Shown: positions 1 to 60,382 of the stretch, piece after piece
How positions within the stretch are numbered: the stretch's first letter is position 1
Layout: each line of letters begins with the position of its first letter
Program-made: the position numbers and the translations under genes
Notes under the pieces: generated by a model
The model's input: the letters and a program-made list of their open reading frames with translations, nothing else
Database searches by the model: none
What the model was told of the DNA's origin: nothing
Virus record (IMG/VR): IMGVR_UViG_3300037761_000410
Span: 1 to 60,382 of that record
Strand: one strand, 5' to 3'
DNA: 60,382 nucleotides
Source of the DNA: a virus
Taxonomy: Duplodnaviria; Caudoviricetes

Positions 1-215
1 GGGGTGGTCGGGGCCCCGGGGGGGGCGGGGGGGGCCCCCTAGGGTTAGATGGAGCCGTCCAAGAGGTACAGGACTGCCCATCCAAGGGCATCCGTAGCCG
101 ACCAGACCATCGTGGCCATCCATGCGATAAGGTCCATCGCGGTCCATACTCCCATCTTATGTCCAATTTGGACATAGCGCCCACCGTGGGTGCTCGATCC
201 CACGATGGGCTTCGC

Positions 216-446
216 TCACGCTTCCAGGCGCTCGATCACTCCCGAAACGCCACGCAAGCGACCATCTCGCCACACAATGGCCGAATCAGGACCATCCGCG
301 TCTCGCACCTCTTCCAGGTGATCCCTGGCGATCGCCAAGGCGTCGGCTCGCCCACGGGCGTACGCCTCTGCCTCCATCCGGGCCAGGGCAGCCAGGATGT
401 CCGGATGGTCGGTGATGTCGAACTTGGAAGCTTTGCGATGAAACAT
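216..446 (-). CDS. Small early hypothetical protein
   Basis: 76-aa ORF with GGGAG RBS, downstream of hairpin element 488-535. Confidence 0.6.
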   Translation of the reverse strand: MFHRKASKFDITDHPDILAALARMEAEAYARGRADALAIARDHLEEVRDADGPDSAIVWRDGRLRGVSGVIERLEA

Positions 447-487
447 GACGATCTCCCATCGTCTCGTGCCGTTCGGTCAGGCCGAAC

Positions 488-535
488 GGTCAAGGCAGTG
501 CCCGGACCGGTGAGGGTCCGGGCACCACCTTGATC
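488..535 (-). repeat. Intergenic hairpin repeat family A, copy 1
   Basis: GTGCCCGGACC/GGTCCGGGCAC stem with outer GGTCAAGG/CCTTGATC stem; near-identical to 851-899. Confidence 0.85.
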
Positions 536-547
536 GGATTCTGACTC

Positions 548-814
548 TCAGCTCCCGTAGTAGCTACGGATGCGGTCGATGCAGGCCTGCCAGCCCTCCG
601 CCCAAGCGGCGTTCTCCAGCTCGTCAGTCTCGGCGTCGTACGCGTTGTCGTCGTCGTCGCCTTCGAGGTCACTGATGATCTCGTCAGCGGCTTCCGCCAT
701 CGTGCGTAGGTCGTCTTCGACCTTCGAGTAGAGTCCGTCGACCTTGTCCTTCAGGCTGTCGGCCAGGTCTACCGCTTCGCGCAGTTCGTCCAGGATGCCT
801 TGTTTGTCAGACAT
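548..814 (-). CDS. Small acidic early protein (MSDKQGILDEL...)
   Basis: ATG at 814 after AGGAAGGAG RBS; very Asp/Glu-rich helical 88 aa. Confidence 0.7.
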   Translation of the reverse strand: MSDKQGILDELREAVDLADSLKDKVDGLYSKVEDDLRTMAEAADEIISDLEGDDDDNAYDAETDELENAAWAEGWQACIDRIRSYYGS

Positions 815-850
815 GTCGATCTCCTTCCTGTCCGCCCCGATGGTCGGGGC

Positions 851-899
851 GGTCAAGGCGCGCGCCCGGACCGGTGAGGGTCCGGGCGCCACCTTGATC
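851..899 (-). repeat. Intergenic hairpin repeat family A, copy 2
   Basis: Same GCCCGGACC-loop-GGTCCGGGC stem-loop as 488-535. Confidence 0.85.
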
Positions 900-1033
900 A
901 GGGTGCGCAGTCCGCGTGTCCCCAGAAGGTCGCGGTGTCGATCCACTCGTCGTCTTCCTGGGGAGCCGCCCCGCACCGCTCGCACGGTGGGAGGGGCGCG
1001 TTCCAGTCGTACATGATCAGGCTCCTCTCTGCC

Positions 1034-1152
1034 TACCTCAATCCTACCACGAGGGAGGGCCAGGGCGACCCATCTGGACTGTCGGGTAGCCGACACACCG
1101 TTCCTCGTGGAACACCGGGTCCCATGCCCTCCCCTGTGGTAGGATTGAGGTA
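1034..1152. promoter_or_regulatory. Divergent promoter pair (GTGG-TAGGAT, extended -10-like)
   Basis: Perfect 17-bp inverted repeat 1034-1050/1136-1152 containing TAGGAT, each preceded by CCCTCCC; lies at the switch between leftward and rightward genes. Confidence 0.6.
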
Positions 1153-1193
1153 CGGCCCGACCACTGCGGTAGGGCCAGATGGGAGTACGCACC

Positions 1194-1436
1194 ATGGTCA
1201 TCGACACGATCGCCGGCGAGGGTTACGGCGCGCTCCGTGGCACCCCGACCCTGGCGGAGCTGATCCCGACCACGTACCTCGGCACCCGTGCCGGACGGCT
1301 CACCCTGGAGACAGGGTTGACCGGCCAGCCGGACGGCCAGCCGCTCGGTGACGAGCGGTGCGTGTACCTCGGTCGGGACGCCCTGCGAGAGCTGATCGTC
1401 GCCGCGGCGCTCTGCCTGGCCGAGATCGACCGCTAA
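1194..1436 (+). CDS. Hypothetical early protein
   Basis: ATG with GGGAG RBS; high-GC codon bias. Confidence 0.6.
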   Translation: MVIDTIAGEGYGALRGTPTLAELIPTTYLGTRAGRLTLETGLTGQPDGQPLGDERCVYLGRDALRELIVAAALCLAEIDR

Positions 1437-1450
1437 CCGCGAACCGTACA

Positions 1451-1480
1451 GCCTGCCAGCGGGTCGAACCGCTGGCAGGC
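1451..1480 (+). repeat. Intergenic hairpin repeat family B, copy 1
   Basis: GCCTGCCAGCGG-GTCGAA-CCGCTGGCAGGC, identical to 1896-1925. Confidence 0.9.
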
Positions 1481-1520
1481 ACGAGCCATTCGAACGAATG
1501 GCACAGAAAGGGGCAAAGCA

Positions 1521-1889
1521 ATGAAAACGGGAAAAGTGCGGCCGGTCGGGGCGGACTGGCTCCTAAGTGAGATCGTCATGAGTAATGATGGCGATGTATG
1601 GGGAACGGCCATGGAGTGGCTGTTCGCCGTGTGCCACGTGCTGTGGCACCACACGGCCGAAGAGATACCGGCCGAATGGGACTACCACCACCCGGACGTG
1701 GCACCCGAGTTCTGCGCACCGTCCGCCGACGGACGGAGCGACCTCCATGCCGAGCGCACGATCATGGAACGCTGGCCGAGTCTCTCGGTCGACAACCCCG
1801 ATCGTGGCCCGGCAGTGACGCTCCTCTATGTCGGACGGGTCCTTGATCGATACGCGACGTGGTGCCGGCTCGCCGGCCGGGATTACTGA
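1521..1889 (+). CDS. Hypothetical early protein
   Basis: 122-aa ORF with GAAAGGGG RBS. Confidence 0.65.
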   Translation: MKTGKVRPVGADWLLSEIVMSNDGDVWGTAMEWLFAVCHVLWHHTAEEIPAEWDYHHPDVAPEFCAPSADGRSDLHAERTIMERWPSLSVDNPDRGPAVTLLYVGRVLDRYATWCRLAGRDY

Positions 1890-1895
1890 GCAAAG

Positions 1896-1925
1896 GCCTG
1901 CCAGCGGGTCGAACCGCTGGCAGGC
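1896..1925 (+). repeat. Intergenic hairpin repeat family B, copy 2
   Basis: Identical to 1451-1480. Confidence 0.9.
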
Positions 1926-1966
1926 ACGAACTGTCCAAATTGGGCAGTACAGGAAGGATGACTGAA

Positions 1967-2062
1967 ATGAATGATCCTACATTCGCGGTGATCATTGTAA
2001 TGGCGATCACTGTGCTCGGCCTGCTGACCTCTCTCGGTCAGGGGTCAGCCAAGCGTAAGTAG
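1967..2062 (+). CDS. Small single-pass membrane peptide
   Basis: AGGAAGG RBS; hydrophobic FAVIIVMAITVLGLL, basic tail. Confidence 0.45.
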   Translation: MNDPTFAVIIVMAITVLGLLTSLGQGSAKRK

Positions 2063-2152
2063 ACCTTCCGGCCCGGTTGGGGATCGAGCACCCCAATCGG
2101 GCGCAATGCCCGACCCATCCCGGATCGGGCAGAGAGAGAGGATGGCATGTAA

Positions 2153-2347
2153 ATGTCACGAAACCGGAAGCTTGACCGGTACCGCGTGTTCGTCCGCGCG
2201 GCACGCGCCTGGCAGGCGGGCTACCCGCACCAGGCGTGGGAGATCGTCGAACGTGCTGGTCTCGGCCAGCACTGGCCGCGCCTCATGGCAGCACTCCTGG
2301 CCGACGCCAGGGGCCACTACGAGACGACCATGGGACGCTTCGTCTGA
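2153..2347 (+). CDS. Hypothetical early protein
   Basis: 64-aa ORF behind hairpin/purine-rich leader. Confidence 0.55.
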   Translation: MSRNRKLDRYRVFVRAARAWQAGYPHQAWEIVERAGLGQHWPRLMAALLADARGHYETTMGRFV

Positions 2348-2450
2348 GCGGTCCGCGGCGAGTCCGCCAGGGTCACCTCGACCCTGGCGGGTTCCCTGTC
2401 GACCGACGACGGGAGAAAGGTGGCGAAAGCCATGGAAGGCGACACAAGCC

Positions 2451-2657
2451 ATGGAAGGCGACACAAGCCGCAGATGTGTCTACTGCGACCTACCGATCAC
2501 ATTGGTCGATGGGACGTGGGTGGTCATGGGCAGCGGCACGACCGGAGACGGCCTGAGCTACTGCCCGCCCGACCCCGACCGCGAACCGGTCGGAGACCAC
2601 CACCCCATGGACCCATTCATAGGGTGGTCGGAGAGGGTAGGCCCAGGCGGTAGGTAG
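2451..2657 (+). CDS. Small Cys/His protein (CxxC...C...H)
   Basis: MEGDTSRRCVYCDLP...; start lies in a 19-bp tandem duplication. Confidence 0.5.
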   Translation: MEGDTSRRCVYCDLPITLVDGTWVVMGSGTTGDGLSYCPPDPDREPVGDHHPMDPFIGWSERVGPGGR

Positions 2658-2742
2658 GTCGGTCGAGTGAGCATGGTGGCCAGGAGCGATCCTGGCCACC
2701 GTGCCCTGTCGATCGACGACGGGAGAAACGGAGCAAAGAGAC

Positions 2743-3099
2743 ATGAATGCCGTAGAACAGGTAAAGGCGTACAATGCGTACGAACTGGCCCAAAAGGCCG
2801 ATCGCCTTGTACCGGACCGTGATGGTCCGGGCGCCCGGTTTCTCGATTCCGTGCGCGACCAGGTCCTGACCTCTTTCCACCAGAATGAGATGACCGATGA
2901 CGCTCTGTCCGAGATAGCAGACAGAGTATCAGATGTCTATACTTATCTCCGTTGGCAGGAATTCATCGATTTGGGCGCATGGGAGGAAGAGTCCGAGTCG
3001 CCGCTTACCGGCAGTATGACCGACATGGCAGGGATTGTCCTCTACCAGATCGCGTACCGCCTCGCGTGCGTCCTACGCGACGAGCTACAGCAGGCCTGA
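2743..3099 (+). CDS. Ocr-like (T7 gp0.3-type) acidic DNA-mimic antirestriction protein
   Basis: Acidic 118 aa; DDALSEIADRVSDVYTY..W..F and ..MAGIVLYQIA..L resemble the Ocr core; early-region location. Confidence 0.55.
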   Translation: MNAVEQVKAYNAYELAQKADRLVPDRDGPGARFLDSVRDQVLTSFHQNEMTDDALSEIADRVSDVYTYLRWQEFIDLGAWEEESESPLTGSMTDMAGIVLYQIAYRLACVLRDELQQA

Positions 3100-3176
3100 C
3101 CCACCGCTCACGGTGGCGCCCGGACCATCACGGTCCGGGCGCTGCCGTGCCCGATGGACGGGCAGGAAGAAAGGGG
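3100..3176 (+). repeat. Intergenic hairpin repeat family A, copy 3 (with RBS)
   Basis: ~75-bp element nearly identical to 3480-3555. Confidence 0.9.
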
Positions 3177-3184
3177 TAAATGTC

Positions 3185-3478
3185 ATGGAACGGCAGATAT
3201 TGGTATCATCCGCCATGGGTCTGGACTTCACCACAGATTTGGTGCAGATCTACCACGACAGCTGGAGAGGTACAAACCGTACGTGTCGCTACCGCGGCGA
3301 CTGCCGAGCATGCGATCGACGTACCTACGCCTTCGACGACGGACAGAACGACCCCCGCGGGCCGTTGGGCGACCACGCCTACTGGCCGGTGGAGAACGCT
3401 ACCGGTGTCAAGGTGACCGCATGCGCGGTGTGCGCCAACGACTACGACGCGTACACCTACCTCTACAAGTTCCGCTGA
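3185..3478 (+). CDS. Hypothetical Zn-binding protein (two CxxC)
   Basis: CRAC and CAVC motifs; RBS supplied by the repeat. Confidence 0.6.
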   Translation: MERQILVSSAMGLDFTTDLVQIYHDSWRGTNRTCRYRGDCRACDRRTYAFDDGQNDPRGPLGDHAYWPVENATGVKVTACAVCANDYDAYTYLYKFR

Positions 3479-3479
3479 G

Positions 3480-3555
3480 CCACCGCTCACGGTGGCGCCC
3501 GGACCACCGCGGTCCGGGCGCTGCCGTGCCCGATGGACGGGCAGGAAGAAAGGGG
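3480..3555 (+). repeat. Intergenic hairpin repeat family A, copy 4 (with RBS)
   Basis: Differs from 3100-3176 essentially only in the loop. Confidence 0.9.
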
Positions 3556-3563
3556 ATATTTCA

Positions 3564-3743
3564 ATGGATCCTGACACAACTCTCGCGATCCTGCGTAAAG
3601 GGTGCGAGATGGTCAGCCGGATGGAAGAGGATGACGTCGATCCGGTCCTGGCGGACATGGTGGAGGCCTTCGAGTCGCTCGATGAGTGGCTGTCGAAGGG
3701 CGGCTTCGTGCCAAGAGATTGGTCAGCCGGTTGGTTTGGGTAA
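3564..3743 (+). CDS. Small actinophage protein (MDP..TL...LDEWLSKGGF.P.DW type)
   Basis: Motif I recognise from small actinophage proteins; GAAAGGGG RBS. Confidence 0.65.
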   Translation: MDPDTTLAILRKGCEMVSRMEEDDVDPVLADMVEAFESLDEWLSKGGFVPRDWSAGWFG

Positions 3744-3766
3744 GCCCCCACCACCCAACCCCCTCT

Positions 3767-3803
3767 TGCCCCCTACACCCCCCCAACCAGGGTGTAGGGG
3801 GCA
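3767..3803 (+). terminator. Hairpin ending early cassette
   Basis: TGCCCCCTACACCC/GGGTGTAGGGGGCA stem followed by TTT. Confidence 0.45.
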
Positions 3804-4128
3804 TTTCCATACCCACCCCCATGAACCCGACATACCACCCAAACCCCCCCAACCCCCCCAAGCCCATGCCAGCCATGCCCTCTCCCCACCCAGCCCCCGC
3901 CACCACCACCCCACGGCCCACCCACCCACCACCCAGGAAACCGATCAAGTACATCGATCGGGGTACGTGCAGCCCTCCAGGAGTCCACCCCAAGAACACC
4001 TCTCTATGACTCCTTTTCGATGTAATGGTTGTCGATGGTCTGGGTCACGTGGCCAGGGGGTGTGGTCATGACCCGGGGGGTGCCCGCAAGTCCTGTGCAT
4101 GTTGATATGCATCTTTGATACTGGGGGG

Positions 4129-4494
4129 GTGACCAGTCTCGTCCCCTACGACGCCCCCCGCCTCGACGAGGAGGCCATCGCCGAGCACGCCCCGGTCGTG
4201 CGGGCCGAGGTGTTCCGGCGGCTGGAGTCCCTCTGGACCGCCCTCAAGCCCCACATCGACGGGTCCCCCGACGAGGACGGCATCGTCCGCAGGCCCGACC
4301 CGCGGCTGGTCGACAGCGGCATCAGGATCTTGAGCCAGCTGCAGAAGCTGTACCGCCTCGACAGTCCCGGCAAGGCCGCCGACGAGGCCGGGGAGGCCGT
4401 CCCTGGGGAGGTCCTGGCCCAGGTGTGCCGCGCCCTGGCGGACCTGGAGGCCCGGACTGTGCCGGTGGCAGGGCCAGAGGTCGCTGGCGGCTAG
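4129..4494 (+). CDS. Possible terminase small subunit-like helical protein
   Basis: RLESLW...D.RLVD..IRIL....KLYRLDSP resembles the actinophage TerS-like ..RRAKLLGLDAP motif. Confidence 0.35.
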   Translation: MTSLVPYDAPRLDEEAIAEHAPVVRAEVFRRLESLWTALKPHIDGSPDEDGIVRRPDPRLVDSGIRILSQLQKLYRLDSPGKAADEAGEAVPGEVLAQVCRALADLEARTVPVAGPEVAGG

Positions 4495-4757
4495 CTGTCG
4501 AGGTCGCTGGGCAGCGGGTCGCCGAGCTGGAGGTAGAAGGTGTTGGTCTTCTTGGCGTAGCGGGTGCGCAGCCGGCATTCGTACACCCGGCGGGCCATCC
4601 GGTGGGCCATGGCCTGGAGGGTGGCCACGGGCACGGTGAAGTCTTCGCCGGGGGTGAGCTTCCAGAGGGACCCGTCGAGCCAGGACGACCACGGGTATAG
4701 GTAGCCGTCTCCGTTCCAGGCGACGTCGGGGGGTAGTTCGGTGATCCTTTCGGCCAT
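4491..4757 (-). CDS. Hypothetical protein (YPW..W.DG..W.L..GEDF motif)
   Basis: 88-aa ORF; TATCCT 7 nt before ATG (leaderless). Confidence 0.65.
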   Translation of the reverse strand: MAERITELPPDVAWNGDGYLYPWSSWLDGSLWKLTPGEDFTVPVATLQAMAHRMARRVYECRLRTRYAKKTNTFYLQLGDPLPSDLDS

Positions 4758-5137
4758 GGCGGAAAGGATATCAGGCCAGGTTCGTGATCAACCCTATTAT
4801 AACAATAGAGAGAAAGAGAGCCATTGCCCTAATGGAGACAAAGAGAGTTAGAGAAAGAGTCAAGGGGAAGTTGATCTCTGTGAGCGCGAAAGTTCCAGGT
4901 CTTCCCTATCTTTCTCTTTTTCTATTAGGGTGTGGGGAAGTGGAGAGTAATCAGGGGTAGGGAGGGCACAGGGTGGATACGGACATCCGGGCATATATAG
5001 GGCGCACATCGGGTGGTGGATCATGGGATCGCAGAATCGTAGAGGAGTACCCCCGGGCAAAGGTAGAAAGAGGAAAAGAGAAAAGGGCTTCGGGGTAGGG
5101 GGTTGATTGTTGGTATAGGGAGGGGTAGGGTGTGGGT

Positions 5138-5497
5138 ATGAGCCGATGGTGGAAGTTGCCCGAAGAGCTTGGGTCGGGAGTGTTCAGGGAGACGGGCAGG
5201 TTCCAGAGCCTCATCGACCTGAAGGTGCCCGGGCGGGAGGGGCACATGGTCGTCCCGTCCGGCTGGCTGACCGAGGCGGAGGAGCCGGCGCCGAAGGTGG
5301 CGGTGGTGCCGCCGGAGCCGGGAGCGGGGTCGGTGGTGGTGGACCGGGACGGGGACGCCTGGCAGCGGAATGCGGTGCGGCCTAACTCCAGGGACAGCTG
5401 GAACATGGCCGGTGATGAAGCGAACTGGACCTGGCCCGATCTCAACGAATTCTTCGGTCCGCTGAAGGTGGTCTACGAGGCGGAGGAGCGAGGGTGA
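5138..5497 (+). CDS. Hypothetical protein with EPG.GSVV.DRDG.AWQR module
   Basis: Leaderless start after TAGGGT; paralogous to 59899-60382. Confidence 0.7.
   Translation: MSRWWKLPEELGSGVFRETGRFQSLIDLKVPGREGHMVVPSGWLTEAEEPAPKVAVVPPEPGAGSVVVDRDGDAWQRNAVRPNSRDSWNMAGDEANWTWPDLNEFFGPLKVVYEAEERG
5281..5377 (+). repeat. 97-bp exact inverted repeat with window end (60286-60382)
   Basis: Direct base-by-base comparison. Confidence 0.95.
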
Positions 5498-6054
5498 ACG
5501 GCAAGGACGTCGCCAAGCGGCCGGCCGCCGAGGCGGCGGTGCGGCTGCCTGGGCACGAGATCGGCCAGCTGATCGAGAAGGCCCGCGGGGAAGGTCCGTA
5601 CTCGTCCCGCGAGCTGGCCCACGAGATCCTGGACCGCCTCCGCCGGGAAGACCCCCGGCTGCTCCAGCAGTGGCTGGAGGTCCAGGCCGAAGACCTGCTG
5701 TGGTACACGATCAACAAAATGGACCGGGCCGACCGGGGGTACGCCCGGCGCACCTCGGCCCGGTCGGTGTTCGCCCAGGCCGCCGGCGCCGCCAGCGAGC
5801 CGGAGCGGCGCCAGGCACTCACGTCCTGGCTCACTACCCGGCACGTGACCGCCGAGGGCCTACGGGTGGAGCTGGGGGCCATGCGCAAGGCGGACCTGAC
5901 GTACGTGGCCAGGACCTATCAGGACCGGGCCAACTCGAACCTGCTTCAGGTGGAGTTCATGAACGCGCTCGCCCGTCGGGTCGGCCGGGGCACGGTGGCC
6001 GACCATTTCGACGAGGAGACTTTGACCAAGCTCTGGCTTTCCTGCCTCGAATGA
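5494..6054 (+). CDS. Helical hypothetical protein directly upstream of the array (candidate accessory subunit)
   Basis: 186 aa, GTGA overlap with previous gene; stop is 12 nt before first CGAC anchor. Confidence 0.75.
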   Translation: MNGKDVAKRPAAEAAVRLPGHEIGQLIEKARGEGPYSSRELAHEILDRLRREDPRLLQQWLEVQAEDLLWYTINKMDRADRGYARRTSARSVFAQAAGAASEPERRQALTSWLTTRHVTAEGLRVELGAMRKADLTYVARTYQDRANSNLLQVEFMNALARRVGRGTVADHFDEETLTKLWLSCLE

Positions 6055-6061
6055 ACCATGA

Positions 6062-7886
6062 CAAATCGACTAGCCTCTCCATGCCGTGCCAAATCGACAA
6101 GCCCGTTCAGGCCATGCCCCTACCGACGCCCCGATCACGGCCGCGCCCTTCCGTATCGACTGGCCTTCCCGCCCTGGTCTCCCCGTGTCGACTGGCCGTT
6201 CCGCCTCACCTCCAACCCATTCATGTCGACCACTCGTTTCAGCCCCATCCCGCACCGACATATCCTTCCCAGCCGTCCCACTTCATGTCGACTTGCCCTG
6301 CCACGCCATCCCCCATCGACTTACCAGGTCCAGCCCGTGTCGTATCGACGAGCCGCACCGTCTCGGCCCGAGTCGTACCCGACTATTCACGCCATACCAT
6401 CCCGTCCCACGTCGACTTTCCGTTTCAGTCCGTACCCCTACCGACTATCCGTTTCGCTCCAGTTCGCATCGACTACTCCTGTCACGCCATCCCGTATCGA
6501 CTGGCCATTCCCCGTCAACCCCTGCCTATTTCGACTGTTCGATCCATTACAAGCCTATTCCGACTTTCCAGCTCAGGCCTGACCCTTACCGACTTTCCAG
6601 TTCGCTCCGTCCCTCGCCGACGCGCCCACCCTGCCCAACCCCGAACCGACCATCCGGCCCAGTACTCACCGCTACCCTCCGCGGCCGACAGACCCCGTCC
6701 ACTCAGTCCTCATCGACAAGCCAGCCCATTCCTGTCCTTACCGACGTCCCATCTCACGCCCTGCCCCTCCCGACGATCCACTCCGCTCCTATCCATATCG
6801 ACTTCCCGTGCCAGCACAGGCCTTCTCCGACAATCCACTCCACCCCTCCCCAACCCACACCGACCTCCCTTGCCGGCCCCGCCCTTATCGACAAGCCGAC
6901 CCGTCTCGACCCATTCCGACAAACCTATTCCAACCCGCTCACCCCCCATGCCGACTACCCTTGCCATTCCTGCCCTCGCCGACGAATCGACCTGCCTTGC
7001 CATCCCGTCCCGACAACACAGTGCAGGCCGGTACGCAACCGACCGTCCGAGCCTTCCCCGCCCCTTCCGACGACCCGTCTCTTCTCATCTCTCATCGACT
7101 TCCCGTGCCACCTCAGTGCCGATCCGACGAGCCGTCCCGTCCCATCTCCAGCCCGACTTACCTTGCCGTTCCGCGCCCAGTCGACAGTCCAGGCCTGTCC
7201 CTCCCGCTCCCCTTCGACTTCCCGTGCCCCTCCCTCCCATTCCGACCAACCGCCCCGCTGCATCCCTTTGCCGACGTGCCACCACATCCCAACCCGTCCC
7301 GGTCCGACAACCCCATTTCTTTCGATACCTTCCATCTCCGACATTCCGTGCCCGACCCTCCCATGCCATATCGACGCTCCGACTTCTCATCCCGTGCCAG
7401 CCCATGTCCGACAAGCCATCCCATGCCCTGTCATCCCGTTCCGATCCGACAAGCCGATCCGCCGCGCCATGTCGACTAATCACTACCTCCCGGCCCTTTT
7501 CGACCTTTCGGACCGCCTCCTCCCGAGCCACTCCGACTTCTCATGCCTGTCTTGACCGGCCCTTATCGACAAGCCGACCCGTCTCGGTCCGTGCCGACGT
7601 TCCAGTACAGCCCTTCTCATCCCTGTTCGACTTCTCAAGCCAAGCCCTCCCACTCCGCTTCGACTAGCCCATTCCGTGCCATCCCGTCCCACTCCGACGA
7701 GCCAGGTCAGCTCAGCCCAATCCGCCTCAATCTGACAAGCCACACCGGTTCCGGCCTATTCCGACTAACCAATACCGTCCCTCCCCACTCCGACGAGCCC
7801 GCCCCATTCCTTTCGATACCTTCCATCTTCGACTAACCACCACCGGCCCGACCCGCTCCGACGAACCACCCCTACCCCGCCCAAAT
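6062..7886. ncRNA. Non-coding array of ~59 YCGAC-anchored units made of 5-nt NNNCC modules (putative guide-RNA array)
   Basis: CGAC recurs every 28-29/33-34/38-39 nt; e.g. CGAC-tagCC-tctCC-atgCC-gtgCC-aaat; strong C/G strand skew; no credible ORF; abuts RAMP gene. RNA function is inferred. Confidence 0.75.
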
Positions 7887-7911
7887 CAATTCCCAGACAA
7901 AGGAAATCATC

Positions 7912-8613
7912 ATGGCATCAGTGTTCCGTGAGTTCGACACCGTGGCATATCCGTTCCGGTTCGCCGGCACCCTGCACGTGGCCACCATGCTCGGTGGCAT
8001 CCCAAGCAACGACAAGGTGGCCGAAGGCTGGCTGCGAACGAAGATCCAGGCCGACGACGACATCATCCGCAAGATGGTGGCCGAGACGATGGTGGAGCGT
8101 GGCGTCGGCGACGACGAGGCCCTGAAGATCGTCAACGAGATGAAGAACCTCAACGGCTTCAAGCGCGACAAGACCGGCCTGTACTATGAGGGTCGCTGCC
8201 TGAAGGCGGCCCTCAAGGAGGCCGTCTCGATCGCGGTGGGCGCCGGCAAGCTGGAGCAGCGGGGGTGGGGCACCACGAAGAAGTTCATCACCTCGTACGT
8301 GCCCGAGCATGTGTTCGTCGAGGAGAACGAGCTGCATCTGTACCGCGACGGGGTGCGGCTGACCGAGGCGGACGAGGTCCGCCAGCAGTTCGTGCACTCC
8401 CGCTACGGCTCCTCGATCGCCTACACCGAGCTGGTGCGCGACGTCGACATCCACTTCACCGTGGTCACCGACCACGACTTCGCCAAGAAGGACTGGGCGA
8501 TGATCTGGTTGACGTCGGAGCGTAACGGGGTCAGCGCCGGGCGCTCCATGGGCTTCGGCCGTCACGAGGTGTCCAAGTGGGAGCGGATCAGTTCGCCAGC
8601 TCACCGGAAGTGA
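7912..8613 (+). CDS. Stand-alone RAMP / Cas7-like RNA-binding protein
   Basis: N-terminal strand then MLGG; YYEGRCLKAALKEA (RAMP ipGs.lKGa.R-like); C-terminal Gly-rich loop NGVSAGRSMGFGRHEV; AAAGGA RBS. Confidence 0.75.
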   Translation: MASVFREFDTVAYPFRFAGTLHVATMLGGIPSNDKVAEGWLRTKIQADDDIIRKMVAETMVERGVGDDEALKIVNEMKNLNGFKRDKTGLYYEGRCLKAALKEAVSIAVGAGKLEQRGWGTTKKFITSYVPEHVFVEENELHLYRDGVRLTEADEVRQQFVHSRYGSSIAYTELVRDVDIHFTVVTDHDFAKKDWAMIWLTSERNGVSAGRSMGFGRHEVSKWERISSPAHRK

Positions 8614-8647
8614 CCCCTGCTGTCCCTGTACTATCTATACGGAAACC

Positions 8648-8689
8648 TCTATGGGGGTAGGGCTGTCTACCCAGTCCTACTCCCATAGA
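8648..8689. terminator. 18-bp hairpin downstream of RAMP gene
   Basis: TCTATGGGGGTAGGGCTG/CAGTCCTACTCCCATAGA stem with two G-U pairs. Confidence 0.5.
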
Positions 8690-8725
8690 TAAGCGAACAT
8701 TGATCGATATGCTGGTGGAGGGCAC

Positions 8726-9004
8726 GTGGTGGCGCCGACGAGCGACTGGGAGAAAGCCCTCTGGGCCGAGCTGGAGGGGCTGACCCCCGAAGGGAAGATC
8801 GTGGCGACCGGAGAGTGGATCGCCCGGATCACCCGGACCGTCCTGCCCGAGCTGGGCAACGTCCGCCGCGGGGCGGTGCTCGACTGCCTGGCCCGGACCG
8901 GTTGGGACGCCACCCTGCTGGCCGAGACGATCGGCAGCCGGCGCACCACCATCACCCGGCTGGCCGAGGAGGGCCGGGCGCGGGAAAGGCGCCGGAGCCG
9001 GTGA
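8726..9004 (+). CDS. Helix-turn-helix DNA-binding protein
   Basis: GWDATLLAETIGSRRTTITRL HTH-like pattern. Confidence 0.6.
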   Translation: MVAPTSDWEKALWAELEGLTPEGKIVATGEWIARITRTVLPELGNVRRGAVLDCLARTGWDATLLAETIGSRRTTITRLAEEGRARERRRSR

Positions 9005-9309
9005 AGCAGACGCTGGTGCTCGACGAGGAGACCTACAGCGCCACCCACGCCTGCCTGGGCCGCGCCAGGCGGGGCGGCTGGGACGCGGCGGAGAGCCTGC
9101 ACCGGCTGGGCCTGCTGCTGTCCCCCGCGGTGCGCCAGCAGGTCCAGGTGGACGCGCTGGTGGCGCTGCGTCAGGACCTGGAGCGGTGGCAGCCGCACGA
9201 GATGCTCCGCCGGCTGCACAAGGTGGAGACCAGCTCACCGGCCGACATGTACACGGCGATAGTGAGCTATCTAGATGAATACATCATAGCGTTGAGGGAG
9301 CAGAGATGA
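9001..9309 (+). CDS. Hypothetical protein
   Basis: GTGA-coupled ORF, typical codon bias. Confidence 0.6.
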   Translation: MKQTLVLDEETYSATHACLGRARRGGWDAAESLHRLGLLLSPAVRQQVQVDALVALRQDLERWQPHEMLRRLHKVETSSPADMYTAIVSYLDEYIIALREQR

Positions 9310-9422
9310 GCTTCGTCTGCCGGTCCTGCAAGGACAACGAGCACAGGGACTGCCCGGGCGGCACCTGGTGCGACTGTCAACATCGGGAGCGCCGCGATGA
9401 GCGACCGGCTGACCTGCGATAA
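9306..9422 (+). CDS. 38-aa Cys-rich peptide (MSFVCRSCKDNEHRDCPGGTWCDCQH...)
   Basis: Translated by hand; ATG overlaps previous stop; below ORF-track cutoff. Confidence 0.5.
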   Translation: MSFVCRSCKDNEHRDCPGGTWCDCQHRERRDERPADLR

Positions 9423-9642
9423 CCAGCCCAGGTGCAAGGAGTCCCTGCCCTGGCAGGCCACTCAGGAGGCCACGTACGCGCGCGCCCGGGCCAGGGGCTG
9501 GCGCGTCTGGTCGGGCACGACGATGAGCGGGGACCAGGCCCAGATGAGGCTGTGCCCGCGGTGCGTGGGCAAGCACGCCCGGGGCGAGCGGGTGCCGCCG
9601 GGGAGGCCGATGCCAGGCCAGCAAGAGCTACCTATTGCATAG
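9397..9642 (+). CDS. Small Zn-ribbon protein
   Basis: CD...RC ... AR.RGW ... LCPRC. Confidence 0.6.
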   Translation: MSDRLTCDNQPRCKESLPWQATQEATYARARARGWRVWSGTTMSGDQAQMRLCPRCVGKHARGERVPPGRPMPGQQELPIA

Positions 9643-9670
9643 GTAGGGAGGGGTGGGTATGCTATCCGGT

Positions 9671-10045
9671 ATGAGCACTACTGAAGACCACTTTCGTCGT
9701 AACGGATGGTGTCAGGCCTGTGGCGGCACCGGGGATCCAACGATAAAGCATACCGATCTTGATTCTGACCCTCGTGACTTGAGCCCGCGTATCGTTCCCT
9801 TTCCACCGGCCCCCGTCTTCCACGGGGACCTTACCCAGGCCGAGCAGACCGTCGTCTCGGCGGTGCTCGCCCCCATCGCCCGGCGCATGGCCCTGGTCAT
9901 GGCCAGGCAGGCGCACGTCGCGGCCTGCGACGAGATCCTGCGCCGGCTCGACTCCGAAGTGGAGACAGTCTTCGGGGCCGGCAACCTGGCCCGGATCACC
10001 CAGGTCGTCAAGGCGGTCCGGGCCGTCTCCCCACAGATTGGATGA
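9671..10045 (+). CDS. Hypothetical protein (CxxCxGxG)
   Basis: Leaderless start after TATGCT. Confidence 0.6.
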   Translation: MSTTEDHFRRNGWCQACGGTGDPTIKHTDLDSDPRDLSPRIVPFPPAPVFHGDLTQAEQTVVSAVLAPIARRMALVMARQAHVAACDEILRRLDSEVETVFGAGNLARITQVVKAVRAVSPQIG

Positions 10046-10050
10046 TGTAG

Positions 10051-10158
10051 ATGATGACTTTCATTGCCGGGTTCTCGCTCGGCTTCATCTGTTGCGCGGT
10101 ACTCGTCGCCGGGGCGGCGTTCATCTTCGCGGCCAAGAGCAGTCAGGGGAAGCAATGA
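10051..10158 (+). CDS. Small membrane peptide
   Basis: MMTFIAGFSLGFICCAVLVAGAAFIF..., ATGA-coupled to next gene. Confidence 0.45.
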   Translation: MMTFIAGFSLGFICCAVLVAGAAFIFAAKSSQGKQ

Positions 10159-10397
10159 AGATCGAGATCACGTTCAAGTCTGGCGCGCAGGTCGTCGCCG
10201 ACGTGGAAAGCTTTGAGACTTCCATGAATTTCGCGGGCGGTTTTAACAAGCTTTCTTGGATAACTCCCGCTGGCTGGACTCGAAAGCTGGTCCGTGTCGA
10301 CATGGACGAGGTAGCGGCGATTGTCGCCATCTTCGAGGCGGGCATCACTCCCGTCGACGAATCGAGAGAGGTAGATTCCTCTGATGACCACTCCTGA
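10155..10397 (+). CDS. Small beta-rich hypothetical protein
   Basis: MKIEITFKSG...; GGGGA RBS. Confidence 0.6.
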   Translation: MKIEITFKSGAQVVADVESFETSMNFAGGFNKLSWITPAGWTRKLVRVDMDEVAAIVAIFEAGITPVDESREVDSSDDHS

Positions 10398-10752
10398 TCC
10401 ACATGCCGACGAGCCCACGGCCGAGCTGGACGAGAACCTCTGGGCCGCCTTCGTGGCCGCTCGCGACGAGGCCGCCGGATGGACGCGGAAGGCCGACGAG
10501 CTGAAGAACGCCCTCATCCTGAGCCTCGGCGACGCCCATGCCGGCCTGGTGGCCGGCCGCAAGGTGGTCTCGTTCCGGCCTCGGCGGCAGTGGGCCGAGG
10601 CGCAGCTGGTCCGCCAGTACCCGGACCTGGCTCAGCACTACATGCGTCCGAAGGTCACCGAAGTGTTCGACCTGCCGGCGTTCATGCTGGTCCATCCCGA
10701 CATCGCGGAGCAGTTCCGCGTCCGCGCGTTCAAGCTGGAGGTCGAAAAATGA
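10384..10752 (+). CDS. Hypothetical phage protein
   Basis: 122-aa ORF in operon. Confidence 0.65.
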   Translation: MTTPDPHADEPTAELDENLWAAFVAARDEAAGWTRKADELKNALILSLGDAHAGLVAGRKVVSFRPRRQWAEAQLVRQYPDLAQHYMRPKVTEVFDLPAFMLVHPDIAEQFRVRAFKLEVEK

Positions 10753-10834
10753 ATTGGGCTGAGGTATTCTTCGGATCGATAGCGGCGGTCTGCGCGGCTG
10801 CCATCATCATTACCATGATCAGAAACATTCCCCA

Positions 10835-11173
10835 ATGAGCAGGGCGAAGGCGAAAGGCACCGCGGCCGAGACGATGCTGGTCCGGTACCTCCAGGCCAAC
10901 GGGTTCCCGTTGGTGGAGCGCCGGGCGCTGGCCGGGATCCTCGACAAGGGCGACGTCATGGGCGTCCCCGGGTGTGTGGTCGAGGTCAAGTCCGGCGCCC
11001 GGTTGTGCCTGCCGGAGTGGCTGCGTGAGACCGAGCAGGAACGGGTCAACGCAGCCGCCCGGCGGGGCGTCCTGGTAGTGAAGCTGCGGGGCATGGGGGA
11101 GGCGAAGGTGGGTGACTGGCCGGCGATCCTGCCGGTCAGCCAGCTGGTCGAGATGATCCGAGGAGAGTTGTGA
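10835..11173 (+). CDS. Holliday junction resolvase (Hjc-like PD-(D/E)XK)
   Basis: SRAKAKGTAAE...YL...G...ERR...G..D.GD...VEVK. Confidence 0.85.
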   Translation: MSRAKAKGTAAETMLVRYLQANGFPLVERRALAGILDKGDVMGVPGCVVEVKSGARLCLPEWLRETEQERVNAAARRGVLVVKLRGMGEAKVGDWPAILPVSQLVEMIRGEL

Positions 11174-11439
11174 TGCACGTACAGAAGAGGCCGAAGGATC
11201 CGACCCTGAAAGACATGCCCGGCATGGCCGGGATTCCCTGGTGCGGCACCTGCCGGGTGTGCTGCAAGCGGTCTTTCATCAACCGCAAGGACGCCAAGCG
11301 GGCGGGCAACAACCACCATCCCCGTAAAGGGGTTTACCGGTGCCCGGCCAACGACCAGCTGTGGCATGTGGGCGCGCTGCCGGACAGGGTCAAGCAGGGC
11401 ACTATCGGCCGCGACGCCATCTACCGGGTGTCGGCATGA
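11170..11439 (+). CDS. Hypothetical protein (CxKR.F...YRCP...WHV)
   Basis: Coupled ORF with Cys/His motif. Confidence 0.6.
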   Translation: MMHVQKRPKDPTLKDMPGMAGIPWCGTCRVCCKRSFINRKDAKRAGNNHHPRKGVYRCPANDQLWHVGALPDRVKQGTIGRDAIYRVSA

Positions 11440-11816
11440 CCCCGTCCGAGTCGCACGCAGCGGTGCACGCCACCGTCGCTGCGCAGCTCGAAAGCACGCG
11501 CGACCTGCTGTATTGGGCGCAGTACACCACGCTCGAACTCAAGGACCCGAAGTTGCTCGGCAAGCGCAACCCCGGCTGGCACGACTGGCCGAAGGTGGAG
11601 CGCCTCGCCGAGTATGCGATCCGCGCCTGCGAGGCGGACCTCGAACGGGTCGTCGAGCATGCGCCCGAACCGTACGGCGAAACCAGCGAGTACGGTCCCG
11701 CACCCATCGCCTGCTCCTACTGCCAGGACAACTACGACCAGTACCCGACGTACCCGTGCCGCGAGGTGCTGCGCATCGCCCGTGCCTACAGCGTGGAGGT
11801 GTCCAATGCGACCTGA
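11436..11816 (+). CDS. Hypothetical protein (CxxC...YPC..L...A..Y)
   Basis: ATGA-coupled; motif common in actinophages. Confidence 0.65.
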   Translation: MTPSESHAAVHATVAAQLESTRDLLYWAQYTTLELKDPKLLGKRNPGWHDWPKVERLAEYAIRACEADLERVVEHAPEPYGETSEYGPAPIACSYCQDNYDQYPTYPCREVLRIARAYSVEVSNAT

Positions 11817-12072
11817 AGACGTACCCGCCGCGATGGCCGAAGCCGCCGCGCGGCGGATTTGCGAACGTGGCGCGCCCGAGTTCTGGCCCGGCTGGAACAG
11901 CATCGACGACGAGGCGAAGGACCACTTTCGTGGCTTCGCCCGCGACTACCTTGCCGCTGCACTGTCGGTGTGCACGGCGTCGAAGGTGTGGACCGATCCG
12001 CGACCCGGCCACGGCGACTACCGCTGGATGTTTTGGAGCCCCGTGATCCCAAGGAGGCCAGAGTCGCCATGA
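11806..12072 (+). CDS. Hypothetical protein
   Basis: GGAGG RBS. Confidence 0.55.
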   Translation: MRPEDVPAAMAEAAARRICERGAPEFWPGWNSIDDEAKDHFRGFARDYLAAALSVCTASKVWTDPRPGHGDYRWMFWSPVIPRRPESP

Positions 12073-12254
12073 GATGCCGAAACTGTGGGGGGCTGCACCT
12101 GACCCAGAACTGCGTCGAGTTCGGGCCGTGGTACCCGGAAGAGGGAAAGACGGCCGCCGACTATGCCGACCTGGTAGAGAAGATCAACAACATGGTGGCG
12201 GCTGACGTCATCGCTGAGCACGAAGCTAACCACGAAGTAAGGAAATCTGAGTGA
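12069..12254 (+). CDS. Hypothetical protein
   Basis: AAGGAGG RBS; CRNC. Confidence 0.55.
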   Translation: MRCRNCGGLHLTQNCVEFGPWYPEEGKTAADYADLVEKINNMVAADVIAEHEANHEVRKSE

Positions 12255-12790
12255 AGAAAGCACTGATTACTGTCGCTGTTGTTATCGGCATGGCACTTGT
12301 CACCGGCTGTGGCCCCGAGGTCTCGCCACCCGCCCAGCGGGCGGTCCAGCAACCCCAATGCCCCCTGCCCAGCGCCTCCGCTGCCACGGCCCCGCTATCG
12401 ATAGGCGCCGCCCGGTCGAGCAGGCTGGTCCAGGGCGCGGTGAAGCAGGGCATATTCCTCATCCGTACCGCGAATGTGGTCTGCCGGCAGGACATCTATC
12501 GCAACATCGTTGTCAACTTCGATGCCCTGGACGCCCCGCCGGACACGGTCAAATCGGAACAGATCCCATGGACCCGGACCGTGCTCACCCCCTTCCGCCA
12601 GCAGGTCCACAACCTGACCGACAAGCCGATCACGTGGGTCCTGACCGCGTCCCTGGTCACCGACACGTACGGTGACATGATCGGCTGCCTGACCAAGTCG
12701 GTCGATGGAGCGATCAAGGTGGAGGAGACCTCGGTGATGGACGGCCCGCTGGGCGGGGTCATCAGCGTCACCTGCCGGCTCACCGTCTAG
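12251..12790 (+). CDS. Lipoprotein
   Basis: MKK + hydrophobic helix + LVTGC lipobox. Confidence 0.7.
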   Translation: MKKALITVAVVIGMALVTGCGPEVSPPAQRAVQQPQCPLPSASAATAPLSIGAARSSRLVQGAVKQGIFLIRTANVVCRQDIYRNIVVNFDALDAPPDTVKSEQIPWTRTVLTPFRQQVHNLTDKPITWVLTASLVTDTYGDMIGCLTKSVDGAIKVEETSVMDGPLGGVISVTCRLTV

Positions 12791-13131
12791 CCAGGCTCAC
12801 CCACAGAGGCCGCAGGCACCCGCTTGTGGCCTCTGTTGTCGTGCGGCTCCAGCGGCTCCCACAGCGGCACCGGCAGGTCCTGGCTGCGCAGGTGGATGGC
12901 CCGCCAGCACTTCATCGCGATGAAGATGGCCCGCCGGTGGCACCACCACTGGTCCCGGGCCGACACCGTCACCGACAGCACCAGCCGGTCGAACGGAAAA
13001 CCCTCCACCTCGGGCTCGTTGTACCACCACCGGCGTTCGCACCAGCGTTCCAGCACCTCGCGCGTCTTCTCGTGCGCGTTCGCCGGGTACTTCCCGGCGT
13101 ACGTGAAGCAGTAACGCCGGTGAGTGGTCAC
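12787..13131 (-). CDS. Hypothetical protein
   Basis: GTG start coupled to upstream gene. Confidence 0.55.
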   Translation of the reverse strand: MTTHRRYCFTYAGKYPANAHEKTREVLERWCERRWWYNEPEVEGFPFDRLVLSVTVSARDQWWCHRRAIFIAMKCWRAIHLRSQDLPVPLWEPLEPHDNRGHKRVPAASVGEPG

Positions 13132-13439
13132 GTCGACCTCTTCCGCTCCTCGACACGTCGAAGGTAGTGCATACGTATCTGGGCGAAGGGGAAGACCACG
13201 GTGGCCAGGACCCCCATGGCGTCGCGGATCAGCCACGACGGCCAGTCGAGCAGCACCGACAGGAGCAGGATCACCACCAGGGCCAGGATCCCCACCGCGG
13301 ACACGATGACCAGCGGGTTGGCCGGCGGACGTCTCCCGTCGGCGTCCGGCCGGCGCGCCAGGCCCCAGAGGTGGTCCGCCACGAAGCTGGTCGCGGCGAG
13401 CGTGCCGGTGACCGCGGTGACCAGCTCGTCAGGACGCAT
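13128..13439 (-). CDS. Membrane protein of lysis cassette (holin-like)
   Basis: 2-3 TM helices downstream of endolysin. Confidence 0.6.
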   Translation of the reverse strand: MRPDELVTAVTGTLAATSFVADHLWGLARRPDADGRRPPANPLVIVSAVGILALVVILLLSVLLDWPSWLIRDAMGVLATVVFPFAQIRMHYLRRVEERKRST

Positions 13440-13623
13440 CTGGCCGGCGTCCGATCAAGCCACGGTCCACGTCGTCGCCCAGCACGTCCCGGACCATGCG
13501 CCAGTCGTCTACAGTGGCGGCAAGCTTCGCCTCCGCCGACTCCAGCGCCGCCTTCGTGGCCGCCCTGGAGTCGGCCCTGGCCATCCAGCGCCACAGCCGA
13601 CAGACCGCGTCGGCAACCCTCAT
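13429..13623 (-). CDS. Small lysis-cassette protein
   Basis: ATGA-coupled ORF. Confidence 0.5.
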   Translation of the reverse strand: MRVADAVCRLWRWMARADSRAATKAALESAEAKLAATVDDWRMVRDVLGDDVDRGLIGRRPDAS

Positions 13624-13829
13624 CTCGGCCCGGAGCGCCGCGAGGCCGAGACCCGTTGCGAGACCAGCTCCATGACCATACGGGCGTACTCGTCGGCCCG
13701 CCGCTCCGACGCCTTCCACGCGGACATGGCCTCGCGGACCTGCAGGTGCAGCGAACGCAGGGCCAGCGTCCCCCAGGTGGCGGCGATGCCCACCGCCCCC
13801 CAGGTACCGATCTGATCTGGAGTTGGCAC
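13620..13829 (-). CDS. Membrane/coiled-coil protein (holin-like)
   Basis: N-terminal TM helix directly after endolysin. Confidence 0.55.
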   Translation of the reverse strand: MPTPDQIGTWGAVGIAATWGTLALRSLHLQVREAMSAWKASERRADEYARMVMELVSQRVSASRRSGPR

Positions 13830-14717
13830 TCACGGACCCGAGCCCGGGTCGCTCGGTGGCCGCACCGCCAAGGTGGTGCGGTTGAGCAGCGCCTCCACCT
13901 GCGCCGCGCCGGCCCCGCCGAAGCCCAGGATCGCGTCCAGGGTCTCCTGGACGCGCTTGAGGGTGGCCTCGATGCGGACCAGGCGGGCCTCGTTGTCGTG
14001 GCCGTAGCGCCAGGACTCGCCCAGCGCCCAGCGCGGGGTGACCGTCTTCTTGGTGAGGTAGTTGGAGGAGAAGGGCTGGTTGAGGACGGCCCCCGGCGCG
14101 GCGGGGTCGCCCGGGTCGTAGCTCCAAACGTCGGCCGCGGTCATTGCGATGCCTCCTAGTTCGTAGATGAGCACTGCCGACGGGACGGTGTCGCCGGCCC
14201 AGTATCTGACGTGCCACGGCTCGGATTCGAGTTCATGGCTGAAGCCGTAGGCGAACTCGTTGGCAATCAGCCAGGCCAGGGTTGCCGCGTCCATGCTCTC
14301 GGTGCCGGTGTCGGCGTCGCGCTCTTCACCGACGTCGACCGCGAGGCCCCAGCCATGGTTGGACGTGCCGGGCACGGCGGCTGGTGCGGTCCCGGCCCGC
14401 TGGTACCAGCGCGCCCCGTTCCAGATCCGGTACGGCCTACCTTCCAGAAAGGTGGTGGTATACCGCTGGCGGAACACTGATTCCTGCACCGGGTAAGGCC
14501 GGTACGAGTCGACAAGGCTGGTGGCTTTCAGGACGTGTCCGGCCTTGAGTGCGGCGGCAGCCATCGCCCGCCAAGCCCGCGCCGCTGGCGCCACGAGCCG
14601 GACCAGTGGCCCGCCGGCCTGTCCGGAGGTGTCCCACAGCACCGACGCGGGAAGGGCGCCGTTGGTCAGTCCGGCAAGCAGGGCCGGGCGGACCACGATA
14701 TGAATCGGTAGCGCCAT
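13830..14717 (-). CDS. Endolysin, M15 (VanY-like) Zn peptidase
   Basis: SYR...Q, PGTSNHGWGLAVD, EPWH motifs. Confidence 0.85.
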   Translation of the reverse strand: MALPIHIVVRPALLAGLTNGALPASVLWDTSGQAGGPLVRLVAPAARAWRAMAAAALKAGHVLKATSLVDSYRPYPVQESVFRQRYTTTFLEGRPYRIWNGARWYQRAGTAPAAVPGTSNHGWGLAVDVGEERDADTGTESMDAATLAWLIANEFAYGFSHELESEPWHVRYWAGDTVPSAVLIYELGGIAMTAADVWSYDPGDPAAPGAVLNQPFSSNYLTKKTVTPRWALGESWRYGHDNEARLVRIEATLKRVQETLDAILGFGGAGAAQVEALLNRTTLAVRPPSDPGSGP

Positions 14718-14721
14718 CAGC

Positions 14722-15378
14722 TCACTCCATGTCAGGCATTTTCAATGCGTTTGCCAGGGGGCCGTCCCCTTTGAAGGGTAGTCCACTGGTGTTCTGGCCG
14801 TGGTGTCCCCACAGCCAGGTCTTGTCGACCAGGTGGGAGATCTTCGCGCCGGCCGCGAGGCAGCCGAGGGTGAACACCCGGTCCTCGCCCGAGTTGTGGC
14901 CGGGGTTGGTGCCGCCGGGCTCGACGGCGGCCCGGAACCCGACCTGTCTGGCCAGCTCGGTGCGTACCAGCACGGTGATGGTGGTCTCGATCGGGTTAGC
15001 CGGATCGAACTCGTCGAGATAGTGCCCGGGCGGGAAGACCGGATCCTTCTCCATGATCGCGTTCTCTCTGGTGAGCACTTTGAACCAGCTGTAGACGAAG
15101 TCGGCCTGCGTCTCCAGGGCGTGGTTGAGCAGCTTGGCCAGGTGCTGGGGCAGGAACAGGTCGTCGCTGTCCAGGAAGGCTACCCAGTCGGTCGTGGCGG
15201 CCTCCAGGGCGCGTTGGCGGGTCGGTGCCGCCCCGTCGCCGGCGGTGTCCACGGCGACGTGCACAGCCTGCGGGAGGAGGGTCTGGCCCCAGACGCTGCG
15301 CAGCGCCCGGTCCAGCATGCCGTTGCGGCACCTGGCCGGATGGGTCGGCGTGACGATACTGATGGAGGGAGGCGTCAT
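14722..15378 (-). CDS. Glycosyltransferase family 2
   Basis: ISIVTPT, ALRSV..QT, WVAFLDSDD. Confidence 0.9.
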   Translation of the reverse strand: MTPPSISIVTPTHPARCRNGMLDRALRSVWGQTLLPQAVHVAVDTAGDGAAPTRQRALEAATTDWVAFLDSDDLFLPQHLAKLLNHALETQADFVYSWFKVLTRENAIMEKDPVFPPGHYLDEFDPANPIETTITVLVRTELARQVGFRAAVEPGGTNPGHNSGEDRVFTLGCLAAGAKISHLVDKTWLWGHHGQNTSGLPFKGDGPLANALKMPDME

Positions 15379-15405
15379 GGTAGAAAGTGTACTAGAATTT
15401 GGGTC

Positions 15406-15669
15406 ATGAGCACCTATGTGGATGATCTCTTTGCCCGGGCTCGTGCCGAGATGCCCGATTGCGATGACGATCTACTTCGGTCCTATGCGCTGTTAGCCAG
15501 GACGCGCGGCCAGACGACCACGCTGGCCGACGTGCACGACGCCTGGGCGCTATGGCGCCACAAGAGCCGACCAGACCATCCGTCGATCATTCCCTTTTAT
15601 GAACTGGCGCCCTCGGTTCAGGAACTGGGTCGTCCGTACATGGAAGCGATCTGGAGAATCTCCAAGTGA
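15406..15669 (+). CDS. Small protein with RyR-domain-like motif
   Basis: VHDAW..W.....HPSIIPFYEL; leaderless after TAGAAT. Confidence 0.6.
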   Translation: MSTYVDDLFARARAEMPDCDDDLLRSYALLARTRGQTTTLADVHDAWALWRHKSRPDHPSIIPFYELAPSVQELGRPYMEAIWRISK

Positions 15670-16211
15670 GCAACCTCGGGAAGTGGGCGCCCTGGTACGA
15701 CCAGCTGGCCCCCGACGCCGTGCCGGAGCCCTACGGCGCCACCCCTACGTACGAGATGGGGGCCAGGTGGCTGGAACTCTGTGACGTGGTCGAGGACTGG
15801 GGCTGTGGTAAAGGCTGGATGCGAACCCTGGTCGCGCCGGAACGGTATCTCGGGATTGACGGCACCGCCTCCCCGTTCGCGGACGTGGTCGAGGACCTGA
15901 CCCGGTACGTCAGCTCGGCGTCGGGGATCTTCATGCGGGGAGTGCTGGAGCACGACTACCGCTGGGAGAGGATCCTTGACGGCGCAATAAAATCGTTCAG
16001 GACCAGGATGGCCCTGGTCCTGTTCACCCCGATGCGCGACAGCGGAACCCTGGAGATCGGGTTCACTCAAGAGCTGGGGGTGCCAGACCTGTCCCTCGGC
16101 CATGACCTGCTGATGACCCATTTCGAACAGCTGCCCTTCGTCGCCTGGCGGGACGTCAAATCCCCCGGCACCGCATATGGAGTCGAGCGTATCTATTTCC
16201 TGGAGAAGTGA
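15666..16211 (+). CDS. Class I SAM-dependent methyltransferase
   Basis: VEDWGCGKG, YLGID, GVLEH. Confidence 0.8.
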   Translation: MSNLGKWAPWYDQLAPDAVPEPYGATPTYEMGARWLELCDVVEDWGCGKGWMRTLVAPERYLGIDGTASPFADVVEDLTRYVSSASGIFMRGVLEHDYRWERILDGAIKSFRTRMALVLFTPMRDSGTLEIGFTQELGVPDLSLGHDLLMTHFEQLPFVAWRDVKSPGTAYGVERIYFLEK

Positions 16212-16429
16212 TGAGTGAGATCGCCTACCTGCTCTGGTCCAACAAGCATTCGATGTGGTGGCGGCCCGACTCTCGGGGCTACACGGAAAACATGGAGGAG
16301 GCTGGCCGCTACGCGCGGGACGAGGCAGTGAACCTGGTCGCCCGGTCGGCCGACTGCGGGATCCTCGCCCATGTCACCTGCATGGTCGCCGCCCCCGACA
16401 ACTGGACCACCATCCCGGAGAATCACTGA
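16208..16429 (+). CDS. Hypothetical protein (WWRP..RGYT...AGRY)
   Basis: Coupled ORF. Confidence 0.65.
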   Translation: MMSEIAYLLWSNKHSMWWRPDSRGYTENMEEAGRYARDEAVNLVARSADCGILAHVTCMVAAPDNWTTIPENH

Positions 16430-16650
16430 TGGAACGGATCACCGATAGCGACACTCAGAATATATTAACAATGACTGCCGGTGCACGTACATTGCTAGCT
16501 CAGGGAAAGCGGAATCGTGAAGAAACCGTGGCCCTTGTCGCTAGCCTGATACTCAAAAGCTTTAATATTGCATCACCGATAGCAATACCGGGATTCGCGG
16601 AACTACTTGCCGAGGCGCTGATCCAACTGGCAGAGAAGGGCCTGGACTGA
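16429..16650 (+). CDS. Low-GC hypothetical protein flanked by 20-bp direct repeat
   Basis: AT-richer codons; ACTGATGGAACGGATCACCG at 16425 and 16646. Confidence 0.55.
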   Translation: MERITDSDTQNILTMTAGARTLLAQGKRNREETVALVASLILKSFNIASPIAIPGFAELLAEALIQLAEKGLD

Positions 16651-17174
16651 TGGAACGGATCACCGCGACTGACCCGGTCGGCCCGGCGCGCTACGGCCAC
16701 GAGTTCCGCTACCACCTGGCGGCCGGATTTATCGCCCCCACGGACTCGGTCCTGGACGCGGCCTGTGGTACCGGGTACGGGTTCAAGATCCTGAAACGGC
16801 ACGGGATGGGGAACGCCTACGTCGGGGTGGACCGGATCGACCTGGCCGAGACCGAGTTGGCCGACCTCTTCTATGTCAAGGCCGACCTGAAGACCTGGTT
16901 CCCGGCTTGGGGGTCTGACGTGTTCCTGGGGTTCGAGACGATCGAGCACCTGTCGGACTACAGCAACTACATTGACGTTGCCCACCAGGTCAATAAATGG
17001 ATCATTCTGTCGACCCCGGTGGTGCCGACCGTGCACGTCAACCCGTCCCACGTGCACGACTTCATCCCCGGGCAGCTGCGGGAGATGTTCCAGAACGAGG
17101 ACTGGGAGCATTATCAGACTGTTCAGCAGCCCAGCGAGCTGAGCGAGATCGTGATTCTGAGGAGACGCACGTGA
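16650..17174 (+). CDS. Class I SAM-dependent methyltransferase
   Basis: H.FRY, VLDAACGTGYG, FETIEHL, STP. Confidence 0.85.
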   Translation: MERITATDPVGPARYGHEFRYHLAAGFIAPTDSVLDAACGTGYGFKILKRHGMGNAYVGVDRIDLAETELADLFYVKADLKTWFPAWGSDVFLGFETIEHLSDYSNYIDVAHQVNKWIILSTPVVPTVHVNPSHVHDFIPGQLREMFQNEDWEHYQTVQQPSELSEIVILRRRT

Positions 17175-17764
17175 AGTACTGGTACGACACGGAGTTCCTG
17201 GAAGATGGTCGCACGATCGACCTGATCTCGATCGGTATCGTGGCCGAGGATGGCCGTGAATATTATGCGGTCAGCGAGGAGATCGAGGCTGGGCTCGCTC
17301 TTGATAGAGAGAGTCTCGGTTATCGGATCCGTCATAACAGATGGCTCATGGAGAACGTGATTCCCCATCTCCCCCTGCGGACCGAAAATGGAATCACCAA
17401 ACCGTGCCAGGGGAGTAACGAACCACCTAACTTCTGGCTGGACATGGATAACCTGTCCGTCCTGCCCCGGCGCCTGATCAGATCCGGTGTACGCCAGTTC
17501 CTTCTGCCCGGCGCACCGGACTCGGATCCAGAACTGTGGGCATGGTACGGCGCCTATGACCATGTGGCGCTCTGCCAGCTGTTCGGTTCGATGATCAATC
17601 TACCCAAAGGTCTTCCGATGTGGACCAACGACTTCAAGCAGACAGTTCACCAGGCTGGCAACCCGCGGATCGCGAAGCAGGAGTCAGGACTGCACAACGC
17701 CCTGGAAGACGCTCGCTGGCTACGCGACGCCTGGCTAGCATTTCAGGGACGCGGGCCGCTGTGA
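17171..17764 (+). CDS. DEDD 3'-5' exoribonuclease, Rv2179c/RNase AS-like
   Basis: YDTEFLEDGRTIDLISIG, WAWYGAYDHV, HNALEDARW. Confidence 0.85.
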   Translation: MKYWYDTEFLEDGRTIDLISIGIVAEDGREYYAVSEEIEAGLALDRESLGYRIRHNRWLMENVIPHLPLRTENGITKPCQGSNEPPNFWLDMDNLSVLPRRLIRSGVRQFLLPGAPDSDPELWAWYGAYDHVALCQLFGSMINLPKGLPMWTNDFKQTVHQAGNPRIAKQESGLHNALEDARWLRDAWLAFQGRGPL

Positions 17765-18399
17765 AGGCCGTGCTCTACTCCGCGCTCTACGGGAACTACG
17801 AAGCCCCGAAGCCGTTGCCGGACCTCGGCATACCGGCGATCATGTACACCGACGACCCGGACCTGGTGGCGCCCGGCTGGGAAGTGCGTCACGTTCCGCT
17901 GGACGTCGACACCCCGATGATGCGGGCGAAATACTGGAAATGCTTCCCCCGCCTCGCCGCCTTCGGGGCTGACATCTCCCTCTGGGTCGACGCCTCCATG
18001 ACGATCCTGGTCGACGACTACGTCCAGCGATGCCTGGACGCGCTCGGGGACGACGACTGGGTGATGGTCAAGCATCCGGGCCGGCCCTGCGTCTACGACG
18101 AGGCGGACGTCTCGGCCACGATGGTCCACAAGTACGACCCGGCCGAGCTGAAGGCCCAGGTCGAGTACTACCGGTCCATCGGCCACCCGGCGAAGTGGGG
18201 CCTGTTCGCCAACGGGGCCAACGTACGCCGGCACACCGCCGCGGTGGCCCAGGTGTGCGAGCAGTGGTGGTGGGAGTGCACGACCCGGTCCTGCCAGGAC
18301 CAGGTGTCGCTGCCGGTGCTGGTGCGCCTGGCCGGGGACAGGTTGAGGTGGAACACGAACATGCCGTGGGGCGAGTGGTGGTCAGTCGGATGGCACTGA
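17761..18399 (+). CDS. Glycosyltransferase-like (DUF616/TOD1-type)
   Basis: YSALYGNYE, SLWVDAS, HP.R.CVYDE, DQVSLP. Confidence 0.75.
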   Translation: MKAVLYSALYGNYEAPKPLPDLGIPAIMYTDDPDLVAPGWEVRHVPLDVDTPMMRAKYWKCFPRLAAFGADISLWVDASMTILVDDYVQRCLDALGDDDWVMVKHPGRPCVYDEADVSATMVHKYDPAELKAQVEYYRSIGHPAKWGLFANGANVRRHTAAVAQVCEQWWWECTTRSCQDQVSLPVLVRLAGDRLRWNTNMPWGEWWSVGWH

Positions 18400-18669
18400 G
18401 GGCCTGGTTTTCAATGCGTCCAAGATCGCATTGATGCCCCATGCGAGCATTGAGAGTACTTCTGCATCGTCGCGATGACGGGGATAGAGATGAGCGGTAC
18501 CAGATGCAGTGCTCATACAGACTGAACATAGCCAGGCCCACTCTTTCTCGTTATCCGGAGTAAACGGACCATGGCCGAGCGTACGCGCATAGGCGTCCAT
18601 CTCTGTCAGGTTGTCAGTTACCCAAGAACACGCATCGCATTCATCTGGCTTAAATCCATGGCCACTCAC
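18382..18669 (-). CDS. Hypothetical Zn-binding protein
   Basis: CDAC...CSVC; lower GC. Confidence 0.5.
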   Translation of the reverse strand: MSGHGFKPDECDACSWVTDNLTEMDAYARTLGHGPFTPDNEKEWAWLCSVCMSTASGTAHLYPRHRDDAEVLSMLAWGINAILDALKTRPSVPSD

Positions 18670-19304
18670 TTGATCTTCACCCATTCCAGGACTTCGGCTG
18701 GCTGGTCGGCATGCTCACGGCTCAGCACGCTGTCCGGCACCTCCAGGTCCATGAAGGCGGCCACGATCTCGTCGTAGTACTGGTCGAAGGTCAGGCAGTC
18801 CCGGCGCAGGCCCCGTACCAGCAGCAGGCCGGCCGGCGTCACGTCCACCAGGCGCAGCTCCAGGAACGGGCGGTACTCGACCAGGATGGGCCACAGTTTC
18901 CAGGCGTCGCCGGACCAGTCGCCCTGGCACGGCTCGCGGGCTGCCATGGCGTGACTGTAGGGCAGCACGTCGTCGAGCACCACCAGGGTGGTGTCGGTGG
19001 CGCTGTAACGCTCCACGTTCATCAGGTCCCGCAGGACCTGCTCGAAGCGGTGATCACCGTCGATGAAGACCAGGTCTTCGACCGGGGTGGTGGGGCCGTG
19101 GTCGGTGAAGTAGTTGTCGCTGGTCTGCCGTTTCAGGGTGACGTGGGGGCCGAGCGGGGTCTTGACGTCGTAGGCCGGGTCGATCCCGATGGACGGGCAG
19201 CTGGCCAGCTGGAGGCTGGCCCCGGTCTGCACCCCGATCTCCAGGTAGTGCTGGGGGTGGAGCAGTCGGTGCAGCTCGGCCAGGAACTCATGCCTCGTCA
19301 TCAT
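18666..19304 (-). CDS. SAM-dependent methyltransferase (Methyltransf_24-like)
   Basis: YLEIGVQTGAS, FIDGDH, VLDD. Confidence 0.85.
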   Translation of the reverse strand: MMTRHEFLAELHRLLHPQHYLEIGVQTGASLQLASCPSIGIDPAYDVKTPLGPHVTLKRQTSDNYFTDHGPTTPVEDLVFIDGDHRFEQVLRDLMNVERYSATDTTLVVLDDVLPYSHAMAAREPCQGDWSGDAWKLWPILVEYRPFLELRLVDVTPAGLLLVRGLRRDCLTFDQYYDEIVAAFMDLEVPDSVLSREHADQPAEVLEWVKIK

Positions 19305-19665
19305 AGAGATCTCCAGTCATGGTGATCAGCGTAGGAGGTTTCTGAACTCCCGTGACCTGGTAGAACATGAGATCAAAGTCATCGATCGCGTACTCTGTGC
19401 CGGAGAGGTTTCTCCCCCGGACGACTGATCGCAGGTCGACAGCACTCCAGATTGCCTTACGCAGATCCCAAAGGGCTCTAGAATCCGGTTGACCCTCAGT
19501 GCGTCGTCTCACTTCATTGGTGATCCGCAACACCCGATCATGGGTCGGGCAGACGACAGCGCGTGACCATCCCGGATATTCCGGGATAGGGTTCCCGGCG
19601 AGCAGCCAGTCGATCACCTTGGTCGTCTTGGCGGTATGACGATCCCCTAGGATTACGCTCACCAT
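19288..19665 (-). CDS. Hypothetical protein (degenerate P-loop-like)
   Basis: G.RHTAKTT...IDD; coupled in operon. Confidence 0.5.
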   Translation of the reverse strand: MVSVILGDRHTAKTTKVIDWLLAGNPIPEYPGWSRAVVCPTHDRVLRITNEVRRRTEGQPDSRALWDLRKAIWSAVDLRSVVRGRNLSGTEYAIDDFDLMFYQVTGVQKPPTLITMTGDLYDDEA

Positions 19666-20318
19666 GGACGTTCCCCCCAGTAAGCTTTGAATGTCTCGGC
19701 GTCCCGGTTGGCCTGCTCCTGAAGCTCAGGGGTCATCTGGCCGTTGGGGAACTGGTTGACCACCGGGAACCCGGGGATCATCAACGTGCCGCCCAGCTGC
19801 CGGCTGACCCAGTCCAGATGGTCATCGCCGAACCACCACTCCAGCGCCTCGTTGGCCCGTACCCCCTTCTCTCCGGCCAGGACGAACGCCCAGCCCTGCA
19901 TCCGGGTCCGCAGGTCCACCGGCTCCGCCCTGGTATGCAGAATCTCTCGCCACTGCGGGGAGCCCGAGCAGCCGGCCGCCGCGCCGGCCTCCCGCATCCG
20001 GGTGGTGACCGCCTCCATCCAGCCGGGCGGGACGATCGCGTCGTCGTTGACGATGGCCACGTTCCACTGGCCCGAGTCATTCGCCATCATCGCCGCGAGG
20101 CCCAGGCCGATGTTCCAGAACTTCGACAGGTTGGGCGGCAGTCCCTCCCGGTCGAGCAGGACGAGTAGACAGTTGTCGGGAAGGTCGTCGGAGGTGAGCC
20201 GCCCCTCGGTCCCGTTGTCGATGATGTGGACCACGTCAACCTGGTCCTTGATCGACTCGACCGCCTGGAGGCAGACCTCGGGACGGTTGGCCGTCGGGAT
20301 CACCGCATAGTTACGCAT
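19659..20318 (-). CDS. Glycosyltransferase family 2
   Basis: VIPTANRPE, IIDNG, WNIG, IVNDD, WWFGDD. Confidence 0.85.
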   Translation of the reverse strand: MRNYAVIPTANRPEVCLQAVESIKDQVDVVHIIDNGTEGRLTSDDLPDNCLLVLLDREGLPPNLSKFWNIGLGLAAMMANDSGQWNVAIVNDDAIVPPGWMEAVTTRMREAGAAAGCSGSPQWREILHTRAEPVDLRTRMQGWAFVLAGEKGVRANEALEWWFGDDHLDWVSRQLGGTLMIPGFPVVNQFPNGQMTPELQEQANRDAETFKAYWGERPW

Positions 20319-20679
20319 TGACCTTGATCCTCTTTCGTTCGTTGCCGGCGGTCCGGCGGCAGCCCTCGTCGCAGTACCGCATGCTCGACAGCCGGGGTGT
20401 CGGCAGGATCTCACCACACCAGACGCACGCCCCCGGGGTGAAGATCCGGCCCCGACTGCGCAGCGGCCAGCGCAGGCCGGCCATGACCACTCCGGTGGCC
20501 TTCTCGGCCTCGGCGGCCAGGTAGCACTCGTGCAGCACCGGGCACGGCAGGCGACAGATGGCTATCGCTTTCTCGTTGTCCGCGTAGTCCTGGGGGGACG
20601 GTTGGGGCTGAAGGTCCCACATGCGGGGGCTGCGTCCATATCTGGACGCGCAGTAGCCCCGGTCGCGCCAGTCGGCCAT
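20311..20679 (-). CDS. whiB: WhiB-family Fe-S transcription factor with C-terminal Zn finger
   Basis: DWR..C...A.AIC..CPV..EC...GVVMAG; then CVWC...YC..GC. Confidence 0.8.
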   Translation of the reverse strand: MADWRDRGYCASRYGRSPRMWDLQPQPSPQDYADNEKAIAICRLPCPVLHECYLAAEAEKATGVVMAGLRWPLRSRGRIFTPGACVWCGEILPTPRLSSMRYCDEGCRRTAGNERKRIKVNA

Positions 20680-20682
20680 GGC

Positions 20683-20880
20683 TCAGTCCTGTCGGGTCTT
20701 TGAATAGATCCGATCCTGCTCATACCTATCCATGGCTTCATTCTGGAGGTCCTGGATGGTCTGCTTGAGCCCCAGGTTCTCCTGCTTCAGGTCATGGATC
20801 TCCTGGATCATTCGGTCCATCTGGCGCTCCATGCCGCGGATGGCCCGCTCATATCCTTCGTCGTACTCGCCGATGATCAC
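20683..20880 (-). CDS. Small coiled-coil protein
   Basis: GTGA-coupled, heptad pattern. Confidence 0.55.
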   Translation of the reverse strand: MIIGEYDEGYERAIRGMERQMDRMIQEIHDLKQENLGLKQTIQDLQNEAMDRYEQDRIYSKTRQD

Positions 20881-21944
20881 TTGCCCACTCCTCGCTGGAT
20901 GTCGTAGGCCCGCTGCCACGCCTGCGCCCAACGCCAGGCGTTGGCCTGGTACGTCTGGGTCCGCATGTAGCACCTCCCGGCCTCGGCCTGCTCCTTGCGC
21001 AGCGCCTCGTCGGTCAGCAACCGCCTGACCGCCTGAGCCCACTGCTTCGGGGTGTCCGCCAGCTGGCCGCAGCCGGACTCCCGATGAAGCTTACGATACT
21101 CCTCCCTGGGGGAAGAAATCCAGGGGACGCCGACAGCCATCATCTCGATCCCCTTGAGCCGGGACTTCGACCGGTTGAACGCGGTCGAGGACAACGGCAC
21201 CAGGCCCGCCCCCAGCTCGGTGGCGATACTGGCGGCCCAGTCGACCAGCTTCACCATGCCGGTGGCCGGCGGGTCCTCGGCCAGCCGCAGGATGGCCCGC
21301 ACGCCTGCCCCGTCGCCCACCACCCGGAACTCGTGCCCCTGGCCCACCAGGTCGCGCACCGCGGTCCCCAGCACCTGCAGGTCGTCCGGGTGGCTCTTGG
21401 TGGTCCCGGCCCAACCGAACGTGCCGGGATCTTCACGGGGCAGGTCCAGGTACGCCTCCGGCACGTAGTTGTCGAGCACCTCCCCCCGGCCGTGCCGGGC
21501 ATAGACGCCCTGGAGCGCCCTGGTGGAGGTGGTGACCAGGGTGGCCACCTTGCACGATTCCAGGGCGTTGCGCCACGACAGGTTCGGGTCGTTGCGCCCC
21601 GAGTAGGCGAAGTAGGCCAGGTTGCCCGTGTGGATCGAGGACATGTCGTCGTCCATGTCGACCACGACCGCGATCCCGTTGGCCCGCATCAGCTCGATCA
21701 TCTGGGGTTGGAGCTTGTGCGCCGGCCGCTGGAGCACGATCACTTCGGCGTCGTGCGGGATGTGGACGCTGGTCAGGACCTCGGTGCCGTCGACCCGGGT
21801 GCCGACGGAGGCCAGGAACCCTGACTTCGCCTTTGGCGGGAGGACGGTGACGTCGAAGCCCTGCTGGCGCAGCACGTCAGAAGGCCAGGCCATTCGATAA
21901 TGTCCACATCCAAATGTGTCAGCAGGTAGGACGTACACCTTCAT
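20877..21944 (-). CDS. GT-B fold glycosyltransferase (GT4-like)
   Basis: GCGHYR, DMDDD, GWAG...H..DL, FNRSKSRLK..E. Confidence 0.85.
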   Translation of the reverse strand: MKVYVLPADTFGCGHYRMAWPSDVLRQQGFDVTVLPPKAKSGFLASVGTRVDGTEVLTSVHIPHDAEVIVLQRPAHKLQPQMIELMRANGIAVVVDMDDDMSSIHTGNLAYFAYSGRNDPNLSWRNALESCKVATLVTTSTRALQGVYARHGRGEVLDNYVPEAYLDLPREDPGTFGWAGTTKSHPDDLQVLGTAVRDLVGQGHEFRVVGDGAGVRAILRLAEDPPATGMVKLVDWAASIATELGAGLVPLSSTAFNRSKSRLKGIEMMAVGVPWISSPREEYRKLHRESGCGQLADTPKQWAQAVRRLLTDEALRKEQAEAGRCYMRTQTYQANAWRWAQAWQRAYDIQRGVGK

Positions 21945-21958
21945 GTCGCGGGTCTCCT

Positions 21959-22660
21959 CTATTCATAGACCTGGACCCGTAGTGTCGTGTGTGGAGTATT
22001 CGCTACCTGCGTGCCGGCGGCGACAGACCGTCGCACCCGAGAGTCCAACGTGTGCGAGCCGGCAGTCAAGGTTCCCTCCCACTGCTGGGCCACCGTGGTC
22101 CGGTCGGTGGCAGCGATCACCTGGAACAGCGCCTGACTACTGGAAGAGTGCACCACGCCGTCCACGAACAGCTCACCGATACATACAGTGGCGCCGGTCG
22201 TGGTCTCATCGAAATCGAACATCCCGGTGGCCATGTAGCGGGCCGAGTTCGCCACGACGAACGTGTGGGTCACCCCGGCCACCGCGGCGGCCACCGCGTC
22301 CAGGGCCTGCGGGGCGGTGGCCACCGCGATCGAGTCGTAGACCAGCCGGCCCGGGACATACCCGGTCAGGGCGTGCCCGGCGACGAAGTTCCCGCCCGGG
22401 GGCACCTGGATCCCCATCACCCGGGCGCCCACCACCAGCAGGGTGCCGAGCAGGTTGACCGCATTCACGGCCACCGTGTCCCCGTCGTAGAGGATCGTGA
22501 CGCCGGACGAGCCCGCGGTCACAGTGGCCACGGTGGCCGGACGCAGCTGCCAGGTCAGGCCGAGACGCTGCGCCTCGTCCACGACCGTCGCGACACCCAC
22601 CCCGATCAGGGCCGGTGCCGCGACCACCTCCAGCTCGGAGCTGGGAGCGGGGCTGGTCAT
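21959..22660 (-). CDS. Minor tail protein
   Basis: Last gene of tail operon; RPATV...V.YDGD. Confidence 0.65.
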   Translation of the reverse strand: MTSPAPSSELEVVAAPALIGVGVATVVDEAQRLGLTWQLRPATVATVTAGSSGVTILYDGDTVAVNAVNLLGTLLVVGARVMGIQVPPGGNFVAGHALTGYVPGRLVYDSIAVATAPQALDAVAAAVAGVTHTFVVANSARYMATGMFDFDETTTGATVCIGELFVDGVVHSSSSQALFQVIAATDRTTVAQQWEGTLTAGSHTLDSRVRRSVAAGTQVANTPHTTLRVQVYE

Positions 22661-23733
22661 GTGTACGCCTTGCGCAGCAGGTGGTTCATCTGGCCGCCTT
22701 CCATCAGGGCCATCGACCAGGCCAGCTCCAGCCAGAGTTCGCCCTGCCAACGGACGACGTTGTATGAGTCGTGCCGCGGGTCCGGCGGGGTGGACAGCGA
22801 CACCCGTTCGAACACGGTCTTACGGATCGCCAAGTTGGTCGCCACCGCTGTGGCCTGGAGGTTGTCGGTCACCTGGAGGTCGTTCACCGAGGTGACCACG
22901 AATCCTCGGTTAGCGATCGAGTGGGGGGCGGTGGCCAGCACGTCCGCCGTACCGACCACCGGTAGCGAGGGGTCGGTGGCCGCGTTGGAGATGACCACGA
23001 ACCGGTTCGGCGCGGTCAGCAGGTCGTCGGTCTCGATGATGCCGTTGCGATACACCTGGGCGCCGGTGTCGAAGTCGAAGTCGGGCACCCGCTTGGCCGG
23101 GTCGAAGGCCCTGATGAAATGCAGGTGCCGGTCGTTGCCCACCCAGGGCGAAAAGTAGTCCCCGGTCAGGGCCAGCGACTCCAGCACCTGTCCTCGGTAC
23201 ATCCCGGCCCGGAACGCCTCGGCGGAGACGTAGGGGCTGGACTCCAGGGTGTACCCGAGCCCGCTGCCGGAGTCGGCCATGACCTGGCGGATGAGCGTCT
23301 CGACCGGCTTGCCGTCGTTGGCCAGGCCGCGTTCGAGCGCCTGATCGACAATGAACATCTCGTCGACCAGGGCCGGGTCGCTGAGTCGGCCGCTGGTCCA
23401 TAGCTGGCGGCTGTTGTCAACGAACATGTAGCGCCCGAGCGGATGCTCGTGTGGCTCCTCCTGATTAAAGACCATATATACGTCGATACGGTCCCGGACC
23501 GGGTTCACCGCGGCGGTGTCCGCCGCGCCGAGGCTCAGCTGGAGCGAGCGTTTGATCGTTCGGGTGGTGTCGTGAGTGAGGCTCGCTCCCCGGGTGGGAT
23601 GTAGCTCGCCCAGGAACTGCCCGGTGGTCCCGTCGACCAGCTCGAACCGGAAGGTGGCCGAGCGCTGGCCCACCCAGGGCGAGAAGGTGTGGTGCGCCTC
23701 GCCCGTGATGTTGGTCAGCGCGCCCCGGGTCAC
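22657..23733 (-). CDS. Minor tail (hub/baseplate-like) protein
   Basis: Synteny; PNRFVV, TPPDPRHD. Confidence 0.7.
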   Translation of the reverse strand: MTRGALTNITGEAHHTFSPWVGQRSATFRFELVDGTTGQFLGELHPTRGASLTHDTTRTIKRSLQLSLGAADTAAVNPVRDRIDVYMVFNQEEPHEHPLGRYMFVDNSRQLWTSGRLSDPALVDEMFIVDQALERGLANDGKPVETLIRQVMADSGSGLGYTLESSPYVSAEAFRAGMYRGQVLESLALTGDYFSPWVGNDRHLHFIRAFDPAKRVPDFDFDTGAQVYRNGIIETDDLLTAPNRFVVISNAATDPSLPVVGTADVLATAPHSIANRGFVVTSVNDLQVTDNLQATAVATNLAIRKTVFERVSLSTPPDPRHDSYNVVRWQGELWLELAWSMALMEGGQMNHLLRKAYT

Positions 23734-26700
23734 GGGTCCACCGGGCTCGGGGTCGCGGTCACCTCAAGGATGTCGACCGTGGCCAGGTACAGCCGGCGGT
23801 CGTTGAGCACCCGGCCAGTGGGCACCACCACGGTGGCCAGCCAGCGGTTGCCGTCCTCGTCCCGCACGCAGATGTAGGGCACGGCGTCCCAGGCCATGTC
23901 CCGCAGCCCCCGGAAGTCCGCCAGCGTCTCCGGGGAGATCGCGGCGGCCTGGACCAGCACGGTGCGCTGGAAGTGCTCGCCGCCGCGTTCCAGCGGCCGG
24001 AAGGCGACAAAGAAGTCGCGGTTGTACTGGGCCTGGAGGGTGACCATCTGGGCCTCGGGGAAAGCGAACGCCTCCTCCACCCGGCCTTCCCAGGCAGAGG
24101 CGTAGGCCAGGTTGATGGAGCCGTCCTGGCGCTCGTTGGAAGTGAACAGCAGCACGTGACCCTGGTCGATGCAGCCGCCGCTGGCGCCGGGGGTGGCAAG
24201 ACTGATCGACACCTCGCCCGACCACGGCCCCTCGAAACCGTGCACGTCGACCCCGCGGACACGGTACGAGGAGGTGATGCCGACCCGGGCCTCATAGTCG
24301 CTGAAGCCGGTGGTGGCGACCGAGGTGGCCTTCATGATCGTGGCCCAGTCGGTCTCCACCGTGTCGGAGCGTTGAAGCTCGTAGTAGCCGAAGGCGAAGT
24401 CGGGCGGCCCGACCACCAGGTTGTCGAAGGTGAAAGTGGTGCTGGCCACCGTGGTGTCGTCACGGGCGTAGATCCCGGCGTTGTTGCCGGTGGTCAGTGA
24501 CGAGTCGGTGGCGTAGAGCTGCCACCACGGCTCGGCGGTGTCGGTGTCCCACAGCTTGGCCCGGACCTGGGTGCCCACCACCTGGAGGCGCACGGTGCGG
24601 GGGGTGTACGCCGAGGGGGCCAGGTTGACCAGGGTGACTGTGGCCAGGTTGGTCTCCACCCCGGCCACCAGCTTGTCCATCCGAAGCTCCACAGTGGACG
24701 TCGAGGTGTAGCGCATGGTGGCGCGGTAGTAGTTGCTGGCGTCGGTCAGCCGGGCCACCACCCCGCCCCACAGCTGGTTCGTCTCGGCCGTGTCGCTGAT
24801 CTTCAGCTCGACCGCGACGTCCTGGTCCGGCCCGCCCACGTCGACCCAGGCCTCACGGTTGGAGCCGGTGGCAGTGGGGACGACCAGGCCGGCGCTGCCG
24901 TCGACGCTGAAGTCGCCCGCGGTGCCGTTGAGGGTGTACGCCTGGCCCGAGCTGGTGTTGCCCCAGTTGCCGGCCGCCTCGGTGCGGGTGAAGGTGTCCC
25001 CGGCCACCCCGGTGCCGTCGGGCAGCGGCCAGGTGATGCGGTGGTAGAGGATCGCGGTCGGGACGCAGCACGGGTCGAGGTCGCACTTGAGGCCAATGCC
25101 GGTCAGGTCCTGGGTGGCGGCGGCCACGGACAGCCCGGTAATGGTGGCCGGGTCCTGGGCGAACAGCAGCACCGCGTCGGAAGTCTGGTCGTCGGCGGTG
25201 GCGGTGATCGGTGGGGCGTACTGCGGGATCCAGCCCAGGTTGATGGTGTCGCCGGCGCTGGGCGCCCCGTAGGTCGCCAGAGACAGCTGGTTGGGGCTGG
25301 GCACCAGGTTGAACAGGTTGCCGGCGATGCCGGAGATGGCGGGCGCGCTGGCGCCCAGGATCTCCCAGCGGTTGCCGGCCAGCTCTCCGGTGGCCGACCA
25401 GCGCCACTGTGGGTTGGTCCCGGCCCCCATGGTGGGCGGGGTGTCGAACCGGAGGGTGATCTCCCGCCAGCCGTCGATGATCTCGTCGAGGGCGTCGAAG
25501 TCTTCTGGGGTGATCTGCACCGACGAGCCGGCGATGGTGGGGGAGTCGAACAGCAACGGGACGGTGGTCTCGCCCCACCGGCGGGCGTACCACCGCACCT
25601 GGGGCCAGGTGGTCGCGGCCAGCGCGGCCGAGTCGAGGATCTCCTGGGTGGCGGTGACCGAGCCGTAGACCTGGGCGACGGCCTGACGGCCGTAGACGTG
25701 CATCTCGGTGAGCGGCCCGCCGGAGGTGTGCAGGGTCAGCTGGGGCAGGATCCGGGTCTCGGTACGGATGAAGGTTTCGCTGAGGTGGTCCTCGGGCGGG
25801 TATTTGAGGTCCACCTGGATGCCGGCGTGGGTGGGGAGCGGGTACAGCTCCCGGCAGGCGTTGTAGTCGACGTCGCAAGCATCGGAGGCGGTAGCTACGT
25901 ACCGACCGGCAGGAAGTACCGGGTTGATAGCGCGGGCACCTATATCACGCATAGTGACGATATTCGCGCCATATCGGACACTGTCCGAAGCTCCCCCGGC
26001 AGCTAGGGCCGGGACGAGCATGCCGACTGCGGTCCGTCTCTCTTCACAGAAGAGAACCTCCAGCGCGGCATAGTAAAGGTAAAATGCCTGCCCGTCCACG
26101 ATGCCAGCTAGAAGGCCCCATCTCACCTCGGTAAAGATCCGATTGGATGAAGAAGCGTCGAACCGGCCGAGATCGGCGTACGTCCAGGGCATGAAATCGT
26201 TAGTGATCGGACTCTGCCAGAAGTAGAGATACTGACCGAGCGAGAATCGTTTGATCGGTACTTCCGGCGCCCCGACAGGCGGATCCAGGTTTCCGACTCC
26301 GGCAATGGTGTCGAGCCCGGTAGGGATGGTCACTACGCCGGCTACCGGGTTATTGGTGCCTGCATTAATTGAAGACAGGCTGCCGTAAAGAAGGTTTACT
26401 CCTAAGATTCGTTTGTTGGCCAGGTAGGTGTATGGGGAGACATTGAAAGAGAGCAGGAGGCGCTGATAGGCTACCGAGTCGCTGGCAAACAGGTAGTAGT
26501 CGGAGAACTCGGGAGTGAACAGGATCTCGGCCCCGCTGCGGGAGGAGGCTGGCAACGCGCCAGTGACCAGAACCTGATCGACCGGGATCACGAGTCGCTG
26601 GATCGGCCCCGAGAGCGCCTCCTGGCCGAGAGGATAGATCTGGACCGTGGTCGGGCCAATTTCGGGCGGCGACGGCATCTCGCGAACATAGAGCCGGCCA

Positions 26701-26846
26701 TCCTTGATGGCCCTGGACTGGGCCAGAGTGAATGAATGGCCGTACTCGGTCGCATTCCGACCAGGGCTGAAGACGATGTCCTCGTCCCGGATCGGTGGCC
26801 ACTCCTGGCCGAGGATCCGGGGAGCGTACGGATTGTATTCGCCCAT
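23730..26846 (-). CDS. Large minor tail protein with beta-sandwich/lectin-like insertion
   Basis: 1038 aa after tape measure; DTFTRT...WG domain. Confidence 0.7.
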   Translation of the reverse strand: MGEYNPYAPRILGQEWPPIRDEDIVFSPGRNATEYGHSFTLAQSRAIKDGRLYVREMPSPPEIGPTTVQIYPLGQEALSGPIQRLVIPVDQVLVTGALPASSRSGAEILFTPEFSDYYLFASDSVAYQRLLLSFNVSPYTYLANKRILGVNLLYGSLSSINAGTNNPVAGVVTIPTGLDTIAGVGNLDPPVGAPEVPIKRFSLGQYLYFWQSPITNDFMPWTYADLGRFDASSSNRIFTEVRWGLLAGIVDGQAFYLYYAALEVLFCEERRTAVGMLVPALAAGGASDSVRYGANIVTMRDIGARAINPVLPAGRYVATASDACDVDYNACRELYPLPTHAGIQVDLKYPPEDHLSETFIRTETRILPQLTLHTSGGPLTEMHVYGRQAVAQVYGSVTATQEILDSAALAATTWPQVRWYARRWGETTVPLLFDSPTIAGSSVQITPEDFDALDEIIDGWREITLRFDTPPTMGAGTNPQWRWSATGELAGNRWEILGASAPAISGIAGNLFNLVPSPNQLSLATYGAPSAGDTINLGWIPQYAPPITATADDQTSDAVLLFAQDPATITGLSVAAATQDLTGIGLKCDLDPCCVPTAILYHRITWPLPDGTGVAGDTFTRTEAAGNWGNTSSGQAYTLNGTAGDFSVDGSAGLVVPTATGSNREAWVDVGGPDQDVAVELKISDTAETNQLWGGVVARLTDASNYYRATMRYTSTSTVELRMDKLVAGVETNLATVTLVNLAPSAYTPRTVRLQVVGTQVRAKLWDTDTAEPWWQLYATDSSLTTGNNAGIYARDDTTVASTTFTFDNLVVGPPDFAFGYYELQRSDTVETDWATIMKATSVATTGFSDYEARVGITSSYRVRGVDVHGFEGPWSGEVSISLATPGASGGCIDQGHVLLFTSNERQDGSINLAYASAWEGRVEEAFAFPEAQMVTLQAQYNRDFFVAFRPLERGGEHFQRTVLVQAAAISPETLADFRGLRDMAWDAVPYICVRDEDGNRWLATVVVPTGRVLNDRRLYLATVDILEVTATPSPVDP

Positions 26847-26851
26847 CTAGG

Positions 26852-28870
26852 TCACAGCGTCCTTACCGCGAGGCGGATGTTCCGGGCGGCGAGCTGCCCG
26901 AGAATGCCCTGTCCAGCGGCGGCACCGGTGACGCGCGCCTGCTCGGGGGTCGGGACGACCCCCTGGAATCCCACACTAACCGACCCAGGCCCGAAGGTGA
27001 TGTTGCTGACCGCGTTCTCGGTGGAGGTCCGCATGGCCGGGACCTCCATCTGGATGCCCTTGACCAGGTCCTGGATCAGGTGCCGGCCCCGGGTCAGCGC
27101 ATAGCCTTCACCGGAGAGCGGCCCCTCTTCGGCGGGAGAGCCAGGCAGGAAAGCGGTGATCTTGCTAACGACATTACCGGCAGTGTTTCCGAGCGCCCCG
27201 AACATGGACCTGATGCCGTCGATCAGGCCCTGGATCAGGCTCCGGCCTGCCTGGAACAGGAGATCCTTGAGGTTGCCAAGAGCATCTTTGATCCGCCCTG
27301 GGATGGACTTCGCGGTCTCGATGAGACTGGTAATTCGGTTGGTCACAGATTCCTGAAGTCCGCGCCAGCTTGCCTTCATCGATTCCACGGTTTCGAGAAG
27401 GAAGGTCTTCGCGGCCAGGCCGGCGGCGGAGATCCCGTCGAACCCTCCCGCGATCGTCTCGCCGAGCCAGGAGAAGAAGTCCCCGATCGCTGGACCGACC
27501 TCATTGACCAGGAAGTCGAAGAACGCCTGAACCGCACCGAGGAAGGTGAAGATGAGCAGAATGAGGCCGGAGGTCACGACCAGGATTCCGGTCAGTATGA
27601 CGAGAAACGCACGCATGCCCTTCTGGCCAGCCTCCGACTGAAAGAACTCGGCTAGCACGACGAACTCGCGTGCGAGGTCCTTGATGAGCTGGGTGCCGCC
27701 TTCCTTGTTCAGAGCGTCCATGAACGAGGCGACGAACTGGCTCGCGGCGAGCAGCAGGTCTCCGACAGCCTTCAGGGTCTCGTACATGTCGTCGAGCCAT
27801 TCCTGGAACTCGGGCGACTTCGAGATCTCCGTGAACCATTCGCCCAGCTTTTGAAGAACGCTGGCGAGCCCCCCGCCCAGTTTCTCGAAAAACGGCAGCG
27901 AGGCGTTGGCCAGGTCGATCCAACCGATCAGGAAGGCGGCGAACCCCGGACCAAACTTGTCCAGCCACCGAACCGTGGCCGGGATGATCTCATCGAGCAG
28001 CTTCTGGAACGAGGGGCTGGCGAAGACCAGGGCGAACGAGCGGGCGAACCGGCCCAACGCTGCCGCGAGGTCGCCCAGCTTGAACCCGAGCGTGGCCCCC
28101 AGGGCCGCTTGAAGCTCCGAGATGATCGGTCCAAGCTCCTTGAAGAACGCTTCCTGGGTGATGTCCCGCAGGTACTTGAACAGGTCCCGTAACGGCAGCA
28201 GGGTTTTGACGAACGCCTGCGCCGAAGGGGTCAGATCCTTGATCGCTTCATTTAGCTCTTTCGCATTCTTGGCCGCGAAAGCGCCACTGATGGCGGTGCC
28301 CATCCCTTTGAAAGCGAGCACCAGCACGCCGACCTGTAGCCCGACCGCGAGCAGCAGGGCCGGGATCGTGGTGAGCATCGCGACAAGGGCGTTGACCGCC
28401 TGCACCGCGGCCAGCACCAGGGCCACGATCACCCCGACCAGCAGGACGATGAACGGGATCAGGGCCGAGCGTCCGCTGACCCCGAAGCCGGCCCCGAAGG
28501 CGTCGCCCAGAGCCAGGCCCAGCTTGCGCCCGACGATATCGATCGGACCACCAGGGGAGATGGCCTCGCTCACGGCCCGGTGGATCTCCGACCCGACCCG
28601 GTCCACGTCGTAGTCCAGGTCGACGTCGACCTTCTGGCGGACCCTGATCGGGCGTGCCCTGATGTCCTCCTGGAGGCGCCGGCCGAAGTCCCGGCCATGG
28701 CGGCCGAACTCGGCGGAGGCGGAGTCGGCCATCGACTCCCCGATCGCCTCCCCGGCGTCCTTGAACTCCCGGTCCGCGTCCCGTTCGATCTTGCCGGCCT
28801 CGCGCGCCAAGTCACGGTCGAGCGGATCCATGTTTCCATGGATGTCGACATAGGCGTCACCGATAGCCAT
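26852..28870 (-). CDS. Tape measure protein
   Basis: IGDAYV start, Ala/Leu helical repeats, AG..LIQGLIDGI, PGSPA.EGPLSG. Confidence 0.85.
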   Translation of the reverse strand: MAIGDAYVDIHGNMDPLDRDLAREAGKIERDADREFKDAGEAIGESMADSASAEFGRHGRDFGRRLQEDIRARPIRVRQKVDVDLDYDVDRVGSEIHRAVSEAISPGGPIDIVGRKLGLALGDAFGAGFGVSGRSALIPFIVLLVGVIVALVLAAVQAVNALVAMLTTIPALLLAVGLQVGVLVLAFKGMGTAISGAFAAKNAKELNEAIKDLTPSAQAFVKTLLPLRDLFKYLRDITQEAFFKELGPIISELQAALGATLGFKLGDLAAALGRFARSFALVFASPSFQKLLDEIIPATVRWLDKFGPGFAAFLIGWIDLANASLPFFEKLGGGLASVLQKLGEWFTEISKSPEFQEWLDDMYETLKAVGDLLLAASQFVASFMDALNKEGGTQLIKDLAREFVVLAEFFQSEAGQKGMRAFLVILTGILVVTSGLILLIFTFLGAVQAFFDFLVNEVGPAIGDFFSWLGETIAGGFDGISAAGLAAKTFLLETVESMKASWRGLQESVTNRITSLIETAKSIPGRIKDALGNLKDLLFQAGRSLIQGLIDGIRSMFGALGNTAGNVVSKITAFLPGSPAEEGPLSGEGYALTRGRHLIQDLVKGIQMEVPAMRTSTENAVSNITFGPGSVSVGFQGVVPTPEQARVTGAAAGQGILGQLAARNIRLAVRTL

Positions 28871-28921
28871 ATCAGACCTTTCTGGGACAAGCCTCGCGAG
28901 CAGGATACGCGATCATGACCG

Positions 28922-29515
28922 TCACCTGGCCAGCGCCATGAACGCCGACGGGCTCATCTCCAGCTCCTCCTCCACCCGCTTCGCCTCGCTCGCCGGGGGC
29001 AGCTCCAGCTGGAGGGTGAACATGGTGGCCGACTCGGGCTCGATGCGACGCAGGATCGTCACCAGCAGCACGTCCAGCCAGCCCGACAGTGACACCCGGG
29101 TGGCGTCCACCTGGCGCAGCATCTCCGGCCCCAGCACCGCCCAGCCGTTGCGGGCCGCGGCCACCAGCCGCATCGTCACCCACCACGGCCGTGCGCCCAC
29201 CAGGCCCACCACGTCGAGGAAGATCTGGTCCAGCTCGTCCAGGCTGACCAGCTCGTCGAACAGGAAGTCCTCGACCTGGTCCGCCTCCTCCTGGGACAGC
29301 AGGCCGGGGAAGACGTCCTCCGGGTCGAGCGGGTCGGCCATGAGCACGCCCAGCCAGTCCGCGGCCGGCAGGGCCGGGATCTCCACGGTGGTCCCGGCCA
29401 GGTCGACCGCCACCGGCCACGGCTGGAGCGACCAGACCGGCTCGGTGACCAGCCTGGGGACCGCGACGGCGGGGACCTGGGGCAGGTCAGGGGCGCCGCT
29501 TGGGCGGGCGGCCAC
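28922..29515 (-). CDS. Tail assembly chaperone, second ORF (gpT-like)
   Basis: Directly upstream of tape measure; overlaps first chaperone ORF in +1 frame. Confidence 0.65.
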   Translation of the reverse strand: MAARPSGAPDLPQVPAVAVPRLVTEPVWSLQPWPVAVDLAGTTVEIPALPAADWLGVLMADPLDPEDVFPGLLSQEEADQVEDFLFDELVSLDELDQIFLDVVGLVGARPWWVTMRLVAAARNGWAVLGPEMLRQVDATRVSLSGWLDVLLVTILRRIEPESATMFTLQLELPPASEAKRVEEELEMSPSAFMALAR

Positions 29516-29828
29516 GGCGCACCTGGACCTTCTGCTCGCCGGCGTCCGCGAACGCCTTGAGGATCGGGAGCATGTCCGCCAGCTCCAACTCGCGGGCCAC
29601 GGTCAGGTCCATCAGATATTCCCGGTCCGCCTCCTCGACCACCGCCGACTCCAGAATGTCGAGCACCCGGCCGATGGCGTCCCACTTGCGACGGGCCTCG
29701 ATGGTGTCCTTCTGGAGCAGGCGGCCCTCGCGTGAGGCCAGGGTCAGCTGCGCGTCGGTCAGGCGCCGCACCGCGATCTCGCGACCCTTGATGGTCACGG
29801 TTCGTTTTTCATCGATGACTTGAGTCAT
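29487..29828 (-). CDS. Tail assembly chaperone (gpG-like)
   Basis: Synteny; ends CGC-CCC-TGA. Confidence 0.65.
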   Translation of the reverse strand: MTQVIDEKRTVTIKGREIAVRRLTDAQLTLASREGRLLQKDTIEARRKWDAIGRVLDILESAVVEEADREYLMDLTVARELELADMLPILKAFADAGEQKVQVRRGRPPKRRP

Positions 29829-29837
29829 ACGCGCATT

Positions 29838-30269
29838 TTATAGGGAAATCTCCCGGACGCGCATATTGTGCCGCCGGGCCGCTGCCCGGAGCGGTTTCTC
29901 CAGCCATCGTTTTCCCTGCATGCCGGGATGGGAGACGGCGTCGAGGTGCACGGTCCGGCCGACCTTGCGCCAGAAGAACTTGAGCTTGCCGCCCACTCGC
30001 CGGGGCAGGATGAGATGCGGCCGGGCGCCGCGCTCAGCCGCCCTGGCGTGGGCTAGTCGCGAGCCGACCCGGCCCCACACCCGGTCCGGCGTGACGTACG
30101 GCCCGTCCGAGCGGACGCTCGCAGCCAGCCGGCCGGTGACGTACTCACCGTGGGCCGCCTCCACCTTCGCACCGGCCTCGACCTCACGCATCACCTTGGC
30201 GACGAACTCGCGGGCGATCCCGCGGGTCACGCGGAACGCCTCCGCCCGGTGGATGACGAACCGGGCCAT
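29838..30269 (-). CDS. Tail completion / HK97 gp10-like protein
   Basis: TGRLAASV, GARPH.I.P...LKFFW, V.HPG. Confidence 0.7.
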   Translation of the reverse strand: MARFVIHRAEAFRVTRGIAREFVAKVMREVEAGAKVEAAHGEYVTGRLAASVRSDGPYVTPDRVWGRVGSRLAHARAAERGARPHLILPRRVGGKLKFFWRKVGRTVHLDAVSHPGMQGKRWLEKPLRAAARRHNMRVREISL

Positions 30270-30817
30270 CAGCAGTCACAGTTGGGGAACTGGACCGTCA
30301 CAGTGAAGTATCTCTCTACGCAACCGCCCTGCGGGCTGGTCTGCACCTGGCGCTCCATCACGATCGACATCCCCAGCAGGGCGCCCTCCTGCGCGCGCAC
30401 CCAGGTACGGAAGCAGCACAGGGTCCGGCGCAGCGCCCACGAGTCTTCCATGTTCTGGGCCGCGGCCGTGCCCCAGTCGTCGCACGTGGGCGGGGACACC
30501 CCGTCCTGGGCCACCACCGGGGCGCACCTGACGATCCCGGCCCGGAACCCCTGCGCCCAGGTGGGCGGGGCGCAGGACGCCTCGGCCTGACGCACGATAT
30601 CCTGCTCCGGGAAGGACGCCGAAGACGGGTAGGTGTCGCCCAGGGCGACGTAGGCCAACCCTTCGCAGCACAGGTCCGCGAACGGTCCCAGGTCGTGGGC
30701 CACCTCCAGCCCGACCCGGTAGCAGCAGTGTTGCGGCGGGTCGGTGAGCCCGGCCACGTTGACGCACAGGCAGTTGAGCAGCGCCGCGGCGAGGGCGGGG
30801 ACGAAGGGGTCGCTCAT
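30269..30817 (-). CDS. Tail terminator-like protein
   Basis: Synteny; RCAP, PQGGC; Cys-rich. Confidence 0.6.
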   Translation of the reverse strand: MSDPFVPALAAALLNCLCVNVAGLTDPPQHCCYRVGLEVAHDLGPFADLCCEGLAYVALGDTYPSSASFPEQDIVRQAEASCAPPTWAQGFRAGIVRCAPVVAQDGVSPPTCDDWGTAAAQNMEDSWALRRTLCCFRTWVRAQEGALLGMSIVMERQVQTSPQGGCVERYFTVTVQFPNCDC

Positions 30818-31620
30818 GGGATGGTCGTCGATCTGATGACCGGCAGGTCGGGCGAGGCGATCTGCATCTGGGACGTCAACCCATACGGATTGAAGTTCTT
30901 AATGACCTGGTCGACGGTGGCGACCCCGGTGAGCCCGGCCACGATCAGCGCGCCGATGTCGGCCATGGTCACGTTGACGCCCTGCCGGGCGATGGAGGTG
31001 ACCCGCTGGGGCAGCCGGCACGGCGCCCCCGTGCAGCTCTTGACCCATTCGCAGGCCAGCTCGCCGGCCGCGGTGAGCAGCACGCTGGGCACCGGCAGGC
31101 CCCGGCTGTAGGCGACCGTGAACACGCCGGTGCCGGAGTCCACGTCGTAGTCCTGGCAGTCGGGCCAGCAGTCCCCGTCGGTCCGTACCAGCCACTGGCC
31201 GTTGTCGACCCGCCAGGCGTCGACGGGAATGATCTCCCCGTCGACGCTGACCCCGGTGGCTGGGATGGCACCCACCGGCCCCGGCAGCCACACCTCGCAG
31301 GTGGGGGCGCACGAGCAGCAGCCGAACCCGGCCCCGCAGGTGCCGCAGTTACGCCAGGTGCCGTTGAAGATGTAGGGCCGCCAGGTGCCCTCCGACCAGT
31401 AGAACCCGGCATTGCAGCCCTGGCACTGCTGCCCGCAGGGACGCACCGTGCGCTCGCACAGGCCGAACCGGCGTCCGGTGGCCGCCCACACGGTCAGCGC
31501 CCCGTACTCGGCCCCGGCCTGCTGAAGCTCGGCGCTGGTGGCCTCCCACTCGGGGCAGCAGGCCACGTTGACGTCCCAGTTGCAGGGTAGTGCGGGGGCC
31601 GGCGTGGTGAAGACCAGCAC
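30814..31620 (-). CDS. Head-to-tail adaptor
   Basis: TGRRFG.C..TVRPC, CRLPQRVTSIARQGV, NPYGL. Confidence 0.75.
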   Translation of the reverse strand: MLVFTTPAPALPCNWDVNVACCPEWEATSAELQQAGAEYGALTVWAATGRRFGLCERTVRPCGQQCQGCNAGFYWSEGTWRPYIFNGTWRNCGTCGAGFGCCSCAPTCEVWLPGPVGAIPATGVSVDGEIIPVDAWRVDNGQWLVRTDGDCWPDCQDYDVDSGTGVFTVAYSRGLPVPSVLLTAAGELACEWVKSCTGAPCRLPQRVTSIARQGVNVTMADIGALIVAGLTGVATVDQVIKNFNPYGLTSQMQIASPDLPVIRSTTIP

Positions 31621-31664
31621 GTCGACCCCCTTCCCGTGGGATCTTCATCCCACCGCGATCCTAG

Positions 31665-32378
31665 CTAGGGGGTGAGGGTGTACAGCGGCTGGCAGCCGCA
31701 GCTCGCGGTCGGTGGCGACTTTCTGGTGAGGAACATCCGGTGGTGCTGGGTCGAGCCGATCGCGGTGAGCAGCGCGATGTCGTTGTCCAGGGTCGCGGTC
31801 GCGTCGGACAGGTCGACGAAGTAGGGGCCAGTTCCCCACAGCGAGCCGCTCCTGGTCCGGGCGTTGACGACGAAGTTCGCCGCGCCGTTCTCCAGCGTGA
31901 CGTCACCGATGGTGCCTTCCACGATCCAGGGGAAGAGCACGTAGCCGAACTCGGTCCCGCCGGTGCAGGCCACGCCCGAGCCGGTGATGCGGGTCCAGCC
32001 TTCGAAGCCGAAGCTACTGGCCGCAGCCGAGCCTTCCTGGGTGCTGTAGCCGGTGGCCCGGGGCGAGTCCGCGTCGTCGTAGACGACCGGCTCGGCGGTG
32101 AGCATGTTGACCAGCTCGGGGTCGACGTTGCAGAACGTCAGCACCAGGTTGATCCATTTAAGTTGCGGCGGGGTGGTCTCCCGGACGCAGAAGACCCCGT
32201 CGCCGTTCTTGACGAAGAACTCTTCGCGGGCCTCGTACTCCTTGGTCATCGCGATGGAGATGATGCCGTCGGTGACCACCGTGGCGCAGGACCCGGTCAC
32301 CGGCTGGCCGCAGGAGACGTCGACCGTGGTGACCCGGACGCGCGGCACCTTGAAGGGGGTGTAACAGACAGCGGTCAT
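31665..32378 (-). CDS. Major tail protein
   Basis: RVT..D.CG, FC.VDPEL, Y.LFPW, WGTGPY. Confidence 0.75.
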   Translation of the reverse strand: MTAVCYTPFKVPRVRVTTVDVSCGQPVTGSCATVVTDGIISIAMTKEYEAREEFFVKNGDGVFCVRETTPPQLKWINLVLTFCNVDPELVNMLTAEPVVYDDADSPRATGYSTQEGSAAASSFGFEGWTRITGSGVACTGGTEFGYVLFPWIVEGTIGDVTLENGAANFVVNARTRSGSLWGTGPYFVDLSDATATLDNDIALLTAIGSTQHHRMFLTRKSPPTASCGCQPLYTLTP

Positions 32379-32415
32379 GATGGTTCCTTCGGCTCTCTAG
32401 GCGCGACTGTTCTCA

Positions 32416-33267
32416 TCAGGCACTACCGGCGGTGGTGCAGTTTCGGGTGACCTTGGTGACCCAGGCGCCGCATTCGATCGCGACCGCGTAGACACGTTCG
32501 GCGACCAGCGACAGCTGGTTGGTGGCGAGGTTCAGGACCTGCCCGGGGTCGGGGACGAAGACCTCCGGGTCCTGCCAGAGCAGCACCCGGCCAGTGGCAT
32601 ACATATATTCGTCGCCAGCTCCGACCGCCTCGCCGGCCGGCCCGGTGCCGTCGTAGCCCTGACCGAACACGTACGGGGTGCCCAGGCCGGTGGTGAACCG
32701 GCCGCGGGCCGGCTCGCGGACCAGGAACGAGGTGGACAGGTGCGCGTTCATTCCTGGCCGGGCGTGGATCATCCCCCCAGGCACGGCGTTGTCAGCCAGG
32801 GCCTGCTCCAGCACCTCGATGGCCTCGGTGACACAGCCAGACGCGCCAAGGTCGGTGGCCCCGCGCAGCAGGCCCTCCATGTTGCCGAACGCCCCGCCGA
32901 AGCCCTGCCAGAGCCGTTGCTCCACCCGACGCTGCTCGTGCAGGCTCAGCCGGGTCCGCACCCGGCGGGACGCCTCGTCGAAGCTGAACCCGACCGCCCC
33001 GCAGGTATAGGTGCTGATCACCGCGAATGGGGCGCCGGAGACCGGCGTCTCGATCCCGGTGAACTCCTTGGTGCCCGACACCGCCGGACAGTTGATCTCG
33101 TACAGGAAGGTGCTGTCGGTGCAGACGTCGGGCACGTAGAGCACGCCCGCGACCTGTCCTTCGGCACGTGGGAACGGCATCGGCCCCATCGCCACGTCGA
33201 ACAGCCCCGACGGCCTCGGCGGTGGTGGCGGCGGATCGATCAATACAGGTGCGCTGAACGTGGTCAC
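32416..33267 (-). CDS. Second capsid protein (pentamer-type)
   Basis: Follows major capsid; PF.V....C, E...VE..LW, TPYVFG.GY, AER.Y.V. Confidence 0.6.
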   Translation of the reverse strand: MTTFSAPVLIDPPPPPPRPSGLFDVAMGPMPFPRAEGQVAGVLYVPDVCTDSTFLYEINCPAVSGTKEFTGIETPVSGAPFAVISTYTCGAVGFSFDEASRRVRTRLSLHEQRRVEQRLWQGFGGAFGNMEGLLRGATDLGASGCVTEAIEVLEQALADNAVPGGMIHARPGMNAHLSTSFLVREPARGRFTTGLGTPYVFGQGYDGTGPAGEAVGAGDEYMYATGRVLLWQDPEVFVPDPGQVLNLATNQLSLVAERVYAVAIECGAWVTKVTRNCTTAGSA

Positions 33268-33296
33268 TCAGACCTTCCTCTCCCGGTGGACCCGGT

Positions 33297-33320
33297 GAGG
33301 GGCCAGTCGCCTGGCCCCTC
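33297..33320 (-). terminator. Hairpin after major capsid gene
   Basis: GAGGGGCCAG/CTGGCCCCTC stem. Confidence 0.45.
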
Positions 33321-33332
33321 GGTCGGATCGGT

Positions 33333-35087
33333 CTACGTCGGGCAGGTGATGGTCTGCTGGTTGCCGGTCCGGCCGCTCGGGCAGATCGGCACCGTGTACA
33401 CCCGGCTGACCGGGCACATCTGGAGCACGGCCCAGCCGGTCTCCGTGAACAGGTGGGTGACCTGGTTGGTGGCCAGCTTGGTCGAGTCGTACACCGAGTT
33501 CAGGGTGATGACGTCGCTGACCGCGCGCACCCAGGTCCCGGCCGGGTAGACCAGGAACTGGAGCGAGATCGGCAGGTTGTTGATCGGGGTGTCGGCGCCG
33601 GGATAGCCCGAGGCCGCGCAGTTGGCGAAGGCGTCCTGCCAGTCGTACACGAACTGGGGCCGGGCGCCCCGGCAGGTGAAGCCGGCCATGATCTCGCTGT
33701 CGGCCAGGCAGATCATCTTCGAGTAGTCGCCGCCGTTACGCCGGATCCAGTCGGCACGCATCTGCTCCAGGATCCAGTACGGCAGGACGACCTCAAGCGT
33801 CGCGGCGCGGGCCAGCCGTAGACGGTACTTGATGTCCACGATGGCCATGCCCACCGCGCTGAGCACCTGAGACACCACCGACACGTCGGTGGCCCACGGG
33901 GCCGCGGCGGACAGGTTGACCGCCACCGAGCCGGTCACCACCGCCGCGATCTGCTCGCGGTTGATCTGGTGCGCCGAGGCCGCGAGCGCGCCGCGCACGA
34001 ACGTGGCGGTGAACTCGGGGTAGCCGCGGTTGGCCAGGATGTTGCCGGTCAGGCAGAGCCCGGTGACGCCCAGGCGGGTGTCCACGAACTCGGGGCAGGG
34101 GATCTCCAGGCAGGTCTTGGTCGGGGAGCCGGCCGCGACCTGAGCTTCAGTGAGGTTGAAGTAGCCGGTCGGGTTGGGCGCCGCCTCGGTGCAGGTGCCG
34201 AAGATGGTGTCGAACTCCAGGCCGGTGTTGTGCCGGACCCCGCCCCGGCGGGCCTGGGCCTCGGGGGCGTCCCACATGCCGTCGGTGGTGATCTGGAGGC
34301 AGATGTCGTAGTCGGTCTCCGACGGGGCGCACCAGCCGGCCGCGGCCACCAGGGCGTCCATGCCGGGACCGCCTTCGGCCACCAGCTGCTTGTGGCGCAG
34401 GTCGCCGGAGGCGATGAGGCTGCCGCCGGGCAGGCGGCGTTCGTCGACCAGGGCCAGCAGCTTCTCGTAGTCGCCGCGGTCGCCGTTGACGCTGTACTCG
34501 TCCGGGTAGTCCCGGACGAGCTGCGCGACCGGGTACATGATCGGCCCGGTGCCCATCCCGGCCGACAGCCGGCCGTGGCTGGCCGAGCGGGCCTCGAACG
34601 CCTTGGCCACGTCGAGCAGGCTGGTCAGGTGCTGGCCGGCCTCATAGTTGGGCACGCCGGCGGCGGCGACCAGGGTGGACCTGGTGACGCGGGCCGGCAG
34701 GGCGGCGCGCTCGGGGGTCTGTCCCACGATGTCGGACACCCTGACCTGGATGACTGGGGTGGCAGAGGCGACGACCGGCTCCGGGTCGGCCGGGGGGGTC
34801 TCGGCTGCTGGCTCCTCGGTGGCTGGCGTCTCTTCGGCCGGCTCTTCCGGGGTGGCGGACAGTGCGTCGAGGCGGCTGGCGCGGGTCTTGATGGCCTTGA
34901 TGGCGGCCGGCCCGTCGGTGCGGACGAACTTCTGGAGGGTCTCCAGGTGGGCCAGGTCCTCGTCGCTGACGGTGGCCGCGTCGACGGTGGACATGAGGGT
35001 GCTGTACTCGGCCTCAGCCTCGGCCAGCAGGCCGGTCAGGCCGGAGACGGAGTAGACGTCCAGCTTCTCGGGAACCTTGAATCGCAT
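33333..35087 (-). CDS. Major capsid (hexamer-type) protein with N-terminal scaffold region
   Basis: LVAAAGWCAPSETDYD, RGYPE, QFVYDWQ, TLNSVYDS..L.TN. Confidence 0.8.
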   Translation of the reverse strand: MRFKVPEKLDVYSVSGLTGLLAEAEAEYSTLMSTVDAATVSDEDLAHLETLQKFVRTDGPAAIKAIKTRASRLDALSATPEEPAEETPATEEPAAETPPADPEPVVASATPVIQVRVSDIVGQTPERAALPARVTRSTLVAAAGVPNYEAGQHLTSLLDVAKAFEARSASHGRLSAGMGTGPIMYPVAQLVRDYPDEYSVNGDRGDYEKLLALVDERRLPGGSLIASGDLRHKQLVAEGGPGMDALVAAAGWCAPSETDYDICLQITTDGMWDAPEAQARRGGVRHNTGLEFDTIFGTCTEAAPNPTGYFNLTEAQVAAGSPTKTCLEIPCPEFVDTRLGVTGLCLTGNILANRGYPEFTATFVRGALAASAHQINREQIAAVVTGSVAVNLSAAAPWATDVSVVSQVLSAVGMAIVDIKYRLRLARAATLEVVLPYWILEQMRADWIRRNGGDYSKMICLADSEIMAGFTCRGARPQFVYDWQDAFANCAASGYPGADTPINNLPISLQFLVYPAGTWVRAVSDVITLNSVYDSTKLATNQVTHLFTETGWAVLQMCPVSRVYTVPICPSGRTGNQQTITCPT

Positions 35088-35204
35088 GACGAGGAAACCT
35101 CTCGGGGAGCGTGATGGGTATCGGCTCCCAGCGCGGCCCTCAGCTCTGCCGCTGGTGCACGTCGCGGCCCGAGGCCAGCCAACGTGATCAAGCGCAGTGT
35201 AGCA

Positions 35205-35447
35205 TCACGCTTTCTTTATCAGTGACTCCTCGGGATATGGCGCGCCATCGTCGGATTTCCATTGGATGTCGTGGTCGCCCTCGAACGGCTCGCGATGGTC
35301 GAACCGCATGGTGATGATCTCCTGAGGGATGCCGTCCGGGAACGCGGAACACTTCGGCGTGGGCCTGTCTTCGATTTCCCCGGAGGCTGCGAACGGGCTC
35401 CTAAAATGTGCGCACACGTCGCACTGCGACACCGCGCCGATCGTCAT
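35205..35447 (-). CDS. Small Cys protein (C..C.H...C.AFPDGIP...DH..P..GD)
   Basis: ATGA-coupled behind the ART/peptidase gene. Confidence 0.7.
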   Translation of the reverse strand: MTIGAVSQCDVCAHFRSPFAASGEIEDRPTPKCSAFPDGIPQEIITMRFDHREPFEGDHDIQWKSDDGAPYPEESLIKKA

Positions 35448-38400
35448 GGGCGCAGCTTACGGGAGCTGGTCGTCTCACGGAGCAACCTGACGATCTCCCG
35501 GGACAGTTGGCCGGCGCTGTCGCCGTTGAGGTGCACGTCCAGGAACGCTTCCGCGACCAGCTCGGTCGGATTGCGGGCGGCGTACCGGGACACCTCGCGG
35601 CGGATGAGGCGCTCCGGCGGGACCCGGTCCGCGGCGGCCCTACGCCGGACCAGCGCGAGCACCTTCAGGTGGACGGCGCCGTCCGCGTCGACGATGTGGC
35701 CGAACTCGTGCGCGGCGGCGGCAGCCGGGTTGCCCGCCCCGCGGGGATGGAACCCCCCGGCCGGAGTGTCCCAGCCGGCGACCCCGGCGGCCAGCTCCTG
35801 GAGGTAGCGCTCGCGCCCGGCCTTGGAGGCATAGGCCGAGTTGAACATGATCGACTGGTTGGCGCCGGTCGCCCACGGGTCGCCGATGCCGGCGTTGAAC
35901 CAGCGCACCTCCCGCAGGTCGGTGTCGGGCCACGCCTCGGCCGCCCGCAGGATGCCTTCCATGTGCTCCTTGGCGGTGGGGAGCGAGAAGTCGGGGTCGG
36001 TGCCGAGGTCGACCGTGAGGTCCCGGCCGGTGATCCGTTTGAACTCGTCCTGGGTGGCCCTGGCAAGGCTGCGATGCCCGGTCGCGACGGCGAGGACTTC
36101 GCGCACCTGGGTGTCGACGCCGGTGGCGGAAGCCGTCCCGCCGGGACCTGCCATTGCACCACCGGAAACGGACTTACCGCTGTTGATCGCGTCGAGGATC
36201 TCCTGGCGGCTCGCGCCGGCCGGCACCTTGATGCCCCGCCGTTCCGCGATCTCCCGCAGACGTTCCATGCTCAGCGGTTCCAGGTCGTCGTCGACATCCG
36301 GCCCGGGAAGATTCTCTGGCGTCAACCCCTTCGGCAGGGGATCTTCTTCGATCGTGACAGCAGGCCGCCGACCCTTATCCCTGACCAGCAGGGCTGTGAT
36401 CACGGTCAAGCCAGACGTGCCCTCGTTCTCGGTCCGCAATATCTGGATCCGCGACCCTCGCCCCAGTAGGACCTCGCCTGCCGCCTCGTGGCCGACTGCC
36501 GCGTGCGTTCCCTTCTCGGTCAGGATCTTGAACAGTACGGGCTTACGGTGTGCGGGAGCATTTCTCTTGCGCCATTGAATAATGTTGCGAGCCAGCCGCT
36601 CCTCCACCGCGGTCGACAGATATCCCGGCTCGGTGATGAGCGCGCCCCGCTGCAATTTCCCCAGATCCGCGGGACGTATCAGTGTCCCTCGCCAAAGGGT
36701 CGTGTCGCGCGACAGCTCGCTGTCCGCGATGACTCTGTCGAGATGGTGTTGGACATCGCGCAGGTCGACGGGCTTACGTTCGCCAAGAGTGATCAGGTCA
36801 ACGGTCGGAGGTTCGGTGCCGTTACGGAGTGCAGCATTGAGAGGATCGGCGACAATCGCCGAGACGTAGAGGTCCAGTGCTCGATTTTCCTCCGGCGTCA
36901 GGCCCGGGCGGGCGGGGGGGTTGACGTCGGAGTTGAGCATCATCCCCGATAGTGGATGATGGAAAGACTCAGGGACGACCTGACCGCGATGCAGGACCAG
37001 GCCACCCTTTGGACTTGGACGGTCAAAGCTTCCCCCTCTGGAGGAGGGTGGAGCGAACCTGGCTTCGTCTATGTCGTCGGTAACCTCGTCCATTTCTAGG
37101 TCGCCGATTGTTGGCGCTCGCTTGCGACGTGGCAGCTTGAGCGTCTCCAGCGCGTCCGCGAGCTTCGTTGCCGCTTCGATCGCCGCTGGAGCGTCGCGCT
37201 CGATCGCCAGGTAGTACGGCAATGCCCTGTCGCGACCCATGCGGGCGATGTGCTCGCGTGCATGGCCTTGGTCCACCTTGACCCTGGCGGGTATCCGACG
37301 TAGATTTTCAATAGCGTCCTGCTGGGTGATCCGTCCCGATTTCAATCCGTCGGTGACCAGCTCAAAGAGAAAGCCGACCGGGCGCTGTTCCTCTAACGGC
37401 GCCCCCATCGGACGCATCTGGGTACGCGATGGATCCATCAGCCTGTCGATGTCCAGTCCGAGTGACTCGGCATACTTATCGAGTAGCAGGCTATTTTCGA
37501 TGTCTAGATATGATGGGCGAGTGGACCTGCGGACAATAGCCTTTTCCGGCACCGTCACCGCACCTGGGGCGTCACCTTCTTTCTTGCCCAGCAGGAAGGC
37601 CCTGATGTCCGCCTTCCTGGTGATCGACGACGGGACCTTGACGCCCCGGTCTTTCGCGATCTGGCGCAGCTGAGCGATGGTGATCTTCGGGTCGTCAAGA
37701 CTAGGCGGCCCCGAGTCGACGGCCTTTGCAGGAGCGACCTTCTTTGCAGGCGTGAGTAGTGGGCGCAGCGACGGGTCGTTGACACTTTCCCAGTCATGCC
37801 GCATCGTCGGCACGCCATCTGTCATACGGAACGTCGCAATCATCGTCGACTCGTCACGGCGGTCAGCGTTGTCGTAAAAGCGGACATTGTTACTGCTCGT
37901 ACCAACGGCGCGTACATCGCGCCACTGATCATCAACCAGTACTCGATCGCCGGGCCGGACCATGAATGCGGCCAGCGGCCCTCCCTGCTCACCTTCAAGC
38001 CGGTCCAGTGCCACACCCGGCGCCAGTTCTCTCTGCCGGGGGAACTGGCGCTCACCACCGCGACGATGGAACAACACCCGCGTTTGCGCGATATGCAGGC
38101 GGATCTTCGACGCGGTTCGCAGGCCCGCCGGGAGGCGCATGTTCAACTCGTCCGCGGTGCGACGTAGAGTCGTGACGTCGGCACCTTGCAGTGCTTCGAT
38201 GATGGCGTCCTGGTCCGTCAGGTTGCGTACGCGGGCGGCATACCTAACCTCGGCCGGTCCCGGCGTCCCAGGCGCCTCCTTCTCCCCTTCTCCGCCGAAG
38301 TGGCCACGCAGGAACTCGATCACCTTCTCTTTGGCTTCGATACTCTTGGTCAGCTGCTCGCGGTCTCCCGGGCTGGCCTTGGCCAGGTCCTCCCGGTCGA

Positions 38401-40612
38401 TCTCGATGCTGCCGTCCAGCCTCTTGACACCCTCCCCCGGAGCGATGTCCCCGGTCAGGAGATCCATGAAGATCTCGTTCACCTCGCGCAGGGGCGATCC
38501 AGGCGGGGCGGTGACGCGGGCCTTGGTCCAGGCCCGGTGGAAAGCCTGACGCTCTTCGAGGGTGCCGATCTTCCGGCCGAGGGCGCCAGCGTCTGGCGCC
38601 GCCTCGGGCGCATTGCCCCTCCTTCCTATCTGGATATCAAGAACTCGCATTCCGTCGACGATCCGGTCATCCGTCACCGTCATAGCGAGCCCGCGCTCTA
38701 AAAGAATCTCTCTATTCGGGTCATCGTCCTCAAAGCCGCCGAGCCGAATGCCCTTTATGCCGCGAGGCACATCCACCCTGAGTAGGATTCCCGGTTTAGA
38801 GGTACTACTGGTACCACTACGTGCATAGTAAAGGGCAATGTCCCTTTCTGTTGACGTGGACATGAATCCGGGATCGTCGACCGTATGACCAGCAAGCGAG
38901 GCATCGCTAAACCAGCCAAGATTGTGCGGCCTCGCGATCCCTCGCCACACGCGTATATCCTCTCCCAGTGGAGAGGCGTCCATAATCTCATCGATAAGTC
39001 TAACGTTTTCCGAATTAGGATTTTCCCTCACCTTCCAGGGTGAAGCGTCACCAGACTCGGTGTTATAGTCGTCTAGGGCTTGCGCAGCCCGTCTAGCCTT
39101 TTCTGGAGACCACCCCTTAGGTAACTTCTCAAAGTCCATATAGATTTCTTGTTCCAGAATTGGCGCATCGGGGTTTCGGACTCTGGTTATCGTCTGCACG
39201 GGAGGCACGGCAAGCGCAAGAGTTCCCTCAGTAGGGGATTCCCCTCCCTCTGAAATCTTCTTTCCTCTTCCCCCGAGCAGGTGCGCCTTGATGTCCGCCT
39301 TCTTCTTTACCGTCGGCGGGACCTTGATCCCATGCTCCTTGGCGATCTGGCGCATCTGGGCGATGGTGGTCTTCGGGTTGTCCAGCTGGGTCACCGCGTC
39401 CGGCGACAGGTCGCCCTTGCTCTCGAACGGCTCGGCGCCGACAGTCCCGCTCTCGATCTGGTCGGCCAGCTGGGTGGCCTTGCGCGCCCGGTCCCGCAAC
39501 GCGCGGGCCTCCCCCGGCAGCGTGGCCGGCCGGGACGCGACGTCCTCGTTGCGTTTCGCCTCCCCCCGCAGCACCTCGACCGCCCGGCCTTTAGAGATCT
39601 GGTCACCCTTGAAAGCCACGGCCACCTCTTCGACGGTCAGCCCACGCGTCCGGGGTGCCGGTGCCGCCGGCGTCGGCGCTGCCGGGGCACCCGGCCCGCC
39701 GGCACCCTCGCCCACGCTGGTGCTGACCACCCGCTCCGTCCGGGGCGCCGGCGGCCCGGCCGGCGCCCGCATCCCCGGCACCGCCATGGGTGAACGGGTC
39801 TGCTCGATCGGGGTGCGGATCTGGAGATGCTCGGGCACCGCGGTGGACTGTGGCGCCCCCGGCGCCGGCGCCACCTCCTTCTGGATCGGCTCCGGGGTCT
39901 CGCCCGGGGTACGGGAAGTGGCGACGGCGGCCACGTAGAACCCGCCCCGGCCGTCCGGAGTGACCTTGGTGATCCGCAGCTCCTGGTCGCGGTCGAGGAT
40001 GACCCCCCGGTCGTTCGGCCCGTTGCCCGGGAACACGGCCTGGGTGCCTTTCGGCACCGCCACCGTCACCAGGACCGGGGCGCTGCCGATCGGAGTGCCC
40101 ACGTTGGCCGGGAAGTAGCCGCGGTCGGCGATCAGCTTGCCGGTGAAGTCTTCGATCCCGGCGTCGCCCTGCATGGTCTGCGGGGTGTGGCCGAACGCCT
40201 CCGGCCCCATCCGCCGGCTCACGATCAGGTCGTCCGGCAACGGTGCTTTCAGCTGGTCGAACCGGGTGACGAACGCCTTGGTCTTCTCGTCCATCGTCCC
40301 GGACCGCAGGCCGGCCTGTGCCTCGTGAAACCCTTCGATGGTGTCGGAGCTGACGGCCAGGCGGTCGCTGAACCAGGTCGTCCCGGACCCGCCACGCTGG
40401 TGACCGAACCGGGACCGCTTGGCGTGGTTGAAGGCATACTGCGAAGCCTGCTGGTCGGACTGGAAGGTGCGGGGCCGGAACCGGCCCAGGAAGCCGGTGA
40501 TCGCGTCGATGGCGGCGTCGGCCATACGCCAGGTCTTGCGGAACCGGCCATGGCTGTCACGCGGGTGGAGCAGCTCCTCCCGCGTGCCCCAGTGGTCACC
40601 GACACCCGCCAC
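35444..40612 (-). CDS. Large head-module protein: three VIP2-like ADP-ribosyltransferase domains, HeH/Rho-N-like repeats, C-terminal zincin
   Basis: VWRG..GFMSTS..NREILLERG; LWRG..GYLSTA..GEVLLGRG; degenerate first copy; HEFGH..SRYA..N..ELVAEAF; N-terminal HPRD..GRF. Confidence 0.8.
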   Translation of the reverse strand: MAGVGDHWGTREELLHPRDSHGRFRKTWRMADAAIDAITGFLGRFRPRTFQSDQQASQYAFNHAKRSRFGHQRGGSGTTWFSDRLAVSSDTIEGFHEAQAGLRSGTMDEKTKAFVTRFDQLKAPLPDDLIVSRRMGPEAFGHTPQTMQGDAGIEDFTGKLIADRGYFPANVGTPIGSAPVLVTVAVPKGTQAVFPGNGPNDRGVILDRDQELRITKVTPDGRGGFYVAAVATSRTPGETPEPIQKEVAPAPGAPQSTAVPEHLQIRTPIEQTRSPMAVPGMRAPAGPPAPRTERVVSTSVGEGAGGPGAPAAPTPAAPAPRTRGLTVEEVAVAFKGDQISKGRAVEVLRGEAKRNEDVASRPATLPGEARALRDRARKATQLADQIESGTVGAEPFESKGDLSPDAVTQLDNPKTTIAQMRQIAKEHGIKVPPTVKKKADIKAHLLGGRGKKISEGGESPTEGTLALAVPPVQTITRVRNPDAPILEQEIYMDFEKLPKGWSPEKARRAAQALDDYNTESGDASPWKVRENPNSENVRLIDEIMDASPLGEDIRVWRGIARPHNLGWFSDASLAGHTVDDPGFMSTSTERDIALYYARSGTSSTSKPGILLRVDVPRGIKGIRLGGFEDDDPNREILLERGLAMTVTDDRIVDGMRVLDIQIGRRGNAPEAAPDAGALGRKIGTLEERQAFHRAWTKARVTAPPGSPLREVNEIFMDLLTGDIAPGEGVKRLDGSIEIDREDLAKASPGDREQLTKSIEAKEKVIEFLRGHFGGEGEKEAPGTPGPAEVRYAARVRNLTDQDAIIEALQGADVTTLRRTADELNMRLPAGLRTASKIRLHIAQTRVLFHRRGGERQFPRQRELAPGVALDRLEGEQGGPLAAFMVRPGDRVLVDDQWRDVRAVGTSSNNVRFYDNADRRDESTMIATFRMTDGVPTMRHDWESVNDPSLRPLLTPAKKVAPAKAVDSGPPSLDDPKITIAQLRQIAKDRGVKVPSSITRKADIRAFLLGKKEGDAPGAVTVPEKAIVRRSTRPSYLDIENSLLLDKYAESLGLDIDRLMDPSRTQMRPMGAPLEEQRPVGFLFELVTDGLKSGRITQQDAIENLRRIPARVKVDQGHAREHIARMGRDRALPYYLAIERDAPAAIEAATKLADALETLKLPRRKRAPTIGDLEMDEVTDDIDEARFAPPSSRGGSFDRPSPKGGLVLHRGQVVPESFHHPLSGMMLNSDVNPPARPGLTPEENRALDLYVSAIVADPLNAALRNGTEPPTVDLITLGERKPVDLRDVQHHLDRVIADSELSRDTTLWRGTLIRPADLGKLQRGALITEPGYLSTAVEERLARNIIQWRKRNAPAHRKPVLFKILTEKGTHAAVGHEAAGEVLLGRGSRIQILRTENEGTSGLTVITALLVRDKGRRPAVTIEEDPLPKGLTPENLPGPDVDDDLEPLSMERLREIAERRGIKVPAGASRQEILDAINSGKSVSGGAMAGPGGTASATGVDTQVREVLAVATGHRSLARATQDEFKRITGRDLTVDLGTDPDFSLPTAKEHMEGILRAAEAWPDTDLREVRWFNAGIGDPWATGANQSIMFNSAYASKAGRERYLQELAAGVAGWDTPAGGFHPRGAGNPAAAAAHEFGHIVDADGAVHLKVLALVRRRAAADRVPPERLIRREVSRYAARNPTELVAEAFLDVHLNGDSAGQLSREIVRLLRETTSSRKLRP

Positions 40613-40615
40613 CGG

Positions 40616-43036
40616 TCACTGTGCCTGTCCGGCCTCGGCCACCACCGAGAACCGGGCGTCGGCCTGCCGGGCGACGGCCGCGGCCCCGTTGACGTCCGGC
40701 TGTCCGTCCTGGCCAGCGGCGGGCGCCGTCACTGGCGGCTCGGCCGCGGCCAGCAACGCCAGCCGGTCGGCCCGCTGCCGCTGGAGCGCCAGCTCCTCGT
40801 TCTCTACCAGCTCGCGCAGGCGCCAGGCCCGGCTGTCGCTGTCGTCCTCCTCGATGCGGGTCTTGACCGCGGCCACCAGCACGTCGAGGTCGACCTCTTC
40901 GATCTCGCGATAGACGGTGCCGGCTGCGGTCAGGGCGGTGCGGTCTTCGCCTTCCATGGCGTAGACCGGGAACGCCGGGACGTTCACGGCCAGCGCGGCG
41001 GTGAGTTCCAGGTTGCCGTCCACGGCCCGCCAGTCGCCCGACAGGGGCGAGCGGCGTAGCTTGGCGACCTGCTTGGCAGTGGCCTCGGGCACGACCGCGC
41101 CGGCCACCCAGATGCCGTGCTCGTCCTCGCCTGCCCGCACCACGGCCACCTCGTCGCCGGTGTTGTCGTAGTGGATGGCGGCGGAGAGGTAGCCGAACTG
41201 GATGTCGGCATGCCGGGTGTCCATGATGATCTTGCCTACCCGGACCGACTCGCCTTCAGCGGTGAGCACCTCGCCCAGGTGGAACGGGGCGTAGGACGCC
41301 GCGCTGTGCGGGGCGAGCACGCACTCGCGCTGGCTCACGTCCCGGTGGCACTCGCCCCAGGCGGCCAGGTGGCCGAAGACCCGCCCGTCCCGGCTGATCG
41401 TCAGGGGCGTCTTCGCGGTCAGGCCGGGGTTGGCGAACCACATCGACGGCGGCTCCAGCGGCGCGCCGGCCGAGGCCATCATCGCCGGCTTGTCCATCAT
41501 CGGCTTGTCGGCCGCCCCTTCGCCGGGGGCGATGCCGAACTTCTTCATCGCCATCATGATCTTCTTGCGGATGGCCATGAGCTGCTTCGGGTTGTAGGGC
41601 GACTGGTTGTCCTCCTGGTTGATGTAGCTCCAGGCTGCCCGGACGTGGGCCTCGGAGTCCAACGGGTAGCGGGCCTTGCCGTCCTTCTGGTAGCCCGGGT
41701 CGGCGTACACCACGTCGCCGTAGGGCTTGTCGCTGCTGGCAAACTCGGTGTCCATCGACGCCTCCTGGTTGCGGTCTTCCGGCCGATCCCAGGGGGCTCG
41801 GACGCTTGCATCGTTGAAATCTTTCGCCATGGCCTGGTAGATGTTGGTGATCACGCTACGCAGCTGGTTCTTGTCCCCGTCCGGGATGCCCGGCAGGCCG
41901 CCGTGCGCGCCGGAGATCAGCGCCGCGGCGGCGTAGATCGCGTGGTAGACCAAGGTCAGCTGGCCGTTGACGATGTCGCCCACCGGCAGCCGGTAGGACC
42001 GCGGGTCGGTGGGCGCGGTGCGCTGGTCGCGCCACAGGAACGCCCGCTGGAGCTTGCCCACGTCGGCGCCCTTGGCGCTGACCCCGGCCCAGGCGGCGAT
42101 GCGCTTGACCGCGTCGTCGGCGTCGAACACCGACTCGCGCGCGGCCAGCGGAAGTCCACGCCAACCCTCCTCGTTGACCGCGTACCCGTCGTCGGAGGAG
42201 TCGACGCTCATGGAGGCCGTTCCACGTGAGACGTCACCTTTGTGGCCGCAGCCGCAGTCGTGCTCGCCTTCCAGCTCCATGGTCATGTCGGGGTCGTCGT
42301 CGGGCCACTCCCCGTCCGGCCCCAGGTTGTACACCCTCATGCCGGGGAAGGCCGCGATGCTGACCAGCGTCGCCCCACCGAAGACGTAGCTGGTGGTGTG
42401 CTCGGCCCCCGTCTCCGGGTTCATCGTGCCGCGTACCTGCCCGCCGGGGTCCAGGCTCGGGCCGAACAGGCCCTGGTCGACCATGTAGCGGGCCTGGACC
42501 ACCTCGGGCACTATCTCCGGGTCCAGCCAGTCGCCCCAGGCGTACACCTGGTCGTTGCCCTCGTGGTCGGGTCCGACGCTCGCGCCCAGGATCCGGCCCA
42601 CCACCACCGAGCTGTCGTGGCCCTGGGCGGTGCGCGCCCGGTACGACAGCGGCAGGGGCAGCGGCCGGTGGCCGATCGAGCCGGGCTCGAAGATGCGGGT
42701 CCGGCGGGGCTCTCCGGTGGGGCGGCCGATGGGGGCCAGCGCGCCGGCCCAGAGATCGCCCAACGAGGGCTGGGCGGCGAGCAGGGTGGCCGCGGCGGTG
42801 AGCGCCTCGCTGGTCGAGTGCTCAAGGCTGCCGTGACCGGGCGGGCCACCGGTGGCCTTGGTGTGCAGGATGTTGCACAAACCCTCTGGGTTCTTGGGGA
42901 AATGACGTGTCAATATTCGCACACATCTCTTGAAGTCGCCGGGGACATTCCAGCGGATCTTCATGGCGCCTTTTCCCGCAAGGAAATAACGCTGAAGCTG
43001 GAGCGGCATCCCACGCGCCGGGTTCGGGTCGACCAT
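40616..43036 (-). CDS. Capsid maturation protease-like multidomain protein
   Basis: Position; IRW..PGDF.RC, GATLV.I.AF, YADPGYQ.DGK.RYPLD, GH.A.W..CH, LSGDWR. Confidence 0.7.
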   Translation of the reverse strand: MVDPNPARGMPLQLQRYFLAGKGAMKIRWNVPGDFKRCVRILTRHFPKNPEGLCNILHTKATGGPPGHGSLEHSTSEALTAAATLLAAQPSLGDLWAGALAPIGRPTGEPRRTRIFEPGSIGHRPLPLPLSYRARTAQGHDSSVVVGRILGASVGPDHEGNDQVYAWGDWLDPEIVPEVVQARYMVDQGLFGPSLDPGGQVRGTMNPETGAEHTTSYVFGGATLVSIAAFPGMRVYNLGPDGEWPDDDPDMTMELEGEHDCGCGHKGDVSRGTASMSVDSSDDGYAVNEEGWRGLPLAARESVFDADDAVKRIAAWAGVSAKGADVGKLQRAFLWRDQRTAPTDPRSYRLPVGDIVNGQLTLVYHAIYAAAALISGAHGGLPGIPDGDKNQLRSVITNIYQAMAKDFNDASVRAPWDRPEDRNQEASMDTEFASSDKPYGDVVYADPGYQKDGKARYPLDSEAHVRAAWSYINQEDNQSPYNPKQLMAIRKKIMMAMKKFGIAPGEGAADKPMMDKPAMMASAGAPLEPPSMWFANPGLTAKTPLTISRDGRVFGHLAAWGECHRDVSQRECVLAPHSAASYAPFHLGEVLTAEGESVRVGKIIMDTRHADIQFGYLSAAIHYDNTGDEVAVVRAGEDEHGIWVAGAVVPEATAKQVAKLRRSPLSGDWRAVDGNLELTAALAVNVPAFPVYAMEGEDRTALTAAGTVYREIEEVDLDVLVAAVKTRIEEDDSDSRAWRLRELVENEELALQRQRADRLALLAAAEPPVTAPAAGQDGQPDVNGAAAVARQADARFSVVAEAGQAQ

Positions 43037-43038
43037 CT

Positions 43039-43761
43039 CTACCTCTCCTCGTTCATGATCACGAGATCGCATCGACAACCGCAAACCTCGTCCGCCGGCC
43101 CGAAAGGGTCGCCAGGGAACATGAGCGGGACGTCGCCCACCATGAACGGAGCCCAGAGGTCCCGCACGTCACCGTTCACCTCTCGATGGGTCTCGCGCAC
43201 CCTGGCGTCGTGCTCGGTGACCCAACGCTTGCGCAGTAGGCGCCCGGTCACCCGCGACTGCTCGATCCCAGCGGCCAAGGTGCCCGACCCGTAGGCCCTG
43301 GTGGTCTCGGTGACCGCGATGTTCTTTGCCCGGCCCGGCCAGTTGGGCGAACCCGACCAGGACAGAACATTGTCGATGCGTGCGGCCAGCTTCTCCGCGT
43401 CCTCGCCGGCATTGATGCCGTCGATCAGCTCGGCGAAGACCAGGTGGTACACCTCGTCGGGGATCCCCACCAGCAGGTTCTCGGTCTGGGCCAGGGTCGA
43501 CATGACGAAGGCGTGCCGGGACACCGGCGGGACGTCGGTCGCCTCGCTCCACGCCCCCATCGAGATCTTGCCGATCTCGGTGAGGATGGTGCCGACCTCG
43601 CCCCGCCAGTCGCCGGCCACCTGGGTCGCCCCGCTCGGGTCGGGCTGCGTCCGGGAGCTACGCCAGGGCGCCATGACCGCGTCGCGGGCCTTGGCCAGCC
43701 ACCGGCGCAGCGACGAGGCCACGACAGTCTCCAGGTGCCGTTCCGCTTCTTCATGAGACAT
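43039..43761 (-). CDS. MuF-like minor head protein
   Basis: RA..IA.TE, K.W...D.RVR.TH, FPGDP, CRC. Confidence 0.85.
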   Translation of the reverse strand: MSHEEAERHLETVVASSLRRWLAKARDAVMAPWRSSRTQPDPSGATQVAGDWRGEVGTILTEIGKISMGAWSEATDVPPVSRHAFVMSTLAQTENLLVGIPDEVYHLVFAELIDGINAGEDAEKLAARIDNVLSWSGSPNWPGRAKNIAVTETTRAYGSGTLAAGIEQSRVTGRLLRKRWVTEHDARVRETHREVNGDVRDLWAPFMVGDVPLMFPGDPFGPADEVCGCRCDLVIMNEER

Positions 43762-45664
43762 CGAAGAATCCCTGCCGGTGCAGATATTCCTGGAGCAGGC
43801 TCGGGCGGTGCGGGTGCGCCTTGGTCAGCAGCGTGACGCAGTAACGGTCCAGGCAGTCGCGTAGCGCCATGGTGTCCAGGTCCGGGTCGATCGGGCCGGC
43901 CAGCAACGTCAGGTAGTCCCAGGCGCCGGCGAGCAGCTTCGCGGCATGCTCGTCGTCGGCGACCGGGATGTGGGTGTGCAGCTCGTAGGGCACCACCCCG
44001 GGCCACTTGTCCCGGTTGTTGCGGTCCAGCAGCCGTTTGCCGGCCAGCTCCATGGCCCGGAACACGGTGGCGTTCGCGATGGCGAACACGCCCAGCGGGA
44101 CGGTGGCCGAGGCCACCACCGGCAGCGCGCTGGCGTTGGGGGCGGCCGGGCCGCCCGGGGCGTTGAGCGCGGTCGAGTCCACCGGCTCCGGTGGTAAATT
44201 TTGACCGGTCGCGGCCGGCTCGATCCCGGTCGGCGGGGCCGGCGGCAGCGCGGCGGCGTCGCCCGGCGACATGGGGACGGTGACCTGGTCGGGCGGGAGG
44301 ATCTTGTCGGTGTAGCCGGCCACCCTGCGCACGGCCGCGATCTGGAACAGGTTCGGGTCGCGGGTCATCAGTTCGCGGGTGAAGTACTTCAGCTCTTCTT
44401 CATCGGTCGGGATGTCGCCTTCACGGTAGCTGCCCGCGTCGAGCACGGCCTGGTTGGAGACGATGTGCTTCTCCCACAGGTCCAGGGTGTCCTTGAGCCT
44501 TTGTGGACGGACGGTGAGCGGGGCGGTGTCGAAGGCATAGACGTACCTATCTACATCCTCTCCGTTGTTTTTGAGGGCCGGTCGGAGGATGCCCTTGGTC
44601 AGGCCGTCCACGACGCGGGTCATCAACGGCTCGACGTGGATCTTGACCTGACCTTCGGAGATCTGGGTGGCGCCCCAGTGGTTCGCGTCGCCCGACCCGT
44701 GCAGCACCATCGGGTCGATGTCCATGGCCAGGGCGAAACGTTCGATGGCCTCCTTGCGTAGGTCCAGGGCCTGCTTGGACAGCTCCGACGTGAACTGGAT
44801 CAGCTCGATCTTGCCGAGGGCCTCCAGCGGCATCTCCACGAAAGTGGGCACCACGCCCGCCGCGGTGCCCTCGCCCTTCAGCGAGGCCGAGCCGGTCTTC
44901 ATCAACCGGGTGGTGAGCTGGTCCGCGCCGGACAACTCCTGGTCCTCGTCGGGGAAGCTGACCTCCTTCGGGATGGGGACCATCCCGGCCGACACCAGAC
45001 GGGAGTCGATCTGGGCGAACACGAACCTGGTCAGCCGCTCGATCTCCCACAACATCGGCATGGCCGCCCGGGTGGGGGAGTCGGGCCACAGGTGCCGGCG
45101 CGGGTGCGGGGTCCAGATCCTGATGACCACGTCCTTCTTCGGGTCCAGGTGCTCGCGGACGGTGTCGTCCTCAGTGTCATAGAGGTAGGCCAGCACGTTG
45201 CCGTTGAGGCCGTAGCGTTTCAGCTCCGAGCAGCTGACCACCATCCACTCGTCGTCCTCGCTACCGCTACGACCGACCACGTAGACGTCTCCGGCGATGG
45301 TGAGGTTGATCGCCAGCATCCGCAACGCCTCCGCGCGCGCGGCGGGGGAGCCGAAAAGCTGGTCGCTCAAGCCGGCGATCTTCTTGTTGGTGACCTCTTT
45401 CTTGATCCGGCCATACTCGTCGACCTCGGCCACATAGATGCGGACCCGACTGCATGCCGAACCCATCCAGTTGGCCACGAACCGCAGCTCGCCGATGATG
45501 TCGTACAGGCGCCAGGCCTCCTGCTGCCAGGTGTCGTCACCGAACTTGTACGTACGCCAGGACCGGCCGGACAGGTTGATCTGGGCCGCGGCGGCGACCA
45601 GGCTACGCGGATGCGGCGCTACGACCGCGACCTCTCGACTTCTCGCCGGCTTCGGCCATGCCAC
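43751..45664 (-). CDS. Portal protein
   Basis: Follows terminase; WQ.EAW..YD..GEL, RIW.PHPR...DSP, NHW. Confidence 0.8.
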   Translation of the reverse strand: MAWPKPARSREVAVVAPHPRSLVAAAAQINLSGRSWRTYKFGDDTWQQEAWRLYDIIGELRFVANWMGSACSRVRIYVAEVDEYGRIKKEVTNKKIAGLSDQLFGSPAARAEALRMLAINLTIAGDVYVVGRSGSEDDEWMVVSCSELKRYGLNGNVLAYLYDTEDDTVREHLDPKKDVVIRIWTPHPRRHLWPDSPTRAAMPMLWEIERLTRFVFAQIDSRLVSAGMVPIPKEVSFPDEDQELSGADQLTTRLMKTGSASLKGEGTAAGVVPTFVEMPLEALGKIELIQFTSELSKQALDLRKEAIERFALAMDIDPMVLHGSGDANHWGATQISEGQVKIHVEPLMTRVVDGLTKGILRPALKNNGEDVDRYVYAFDTAPLTVRPQRLKDTLDLWEKHIVSNQAVLDAGSYREGDIPTDEEELKYFTRELMTRDPNLFQIAAVRRVAGYTDKILPPDQVTVPMSPGDAAALPPAPPTGIEPAATGQNLPPEPVDSTALNAPGGPAAPNASALPVVASATVPLGVFAIANATVFRAMELAGKRLLDRNNRDKWPGVVPYELHTHIPVADDEHAAKLLAGAWDYLTLLAGPIDPDLDTMALRDCLDRYCVTLLTKAHPHRPSLLQEYLHRQGFFDVS

Positions 45665-45667
45665 TAT

Positions 45668-45973
45668 CTATGCCTTCCCGTTCAGCAGCAGTCCGGTGAG
45701 CATCGAGGCCGCCCCGACCGCCAGGAGCGACATGGCTATCTTTGCCACCAGCCCGAGCGTCGGCGCCGCGACGAACACGGTGGCCGGCATCACGGGAAGG
45801 GCGACATAGATGCTCGTGCACCAGGGGCAGTGCGCCAGGTACGCCCTGAGGGACTCCTCGCCGTAGCGGCGGGTCACCCATCGGCGGTACGCCAGCGCCA
45901 ACCGGTCCTCGGTCAGCAGTCGGGTGACCCGGGCGACCGCCAGGACCGCCAGGATGAGGTAGAGGGCCAGCAT
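45668..45973 (-). CDS. Membrane protein (DUF1360-like)
   Basis: AR.TRL...D, CPWC.S.Y. Confidence 0.7.
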   Translation of the reverse strand: MLALYLILAVLAVARVTRLLTEDRLALAYRRWVTRRYGEESLRAYLAHCPWCTSIYVALPVMPATVFVAAPTLGLVAKIAMSLLAVGAASMLTGLLLNGKA

Positions 45974-46018
45974 TCCATTACTCTACGGGGACCGAGATCA
46001 CAATGCCCGCCACGCCAT

Positions 46019-47476
46019 TCAGGCAGGCATTCCCGGGAACCCGCCGCCACCGGCCAGCCGGGAGAGGTCGTACACCGACTGGTCCATGGTGAAGTCGAAC
46101 TTGCTCGGGTCGCTCAGTCCCATCCGCTTCTTCTCCCCGGCCATCAGATGGATCGCCGCGTGCACCATCGCGTCCATCCGGTCCGGGGAGTCCCGGGTGG
46201 AGATCGGGTCGAACAGCACGCACTGGTCCTCCAGGTCGTTGAGGTGCCCGACGAAGTGCAGCCGCCCCTGCTCGGAGCGCATCGCCACCGGCTCGGCCCG
46301 GGTCTTCTTGCCGTGCTTGGCGTGCACCGGCTTCAGCGGCGGGGACGTGCCGCGGGGGAACATGCCCTGCTCGACACACTCCTGGTAGGCGTCGTTCAGC
46401 ACTTCCTGGAGGTAGCGCTTGCCCAGGTTCTCCTCATAGACCAGGGTGTCGGCGGCGAACTCGGCCACCGCCCGCCACACGGTCAGGGCGGCGTCGCGGC
46501 CGGAGGACTGGGTGGTCCGGTCGGCCAGGACGTACAGGTGGTTGTCGGCGGAGCGGGCCACCACGACGATCCCGGTGAGGGCTTCCTCGCCGGTGAGGTT
46601 GGGGTCCATGCCGACGACGGTGGCCACGATGCCGTCGGGGACCTCCTCGACCCGGTGGTGGGCGATGTCGAGGCGCCGGAACAGCCCGCCGTCGGTCAGC
46701 TCCAGCAGCTTGCCGTACAGCTCCTGCTCGCCCAGGGAGGTGCCTTCGTACTGGCGTTTCAGCTCAGCCAGCATGAAGGGGCTGAGGTTGCTGGCGTTGT
46801 CGAAGGTGGAGCCGGTGATCACGTGCACGCCGCCGTCGTTGCGGGCCAGCCACTCGACCAGCAGCTTGATCGGCTTCGGGGTGGTGGTGATGAACGCCCG
46901 CGGCTGGTCGTCGATCAGGTCCGCCCGCAGGGCGGGCAGCAGCCCCTGGTACCAGGTCTCGTAGGGTTTCAACCATTTAGCTATTTCATCGCATAAGATC
47001 CCTGCGGCGTTGTAGCCGCGGCCGGTGTCAGGGCTGTCCGCCCCTTCGAAGTAGATCCGGGCGCCGCTGGGCAGCAGGATCATCGGGCGGGGGCTCTGCT
47101 TGTACCGGTGCTCGATCTTGCGCCGGCGTAGCACGTTGATCAGCCCGCTGGGACCTTCGGCGTTGATGGTCCGGGCGTCGCTGAGAGTGTCGGCCACGGC
47201 CAGCCACTCGGTGGGCACGCCGTGGCGGTCGAACGGGTGCTTGCGGACCTGGTCGACCAGCCACTCGGACCCGGCCCGGCTCTTGCCCGACCCGCGTCCA
47301 GCCATATATAGATAGATGAACACGGCCCCGGCTGGTGGGACCTGCTCGGGCCGGGCGGTGTACCACCATTCGCCGCGAGCCATCTCGGCCAGGACCTGTT
47401 CGGGGAGCGCCTCCAGGAACTGTCGCCGCTGGTCCGGGGGCAGGGTCGCGAGGCGCTCTTTGACGGACAGGGCCAC
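46019..47476 (-). CDS. Terminase large subunit
   Basis: AGRGSGKS, CDE, TTTPKP, STFDN..NL, GMDP, SPDRMDA. Confidence 0.95.
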   Translation of the reverse strand: MALSVKERLATLPPDQRRQFLEALPEQVLAEMARGEWWYTARPEQVPPAGAVFIYLYMAGRGSGKSRAGSEWLVDQVRKHPFDRHGVPTEWLAVADTLSDARTINAEGPSGLINVLRRRKIEHRYKQSPRPMILLPSGARIYFEGADSPDTGRGYNAAGILCDEIAKWLKPYETWYQGLLPALRADLIDDQPRAFITTTPKPIKLLVEWLARNDGGVHVITGSTFDNASNLSPFMLAELKRQYEGTSLGEQELYGKLLELTDGGLFRRLDIAHHRVEEVPDGIVATVVGMDPNLTGEEALTGIVVVARSADNHLYVLADRTTQSSGRDAALTVWRAVAEFAADTLVYEENLGKRYLQEVLNDAYQECVEQGMFPRGTSPPLKPVHAKHGKKTRAEPVAMRSEQGRLHFVGHLNDLEDQCVLFDPISTRDSPDRMDAMVHAAIHLMAGEKKRMGLSDPSKFDFTMDQSVYDLSRLAGGGGFPGMPA

Positions 47477-47557
47477 ATGATCACTCTACCGACCGATATG
47501 TGCCGATCGCCCGGCGAACACTCCGGTCCGGGGGGTAGGGAGGGGTAAGATGTGATC

Positions 47558-47962
47558 GTGGAAGGTGACCCGGTGGAGAGGCTCGGCCGGCAGGTCGTCG
47601 CGGACGGGCTGCTCTCCGGACTGCGTACCCGGCTGCGCCTGACCCGCAACGCGATGAGCGAGCTGCTGCTCACGTCTCCGATCACCTACGCCTCCTGGGA
47701 GGACCGGCCCGACGTGCGGATCTGGCGGGGCACCGCCGTCCGGGTCGGGCGCTTCTACCAGGCGGTCCAGGAGGAGCTGGCCGACCTGGAGAGGGAAGGT
47801 GTGGACCTGGCCGGTCTGATGCCGTTCTACCTGGCGGCGACCCAGCTGGGCGTGCCGCAGGAGCTGCTGCTGCGCCGCTACCGGGAAGGCGAGGTGGAGG
47901 CGGTGGACGCTGGCCCGCTGGGGCTGTGGATCCGTCCGGACGCGGTCGAGGCCCTCCGTTGA
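47558..47962 (+). CDS. HTH DNA-binding protein (XRE-like plus second HTH)
   Basis: LR.RL.LTR..MSELL......SWE; AATQLGV; leaderless after TAAGAT. Confidence 0.6.
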   Translation: MEGDPVERLGRQVVADGLLSGLRTRLRLTRNAMSELLLTSPITYASWEDRPDVRIWRGTAVRVGRFYQAVQEELADLEREGVDLAGLMPFYLAATQLGVPQELLLRRYREGEVEAVDAGPLGLWIRPDAVEALR

Positions 47963-48801
47963 TCCTGGACAAGGTGCCGTGCGCGGCCTGCGGCGAGCCC
48001 TTGATCCCGGCTGGTGGCGCCGTCACCCACCCAGGCTGCCCGGTGCCCGGCCTGTCCCCGGACGACCCTGACGCCGAAGCCTTGAGACGTCAGATGATCC
48101 AGATCGTGAAGTGGGCGGACAACAACTCGCCCCGTTCGCTCCAGCGCGAGATCGGCCCGAGCGAGATCAGCGGCCCGTGCGACCGGCGGATCGGCTACCG
48201 GTTGGCCGGGGTGCCGGCCGTCAACAATTTCTTCGACTCCTGGCCGGCGACCGTGGGCACGGCGGTGCACACCTGGCTGGAGACCGCGGTGCAGCGTTGG
48301 GCCACCGAGCATGGCGACGACACCTGGCTGACCGAGCAGACGCTCAAGATCGACGACTTCGTCCCCGCGCATAGCGACCTGTACCACGACGGGGTCGTGA
48401 TCGACCACAAGACCGCGAACGCCGACAAGCTCAAAAAGATCGCCCTCCAGGGCATCGCGGCCTGTCCCGAGTACGAGGTGCAGGTGCAGCTGTACGGCAA
48501 GGCGTACGAGCAAGCCGGCTATCCAGTTCGCAAGGTCGCCCTGATCTTCTACCCACGTTCCGGTTGGCTCCGCGACACGCAGGTCTGGATGAGCGACTAC
48601 AAACCTGATATCGCGAACACGGCGCTGGACCGCATGTATGCTATCGCGCAACGGTTGCTGGACCTGGAAGTTGTCACGAACCCGCACCGTTGGGAACAGG
48701 TCGACGCGACACCGTCCAACCTTTGCGGATGGTGCCCGCTGTACGACCCGAACAAGATCCTTGAGACCGGGGCGGACGACACGGGGTGCCCAGGAAGGTA
48801 A
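47959..48801 (+). CDS. Cas4/RecB-like PD-(D/E)XK exonuclease
   Basis: IGPSE...C.R, GTAVH, D...IDHKT, QVQLYG, C.WCP. Confidence 0.85.
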   Translation: MILDKVPCAACGEPLIPAGGAVTHPGCPVPGLSPDDPDAEALRRQMIQIVKWADNNSPRSLQREIGPSEISGPCDRRIGYRLAGVPAVNNFFDSWPATVGTAVHTWLETAVQRWATEHGDDTWLTEQTLKIDDFVPAHSDLYHDGVVIDHKTANADKLKKIALQGIAACPEYEVQVQLYGKAYEQAGYPVRKVALIFYPRSGWLRDTQVWMSDYKPDIANTALDRMYAIAQRLLDLEVVTNPHRWEQVDATPSNLCGWCPLYDPNKILETGADDTGCPGR

Positions 48802-48803
48802 CC

Positions 48804-49028
48804 ATGCAGAGAGTCGATTACGTGGTGAGTTACACCACGTCCGAAGGCAAGCCCAGGACGCGGAAGTTCTGGAACGAAGAGGACGCGCTCACGTACGCGC
48901 GGACGAACACGACCACGGTCCGGGTCGAGAAGCAGACCATCGAGGTCGTCTGGAAGCCGGCGATTCAGGGCCTCGGGGAAACGGCGCTCGGCACTCCACC
49001 GACCTGGTCGAACGACCAGCAACCCTAG
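48804..49028 (+). CDS. Hypothetical protein
   Basis: GGAAGG RBS. Confidence 0.55.
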   Translation: MQRVDYVVSYTTSEGKPRTRKFWNEEDALTYARTNTTTVRVEKQTIEVVWKPAIQGLGETALGTPPTWSNDQQP

Positions 49029-49088
49029 ACGGGCCGCCCCGGACCGATAATCCGGAAGACGGTCAAGCGGGTGCCAGCCCGCGCCACG

Positions 49089-49122
49089 GACCCCGTGGCC
49101 CCCTGGCAGGGGCCACGGGGTC
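49089..49122. terminator. 14-bp perfect hairpin
   Basis: GACCCCGTGGCCCC/GGGGCCACGGGGTC. Confidence 0.5.
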
Positions 49123-49161
49123 GCGTGTCATATATCCATCTAACTCAGCGAAGGAAGAGCA

Positions 49162-49791
49162 GTGAGCAACGACAGCGACGAATTCATGGGTGGCGGAGCA
49201 CGATCCGTACCCTTCGAGACCATTGGTGACACCGTCACCGGCCTGGTCCTGGCCCCGCCGGAGAAGCGCCAGCAGACCGACCCCGACACCGGCGGACCGA
49301 AGACCTTCTCCGGCGGCGAAGTCCGTTGGATGTTCGCGGTGCGGATCCAGACCGAGCTGCGCGACCCGGCCGACCCGGCCGACACCGGCGAACGCAGCCT
49401 CTTCCTCAAGTGGAAGAGCCTGGACGCGGTACGCAACGCGGTACGTGCGACCGGCGCCGCCGGCCTGCTCCCCGGCGGCATCCTCACCCTCACCCTCACC
49501 GGCTTCGGGCCGAAGACGAAGAGTGCCTGGAACCCGCCGAAGCTGTGGTCGGCCAGCTACATCCCGCCCGACCCCAACGTCGCCTTCATGGCCACCCCCG
49601 GACCAGCCCCTCAGGCTGCCGCGCCGGCACCGGTCGCCCCTCCCCGGCCGTCCGCCGAGGACCAGGCGGCGACCATCGCCCGGCTACGGGCCACCGCAGC
49701 CCAGGCCCAGGCCCGCCAGCTCGACCCAGCCGAGATGGCGGCGAAGGCCGCGGTGCGGGCCGACATGGCGCTCGACCCCATCCCCTTCTAG
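49162..49791 (+). CDS. Single-stranded DNA-binding protein
   Basis: F...GD.V.G, Q.D..TG.P, PK...A.Y.PP, C-terminal DPIPF. Confidence 0.75.
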   Translation: MSNDSDEFMGGGARSVPFETIGDTVTGLVLAPPEKRQQTDPDTGGPKTFSGGEVRWMFAVRIQTELRDPADPADTGERSLFLKWKSLDAVRNAVRATGAAGLLPGGILTLTLTGFGPKTKSAWNPPKLWSASYIPPDPNVAFMATPGPAPQAAAPAPVAPPRPSAEDQAATIARLRATAAQAQARQLDPAEMAAKAAVRADMALDPIPF

Positions 49792-49976
49792 ATCGCTGTT
49801 CGCTGTGAGCGAACACGCCCCCGGCCAGAGATCCTGGACGGGGGCGTGTCTGCGTTGAAGCCACGGGCGAGGCCCGACAGTGGCAAGATGAGGCTACCCA
49901 GAGGCCCGGCGAGGCCAAAAGCAAAGGCCCCCTGAGCGTTTCGAGAGCACGGGAGCCTTCGCCTGAAAGGAGCGCT

Positions 49977-52391
49977 ATGAATATAGCAGAAGTCGCGAGA
50001 GCCTGGCGGGAAGCCGGCGTGGCGGTGCTGCCGATCCTGGCCAACGGAACGAAACGTCCCGCGGTGCGCTGGGCTCCATATCAGGTGGAGGCACCCACCC
50101 TCGGGCAGGTGGATCTCTGGTGGGGCAACGGCCGGGAGTACGGCCTGGCCCTGATCTGTGGCCAGGTGTCGGGCAACCTGGAGATGCTGGAGCTGGAAGG
50201 CCGGGTCGTCGACGCCGACTCCCTGACCAAGGTCGAGGCGGCTCTGGACTCTCTCGGCGGGCGCGACGTCTGGGAGTTCCTGAACTCTCCCGCCGGCTAC
50301 GTCGAGTGGTCGCCTTCGGGTGGGCTGCATTTCCTCTACCGGGTCAGCGACCACGAGGTCCCCGGCAATACCAAGATCGCCAAGGATGCCCAGCGCCTCG
50401 TGCTGGTGGAGACCAGAGGCGAAGGCGGATACGTGATCGCAGCCCCCACCTCCGGCTTATGTCATCCTACCGGGGAGCCCTGGACCCTGGTGACAGGAAT
50501 GTTCGGCCAGTTACCCACCCTCACCTGGGCGCAGCGCGAGATCCTGCACCGGGGCCTCCGTCTGGCTTTAGACTGGGTGGAGCCGAGGGCCGTGGCGGTG
50601 CCAACCTCCCCAGGTCCGCTTGCCTACCACGGTCCCGGCGTCACCCCCGGCGACGACTTCGAGGCCCGCACCGACTGGGCGGACATCCTTGAGCCCCACG
50701 GCTGGCAGCTGGAGTCCCGCCACGGCCGGGAGCGGTACTGGACCAGGCCCGGCAAGGAGACCCGCGACGGGGCGTCGGCCACCACCGGCCGGGACCCGGC
50801 CCGGGACCGGCTGTACGTGTTCAGCACCAGCACCTGCTTCGCGCCGGAGCACTCGTACACCAAGTTCGGCGCCTATGCGTTGATCAATTTCAATGGGGAC
50901 CATTCGGCCGCGGCCCGCGAGCTGGTCCGGCTGGGCTACGGCGAACGCCGCGACCCGGCCGAGGGGATCATCGCCGGGGAGCCGCTGGACCCCGGCCCGG
51001 TGCCACGCAAGACCTACAGCCTGGACGAGGTCGGCAACGCCGACCGGCTGGCCGACAAGGCGAAAGGCCGGTTTCACTATGTGGCCGAGGAGAAGCAGGT
51101 CGTCCGGTGGGACGGACGGGTGTGGACCGAGGACTTCGACGGAGCGCTGTGGCGGGAGGCGATCCGGGCCACCGAGGACATGGCCCGCCAGGGCAGCGCC
51201 ATCGACGACGAGCTGCTGGTCAAGTGGGCGAAGAGCAGCCGGAGCAAGGCGAAGCTGAACTCGGCGACGGAGATGGTGCGGATGGTGTCAGGCTTCACCA
51301 GGCGGGTGACCGACTTCAACCCCCACCGGCACTTGCTGAATGTCCAAAATGGAGTGTTGAACCTGCGGACCATGGAGTTCGTCGACCATGACCCGGCGTT
51401 GCTCATGACCCGGCTGTTCGGCGCCTCCTACGACCCCGACGCCAAGTGCCCGGCGTTCGAGTCGTTCATGGCCGACGTGCTCCCGGACGAGGAGATGCGC
51501 GGCTACGTCCAACGCGCCCTGGGCTACAGCCTGCTGGGGGACGTGGACCAGCGGGCCATGTTCCTGATCTACGGGCCGTCCGGCACCGGCAAGAGCACCC
51601 TCATGGAGACGATGCGGGCACTGTTCGGCGACTACGGCACCACCGCGGCGGCCGGGACCTTCCGGGCGCGTGGGCGCGACTCGGCACCCACCAACGACCT
51701 GCACGACCTGCGGGGCAAGCGGTTCGTGACCACGTCGGAGACGGCCGAGTCGGCCACCTACGACGAGGACACCCTCAAGCGGCTGACCGGACGGGACCGC
51801 ATCCGTACCCGCGAGCTGTACCAGTCCAACCAGGAGTGGACGCCCGAGTGCACGCTGTGGCTGGCGACCAACCATCCGCCGAAGTTCACCTCCGACGACG
51901 ACGCGATCTGGAAGCGGGCCAAGCTGATCCCGTTCCTGACCCAGTTCGGCGAGGCCGAGGTGGCGGATCTGGCCCGGGTGTCGTTGATCCCCGAGGCGGC
52001 CGGGATCCTGAACTGGCTGCTGGCCGGGTTGGCCGACTACCAGGCCCGGGGGCTGGACGAGCCGGAGCAGGTGCGGGTGGCCGCGTCGGAGCAGCGCCGC
52101 CAGGCGGACTCGGTGGCCCGGTTCCTGGACGACCGGGAGGCGGACGGGATCCTGATCGAGGTCCCCGAGGTGATGATCAAGGTGGGTGACCTGCACATGA
52201 TGTACCTGGAGTGGGCGCGTACCAGTGGCGAACGGGGGGTGGGGACGAGACGGTTCATGAACCGGCTCACGTCGCTCCGACCACAGGTGGAACATATGCG
52301 GATAAATGGGGCATCGTTCTTAAAAGGCATTTCCCGGTCGGCCGTGTCGAGCCTGCTGGGGACGATGCTCATCCCTCAACCTGACCCGTAG
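49977..52391 (+). CDS. Bifunctional primase-polymerase fused to D5/P4-type SF3 helicase
   Basis: K.P...W..YQ, SPSGGLH, ETRGEGGYV..P, YW.RPGK, GPSGTGKST, LWLATNH.P. Confidence 0.92.
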   Translation: MNIAEVARAWREAGVAVLPILANGTKRPAVRWAPYQVEAPTLGQVDLWWGNGREYGLALICGQVSGNLEMLELEGRVVDADSLTKVEAALDSLGGRDVWEFLNSPAGYVEWSPSGGLHFLYRVSDHEVPGNTKIAKDAQRLVLVETRGEGGYVIAAPTSGLCHPTGEPWTLVTGMFGQLPTLTWAQREILHRGLRLALDWVEPRAVAVPTSPGPLAYHGPGVTPGDDFEARTDWADILEPHGWQLESRHGRERYWTRPGKETRDGASATTGRDPARDRLYVFSTSTCFAPEHSYTKFGAYALINFNGDHSAAARELVRLGYGERRDPAEGIIAGEPLDPGPVPRKTYSLDEVGNADRLADKAKGRFHYVAEEKQVVRWDGRVWTEDFDGALWREAIRATEDMARQGSAIDDELLVKWAKSSRSKAKLNSATEMVRMVSGFTRRVTDFNPHRHLLNVQNGVLNLRTMEFVDHDPALLMTRLFGASYDPDAKCPAFESFMADVLPDEEMRGYVQRALGYSLLGDVDQRAMFLIYGPSGTGKSTLMETMRALFGDYGTTAAAGTFRARGRDSAPTNDLHDLRGKRFVTTSETAESATYDEDTLKRLTGRDRIRTRELYQSNQEWTPECTLWLATNHPPKFTSDDDAIWKRAKLIPFLTQFGEAEVADLARVSLIPEAAGILNWLLAGLADYQARGLDEPEQVRVAASEQRRQADSVARFLDDREADGILIEVPEVMIKVGDLHMMYLEWARTSGERGVGTRRFMNRLTSLRPQVEHMRINGASFLKGISRSAVSSLLGTMLIPQPDP

Positions 52392-52624
52392 GGTACCCTG
52401 GGGGTAGGTGCACCCACACCACCAGTCGCGCGAGCTTCCGCTGAGGAGTGGCGCGGTCCCGGCGCCGGGGCTGGCAGGATCCAGGGCCTCAGCAAAACTG
52501 GTCACGGCTGAGGCCCGACCTCATACCACCTGGCCCCTCTGGGGCCAGGCCTCACCCCGAAAGTGAAGCGGCGTAAACGATTCCCTGAACGCTTGCCGTA
52601 GGGTACCCTAGAGGACGTAAGGTT

Positions 52625-52800
52625 CCATGGCGGCCCCGCCAGTTATCGATCTTTTCGATGACCGGCGGTCGAAGGAACGGCAATGCGAGCGAGGTCCGCC
52701 AGCTAGCTAGCACGAAGAGTCGGCGCGCTTGCCCCTGGGCGCATGAAATGGGTCGACTCCGGTTACGAATCCAGCCAGGGGCACCCCAAAACGGGGTGGC
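52625..52800 (+). ncRNA. Candidate structured RNA with tRNA-like 3' element
   Basis: Several stems; GCCCCTGG/CCAGGGGC-ACC enclosing GGTTACGAATCC. Confidence 0.3.
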
Positions 52801-53007
52801 GTAAGCGATTCCCTAAGATGGAACCATCCAAAAGGGAGCCCACCGCCGAGCCTATGCCGGCCGTCATCGCCAACCCCTACCATCATTCCAGCAGCGTCTT
52901 AGGAAGTGGCGCGACCTCGCGCTGGCCATCGCTCTGCTCGCCCTCATGGCCGTCGTCACGGTCGGCGCTCTGACCGTCTATGCGCTGCTGGGCCTACAAT
53001 TGTGATC

Positions 53008-53271
53008 ATGACGATCGTCTCGCCACCGCCCAACCCGCCACTCGGAGACAAGGTCCACTACTTTTCCGACAGTGGGGATCCGTGCCACGCCTCGCTCATC
53101 ATCGGCAACTTCATCATCGACGACACCGAAGGCATCCCGCTGGCCTGCGACCTGCTCCAGATGGACGCGGTCGGGGCTCTCGGCCTGACCGTCCCGCTCC
53201 GGCGCAACACCATCGCCTTCGACGAGACCTGCACGGAAGGCGGGACCGTCCACTACTCCTGCCCCCGCTGA
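53008..53271 (+). CDS. Hypothetical protein (P.LG..VHY......C.A.I)
   Basis: Leaderless after TACAAT. Confidence 0.6.
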   Translation: MTIVSPPPNPPLGDKVHYFSDSGDPCHASLIIGNFIIDDTEGIPLACDLLQMDAVGALGLTVPLRRNTIAFDETCTEGGTVHYSCPR

Positions 53272-53283
53272 CCCCAGAGACGA

Positions 53284-53317
53284 CGAAAGCCCCGTCGGTG
53301 ACCCGACGGGGCTTTCG
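53284..53317. terminator. Bidirectional terminator between convergent genes
   Basis: CGAAAGCCCCGTCGG/CCGACGGGGCTTTCG. Confidence 0.75.
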
Positions 53318-53325
53318 CACTCACC

Positions 53326-54015
53326 TCACTGAACTGGCACCGGACTTACCGGTGCGATGCCTTTCAAACTCTCGATCTGCGCCACAGGGCTCATGCCGCG
53401 GCCACGACGACCACGCCGACGCCGCTTAGGAGTGTGCCGTCCGCAGGTGCATCCAGGCTCGCACCGACGAGACTGGACGGGGATCACCGGCACAGTCACC
53501 TGGCCGGCGATGTCCATCTCCATCTGCTGGATCTTGGAGAAGTCCGGCCGGAAGATCGACCGGAGTCCTTCAGCCAGCGGAATGAGGGTCACCGCGACGA
53601 CAAACAGCAGCTTTATCAATATCGGAGCCGGTGCCATGAAGTTTACCGCTCCAGAGACTCCGATAGGGAAGATCATCACCGCGAAGGTGATGGCCTTCAC
53701 CCGGTTGGCCATCGCGCGTGCGGCGAGGCCCTGTATGCAGATGAGAATCAGGTAGTCCACCGCGACCGGAATCCCCACCGCGCCCAGGATCAAGGTCACC
53801 GACTCCAGGGTGGTGGTGATGTTCGTCAGACTCCAGTGCAACGGGGCGAGCCCGAGTATGAATGCGATCTGATGAGGCATCGAGATCGCCATGGCGATGA
53901 CGGTCACCCGTCCGGCCCGCTTGGCCGACTTCTCGATCGTGTCGAGCATCTGCCTCGCCGTGTCCTTCGCGTACTCAGCCGCGAAGATACGAGCCTGGGT
54001 TGTGCTGTGCTCCAT
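53326..54015 (-). CDS. Multi-pass membrane protein with basic Cys-containing tail
   Basis: Four hydrophobic helices; GAGGAGG RBS. Confidence 0.7.
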   Translation of the reverse strand: MEHSTTQARIFAAEYAKDTARQMLDTIEKSAKRAGRVTVIAMAISMPHQIAFILGLAPLHWSLTNITTTLESVTLILGAVGIPVAVDYLILICIQGLAARAMANRVKAITFAVMIFPIGVSGAVNFMAPAPILIKLLFVVAVTLIPLAEGLRSIFRPDFSKIQQMEMDIAGQVTVPVIPVQSRRCEPGCTCGRHTPKRRRRGRRGRGMSPVAQIESLKGIAPVSPVPVQ

Positions 54016-54181
54016 TATCAGCCTCCTCGTAGTGGAGCCAGGGAACGCGTTCGCGAACCCCCGCGGTTCGCGATGCGGAAAGGAGGGAGCCGGCGGGGCA
54101 TGGGTCCGCCGGCTCGACCTCAGAGGAACGTCTCTACCCCTATCCTACCACACGGGAGGGGTGTGCCAAGGATTTGGAGTG

Positions 54182-54622
54182 TCAGATACCTGACATTCCC
54201 CCGTCCCGGTCGAGGATCCTGTCCAGCACCTTGTCCAGGTCCTGGTGCTCCCCTTCGCGCATCCTGGGCACCTTCTGGTAGGTCAGCTGGAGGAATCGGG
54301 CCAATGGCCCCCGTTTCCAGCTGAACAGCGCGGCGCCGTCGGGAGACTCCAGGATGATCCCCACAAAACCGAACGACAGGTCGAAGATCCGTACATCTCC
54401 AAGTCCAACTGCCTTGTCGGCCAGGCCGTCGGCCAGGCCGTCGGCCAGCAGGTCCCGGGCGAACGTCCAGTCGACATGCTCGTCAGCCTGCTGGAACCGG
54501 ACCGTCACCGCGAACGGGTCGCCCGGGTCGTACATCCAGATGGTGTAGACCGCCACCTCCGGCCCGTCCGGGGTGACCATCCGGGCCACCACGGACATCT
54601 CGACGCCTTCCATGGCCCCCAT
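54182..54622 (-). CDS. SsgA-like (SALP) sporulation/cell-division protein
   Basis: YDPGDPFAV.V.F, W.FARDLL..GL, G.GDVRI, L.SPDG.A, FL..TY..VP. Confidence 0.85.
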   Translation of the reverse strand: MGAMEGVEMSVVARMVTPDGPEVAVYTIWMYDPGDPFAVTVRFQQADEHVDWTFARDLLADGLADGLADKAVGLGDVRIFDLSFGFVGIILESPDGAALFSWKRGPLARFLQLTYQKVPRMREGEHQDLDKVLDRILDRDGGMSGI

Positions 54623-54626
54623 CGTG

Positions 54627-54965
54627 TCACCGGTCCTGCGGAGCCCAGTAGCACGTCACCTTTTCAGGCAACGGCAGGGGGCAGCCCAGGTCGCGTCGCA
54701 CGTACAGGGCGATGGGCAGCACGTCGCGGCCCCAGCTGGGCACGGGCGACACCAGCGAGTCCCACTTGCACGGATAGACGAAAGAGGTTCCGCCCTTGTC
54801 GTGGCACCAGGGCACCAGGGCCATGTCCGTGATCGGAGCCGCGGGGCTCGGATGCGGCAGGACGCGGGCGACCCGCTTGGCGCACCCAGCGGCCAGCAGG
54901 ACCGCGACCCCCAGGACGAGCCCGAGGGTCACCGCGATCAGAAGGTCTCTGCGGTCTTTTGTCAT
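54627..54965 (-). CDS. Lipoprotein-like membrane protein
   Basis: Hydrophobic helix + LAAGC. Confidence 0.6.
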   Translation of the reverse strand: MTKDRRDLLIAVTLGLVLGVAVLLAAGCAKRVARVLPHPSPAAPITDMALVPWCHDKGGTSFVYPCKWDSLVSPVPSWGRDVLPIALYVRRDLGCPLPLPEKVTCYWAPQDR

Positions 54966-55312
54966 GACATATCATCTCTGTCAGGGCCAGGGTTGCCGTG
55001 ATTCTCACAGAACATTGATCCGGGCTCCCGGTCCAGATCGCACGGCACGATACCGTGCGATGGGTGCCGATCGACATAGGCGCAAGGTCGAGCCAGGTCG
55101 TCAATTGCCCGTATCGCTTCACCGGAAGAGGCGAAGCCCTGACCGACCATCTCGCCATCGGACCAGACCGCGAGCCAGGTCTTATCGCTACCGCGGTAAG
55201 CATGGCCGACCCATTCACCTTCGGGGCCTATGAGAGTCAATGCTTTAGGGTCAGAGATCAGTCCCTGTTGCCACTGGAAACCATCTGAGTGAACCGGTTG
55301 CACCTTGGTCAT
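54962..55312 (-). CDS. Hypothetical protein
   Basis: Leaderless after TAGCAT. Confidence 0.55.
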   Translation of the reverse strand: MTKVQPVHSDGFQWQQGLISDPKALTLIGPEGEWVGHAYRGSDKTWLAVWSDGEMVGQGFASSGEAIRAIDDLARPCAYVDRHPSHGIVPCDLDREPGSMFCENHGNPGPDRDDMS

Positions 55313-55404
55313 GGTCAACATGCTACCGCCCCTCCCTGCCTATAGGAAGGGGAGCGCCCCTTCCGACCTGAGCCGGAAGGGGCGCCATCTGGAGCTGTGG
55401 ACCT

Positions 55405-57450
55405 TTACCGCAAAGTGGACGAGCCGGCGTCGGTGAACGTGTTGCCCGACGCCCCCACCTCGCTGATGTTGTGGAACTGCCAGCTGTACCCGGTCGCGGT
55501 CAGGGTCAGACGCAGCACCCCGAAGGTGTTGCAGTTGAACACCTGCGTGCCCGGAACCGCGCTGTAACCACAGTAGTGATTCTTGCCGCCGGTGCCGACC
55601 ACGAAGTAGCGAACCCCGTCGAGGGTGGGGCCGTTGGCCCCCATCGGCTGGAACCGCTCATAGTCGTGGTCATGTCCACTGAGGACCAGCTGGACGTCCC
55701 GGTCGGCCACCAGGACCGACTTCAAATAGGTGTGGCCACTGGAGTTGCCATGCTGGCCCGAAGACCAGCTCGGATGATGGTAGTAGACCAGGGTGGGCCT
55801 GCCGTTGTTCGCGGCCAGGTCGACCAGCAACCATGTCATCATCGGGTTGCCGGCGTTGCAACCTCCGACCTTGGAGCAGTCCGAGTCCAGCGACACAAAG
55901 TGCCACGCACCCAGGTCCCAGCTGTAATACATCTGGTTGTTGCTGGTCGTGTCGGAACCGATCGAACTCAGTCGCGACCCGAAGTAGTCGCGATACCCCT
56001 GCGCGTTCCCAGTGAGCCATTCATGGTTGCCTGGAGCCGGATACACCGAACCCCGATGCAGACCCCAGGCATCACAGTTGCCGGGACCGGCGCAGGTGTT
56101 GCGACCCCAGCCCGCGTTGTACTGACCCAGCGAGCCCGACTCGTACTGGTTGTCGCCGAGAGTCAATATCGCGTTAGGACTGTATTTGGTGAGAAGCTCG
56201 GCGGTGTAACCATCCTGGCCAGAGCTGCCACCGTATCCGTTGCACCCGTCACAGACGATGTCCCCGGCCGCCATCACCGTCACACCCGGTCCAGTTGGAG
56301 TTGGACTTGGACTGGTCGGAGTTGGACTTGGCGAACTTGTGGTCGACGTGGACGGACCTGGTGTCGACGTGGATGAACTTGGTGTCGGGCTCGGTGAACT
56401 TGTGGTCGAACTCGATGGTGACGGAGTTGGACCTGAAGTTGACGTAGGCGAACTTGATGGTGACGTGGTCGGACCTGGAACCGCTCCGCCGACCAGCTGG
56501 CGGCGCAGCTCGTCCGCGTAGGTCCCCCAGCCCGAGCCGGACTGCCAGGACCCGCTGGGCTCCACGCTGGTCGCCTCGCCCCACTCGTTCCAGCTGGTGA
56601 CCAGCTTCCACTGGGCCGGGCTGGCCTTCAAGTGGGCCACGTTCTGCGCCCAGGCCGCCGGGTCGCGGGCCAGCCGAGGGCTGGCCTCACTGTGGTGCCA
56701 GAAGCCGGGGCTGATGTTGAAGCTCCACGGCAGGTGCACCGCCTCGCGCTCCGCCGGGCCGTACTGGTGCCAGCTGGAAGGCTGGTCGAAGCAGGAGGCG
56801 AAGCCGGGGAACACCTTCATGTTCACGTACCAGTTGGCGAAGCCGTTGGTGGCGGTCTTCCACTTCGTCACCTCGCCGCAACCGGTCGCGCCGGCGTTGT
56901 AGACGAAGATGACGCGCTTTCCGCCGATCCGCACAGCCGAGCCTGGGCTGGCGTCCGCCAGGGCTCCGAGGTGCGCCAGGTCGGCCTGGATGGTGACCAC
57001 CGTCGGGTTGGCGTACCCCTCGGGCTCGTAGTAGGGGATCACGCCCAGGCCCAGCGGGGCCGCGGCGGCGTGCAGGACGGGGAAGCGGGTGGCCTCGCCG
57101 TGCTGGCCGCGGCCCCACCAGGAGGCGATGACGGCCTGCATGCCGGTGCCCTTGATCCCGGCCAGCTGCATCGCCACGTCGGTGGCGTTGTCGCTGTCGA
57201 AGCCGGAGGCGGCCGGGCGGTAGTGGTCGTCGGCGTGGCGGAAGCTGTCGTCGTAGAAGAACATCGCCGTGACCGGGGTGGCGTAGTCGCTGGCCCTGGC
57301 GGTGCCGGGCACGACGGCCCAGGCCAGTCCTACGACCAGCAGGCCGGCCGCGCCGAGGACGGCGTAGCGGCGGGCGTCGCCGGGACTCTCGTGCTTGCCA
57401 TGGTAACGCAGTTCGATCGATTTGAGTTTCTTGACCAAACGAGTGATCAT
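55405..57450 (-). CDS. Exported glycoside hydrolase (GH99/GH71-like) + Ser/Thr/Pro linker + calcineurin-like metallophosphoesterase
   Basis: TM/signal; ASWWG, YYE, SWNEWGE; AAGD, LGDNQY, PGNHE, HHP, SGHDHDYERF. Confidence 0.8.
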   Translation of the reverse strand: MITRLVKKLKSIELRYHGKHESPGDARRYAVLGAAGLLVVGLAWAVVPGTARASDYATPVTAMFFYDDSFRHADDHYRPAASGFDSDNATDVAMQLAGIKGTGMQAVIASWWGRGQHGEATRFPVLHAAAAPLGLGVIPYYEPEGYANPTVVTIQADLAHLGALADASPGSAVRIGGKRVIFVYNAGATGCGEVTKWKTATNGFANWYVNMKVFPGFASCFDQPSSWHQYGPAEREAVHLPWSFNISPGFWHHSEASPRLARDPAAWAQNVAHLKASPAQWKLVTSWNEWGEATSVEPSGSWQSGSGWGTYADELRRQLVGGAVPGPTTSPSSSPTSTSGPTPSPSSSTTSSPSPTPSSSTSTPGPSTSTTSSPSPTPTSPSPTPTGPGVTVMAAGDIVCDGCNGYGGSSGQDGYTAELLTKYSPNAILTLGDNQYESGSLGQYNAGWGRNTCAGPGNCDAWGLHRGSVYPAPGNHEWLTGNAQGYRDYFGSRLSSIGSDTTSNNQMYYSWDLGAWHFVSLDSDCSKVGGCNAGNPMMTWLLVDLAANNGRPTLVYYHHPSWSSGQHGNSSGHTYLKSVLVADRDVQLVLSGHDHDYERFQPMGANGPTLDGVRYFVVGTGGKNHYCGYSAVPGTQVFNCNTFGVLRLTLTATGYSWQFHNISEVGASGNTFTDAGSSTLR

Positions 57451-57545
57451 GATTCCTCAGGTTTTTCGTAGGGCGCCCGTCGAAAGACTCCCCCGTGCCG
57501 GGCGTGGTGCGTCACGCGCCGATATATGCGCGTGCGTCTAACCCG

Positions 57546-58193
57546 TTAGATGACGCGGCGGGCCATATAGAAGCCGTACAGCTTCTGCACCCGTACCTGC
57601 GCGCCGGAGTGCGGAGAGGCGATCATCATGTTGTTACCGAGGTAGATCGCGACATGGCCGTTCTGTGGCCATACGATGTCGCCAACGTGCAGGTTCGCGC
57701 GGGAGACGTGGCGTCCGTACGCTTTCATCGCGTCGGACTGATGGGGTAGGCGCACTCCGACCTGCCGGAAGGCCACCATCACGAGGCCGGAGCAGTCCCA
57801 CCGGCTTGGGCCAGCGGCACCCCATAGGTACCAGTCACCGATCTGTGCCTTGGCGAACGCCACCACTTTCGCGGCCCTCGACGTATTCGTCGAGGGGTTG
57901 GGCTTGGCGGCGGTGGCGACCCGGGAGCTGGCAGCCCCCTTGGCGCAGGGGACCTTGAGCCGCTGACCCGGATAGATCAACCAGGTGACATGGTTCGCTG
58001 TAGCGATCTCTTTCCATCGATCGCCATTGCCGCATAGATTCTTGGCGATGCCGTAGAGGCTTCCGTGGGCGGAGGGGTATGAGGTCACGGTGACCGTGAC
58101 CGGGGACGAAGGCAGGGCCTGTCTACTTTCGACAGTGCCGGCTGCTGGCAGGCCAAGGGCCAGCGCCAGCGCGGCTACGAACGAGCCTAACAT
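57546..58193 (-). CDS. Secreted LysM + NlpC/P60 peptidoglycan endopeptidase
   Basis: SLYGIA...W.EIA..N...IYPGQ.L; Y.WGA.GP..WDCSGL, GHVAIY. Confidence 0.9.
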   Translation of the reverse strand: MLGSFVAALALALGLPAAGTVESRQALPSSPVTVTVTSYPSAHGSLYGIAKNLCGNGDRWKEIATANHVTWLIYPGQRLKVPCAKGAASSRVATAAKPNPSTNTSRAAKVVAFAKAQIGDWYLWGAAGPSRWDCSGLVMVAFRQVGVRLPHQSDAMKAYGRHVSRANLHVGDIVWPQNGHVAIYLGNNMMIASPHSGAQVRVQKLYGFYMARRVI

Positions 58194-58358
58194 CACAACT
58201 CCTTTACCTGTATGGGGCATGAGCCTTGCCGGCCCATGATAGCCCAGGGAGGCCCCGGAAGCTACGAATGTCGACGCACCTCCGAGAGAATGATGAAGTT
58301 ATCTATCTACCCAGGTAGGAGGCCATTTCTAAAAGGGGGATCTGGATATTGACCCCGA

Positions 58359-58580
58359 TCACGACCGCGACCACGACCACGACCGCGACCACGACCGCGA
58401 CCGCGACCACGACCCCGACCGCGACCGTGACCGCGACCACGGCCCCGACCACGACCACGACCACGACCGCGACCGCGACCCCGACCGCGACCCCGACCGC
58501 GGCCCCGACCGCGACCGCGACCGCGACCGCGACCACGACCGCGACCACGACCACGACCGCGTGGCATACATGATCAACAT
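58359..58580 (-). CDS. Ser-X dipeptide-repeat peptide 1 (MLIMYATRSWSWSRS...)
   Basis: GAGGGGG RBS; GGTCGN hexamer array; 73 aa. Confidence 0.55.
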   Translation of the reverse strand: MLIMYATRSWSWSRSWSRSRSRSRSGPRSGSRSGSRSRSWSWSWSGPWSRSRSRSGSWSRSRSWSRSWSWSRS

Positions 58581-58597
58581 GACTGGCCCCCTCTCGC

Positions 58598-58672
58598 TCA
58601 CCGCGACCACGACCGCGACCACGACCGCGACCGCGACCACGACCGTGACCACCCGGCATACATGATCAACAT
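58598..58672 (-). CDS. Ser-X dipeptide-repeat peptide 2 (MLIMYAGWSRSWSRSRSWSRSWSR)
   Basis: GAGGAG RBS; same leader as peptide 1; 24 aa. Confidence 0.5.
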   Translation of the reverse strand: MLIMYAGWSRSWSRSRSWSRSWSR

Positions 58673-58744
58673 GACTGGCTCCTCGCTTCCAAGGCAAAGG
58701 GCCGACCCCAGGACACGCGGAGCCGGCCCCTGCCGGGCTGGGTG

Positions 58745-59032
58745 CTACTTCTGGATCCTGGGCAGCTCGTGAAGCCACTCACAGACGTCCACGACAGCCC
58801 CGCGGGCCACCAGGCACTCGCCCGGGTACGGCTCGACCTCACGGAGGCTGCCAGTGGTCAGGGAGTCCGCCCAGCGCTCGCTCTCGGCGATCCAGGCCGC
58901 GTCGGCCAGGACCAACCAGTGGTCGTCGACCTGGACGAGCCGGCCGGTGTAGTGGTAGGTGACGGTGCGGACGAAGACGTTCTTGTCCTGGTAGCGGTCA
59001 AGCAGGCTTGAACTCAGGTTGGGACCAGACAT
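58745..59032 (-). CDS. Sm/LSm-like fold phage protein
   Basis: NVFVRTVTYHYTGRL...LVL.DAAWI..; AAGGAG RBS; also in frame with upstream ORF starting 59260. Confidence 0.55.
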   Translation of the reverse strand: MSGPNLSSSLLDRYQDKNVFVRTVTYHYTGRLVQVDDHWLVLADAAWIAESERWADSLTTGSLREVEPYPGECLVARGAVVDVCEWLHELPRIQK

Positions 59033-59260
59033 GCTATCTCCTTGAATAAATTGATTGATCTCTTTTTGTGACAACTCTTCGAGCGGGCCGTACTTCCGGA
59101 GCAGGTCCTCCCAGGTTCGAGGCTGGAGGCCAAACTGGGTAAGGCAGCTCCACATCCCGTCCTCGGTGCGAACGTTGATGTCGCCACCGTCGTCCCTGAC
59201 GAAGAGCACGTCCCCAGGCCACATGGTGTCGGAGGTGTCGCTCCAGGTCCTCGTCCCCAT
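59033..59260 (-). CDS. Small domain (D.GGD.....W...TW.DL...YGPL), reading through into the Sm-like ORF
   Basis: AAGGAGG RBS; resembles module in 5138-5497; no stop before 58745. Confidence 0.45.
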
Positions 59261-59531
59261 GGTCCAGCCTCCTTGCGTCGATCGACCTAAAAGGGTCTTG
59301 AATATTGATACTGCGGCCGGCCCTCCGGCGGCCAGGTCACCCTCCCATCGGCCAGGACAGCACCACGGGCCGTCTGCCGCTCGTCGCAACCCTCGCTGTG
59401 GGCGTGGGGCTCATATCTTCGGTCGGCCTCCCAGGCGGTTCCACAGGCGCCGCAGCAGTAAGCCGCGGCACGGGTGGTGGAACGGTCGCACTGCCGCGAG
59501 TCGCAAGCCTTGAGACCCTTAGAAGGAGTGA

Positions 59532-59744
59532 TCACCGCGACCACGACCCCGACCACGACCGCGACCCCGACCGCGACCACGACCACGACCCCGACCGCGA
59601 CCGCGACCACGACCACGACCCCGACCGCGACCACGACCCCGACCACGACCGCGACCCCGACCACGACCCCGACCGCGACCGCGACCACGACCGCGACCAC
59701 GACCCCAACCACGACCACGACCGCCCGGCATGCCTGATCAACAT
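59532..59744 (-). CDS. Ser-X dipeptide-repeat peptide 3 (MLIRHAGRSWSW...)
   Basis: AAGGGAG RBS; GGTCGN hexamer array; 70 aa. Confidence 0.55.
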   Translation of the reverse strand: MLIRHAGRSWSWLGSWSRSWSRSRSGSWSGSRSWSGSWSRSGSWSWSRSRSGSWSWSRSGSRSWSGSWSR

Positions 59745-59898
59745 GATCGACTCCCTTCTATAGCCAGAGGATGATGCCGATACTGATCAGCACGGTGACC
59801 AGAACGCCCGCGGCGGGCGTGATGGGCTCCCTCGGTTTGCCGATCAAGGCCACGGTCGCGAGGGTGGGGACCCCACAGGTACGGCAGCAGGAAGATCT

Positions 59899-60382
59899 TC
59901 ATGCGTGAGCCCACCATTCGCTGGCTTCCTTGAGTCGCTGGTACGCCTCAGCGACCTCGGGCGGCATCAGGCTCAGCAAGAGTTCGTCGGCCTGCGCGTG
60001 AGCCAGTTCGGGGTCCAGCGCCCCAATGAGGGCAGTTAACCGGTCAACCACCACCGTCCGCTCGCCAGGCTCCGGTGGCTCCACGGGCTCCGGCTCCTCC
60101 ACCTCGGTCGTGACGAGCGCGCAGGCTACACCCTCTATCTCGTTCAGACGCTCCCAGGTCCTGGAAGGCCAAGCCATCACCGTGCTGACCCATCTGGTTT
60201 CGATACCGACTGAAGTCGAGAAGTTCACCCGTTGCCAGGCGATCCCCTGCCGGTCCAGTACTACCGACCCGATCCCCGGCTCCGCCACCGCATTCCGCTG
60301 CCAGGCGTCCCCGTCCCGGTCCACCACCACCGACCCCGCTCCCGGCTCCGGCGGCACCACCGCCACCTTCGGCGCCGGCTCC
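59899..60382 (-). CDS. 5'-truncated paralogue of 5138-5497 with repeated EPG..VV.DR modules
   Basis: Frame open to window end; first 97 nt identical to 5281-5377. Confidence 0.65.
   Translation of the reverse strand, partial: EPAPKVAVVPPEPGAGSVVVDRDGDAWQRNAVAEPGIGSVVLDRQGIAWQRVNFSTSVGIETRWVSTVMAWPSRTWERLNEIEGVACALVTTEVEEPEPVEPPEPGERTVVVDRLTALIGALDPELAHAQADELLLSLMPPEVAEAYQRLKEASEWWAHA

Follow-up and report, generated by a model that had tools for sequence, protein, structure and literature searches.

Does a hexamer repeated in tandem in a phage genome encode peptides or act as nucleic acid, and what connects it with the protein gene that it surrounds? The stretch of DNA analysed here (60,382 nt; hereafter the window) carries three (GGTCGN)n arrays, all on the minus strand, around an open reading frame (ORF) with a predicted Sm fold (Table 1). 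The three-unit pattern GGTCGNGGTCGNGGTCG occurs 54 times in the window, always on the minus strand and never outside the arrays, and 0 times in 100 dinucleotide-preserving shuffles of the sequence. A sequence-only reading of the locus had proposed that the arrays are mini-genes for Ser-Arg, Ser-Trp and Ser-Gly dipeptide repeats working with the Sm-like protein, and had offered a modified-peptide precursor and a repeat-coded RNA as alternatives.

The sequence and the ORF list bear out three mini-genes (SX1, SX2 and SX3) of the lengths first described, each with its own ribosome-binding site and a common leader. All three have a purine-rich ribosome-binding site spaced 6 nt from the ATG, and ATGTTGATCA opens each of them, encoding MLIMYA in SX1 and SX2 and MLIRHA in SX3. 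The TCG-NGG frame of each closes with a TGA at the array end; that of SX1 lies inside array 1, with ~1.5 units left beyond the stop. SX2 starts 72 nt downstream of the Sm-like stop; leader and ribosome-binding site included, it duplicates the start of SX1 over 92 nt (90% matches). Perfect GGTCGN units in the window have T, C or G at N and no A, as originally stated. The claim that N follows a non-periodic order requires amendment for array 3, which has period-12 and period-30 substructure (86-89% matches). A consensus promoter and terminator scan of positions 57400-60382 found neither.

Table 1. Features of the repeat locus, with positions in the 60,382-nt window
Feature	Position	Strand	Description
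Array 1	58351-58561	-	Period 6, 35.2 copies (Tandem Repeats Finder)
Array 2	58600-58650	-	Period 6, 8.5 copies (Tandem Repeats Finder)
Array 3	59534-59722	-	Reported at periods 12 and 30 (Tandem Repeats Finder)
Mini-gene SX1	58359..58580	-	MLIMYATR + repeats, 73 aa, counted from an internal ATG of a listed 139-aa ORF
Mini-gene SX2	58598..58672	-	MLIMYAGW + repeats, 24 aa; listed ORF
Mini-gene SX3	59532..59744	-	MLIRHAGR + (S-[W/R/G]) repeats, 70 aa; listed ORF, TGA at array end
SX1 ribosome-binding site GAGGGGG	58587-58593	-	4 nt past SX2 stop; from sequence
SX2 ribosome-binding site GAGGAG	58679-58684	-	From sequence
SX3 ribosome-binding site AAGGGAG	59751-59757	-	From sequence
171-aa ORF	58745..59260	-	N-terminal 76 residues (orphan) + Sm-like domain
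Sm/LSm-fold domain, 95 aa	58745..59032	-	AF2, Foldseek, VIA-align; family alignments A1, A2
82-aa Cys-rich ORF	59287..59535	-	GTG start overlaps SX3 TGA (GTGA); no Pfam/PHROG match

The Sm fold that had been proposed for the ORF between the arrays was recovered for its C-terminal 95 residues. The AF2 model of this region (pLDDT 92.5, pTM 0.81) has the Sm/LSm architecture, in which a helix at the N terminus leads into a five-stranded beta-sheet with a strong bend. All top Foldseek matches in the PDB were Sm/LSm proteins (best E 1.8e-4), as were the top 14 of a VIA-align comparison with 48,161 chains, the best of which was the archaeal SmAP1 (1loj_A; Z 10.4, rmsd 2.6 A over 73 residues). Hfq chains reached Z 6.6-7.3 in this comparison, against Z 9-10.4 for Sm/LSm chains, and the protein is thus not assigned to the Hfq family; the Hfq Pfam profile gave no match at E <= 0.1. 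The Pfam LSM profile PF01423 aligned with residues 10-51 only and stayed below its gathering score (14.0 bits against a cut-off of 23.4; E 0.042), and a PDB sequence profile search with the Sm-like protein found no match. In the family alignments the Sm1 Gly is invariant and G-R-G ahead of the last strand is the majority state in subfamily A. The columns that we take to hold the uridine-binding Asp/Asn of the Sm1 loop are not conserved, their placement on the alignment, like that of the canonical Sm motifs, being our assumption. An insertion containing AAWIADTGRF and EVEP motifs is also conserved in the family. For the N-terminal 76 residues of the 171-aa ORF, a search among proteins of 41-133 aa found no homologue. 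Gene calls differ in this respect, giving 171 aa in the record of the window and 95 aa in a 94%-identical relative, and an internal ATG at 59032 with AAGGAG ahead could yield the 95-aa form alone.

The linkage of the two genes across phages supports the initial suggestion that peptides and Sm-like protein go together. Loci were searched with the narrower family alignment A2, since A1, a mixed alignment, proved too diverse to serve in the pattern search; the single 171-aa window protein, used as the query in a related-locus search, returned no relative. The contigs are short-read assemblies, broken at the arrays. An Sm-like gene was present at 67 of 73 evaluable array-bearing viral loci; an Sm-like ORF was common to 72 of 120 array-bearing records, and in 69 of these 72 it lay on the same strand and upstream of the array, with a median gap of 36 nt. 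When 80 loci were chosen only by Sm-like homology, and not by arrays, 55 had a strict S-[W/R/G] run within 200 nt downstream. Among the remainder, five had a run elsewhere, five ended too early, two lacked a called Sm ORF and 13 had no run by the strict rule, eight of the 13 carrying degenerate versions. Genome bins of prokaryotes gave a similar result, the repeat gene being present at 22 of their 24 evaluable loci. Its start overlaps the Sm-like stop codon in 44 of 62 cases, and in 11 of 22 in another set; as the repeat gene starts on the Sm-like stop codon in most relatives, the two genes appear to be translationally coupled. Of the outcomes that the sequence-only reading had set as refuting it, two, absence of linkage in other phages and an ORF without the Sm fold, were thus checked, and neither was observed. 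Longer fused forms were seen in 2 of 7,999 candidates. Phages carrying the cassette are binned with many phyla. The window copies are atypical compared with their relatives in their 6-residue leader, their own ribosome-binding sites and an SX2 that does not overlap the Sm-like stop; the position of SX3 upstream of the Sm-like gene is a further atypical trait.

The sequence-only reading held that the leader selects the S-R/S-W/S-G frame, and the relatives agree. In 64% of 140 arrays the S-X frame meets a stop no more than 12 nt from where the array ends, against 12% of 132 and 10% of 131 arrays for the other two frames. The leader is conserved as amino acids (M-N-x-A-x-L-R-x-G-F/Y-D/E, with Asp or Glu ending many leaders) and its codons vary; the leader Gly codons in 26 genes are GGC 11, GGT 6, GGA 6 and GGG 4. 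The frame, the start and stop signals and this leader conservation all suggest that the arrays are translated mini-genes. Within an array a single Ser codon is used, which varies among arrays (TCG, AGC, AGT, TCT, TCA, TCC). Over 1,693 units X is R at 0.34, W at 0.29, G at 0.29 and K at only 0.008, and Trp, Arg and Gly each stay near one third irrespective of genome GC: in GGTCGN arrays T accounts for 0.31-0.33 of N, and C+A for 0.32-0.37, across the GC bins from 0.4 to 0.7 with more than six units, and the split between C and A, which is synonymous (CGG/AGG), tracks genome GC. Relatives therefore code the same peptide with other Ser codons and have no hexamer in common. Together, the variation in Ser codon and the GC-independent thirds argue strongly against the repeat acting as RNA and against the Gly-Arg frame, and the conserved entity is, judged by sequence comparison, the peptide and not GGTCGN. 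Two features, the TCG predominance among Ser codons (by far the commonest) and the preference for NGG in X codons (211 of 220 Gly codons are GGG, and 189 of 197 Arg codons are CGG or AGG), are not fully accounted for by selection on the peptide.

These data bear directly on the readings in which the peptide has a different sequence, a different fate or no role. It could be argued that the repeat functions at the RNA or DNA level, as a hexamer array bound by protein or as a structured RNA that might be the ligand of an Sm-like ring, and that the open frame is incidental. Consistent with this are the five of six positions fixed in GGTCGN arrays, AT-rich genomes included, and the nearly invariable NGG of the X codons. 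The array RNA of the TCG type can also fold back on itself to form long hairpins (z -5.8 and -2.9), so that an additional RNA-level role may exist beside the peptide. As the sole function, however, action as RNA or DNA is largely refuted, and we consider it very unlikely: Ser codon changes mean that neither the hexamer nor its self-pairing is common to the relatives, the stop at the array end is a property of the S-X frame only, the leader is conserved at the protein level and the W:R:G shares are independent of GC. An Rfam search of 57000-60382 at E <= 0.1 returned 0 matches. The repeat-coded RNA first suggested, built on CGACC, is thus not supported, nor is a structured or CRISPR-like repeat RNA more generally, the hexamer not being conserved among relatives. 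Constraint on the nucleotides TCG-NGG themselves, whether tRNA-specific or dual-coding, was dropped in view of the other Ser codons at loci chosen without bias. A diversity-generating retroelement was also rejected, there being no RVT_1 match in the 60,382-base record and no A at N in the three copies. A poly(Gly-Arg) product of the GGT-CGN frame, in which N would be a silent third position, is scarcely credible. An ATG in this frame does precede all three window arrays (MPRGRG..., MPGGRG...; ATGCC starts), but AGC-, TCA-, TCT- and AGT-type arrays do not code Gly-Arg in it, a start codon is found for 45 arrays compared with 106 in the S-X frame, and the stop falls a median 60 nt past the array. 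The layout of leader and repetitive core, in tandem copies, also matches that of precursors of ribosomally synthesised and post-translationally modified peptides, but no modifying enzyme gene recurs among 75 upstream and 65 downstream neighbours of the pair, the sole conserved partner has an Sm fold and the window leader has only 6 residues; this part of the sequence-only reading was accordingly abandoned and deserves very little credence.

Neighbouring genes define the pair as the unit. No third gene recurs, no Pfam family being found in more than 2 of the 75 upstream or 2 of the 65 downstream neighbours, and the flanks hold mostly replication, recombination or regulatory genes; in the window, as in most relatives, the pair lies outside the structural module. 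Both the window and MW202573.1 have a zinc-finger-like gene there, but as a conserved third member it was rejected, a Cys-rich gene coming next in just 2 of 21 relatives. Neither the Cys-rich ORF of the window nor the 155-aa ORF upstream could be assigned to a family with Pfam, PHROGs or a sequence search of the PDB. Just downstream in the window is a gene for a secreted LysM-NlpC/P60 peptidase, and phage lysozymes make up 2 of the 65 downstream neighbours.

We regard it as nearly certain that the locus is a conserved two-gene phage cassette that pairs a small Sm/LSm-fold protein with a Ser-X repeat mini-gene. The first gene encodes the Sm/LSm-fold protein. The second, present in one to several tandem copies (three in the window), encodes a short leader, conserved among relatives, and after it 10-50 Ser-X units, X being Trp, Arg or Gly in roughly equal shares and near-random order. 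The arrays evolve through duplication of hexamer units and blocks, with selection acting on peptide composition rather than on a nucleotide motif. From this composition and the fold of the partner we infer that the pair may serve an RNA-binding or phase-separating function. More specifically, we tentatively propose, at clearly less than an even chance, that the Sm-like protein forms a ring on which the peptide docks through its leader, leaving a disordered multivalent tail of Arg/Trp stickers and Ser/Gly spacers, and that the complex binds or condenses RNA, or nucleic acid generally, in the early or replication phase of infection. The arrangement would follow the logic of the RG tails of eukaryotic SmD1, SmD3 and LSm4, or of the disordered Hfq C-terminus, with the tail on a gene of its own. 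Such a target would be general enough to suit hosts across many phyla. Ring formation is hinted at by a single pointer, the tandem double Sm-like domains in at least five of the top 150 family representatives (P0124, P0125, P0127, P0132 and P0161). A complex prediction with an Sm-like protein, A5, in two copies and residues 1-40 of its own peptide, A6, scored 0.02 (mark 0.32) and gives no answer either way. Taken as a whole, the cassette with an RNA-acting ring and tail is the best explanation that we can offer, with a likelihood not far below even. A bolder version, rather unlikely in our estimate, is that of a 'split Sm protein', a ring core with a separately encoded, fast-evolving tail that together would assemble RNA and protein into condensates during infection. 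Such condensates might be the virus's equivalent of eukaryotic Sm/LSm bodies, for RNA capture or protection, with tail length and copy number tuned by hexamer slippage.

The same peptide could, however, act on other targets. It may be an anti-defence or host-takeover effector that blocks, with or without the Sm-like protein, host nucleic-acid sensing or RNA-guided defence. GW/WG 'Ago hooks', in which Trp is flanked by small residues, bind Argonaute, and every Trp of the repeat sits between Ser residues; sequestration of host Hfq/sRNA regulation is another version. A cassette that is complete in itself and sits among varying neighbours in early or replication regions, the fast turnover and changing copy number of the arrays and the occurrence in phages binned with many phyla would all suit such an effector. 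A target-specific inhibitor is not expected, however, to hold one composition over such diverse hosts, and no defence gene or target was identified among the features examined, and this reading is thus unlikely. A membrane-active or lysis-related cationic peptide, kept in check by the Sm-like protein as chaperone or antidote until release, is less probable still. Arg and Trp make up ~31% of repeat residues and Lys and acidic residues are nearly absent, a composition that fits the Trp/Arg-rich cationic antimicrobial class, and the peptidase and lysozyme genes mentioned above might be invoked. Against it, the peptides have no signal peptide or hydrophobic segment, the neighbours are mostly replication and recombination genes and not lysis cassettes, and we know of no Trp/Arg antimicrobial peptide with such length (to ~100 aa) and strict Ser alternation. 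The Arg-rich, acid-free repeat might instead be a virion-internal or nucleoid-condensing polycation that compacts DNA like a protamine, its leader serving as a targeting or cleavage signal; the Asp/Glu at the end of many leaders has been counted in its favour. So has one metagenomic protein in which a family-B Sm-like domain is fused behind a stretch matching PF07068, presumably the T4-type major capsid protein family, but this single fusion is perhaps a gene-call artefact. As Arg is only ~1 residue in 6 and the pair lies outside the structural module, we judge this possibility to be slight.

The gene pair recurs in thousands of uncultured phages, and neither a family entry nor a paper on it was found. 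The Sm-like family comprises at least 2,633 clusters at 50% identity and is found in 1 of 50,697 GenBank phage records. It has no significant Pfam or PHROG match; the ESM Atlas search with the Sm-like protein returned unnamed viral clusters only, and the BFVD search only weak fold matches to uncharacterised proteins. The peptides and the pair are not described in the literature searched, the reach of which ended short of supplementary files and subscription journals. Whatever its mechanism, the conserved coupling of a folded protein to a hyper-repetitive mini-gene makes this a phage gene pair of a new kind, and it offers a new class of Sm-fold proteins. The mini-gene is mostly missed by gene callers and family databases, and the repeat genes explain a repeat that recurrently breaks assemblies of viral metagenomes. 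Should the proposed mechanism hold, the pair would be a phage device of very wide occurrence with an unusually simple, composition-coded peptide part, which escaped study because cultured phages lack it, and it would provide a natural system for studying Arg/Trp stickers and Ser/Gly spacers at work in bacteria.

Phage early-region proteins with a predicted LSm-like fold have a precedent in T4 GoF, MotB.1 and Frd.2, early proteins with a suspected role in RNA stability (PMC12152347). The abstract describes these as confined to Tevenvirinae and names no repeat mini-gene partner (PMC12152347). The Sm-like protein described here has no PHROG match. The phage model is nearer to archaeal and eukaryotic Sm proteins than to Hfq, has no Hfq or LSM Pfam match at threshold and belongs to a family with its own conserved insertion. 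Bacterial Hfq, a Sm-like hexamer with a disordered C-terminal region, shares with it a small Sm-like RNA chaperone fold. In the eukaryotic SmD1, SmD3, SmB and LSm4, which bear Arg-Gly-rich tails, an Sm-fold core is likewise combined with low-complexity, Arg-containing, Gly/Ser-spaced disordered sequence. In contrast with these proteins, the putative phage tail comes from a gene apart, apparently coupled in translation, which brings a leader and is often present in several copies, and its product alternates Ser with Trp, Arg or Gly, Trp being ~1 residue in seven. Ser-Arg runs also occur in the disordered, nucleic-acid-associated SR/RS regions of splicing factors and viral nucleocapsids; in the phage peptide, however, Ser-Arg accounts for ~1/3 of units, Ser-Trp and Ser-Gly are equally common, and there is no RRM or other domain. 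A parallel in coding is with the poly-GR and poly-PR products of the C9orf72 hexanucleotide repeat, where a six-base repeat is also read as an Arg-containing dipeptide polymer. In the phage repeat, by contrast, a single frame has a start, a leader and a stop dedicated to it; this frame is conserved over thousands of phages, and the composition that it encodes is under selection.

Near the right end of the window, a tailed-phage genome that comprises an entire IMG/VR record (60,382 bases) and is judged 100% complete by CheckV, three arrays of the six-base unit GGTCGN (N being the variable sixth base) and the gene for an Sm-like protein lie among a block of minus-strand genes. When read in the frame TCG-NGG on the minus strand each array is an open reading frame (ORF), yielding products of 73 (SX1), 24 (SX2) and 70 aa (SX3) in which Ser alternates with Trp, Arg or Gly (S-X peptides). 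A purine-rich ribosome-binding site lies 6 nt 5' of each ATG, the common start is ATGTTGATCA (MLIMYA, MLIMYA and MLIRHA), and a TGA stop closes each gene at the array end; these features bear out the proposal of a sequence-only reading that three mini-genes, each with its own ribosome-binding site and a shared leader, reside here. SX2, leader included, duplicates the start of SX1 over 92 nt. A three-unit pattern occurs 54 times in the window, always on the minus strand and inside the arrays, and was matched in 0 of 100 dinucleotide-preserving shuffles. The Cys-rich ORF that follows SX3 is succeeded by the 171-aa Sm-like ORF and then by SX2 and SX1 in tandem.

Features of the window, with strand and the evidence for each assignment
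Feature	Position	Strand	Evidence
Tape measure	26855-28870	-	PHROG match
Major head protein	33336-35087	-	PHROG match
Portal	43754-45664	-	PHROG match
Terminase	46022-47476	-	PHROG match
Primase/helicase	49977-52388	+	PHROG match
LysM and NlpC/P60 peptidase, secreted-looking	57546-58220	-	Pfam NLPC_P60, E 2.2e-22
Six-base-unit array 1	58351-58561	-	Tandem Repeats Finder
SX1	58359-58580	-	
SX2	58598-58672	-	
Six-base-unit array 2	58600-58650	-	Tandem Repeats Finder
Sm-like ORF	58745-59260	-	
SX3	59532-59744	-	
Six-base-unit array 3	59534-59722	-	Tandem Repeats Finder
82-aa Cys-rich ORF	GTG start overlaps SX3 stop (GTGA)	-	Sequence

The peptidase gene is just downstream of the mini-genes, and nothing else in the region resembles cultured phages at the DNA level; its matches are to the Streptomyces phages BRock and Galactica. 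A similar short minus-strand motif, CAATAT-CA-GA-CCC-TTTTAG, comes after both SX1 (58330-58355) and the Cys-rich ORF (59288-59313), and may be a duplication relic or a common signal. Elsewhere in the window, 5670-7870 is a long stretch of degenerate short repeats ending CCGAC or TCGAC (a 25-nt family of nine copies and a 40-nt family of four), probably the 'large array' of the sequence-only reading; it lies mostly within a 665-aa ORF (5670-7664, plus strand) for which a PHROG search gave no match. A 1,722-aa ORF in the head module (35447-40612, minus strand) has PHROG matches, both weak, to an ADP-ribosyltransferase family and endonuclease VII, and intergenic elements with GC-rich hairpins are repeated at 3096-3189 and 3475-3568 (94 nt, 90% identity) and at 500-535 and 864-899 (36 nt, 97% identity).

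At least 119 stretches in IMG/VR match a run of six GGTCGN units. Among the matches listed, 64% of 140 arrays have a stop in the S-X frame no more than 12 nt from the array end, compared with 12% of 132 and 10% of 131 for the other two frames, in keeping with the earlier suggestion that the leader selects the S-X frame. Short conserved leaders open most S-X peptides among these matches; M-N-x-A-x-L-R-x-G-F/Y-D/E is the typical form, and leaders of a second class have many Lys, Gln and Tyr residues (..SKQKYRS). At several loci, between two and six mini-genes stand in tandem. At one IMG/VR relative locus (L142) a canonical leader, MSAAVLRAGYD, follows the Sm-like gene and runs into non-repetitive sequence; its repeat gene looks to have decayed or been replaced. 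In four sediment metagenome runs (X1-X4), the summed contig depth on window positions 57500-60382 is ~10-130 times higher over the arrays than over their flanks, there are hundreds of loose ends, and contigs of the near-identical run stop at the arrays. Thus many other genomes in these samples have similar arrays, and the arrays break assemblies, which probably explains why many IMG/VR matches lie at contig ends.

The ORF between the arrays had been predicted to adopt an Sm fold, and this is upheld for its C-terminal 95 residues. A model built on an alignment of 59 relatives has a pLDDT of 92.5 and a pTM of 0.81; the top Foldseek matches in the PDB are all Sm/LSm chains (best E 1.8e-4); and VIA-align, which does not rely on Foldseek, gives Sm/LSm proteins in its first 14 rows, with a Z of 10.4 and an rmsd of 2.6 A over 73 residues to archaeal SmAP1. 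The Pfam LSM profile scores below threshold (14.0 bits against a cut-off of 23.4), and searches of PHROG, PDB sequences and named Atlas clusters gave no match. By its modelled fold the protein belongs with Sm/LSm, and by sequence to no curated family. A homologue search with the N-terminal 76 residues found none among proteins of 41-133 aa; a 95-aa form might arise from an internal ATG that has an AAGGAG site, and one relative, at 94% identity, is called in that form.

The family is large. Of 8,000 candidates scored from a 90%-identity library, 6,864 proteins reach E <= 1e-5, none of these with a Pfam domain, and there are at least 2,633 representatives at 50% identity (E <= 0.001), 1,802 of them with E <= 1e-10. 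At least five of the top 150 representatives (P0124, P0125, P0127, P0132 and P0161) have tandem double Sm-like domains in a single polypeptide, an arrangement in keeping with a protein that forms rings. In a 236-aa metagenomic protein (P0122) a stretch with Pfam PF07068 is joined to a subfamily-B Sm-like domain, although only one cluster shows this join, and a gene-calling error may account for it.

The linkage of the two genes, a check called for by the sequence-only reading, holds in both search directions. When all ORFs around the arrays were clustered, a single family predominated, which includes the window ORF and is present in 72 of 120 records among the matches listed; in 69 of the 72 it lies upstream of the array and shares its strand, with a median gap of 36 nt. 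A profile search found a true Trp- and Arg-containing S-X run in 95 of the 120, with an Sm-like ORF in 67 of these, too little upstream DNA in 22 and no such ORF in 6. Conversely, a peptide pattern from the Sm-like alignment retrieved at least 271 IMG/VR relatives, of which the best 80, all subfamily A and not a random sample, were examined. A strict S-[WRG] run lies within 200 nt downstream of the Sm-like gene in 55 of the 80; in the remainder it is elsewhere on the same strand (5), the sequence ends too early (5), no Sm ORF was called (2) or the strict run is absent (13, of which 8 have interrupted S-X peptides). In 62 of 78 loci from this set the Sm-like gene is followed by a closed mini-gene of at least six units, and the start of that mini-gene lies on the Sm stop codon (ATGA or GTGA) in 44 of the 62. 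Species-representative prokaryote genomes contributed 26 loci, nearly all in metagenome-assembled bins of many phyla, with a mini-gene in 22 of the 24 evaluable. The one match among 50,697 GenBank phage records, the metagenome-assembled myovirus MW202573.1, lists both genes as hypothetical proteins, overlapping at ATGA, next to a repressor and a helicase. These data define a conserved coding cassette, the layout of which points to translational coupling. There is no third recurrent gene: across 75 upstream and 65 downstream neighbours, each Pfam family is found at most twice. Neighbour matches are mostly replication, recombination and regulatory genes, with a few for lysis or packaging, and the Cys-rich gene that comes next in the window and MW202573.1 has a counterpart at 2 of 21 loci.

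It could be argued that the nucleotide repeat, rather than the peptide, is conserved. In pattern-selected loci five of the six bases looked fixed, even in AT-rich genomes, which suggested a DNA or RNA constraint, and RNA of the TCG-type arrays (58359-58600 and 59532-59770, minus strand) forms long hairpins (z -5.8 and -2.9) through self-complementarity that involves G-U pairs, UCGYGG pairing with itself. Loci selected by homology are, however, free of the pattern-selection bias, and in these the Ser codon for one and the same peptide is TCG, AGC, AGT, TCT, TCA or TCC, uniform inside an array but different between arrays. There is thus no shared hexamer, which tells strongly against the repeat-coded RNA that had been offered as an alternative. 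Two further readings, a product of the Gly-Arg frame and a role for RNA self-pairing, fall away on the same grounds, since both require TCG arrays; arrays with other Ser codons cannot pair in this way. An additional RNA-level constraint on the arrays is possible.

The evidence indicates, instead, selection on peptide composition. Over 1,693 units the X residue is Arg (0.34), Trp (0.29) or Gly (0.29), and Lys is rare (0.008) although AAG is one transition from AGG; adjacent X residues vary almost independently of one another (chi-square 13.7, 4 df); and in GGTCGN arrays the shares of T (0.31-0.33) and C+A (0.32-0.37) are stable across those GC bins from 0.4 to 0.7 that contain more than six units, whereas the split between C and A, which is synonymous, follows GC. 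Judged by its Gly codons (GGC 11, GGT 6, GGA 6, GGG 4), the leader behaves as ordinary coding sequence; within the repeats, GGG encodes 211 of 220 Gly residues, and CGG or AGG encodes 189 of 197 Arg residues. Arrays grow by copying their own units, and block copies are visible in those of the window. The sole Trp codon is TGG, from which units for Arg and Gly would derive via first-position changes; unit turnover would then wipe out neutral third-position variants, leaving the prevailing NGG.

As to function, we tentatively propose that an Sm-like ring with detachable Arg/Trp tails would act on RNA or nucleic acid early in infection. RG tails are present on SmD1, SmD3 and LSm4, and in disordered RNA-binding proteins Arg and aromatic residues serve as stickers and Ser and Gly as spacers. 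Less likely readings of the pair are an anti-defence effector, a membrane-active peptide, a DNA condenser or a modified-peptide precursor. The ring with detachable tails is favoured because the Sm-like protein appears to be the sole conserved partner of the peptide, the leader seems its sole sequence-specific part, and the remainder, apparently conserved in composition alone, would by analogy consist of stickers and spacers. The leader class differs between the two Sm-like subfamilies, a pattern that common descent would also yield.

A literature search found no described counterpart of the S-X peptide. The nearest phage precedent is the LSm-like GoF proteins of T4, for which the published abstract mentions no such partner (PMC12152347). 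We regard the Sm-like/repeat pair as a new kind of phage gene cassette, the existence of which is well supported.
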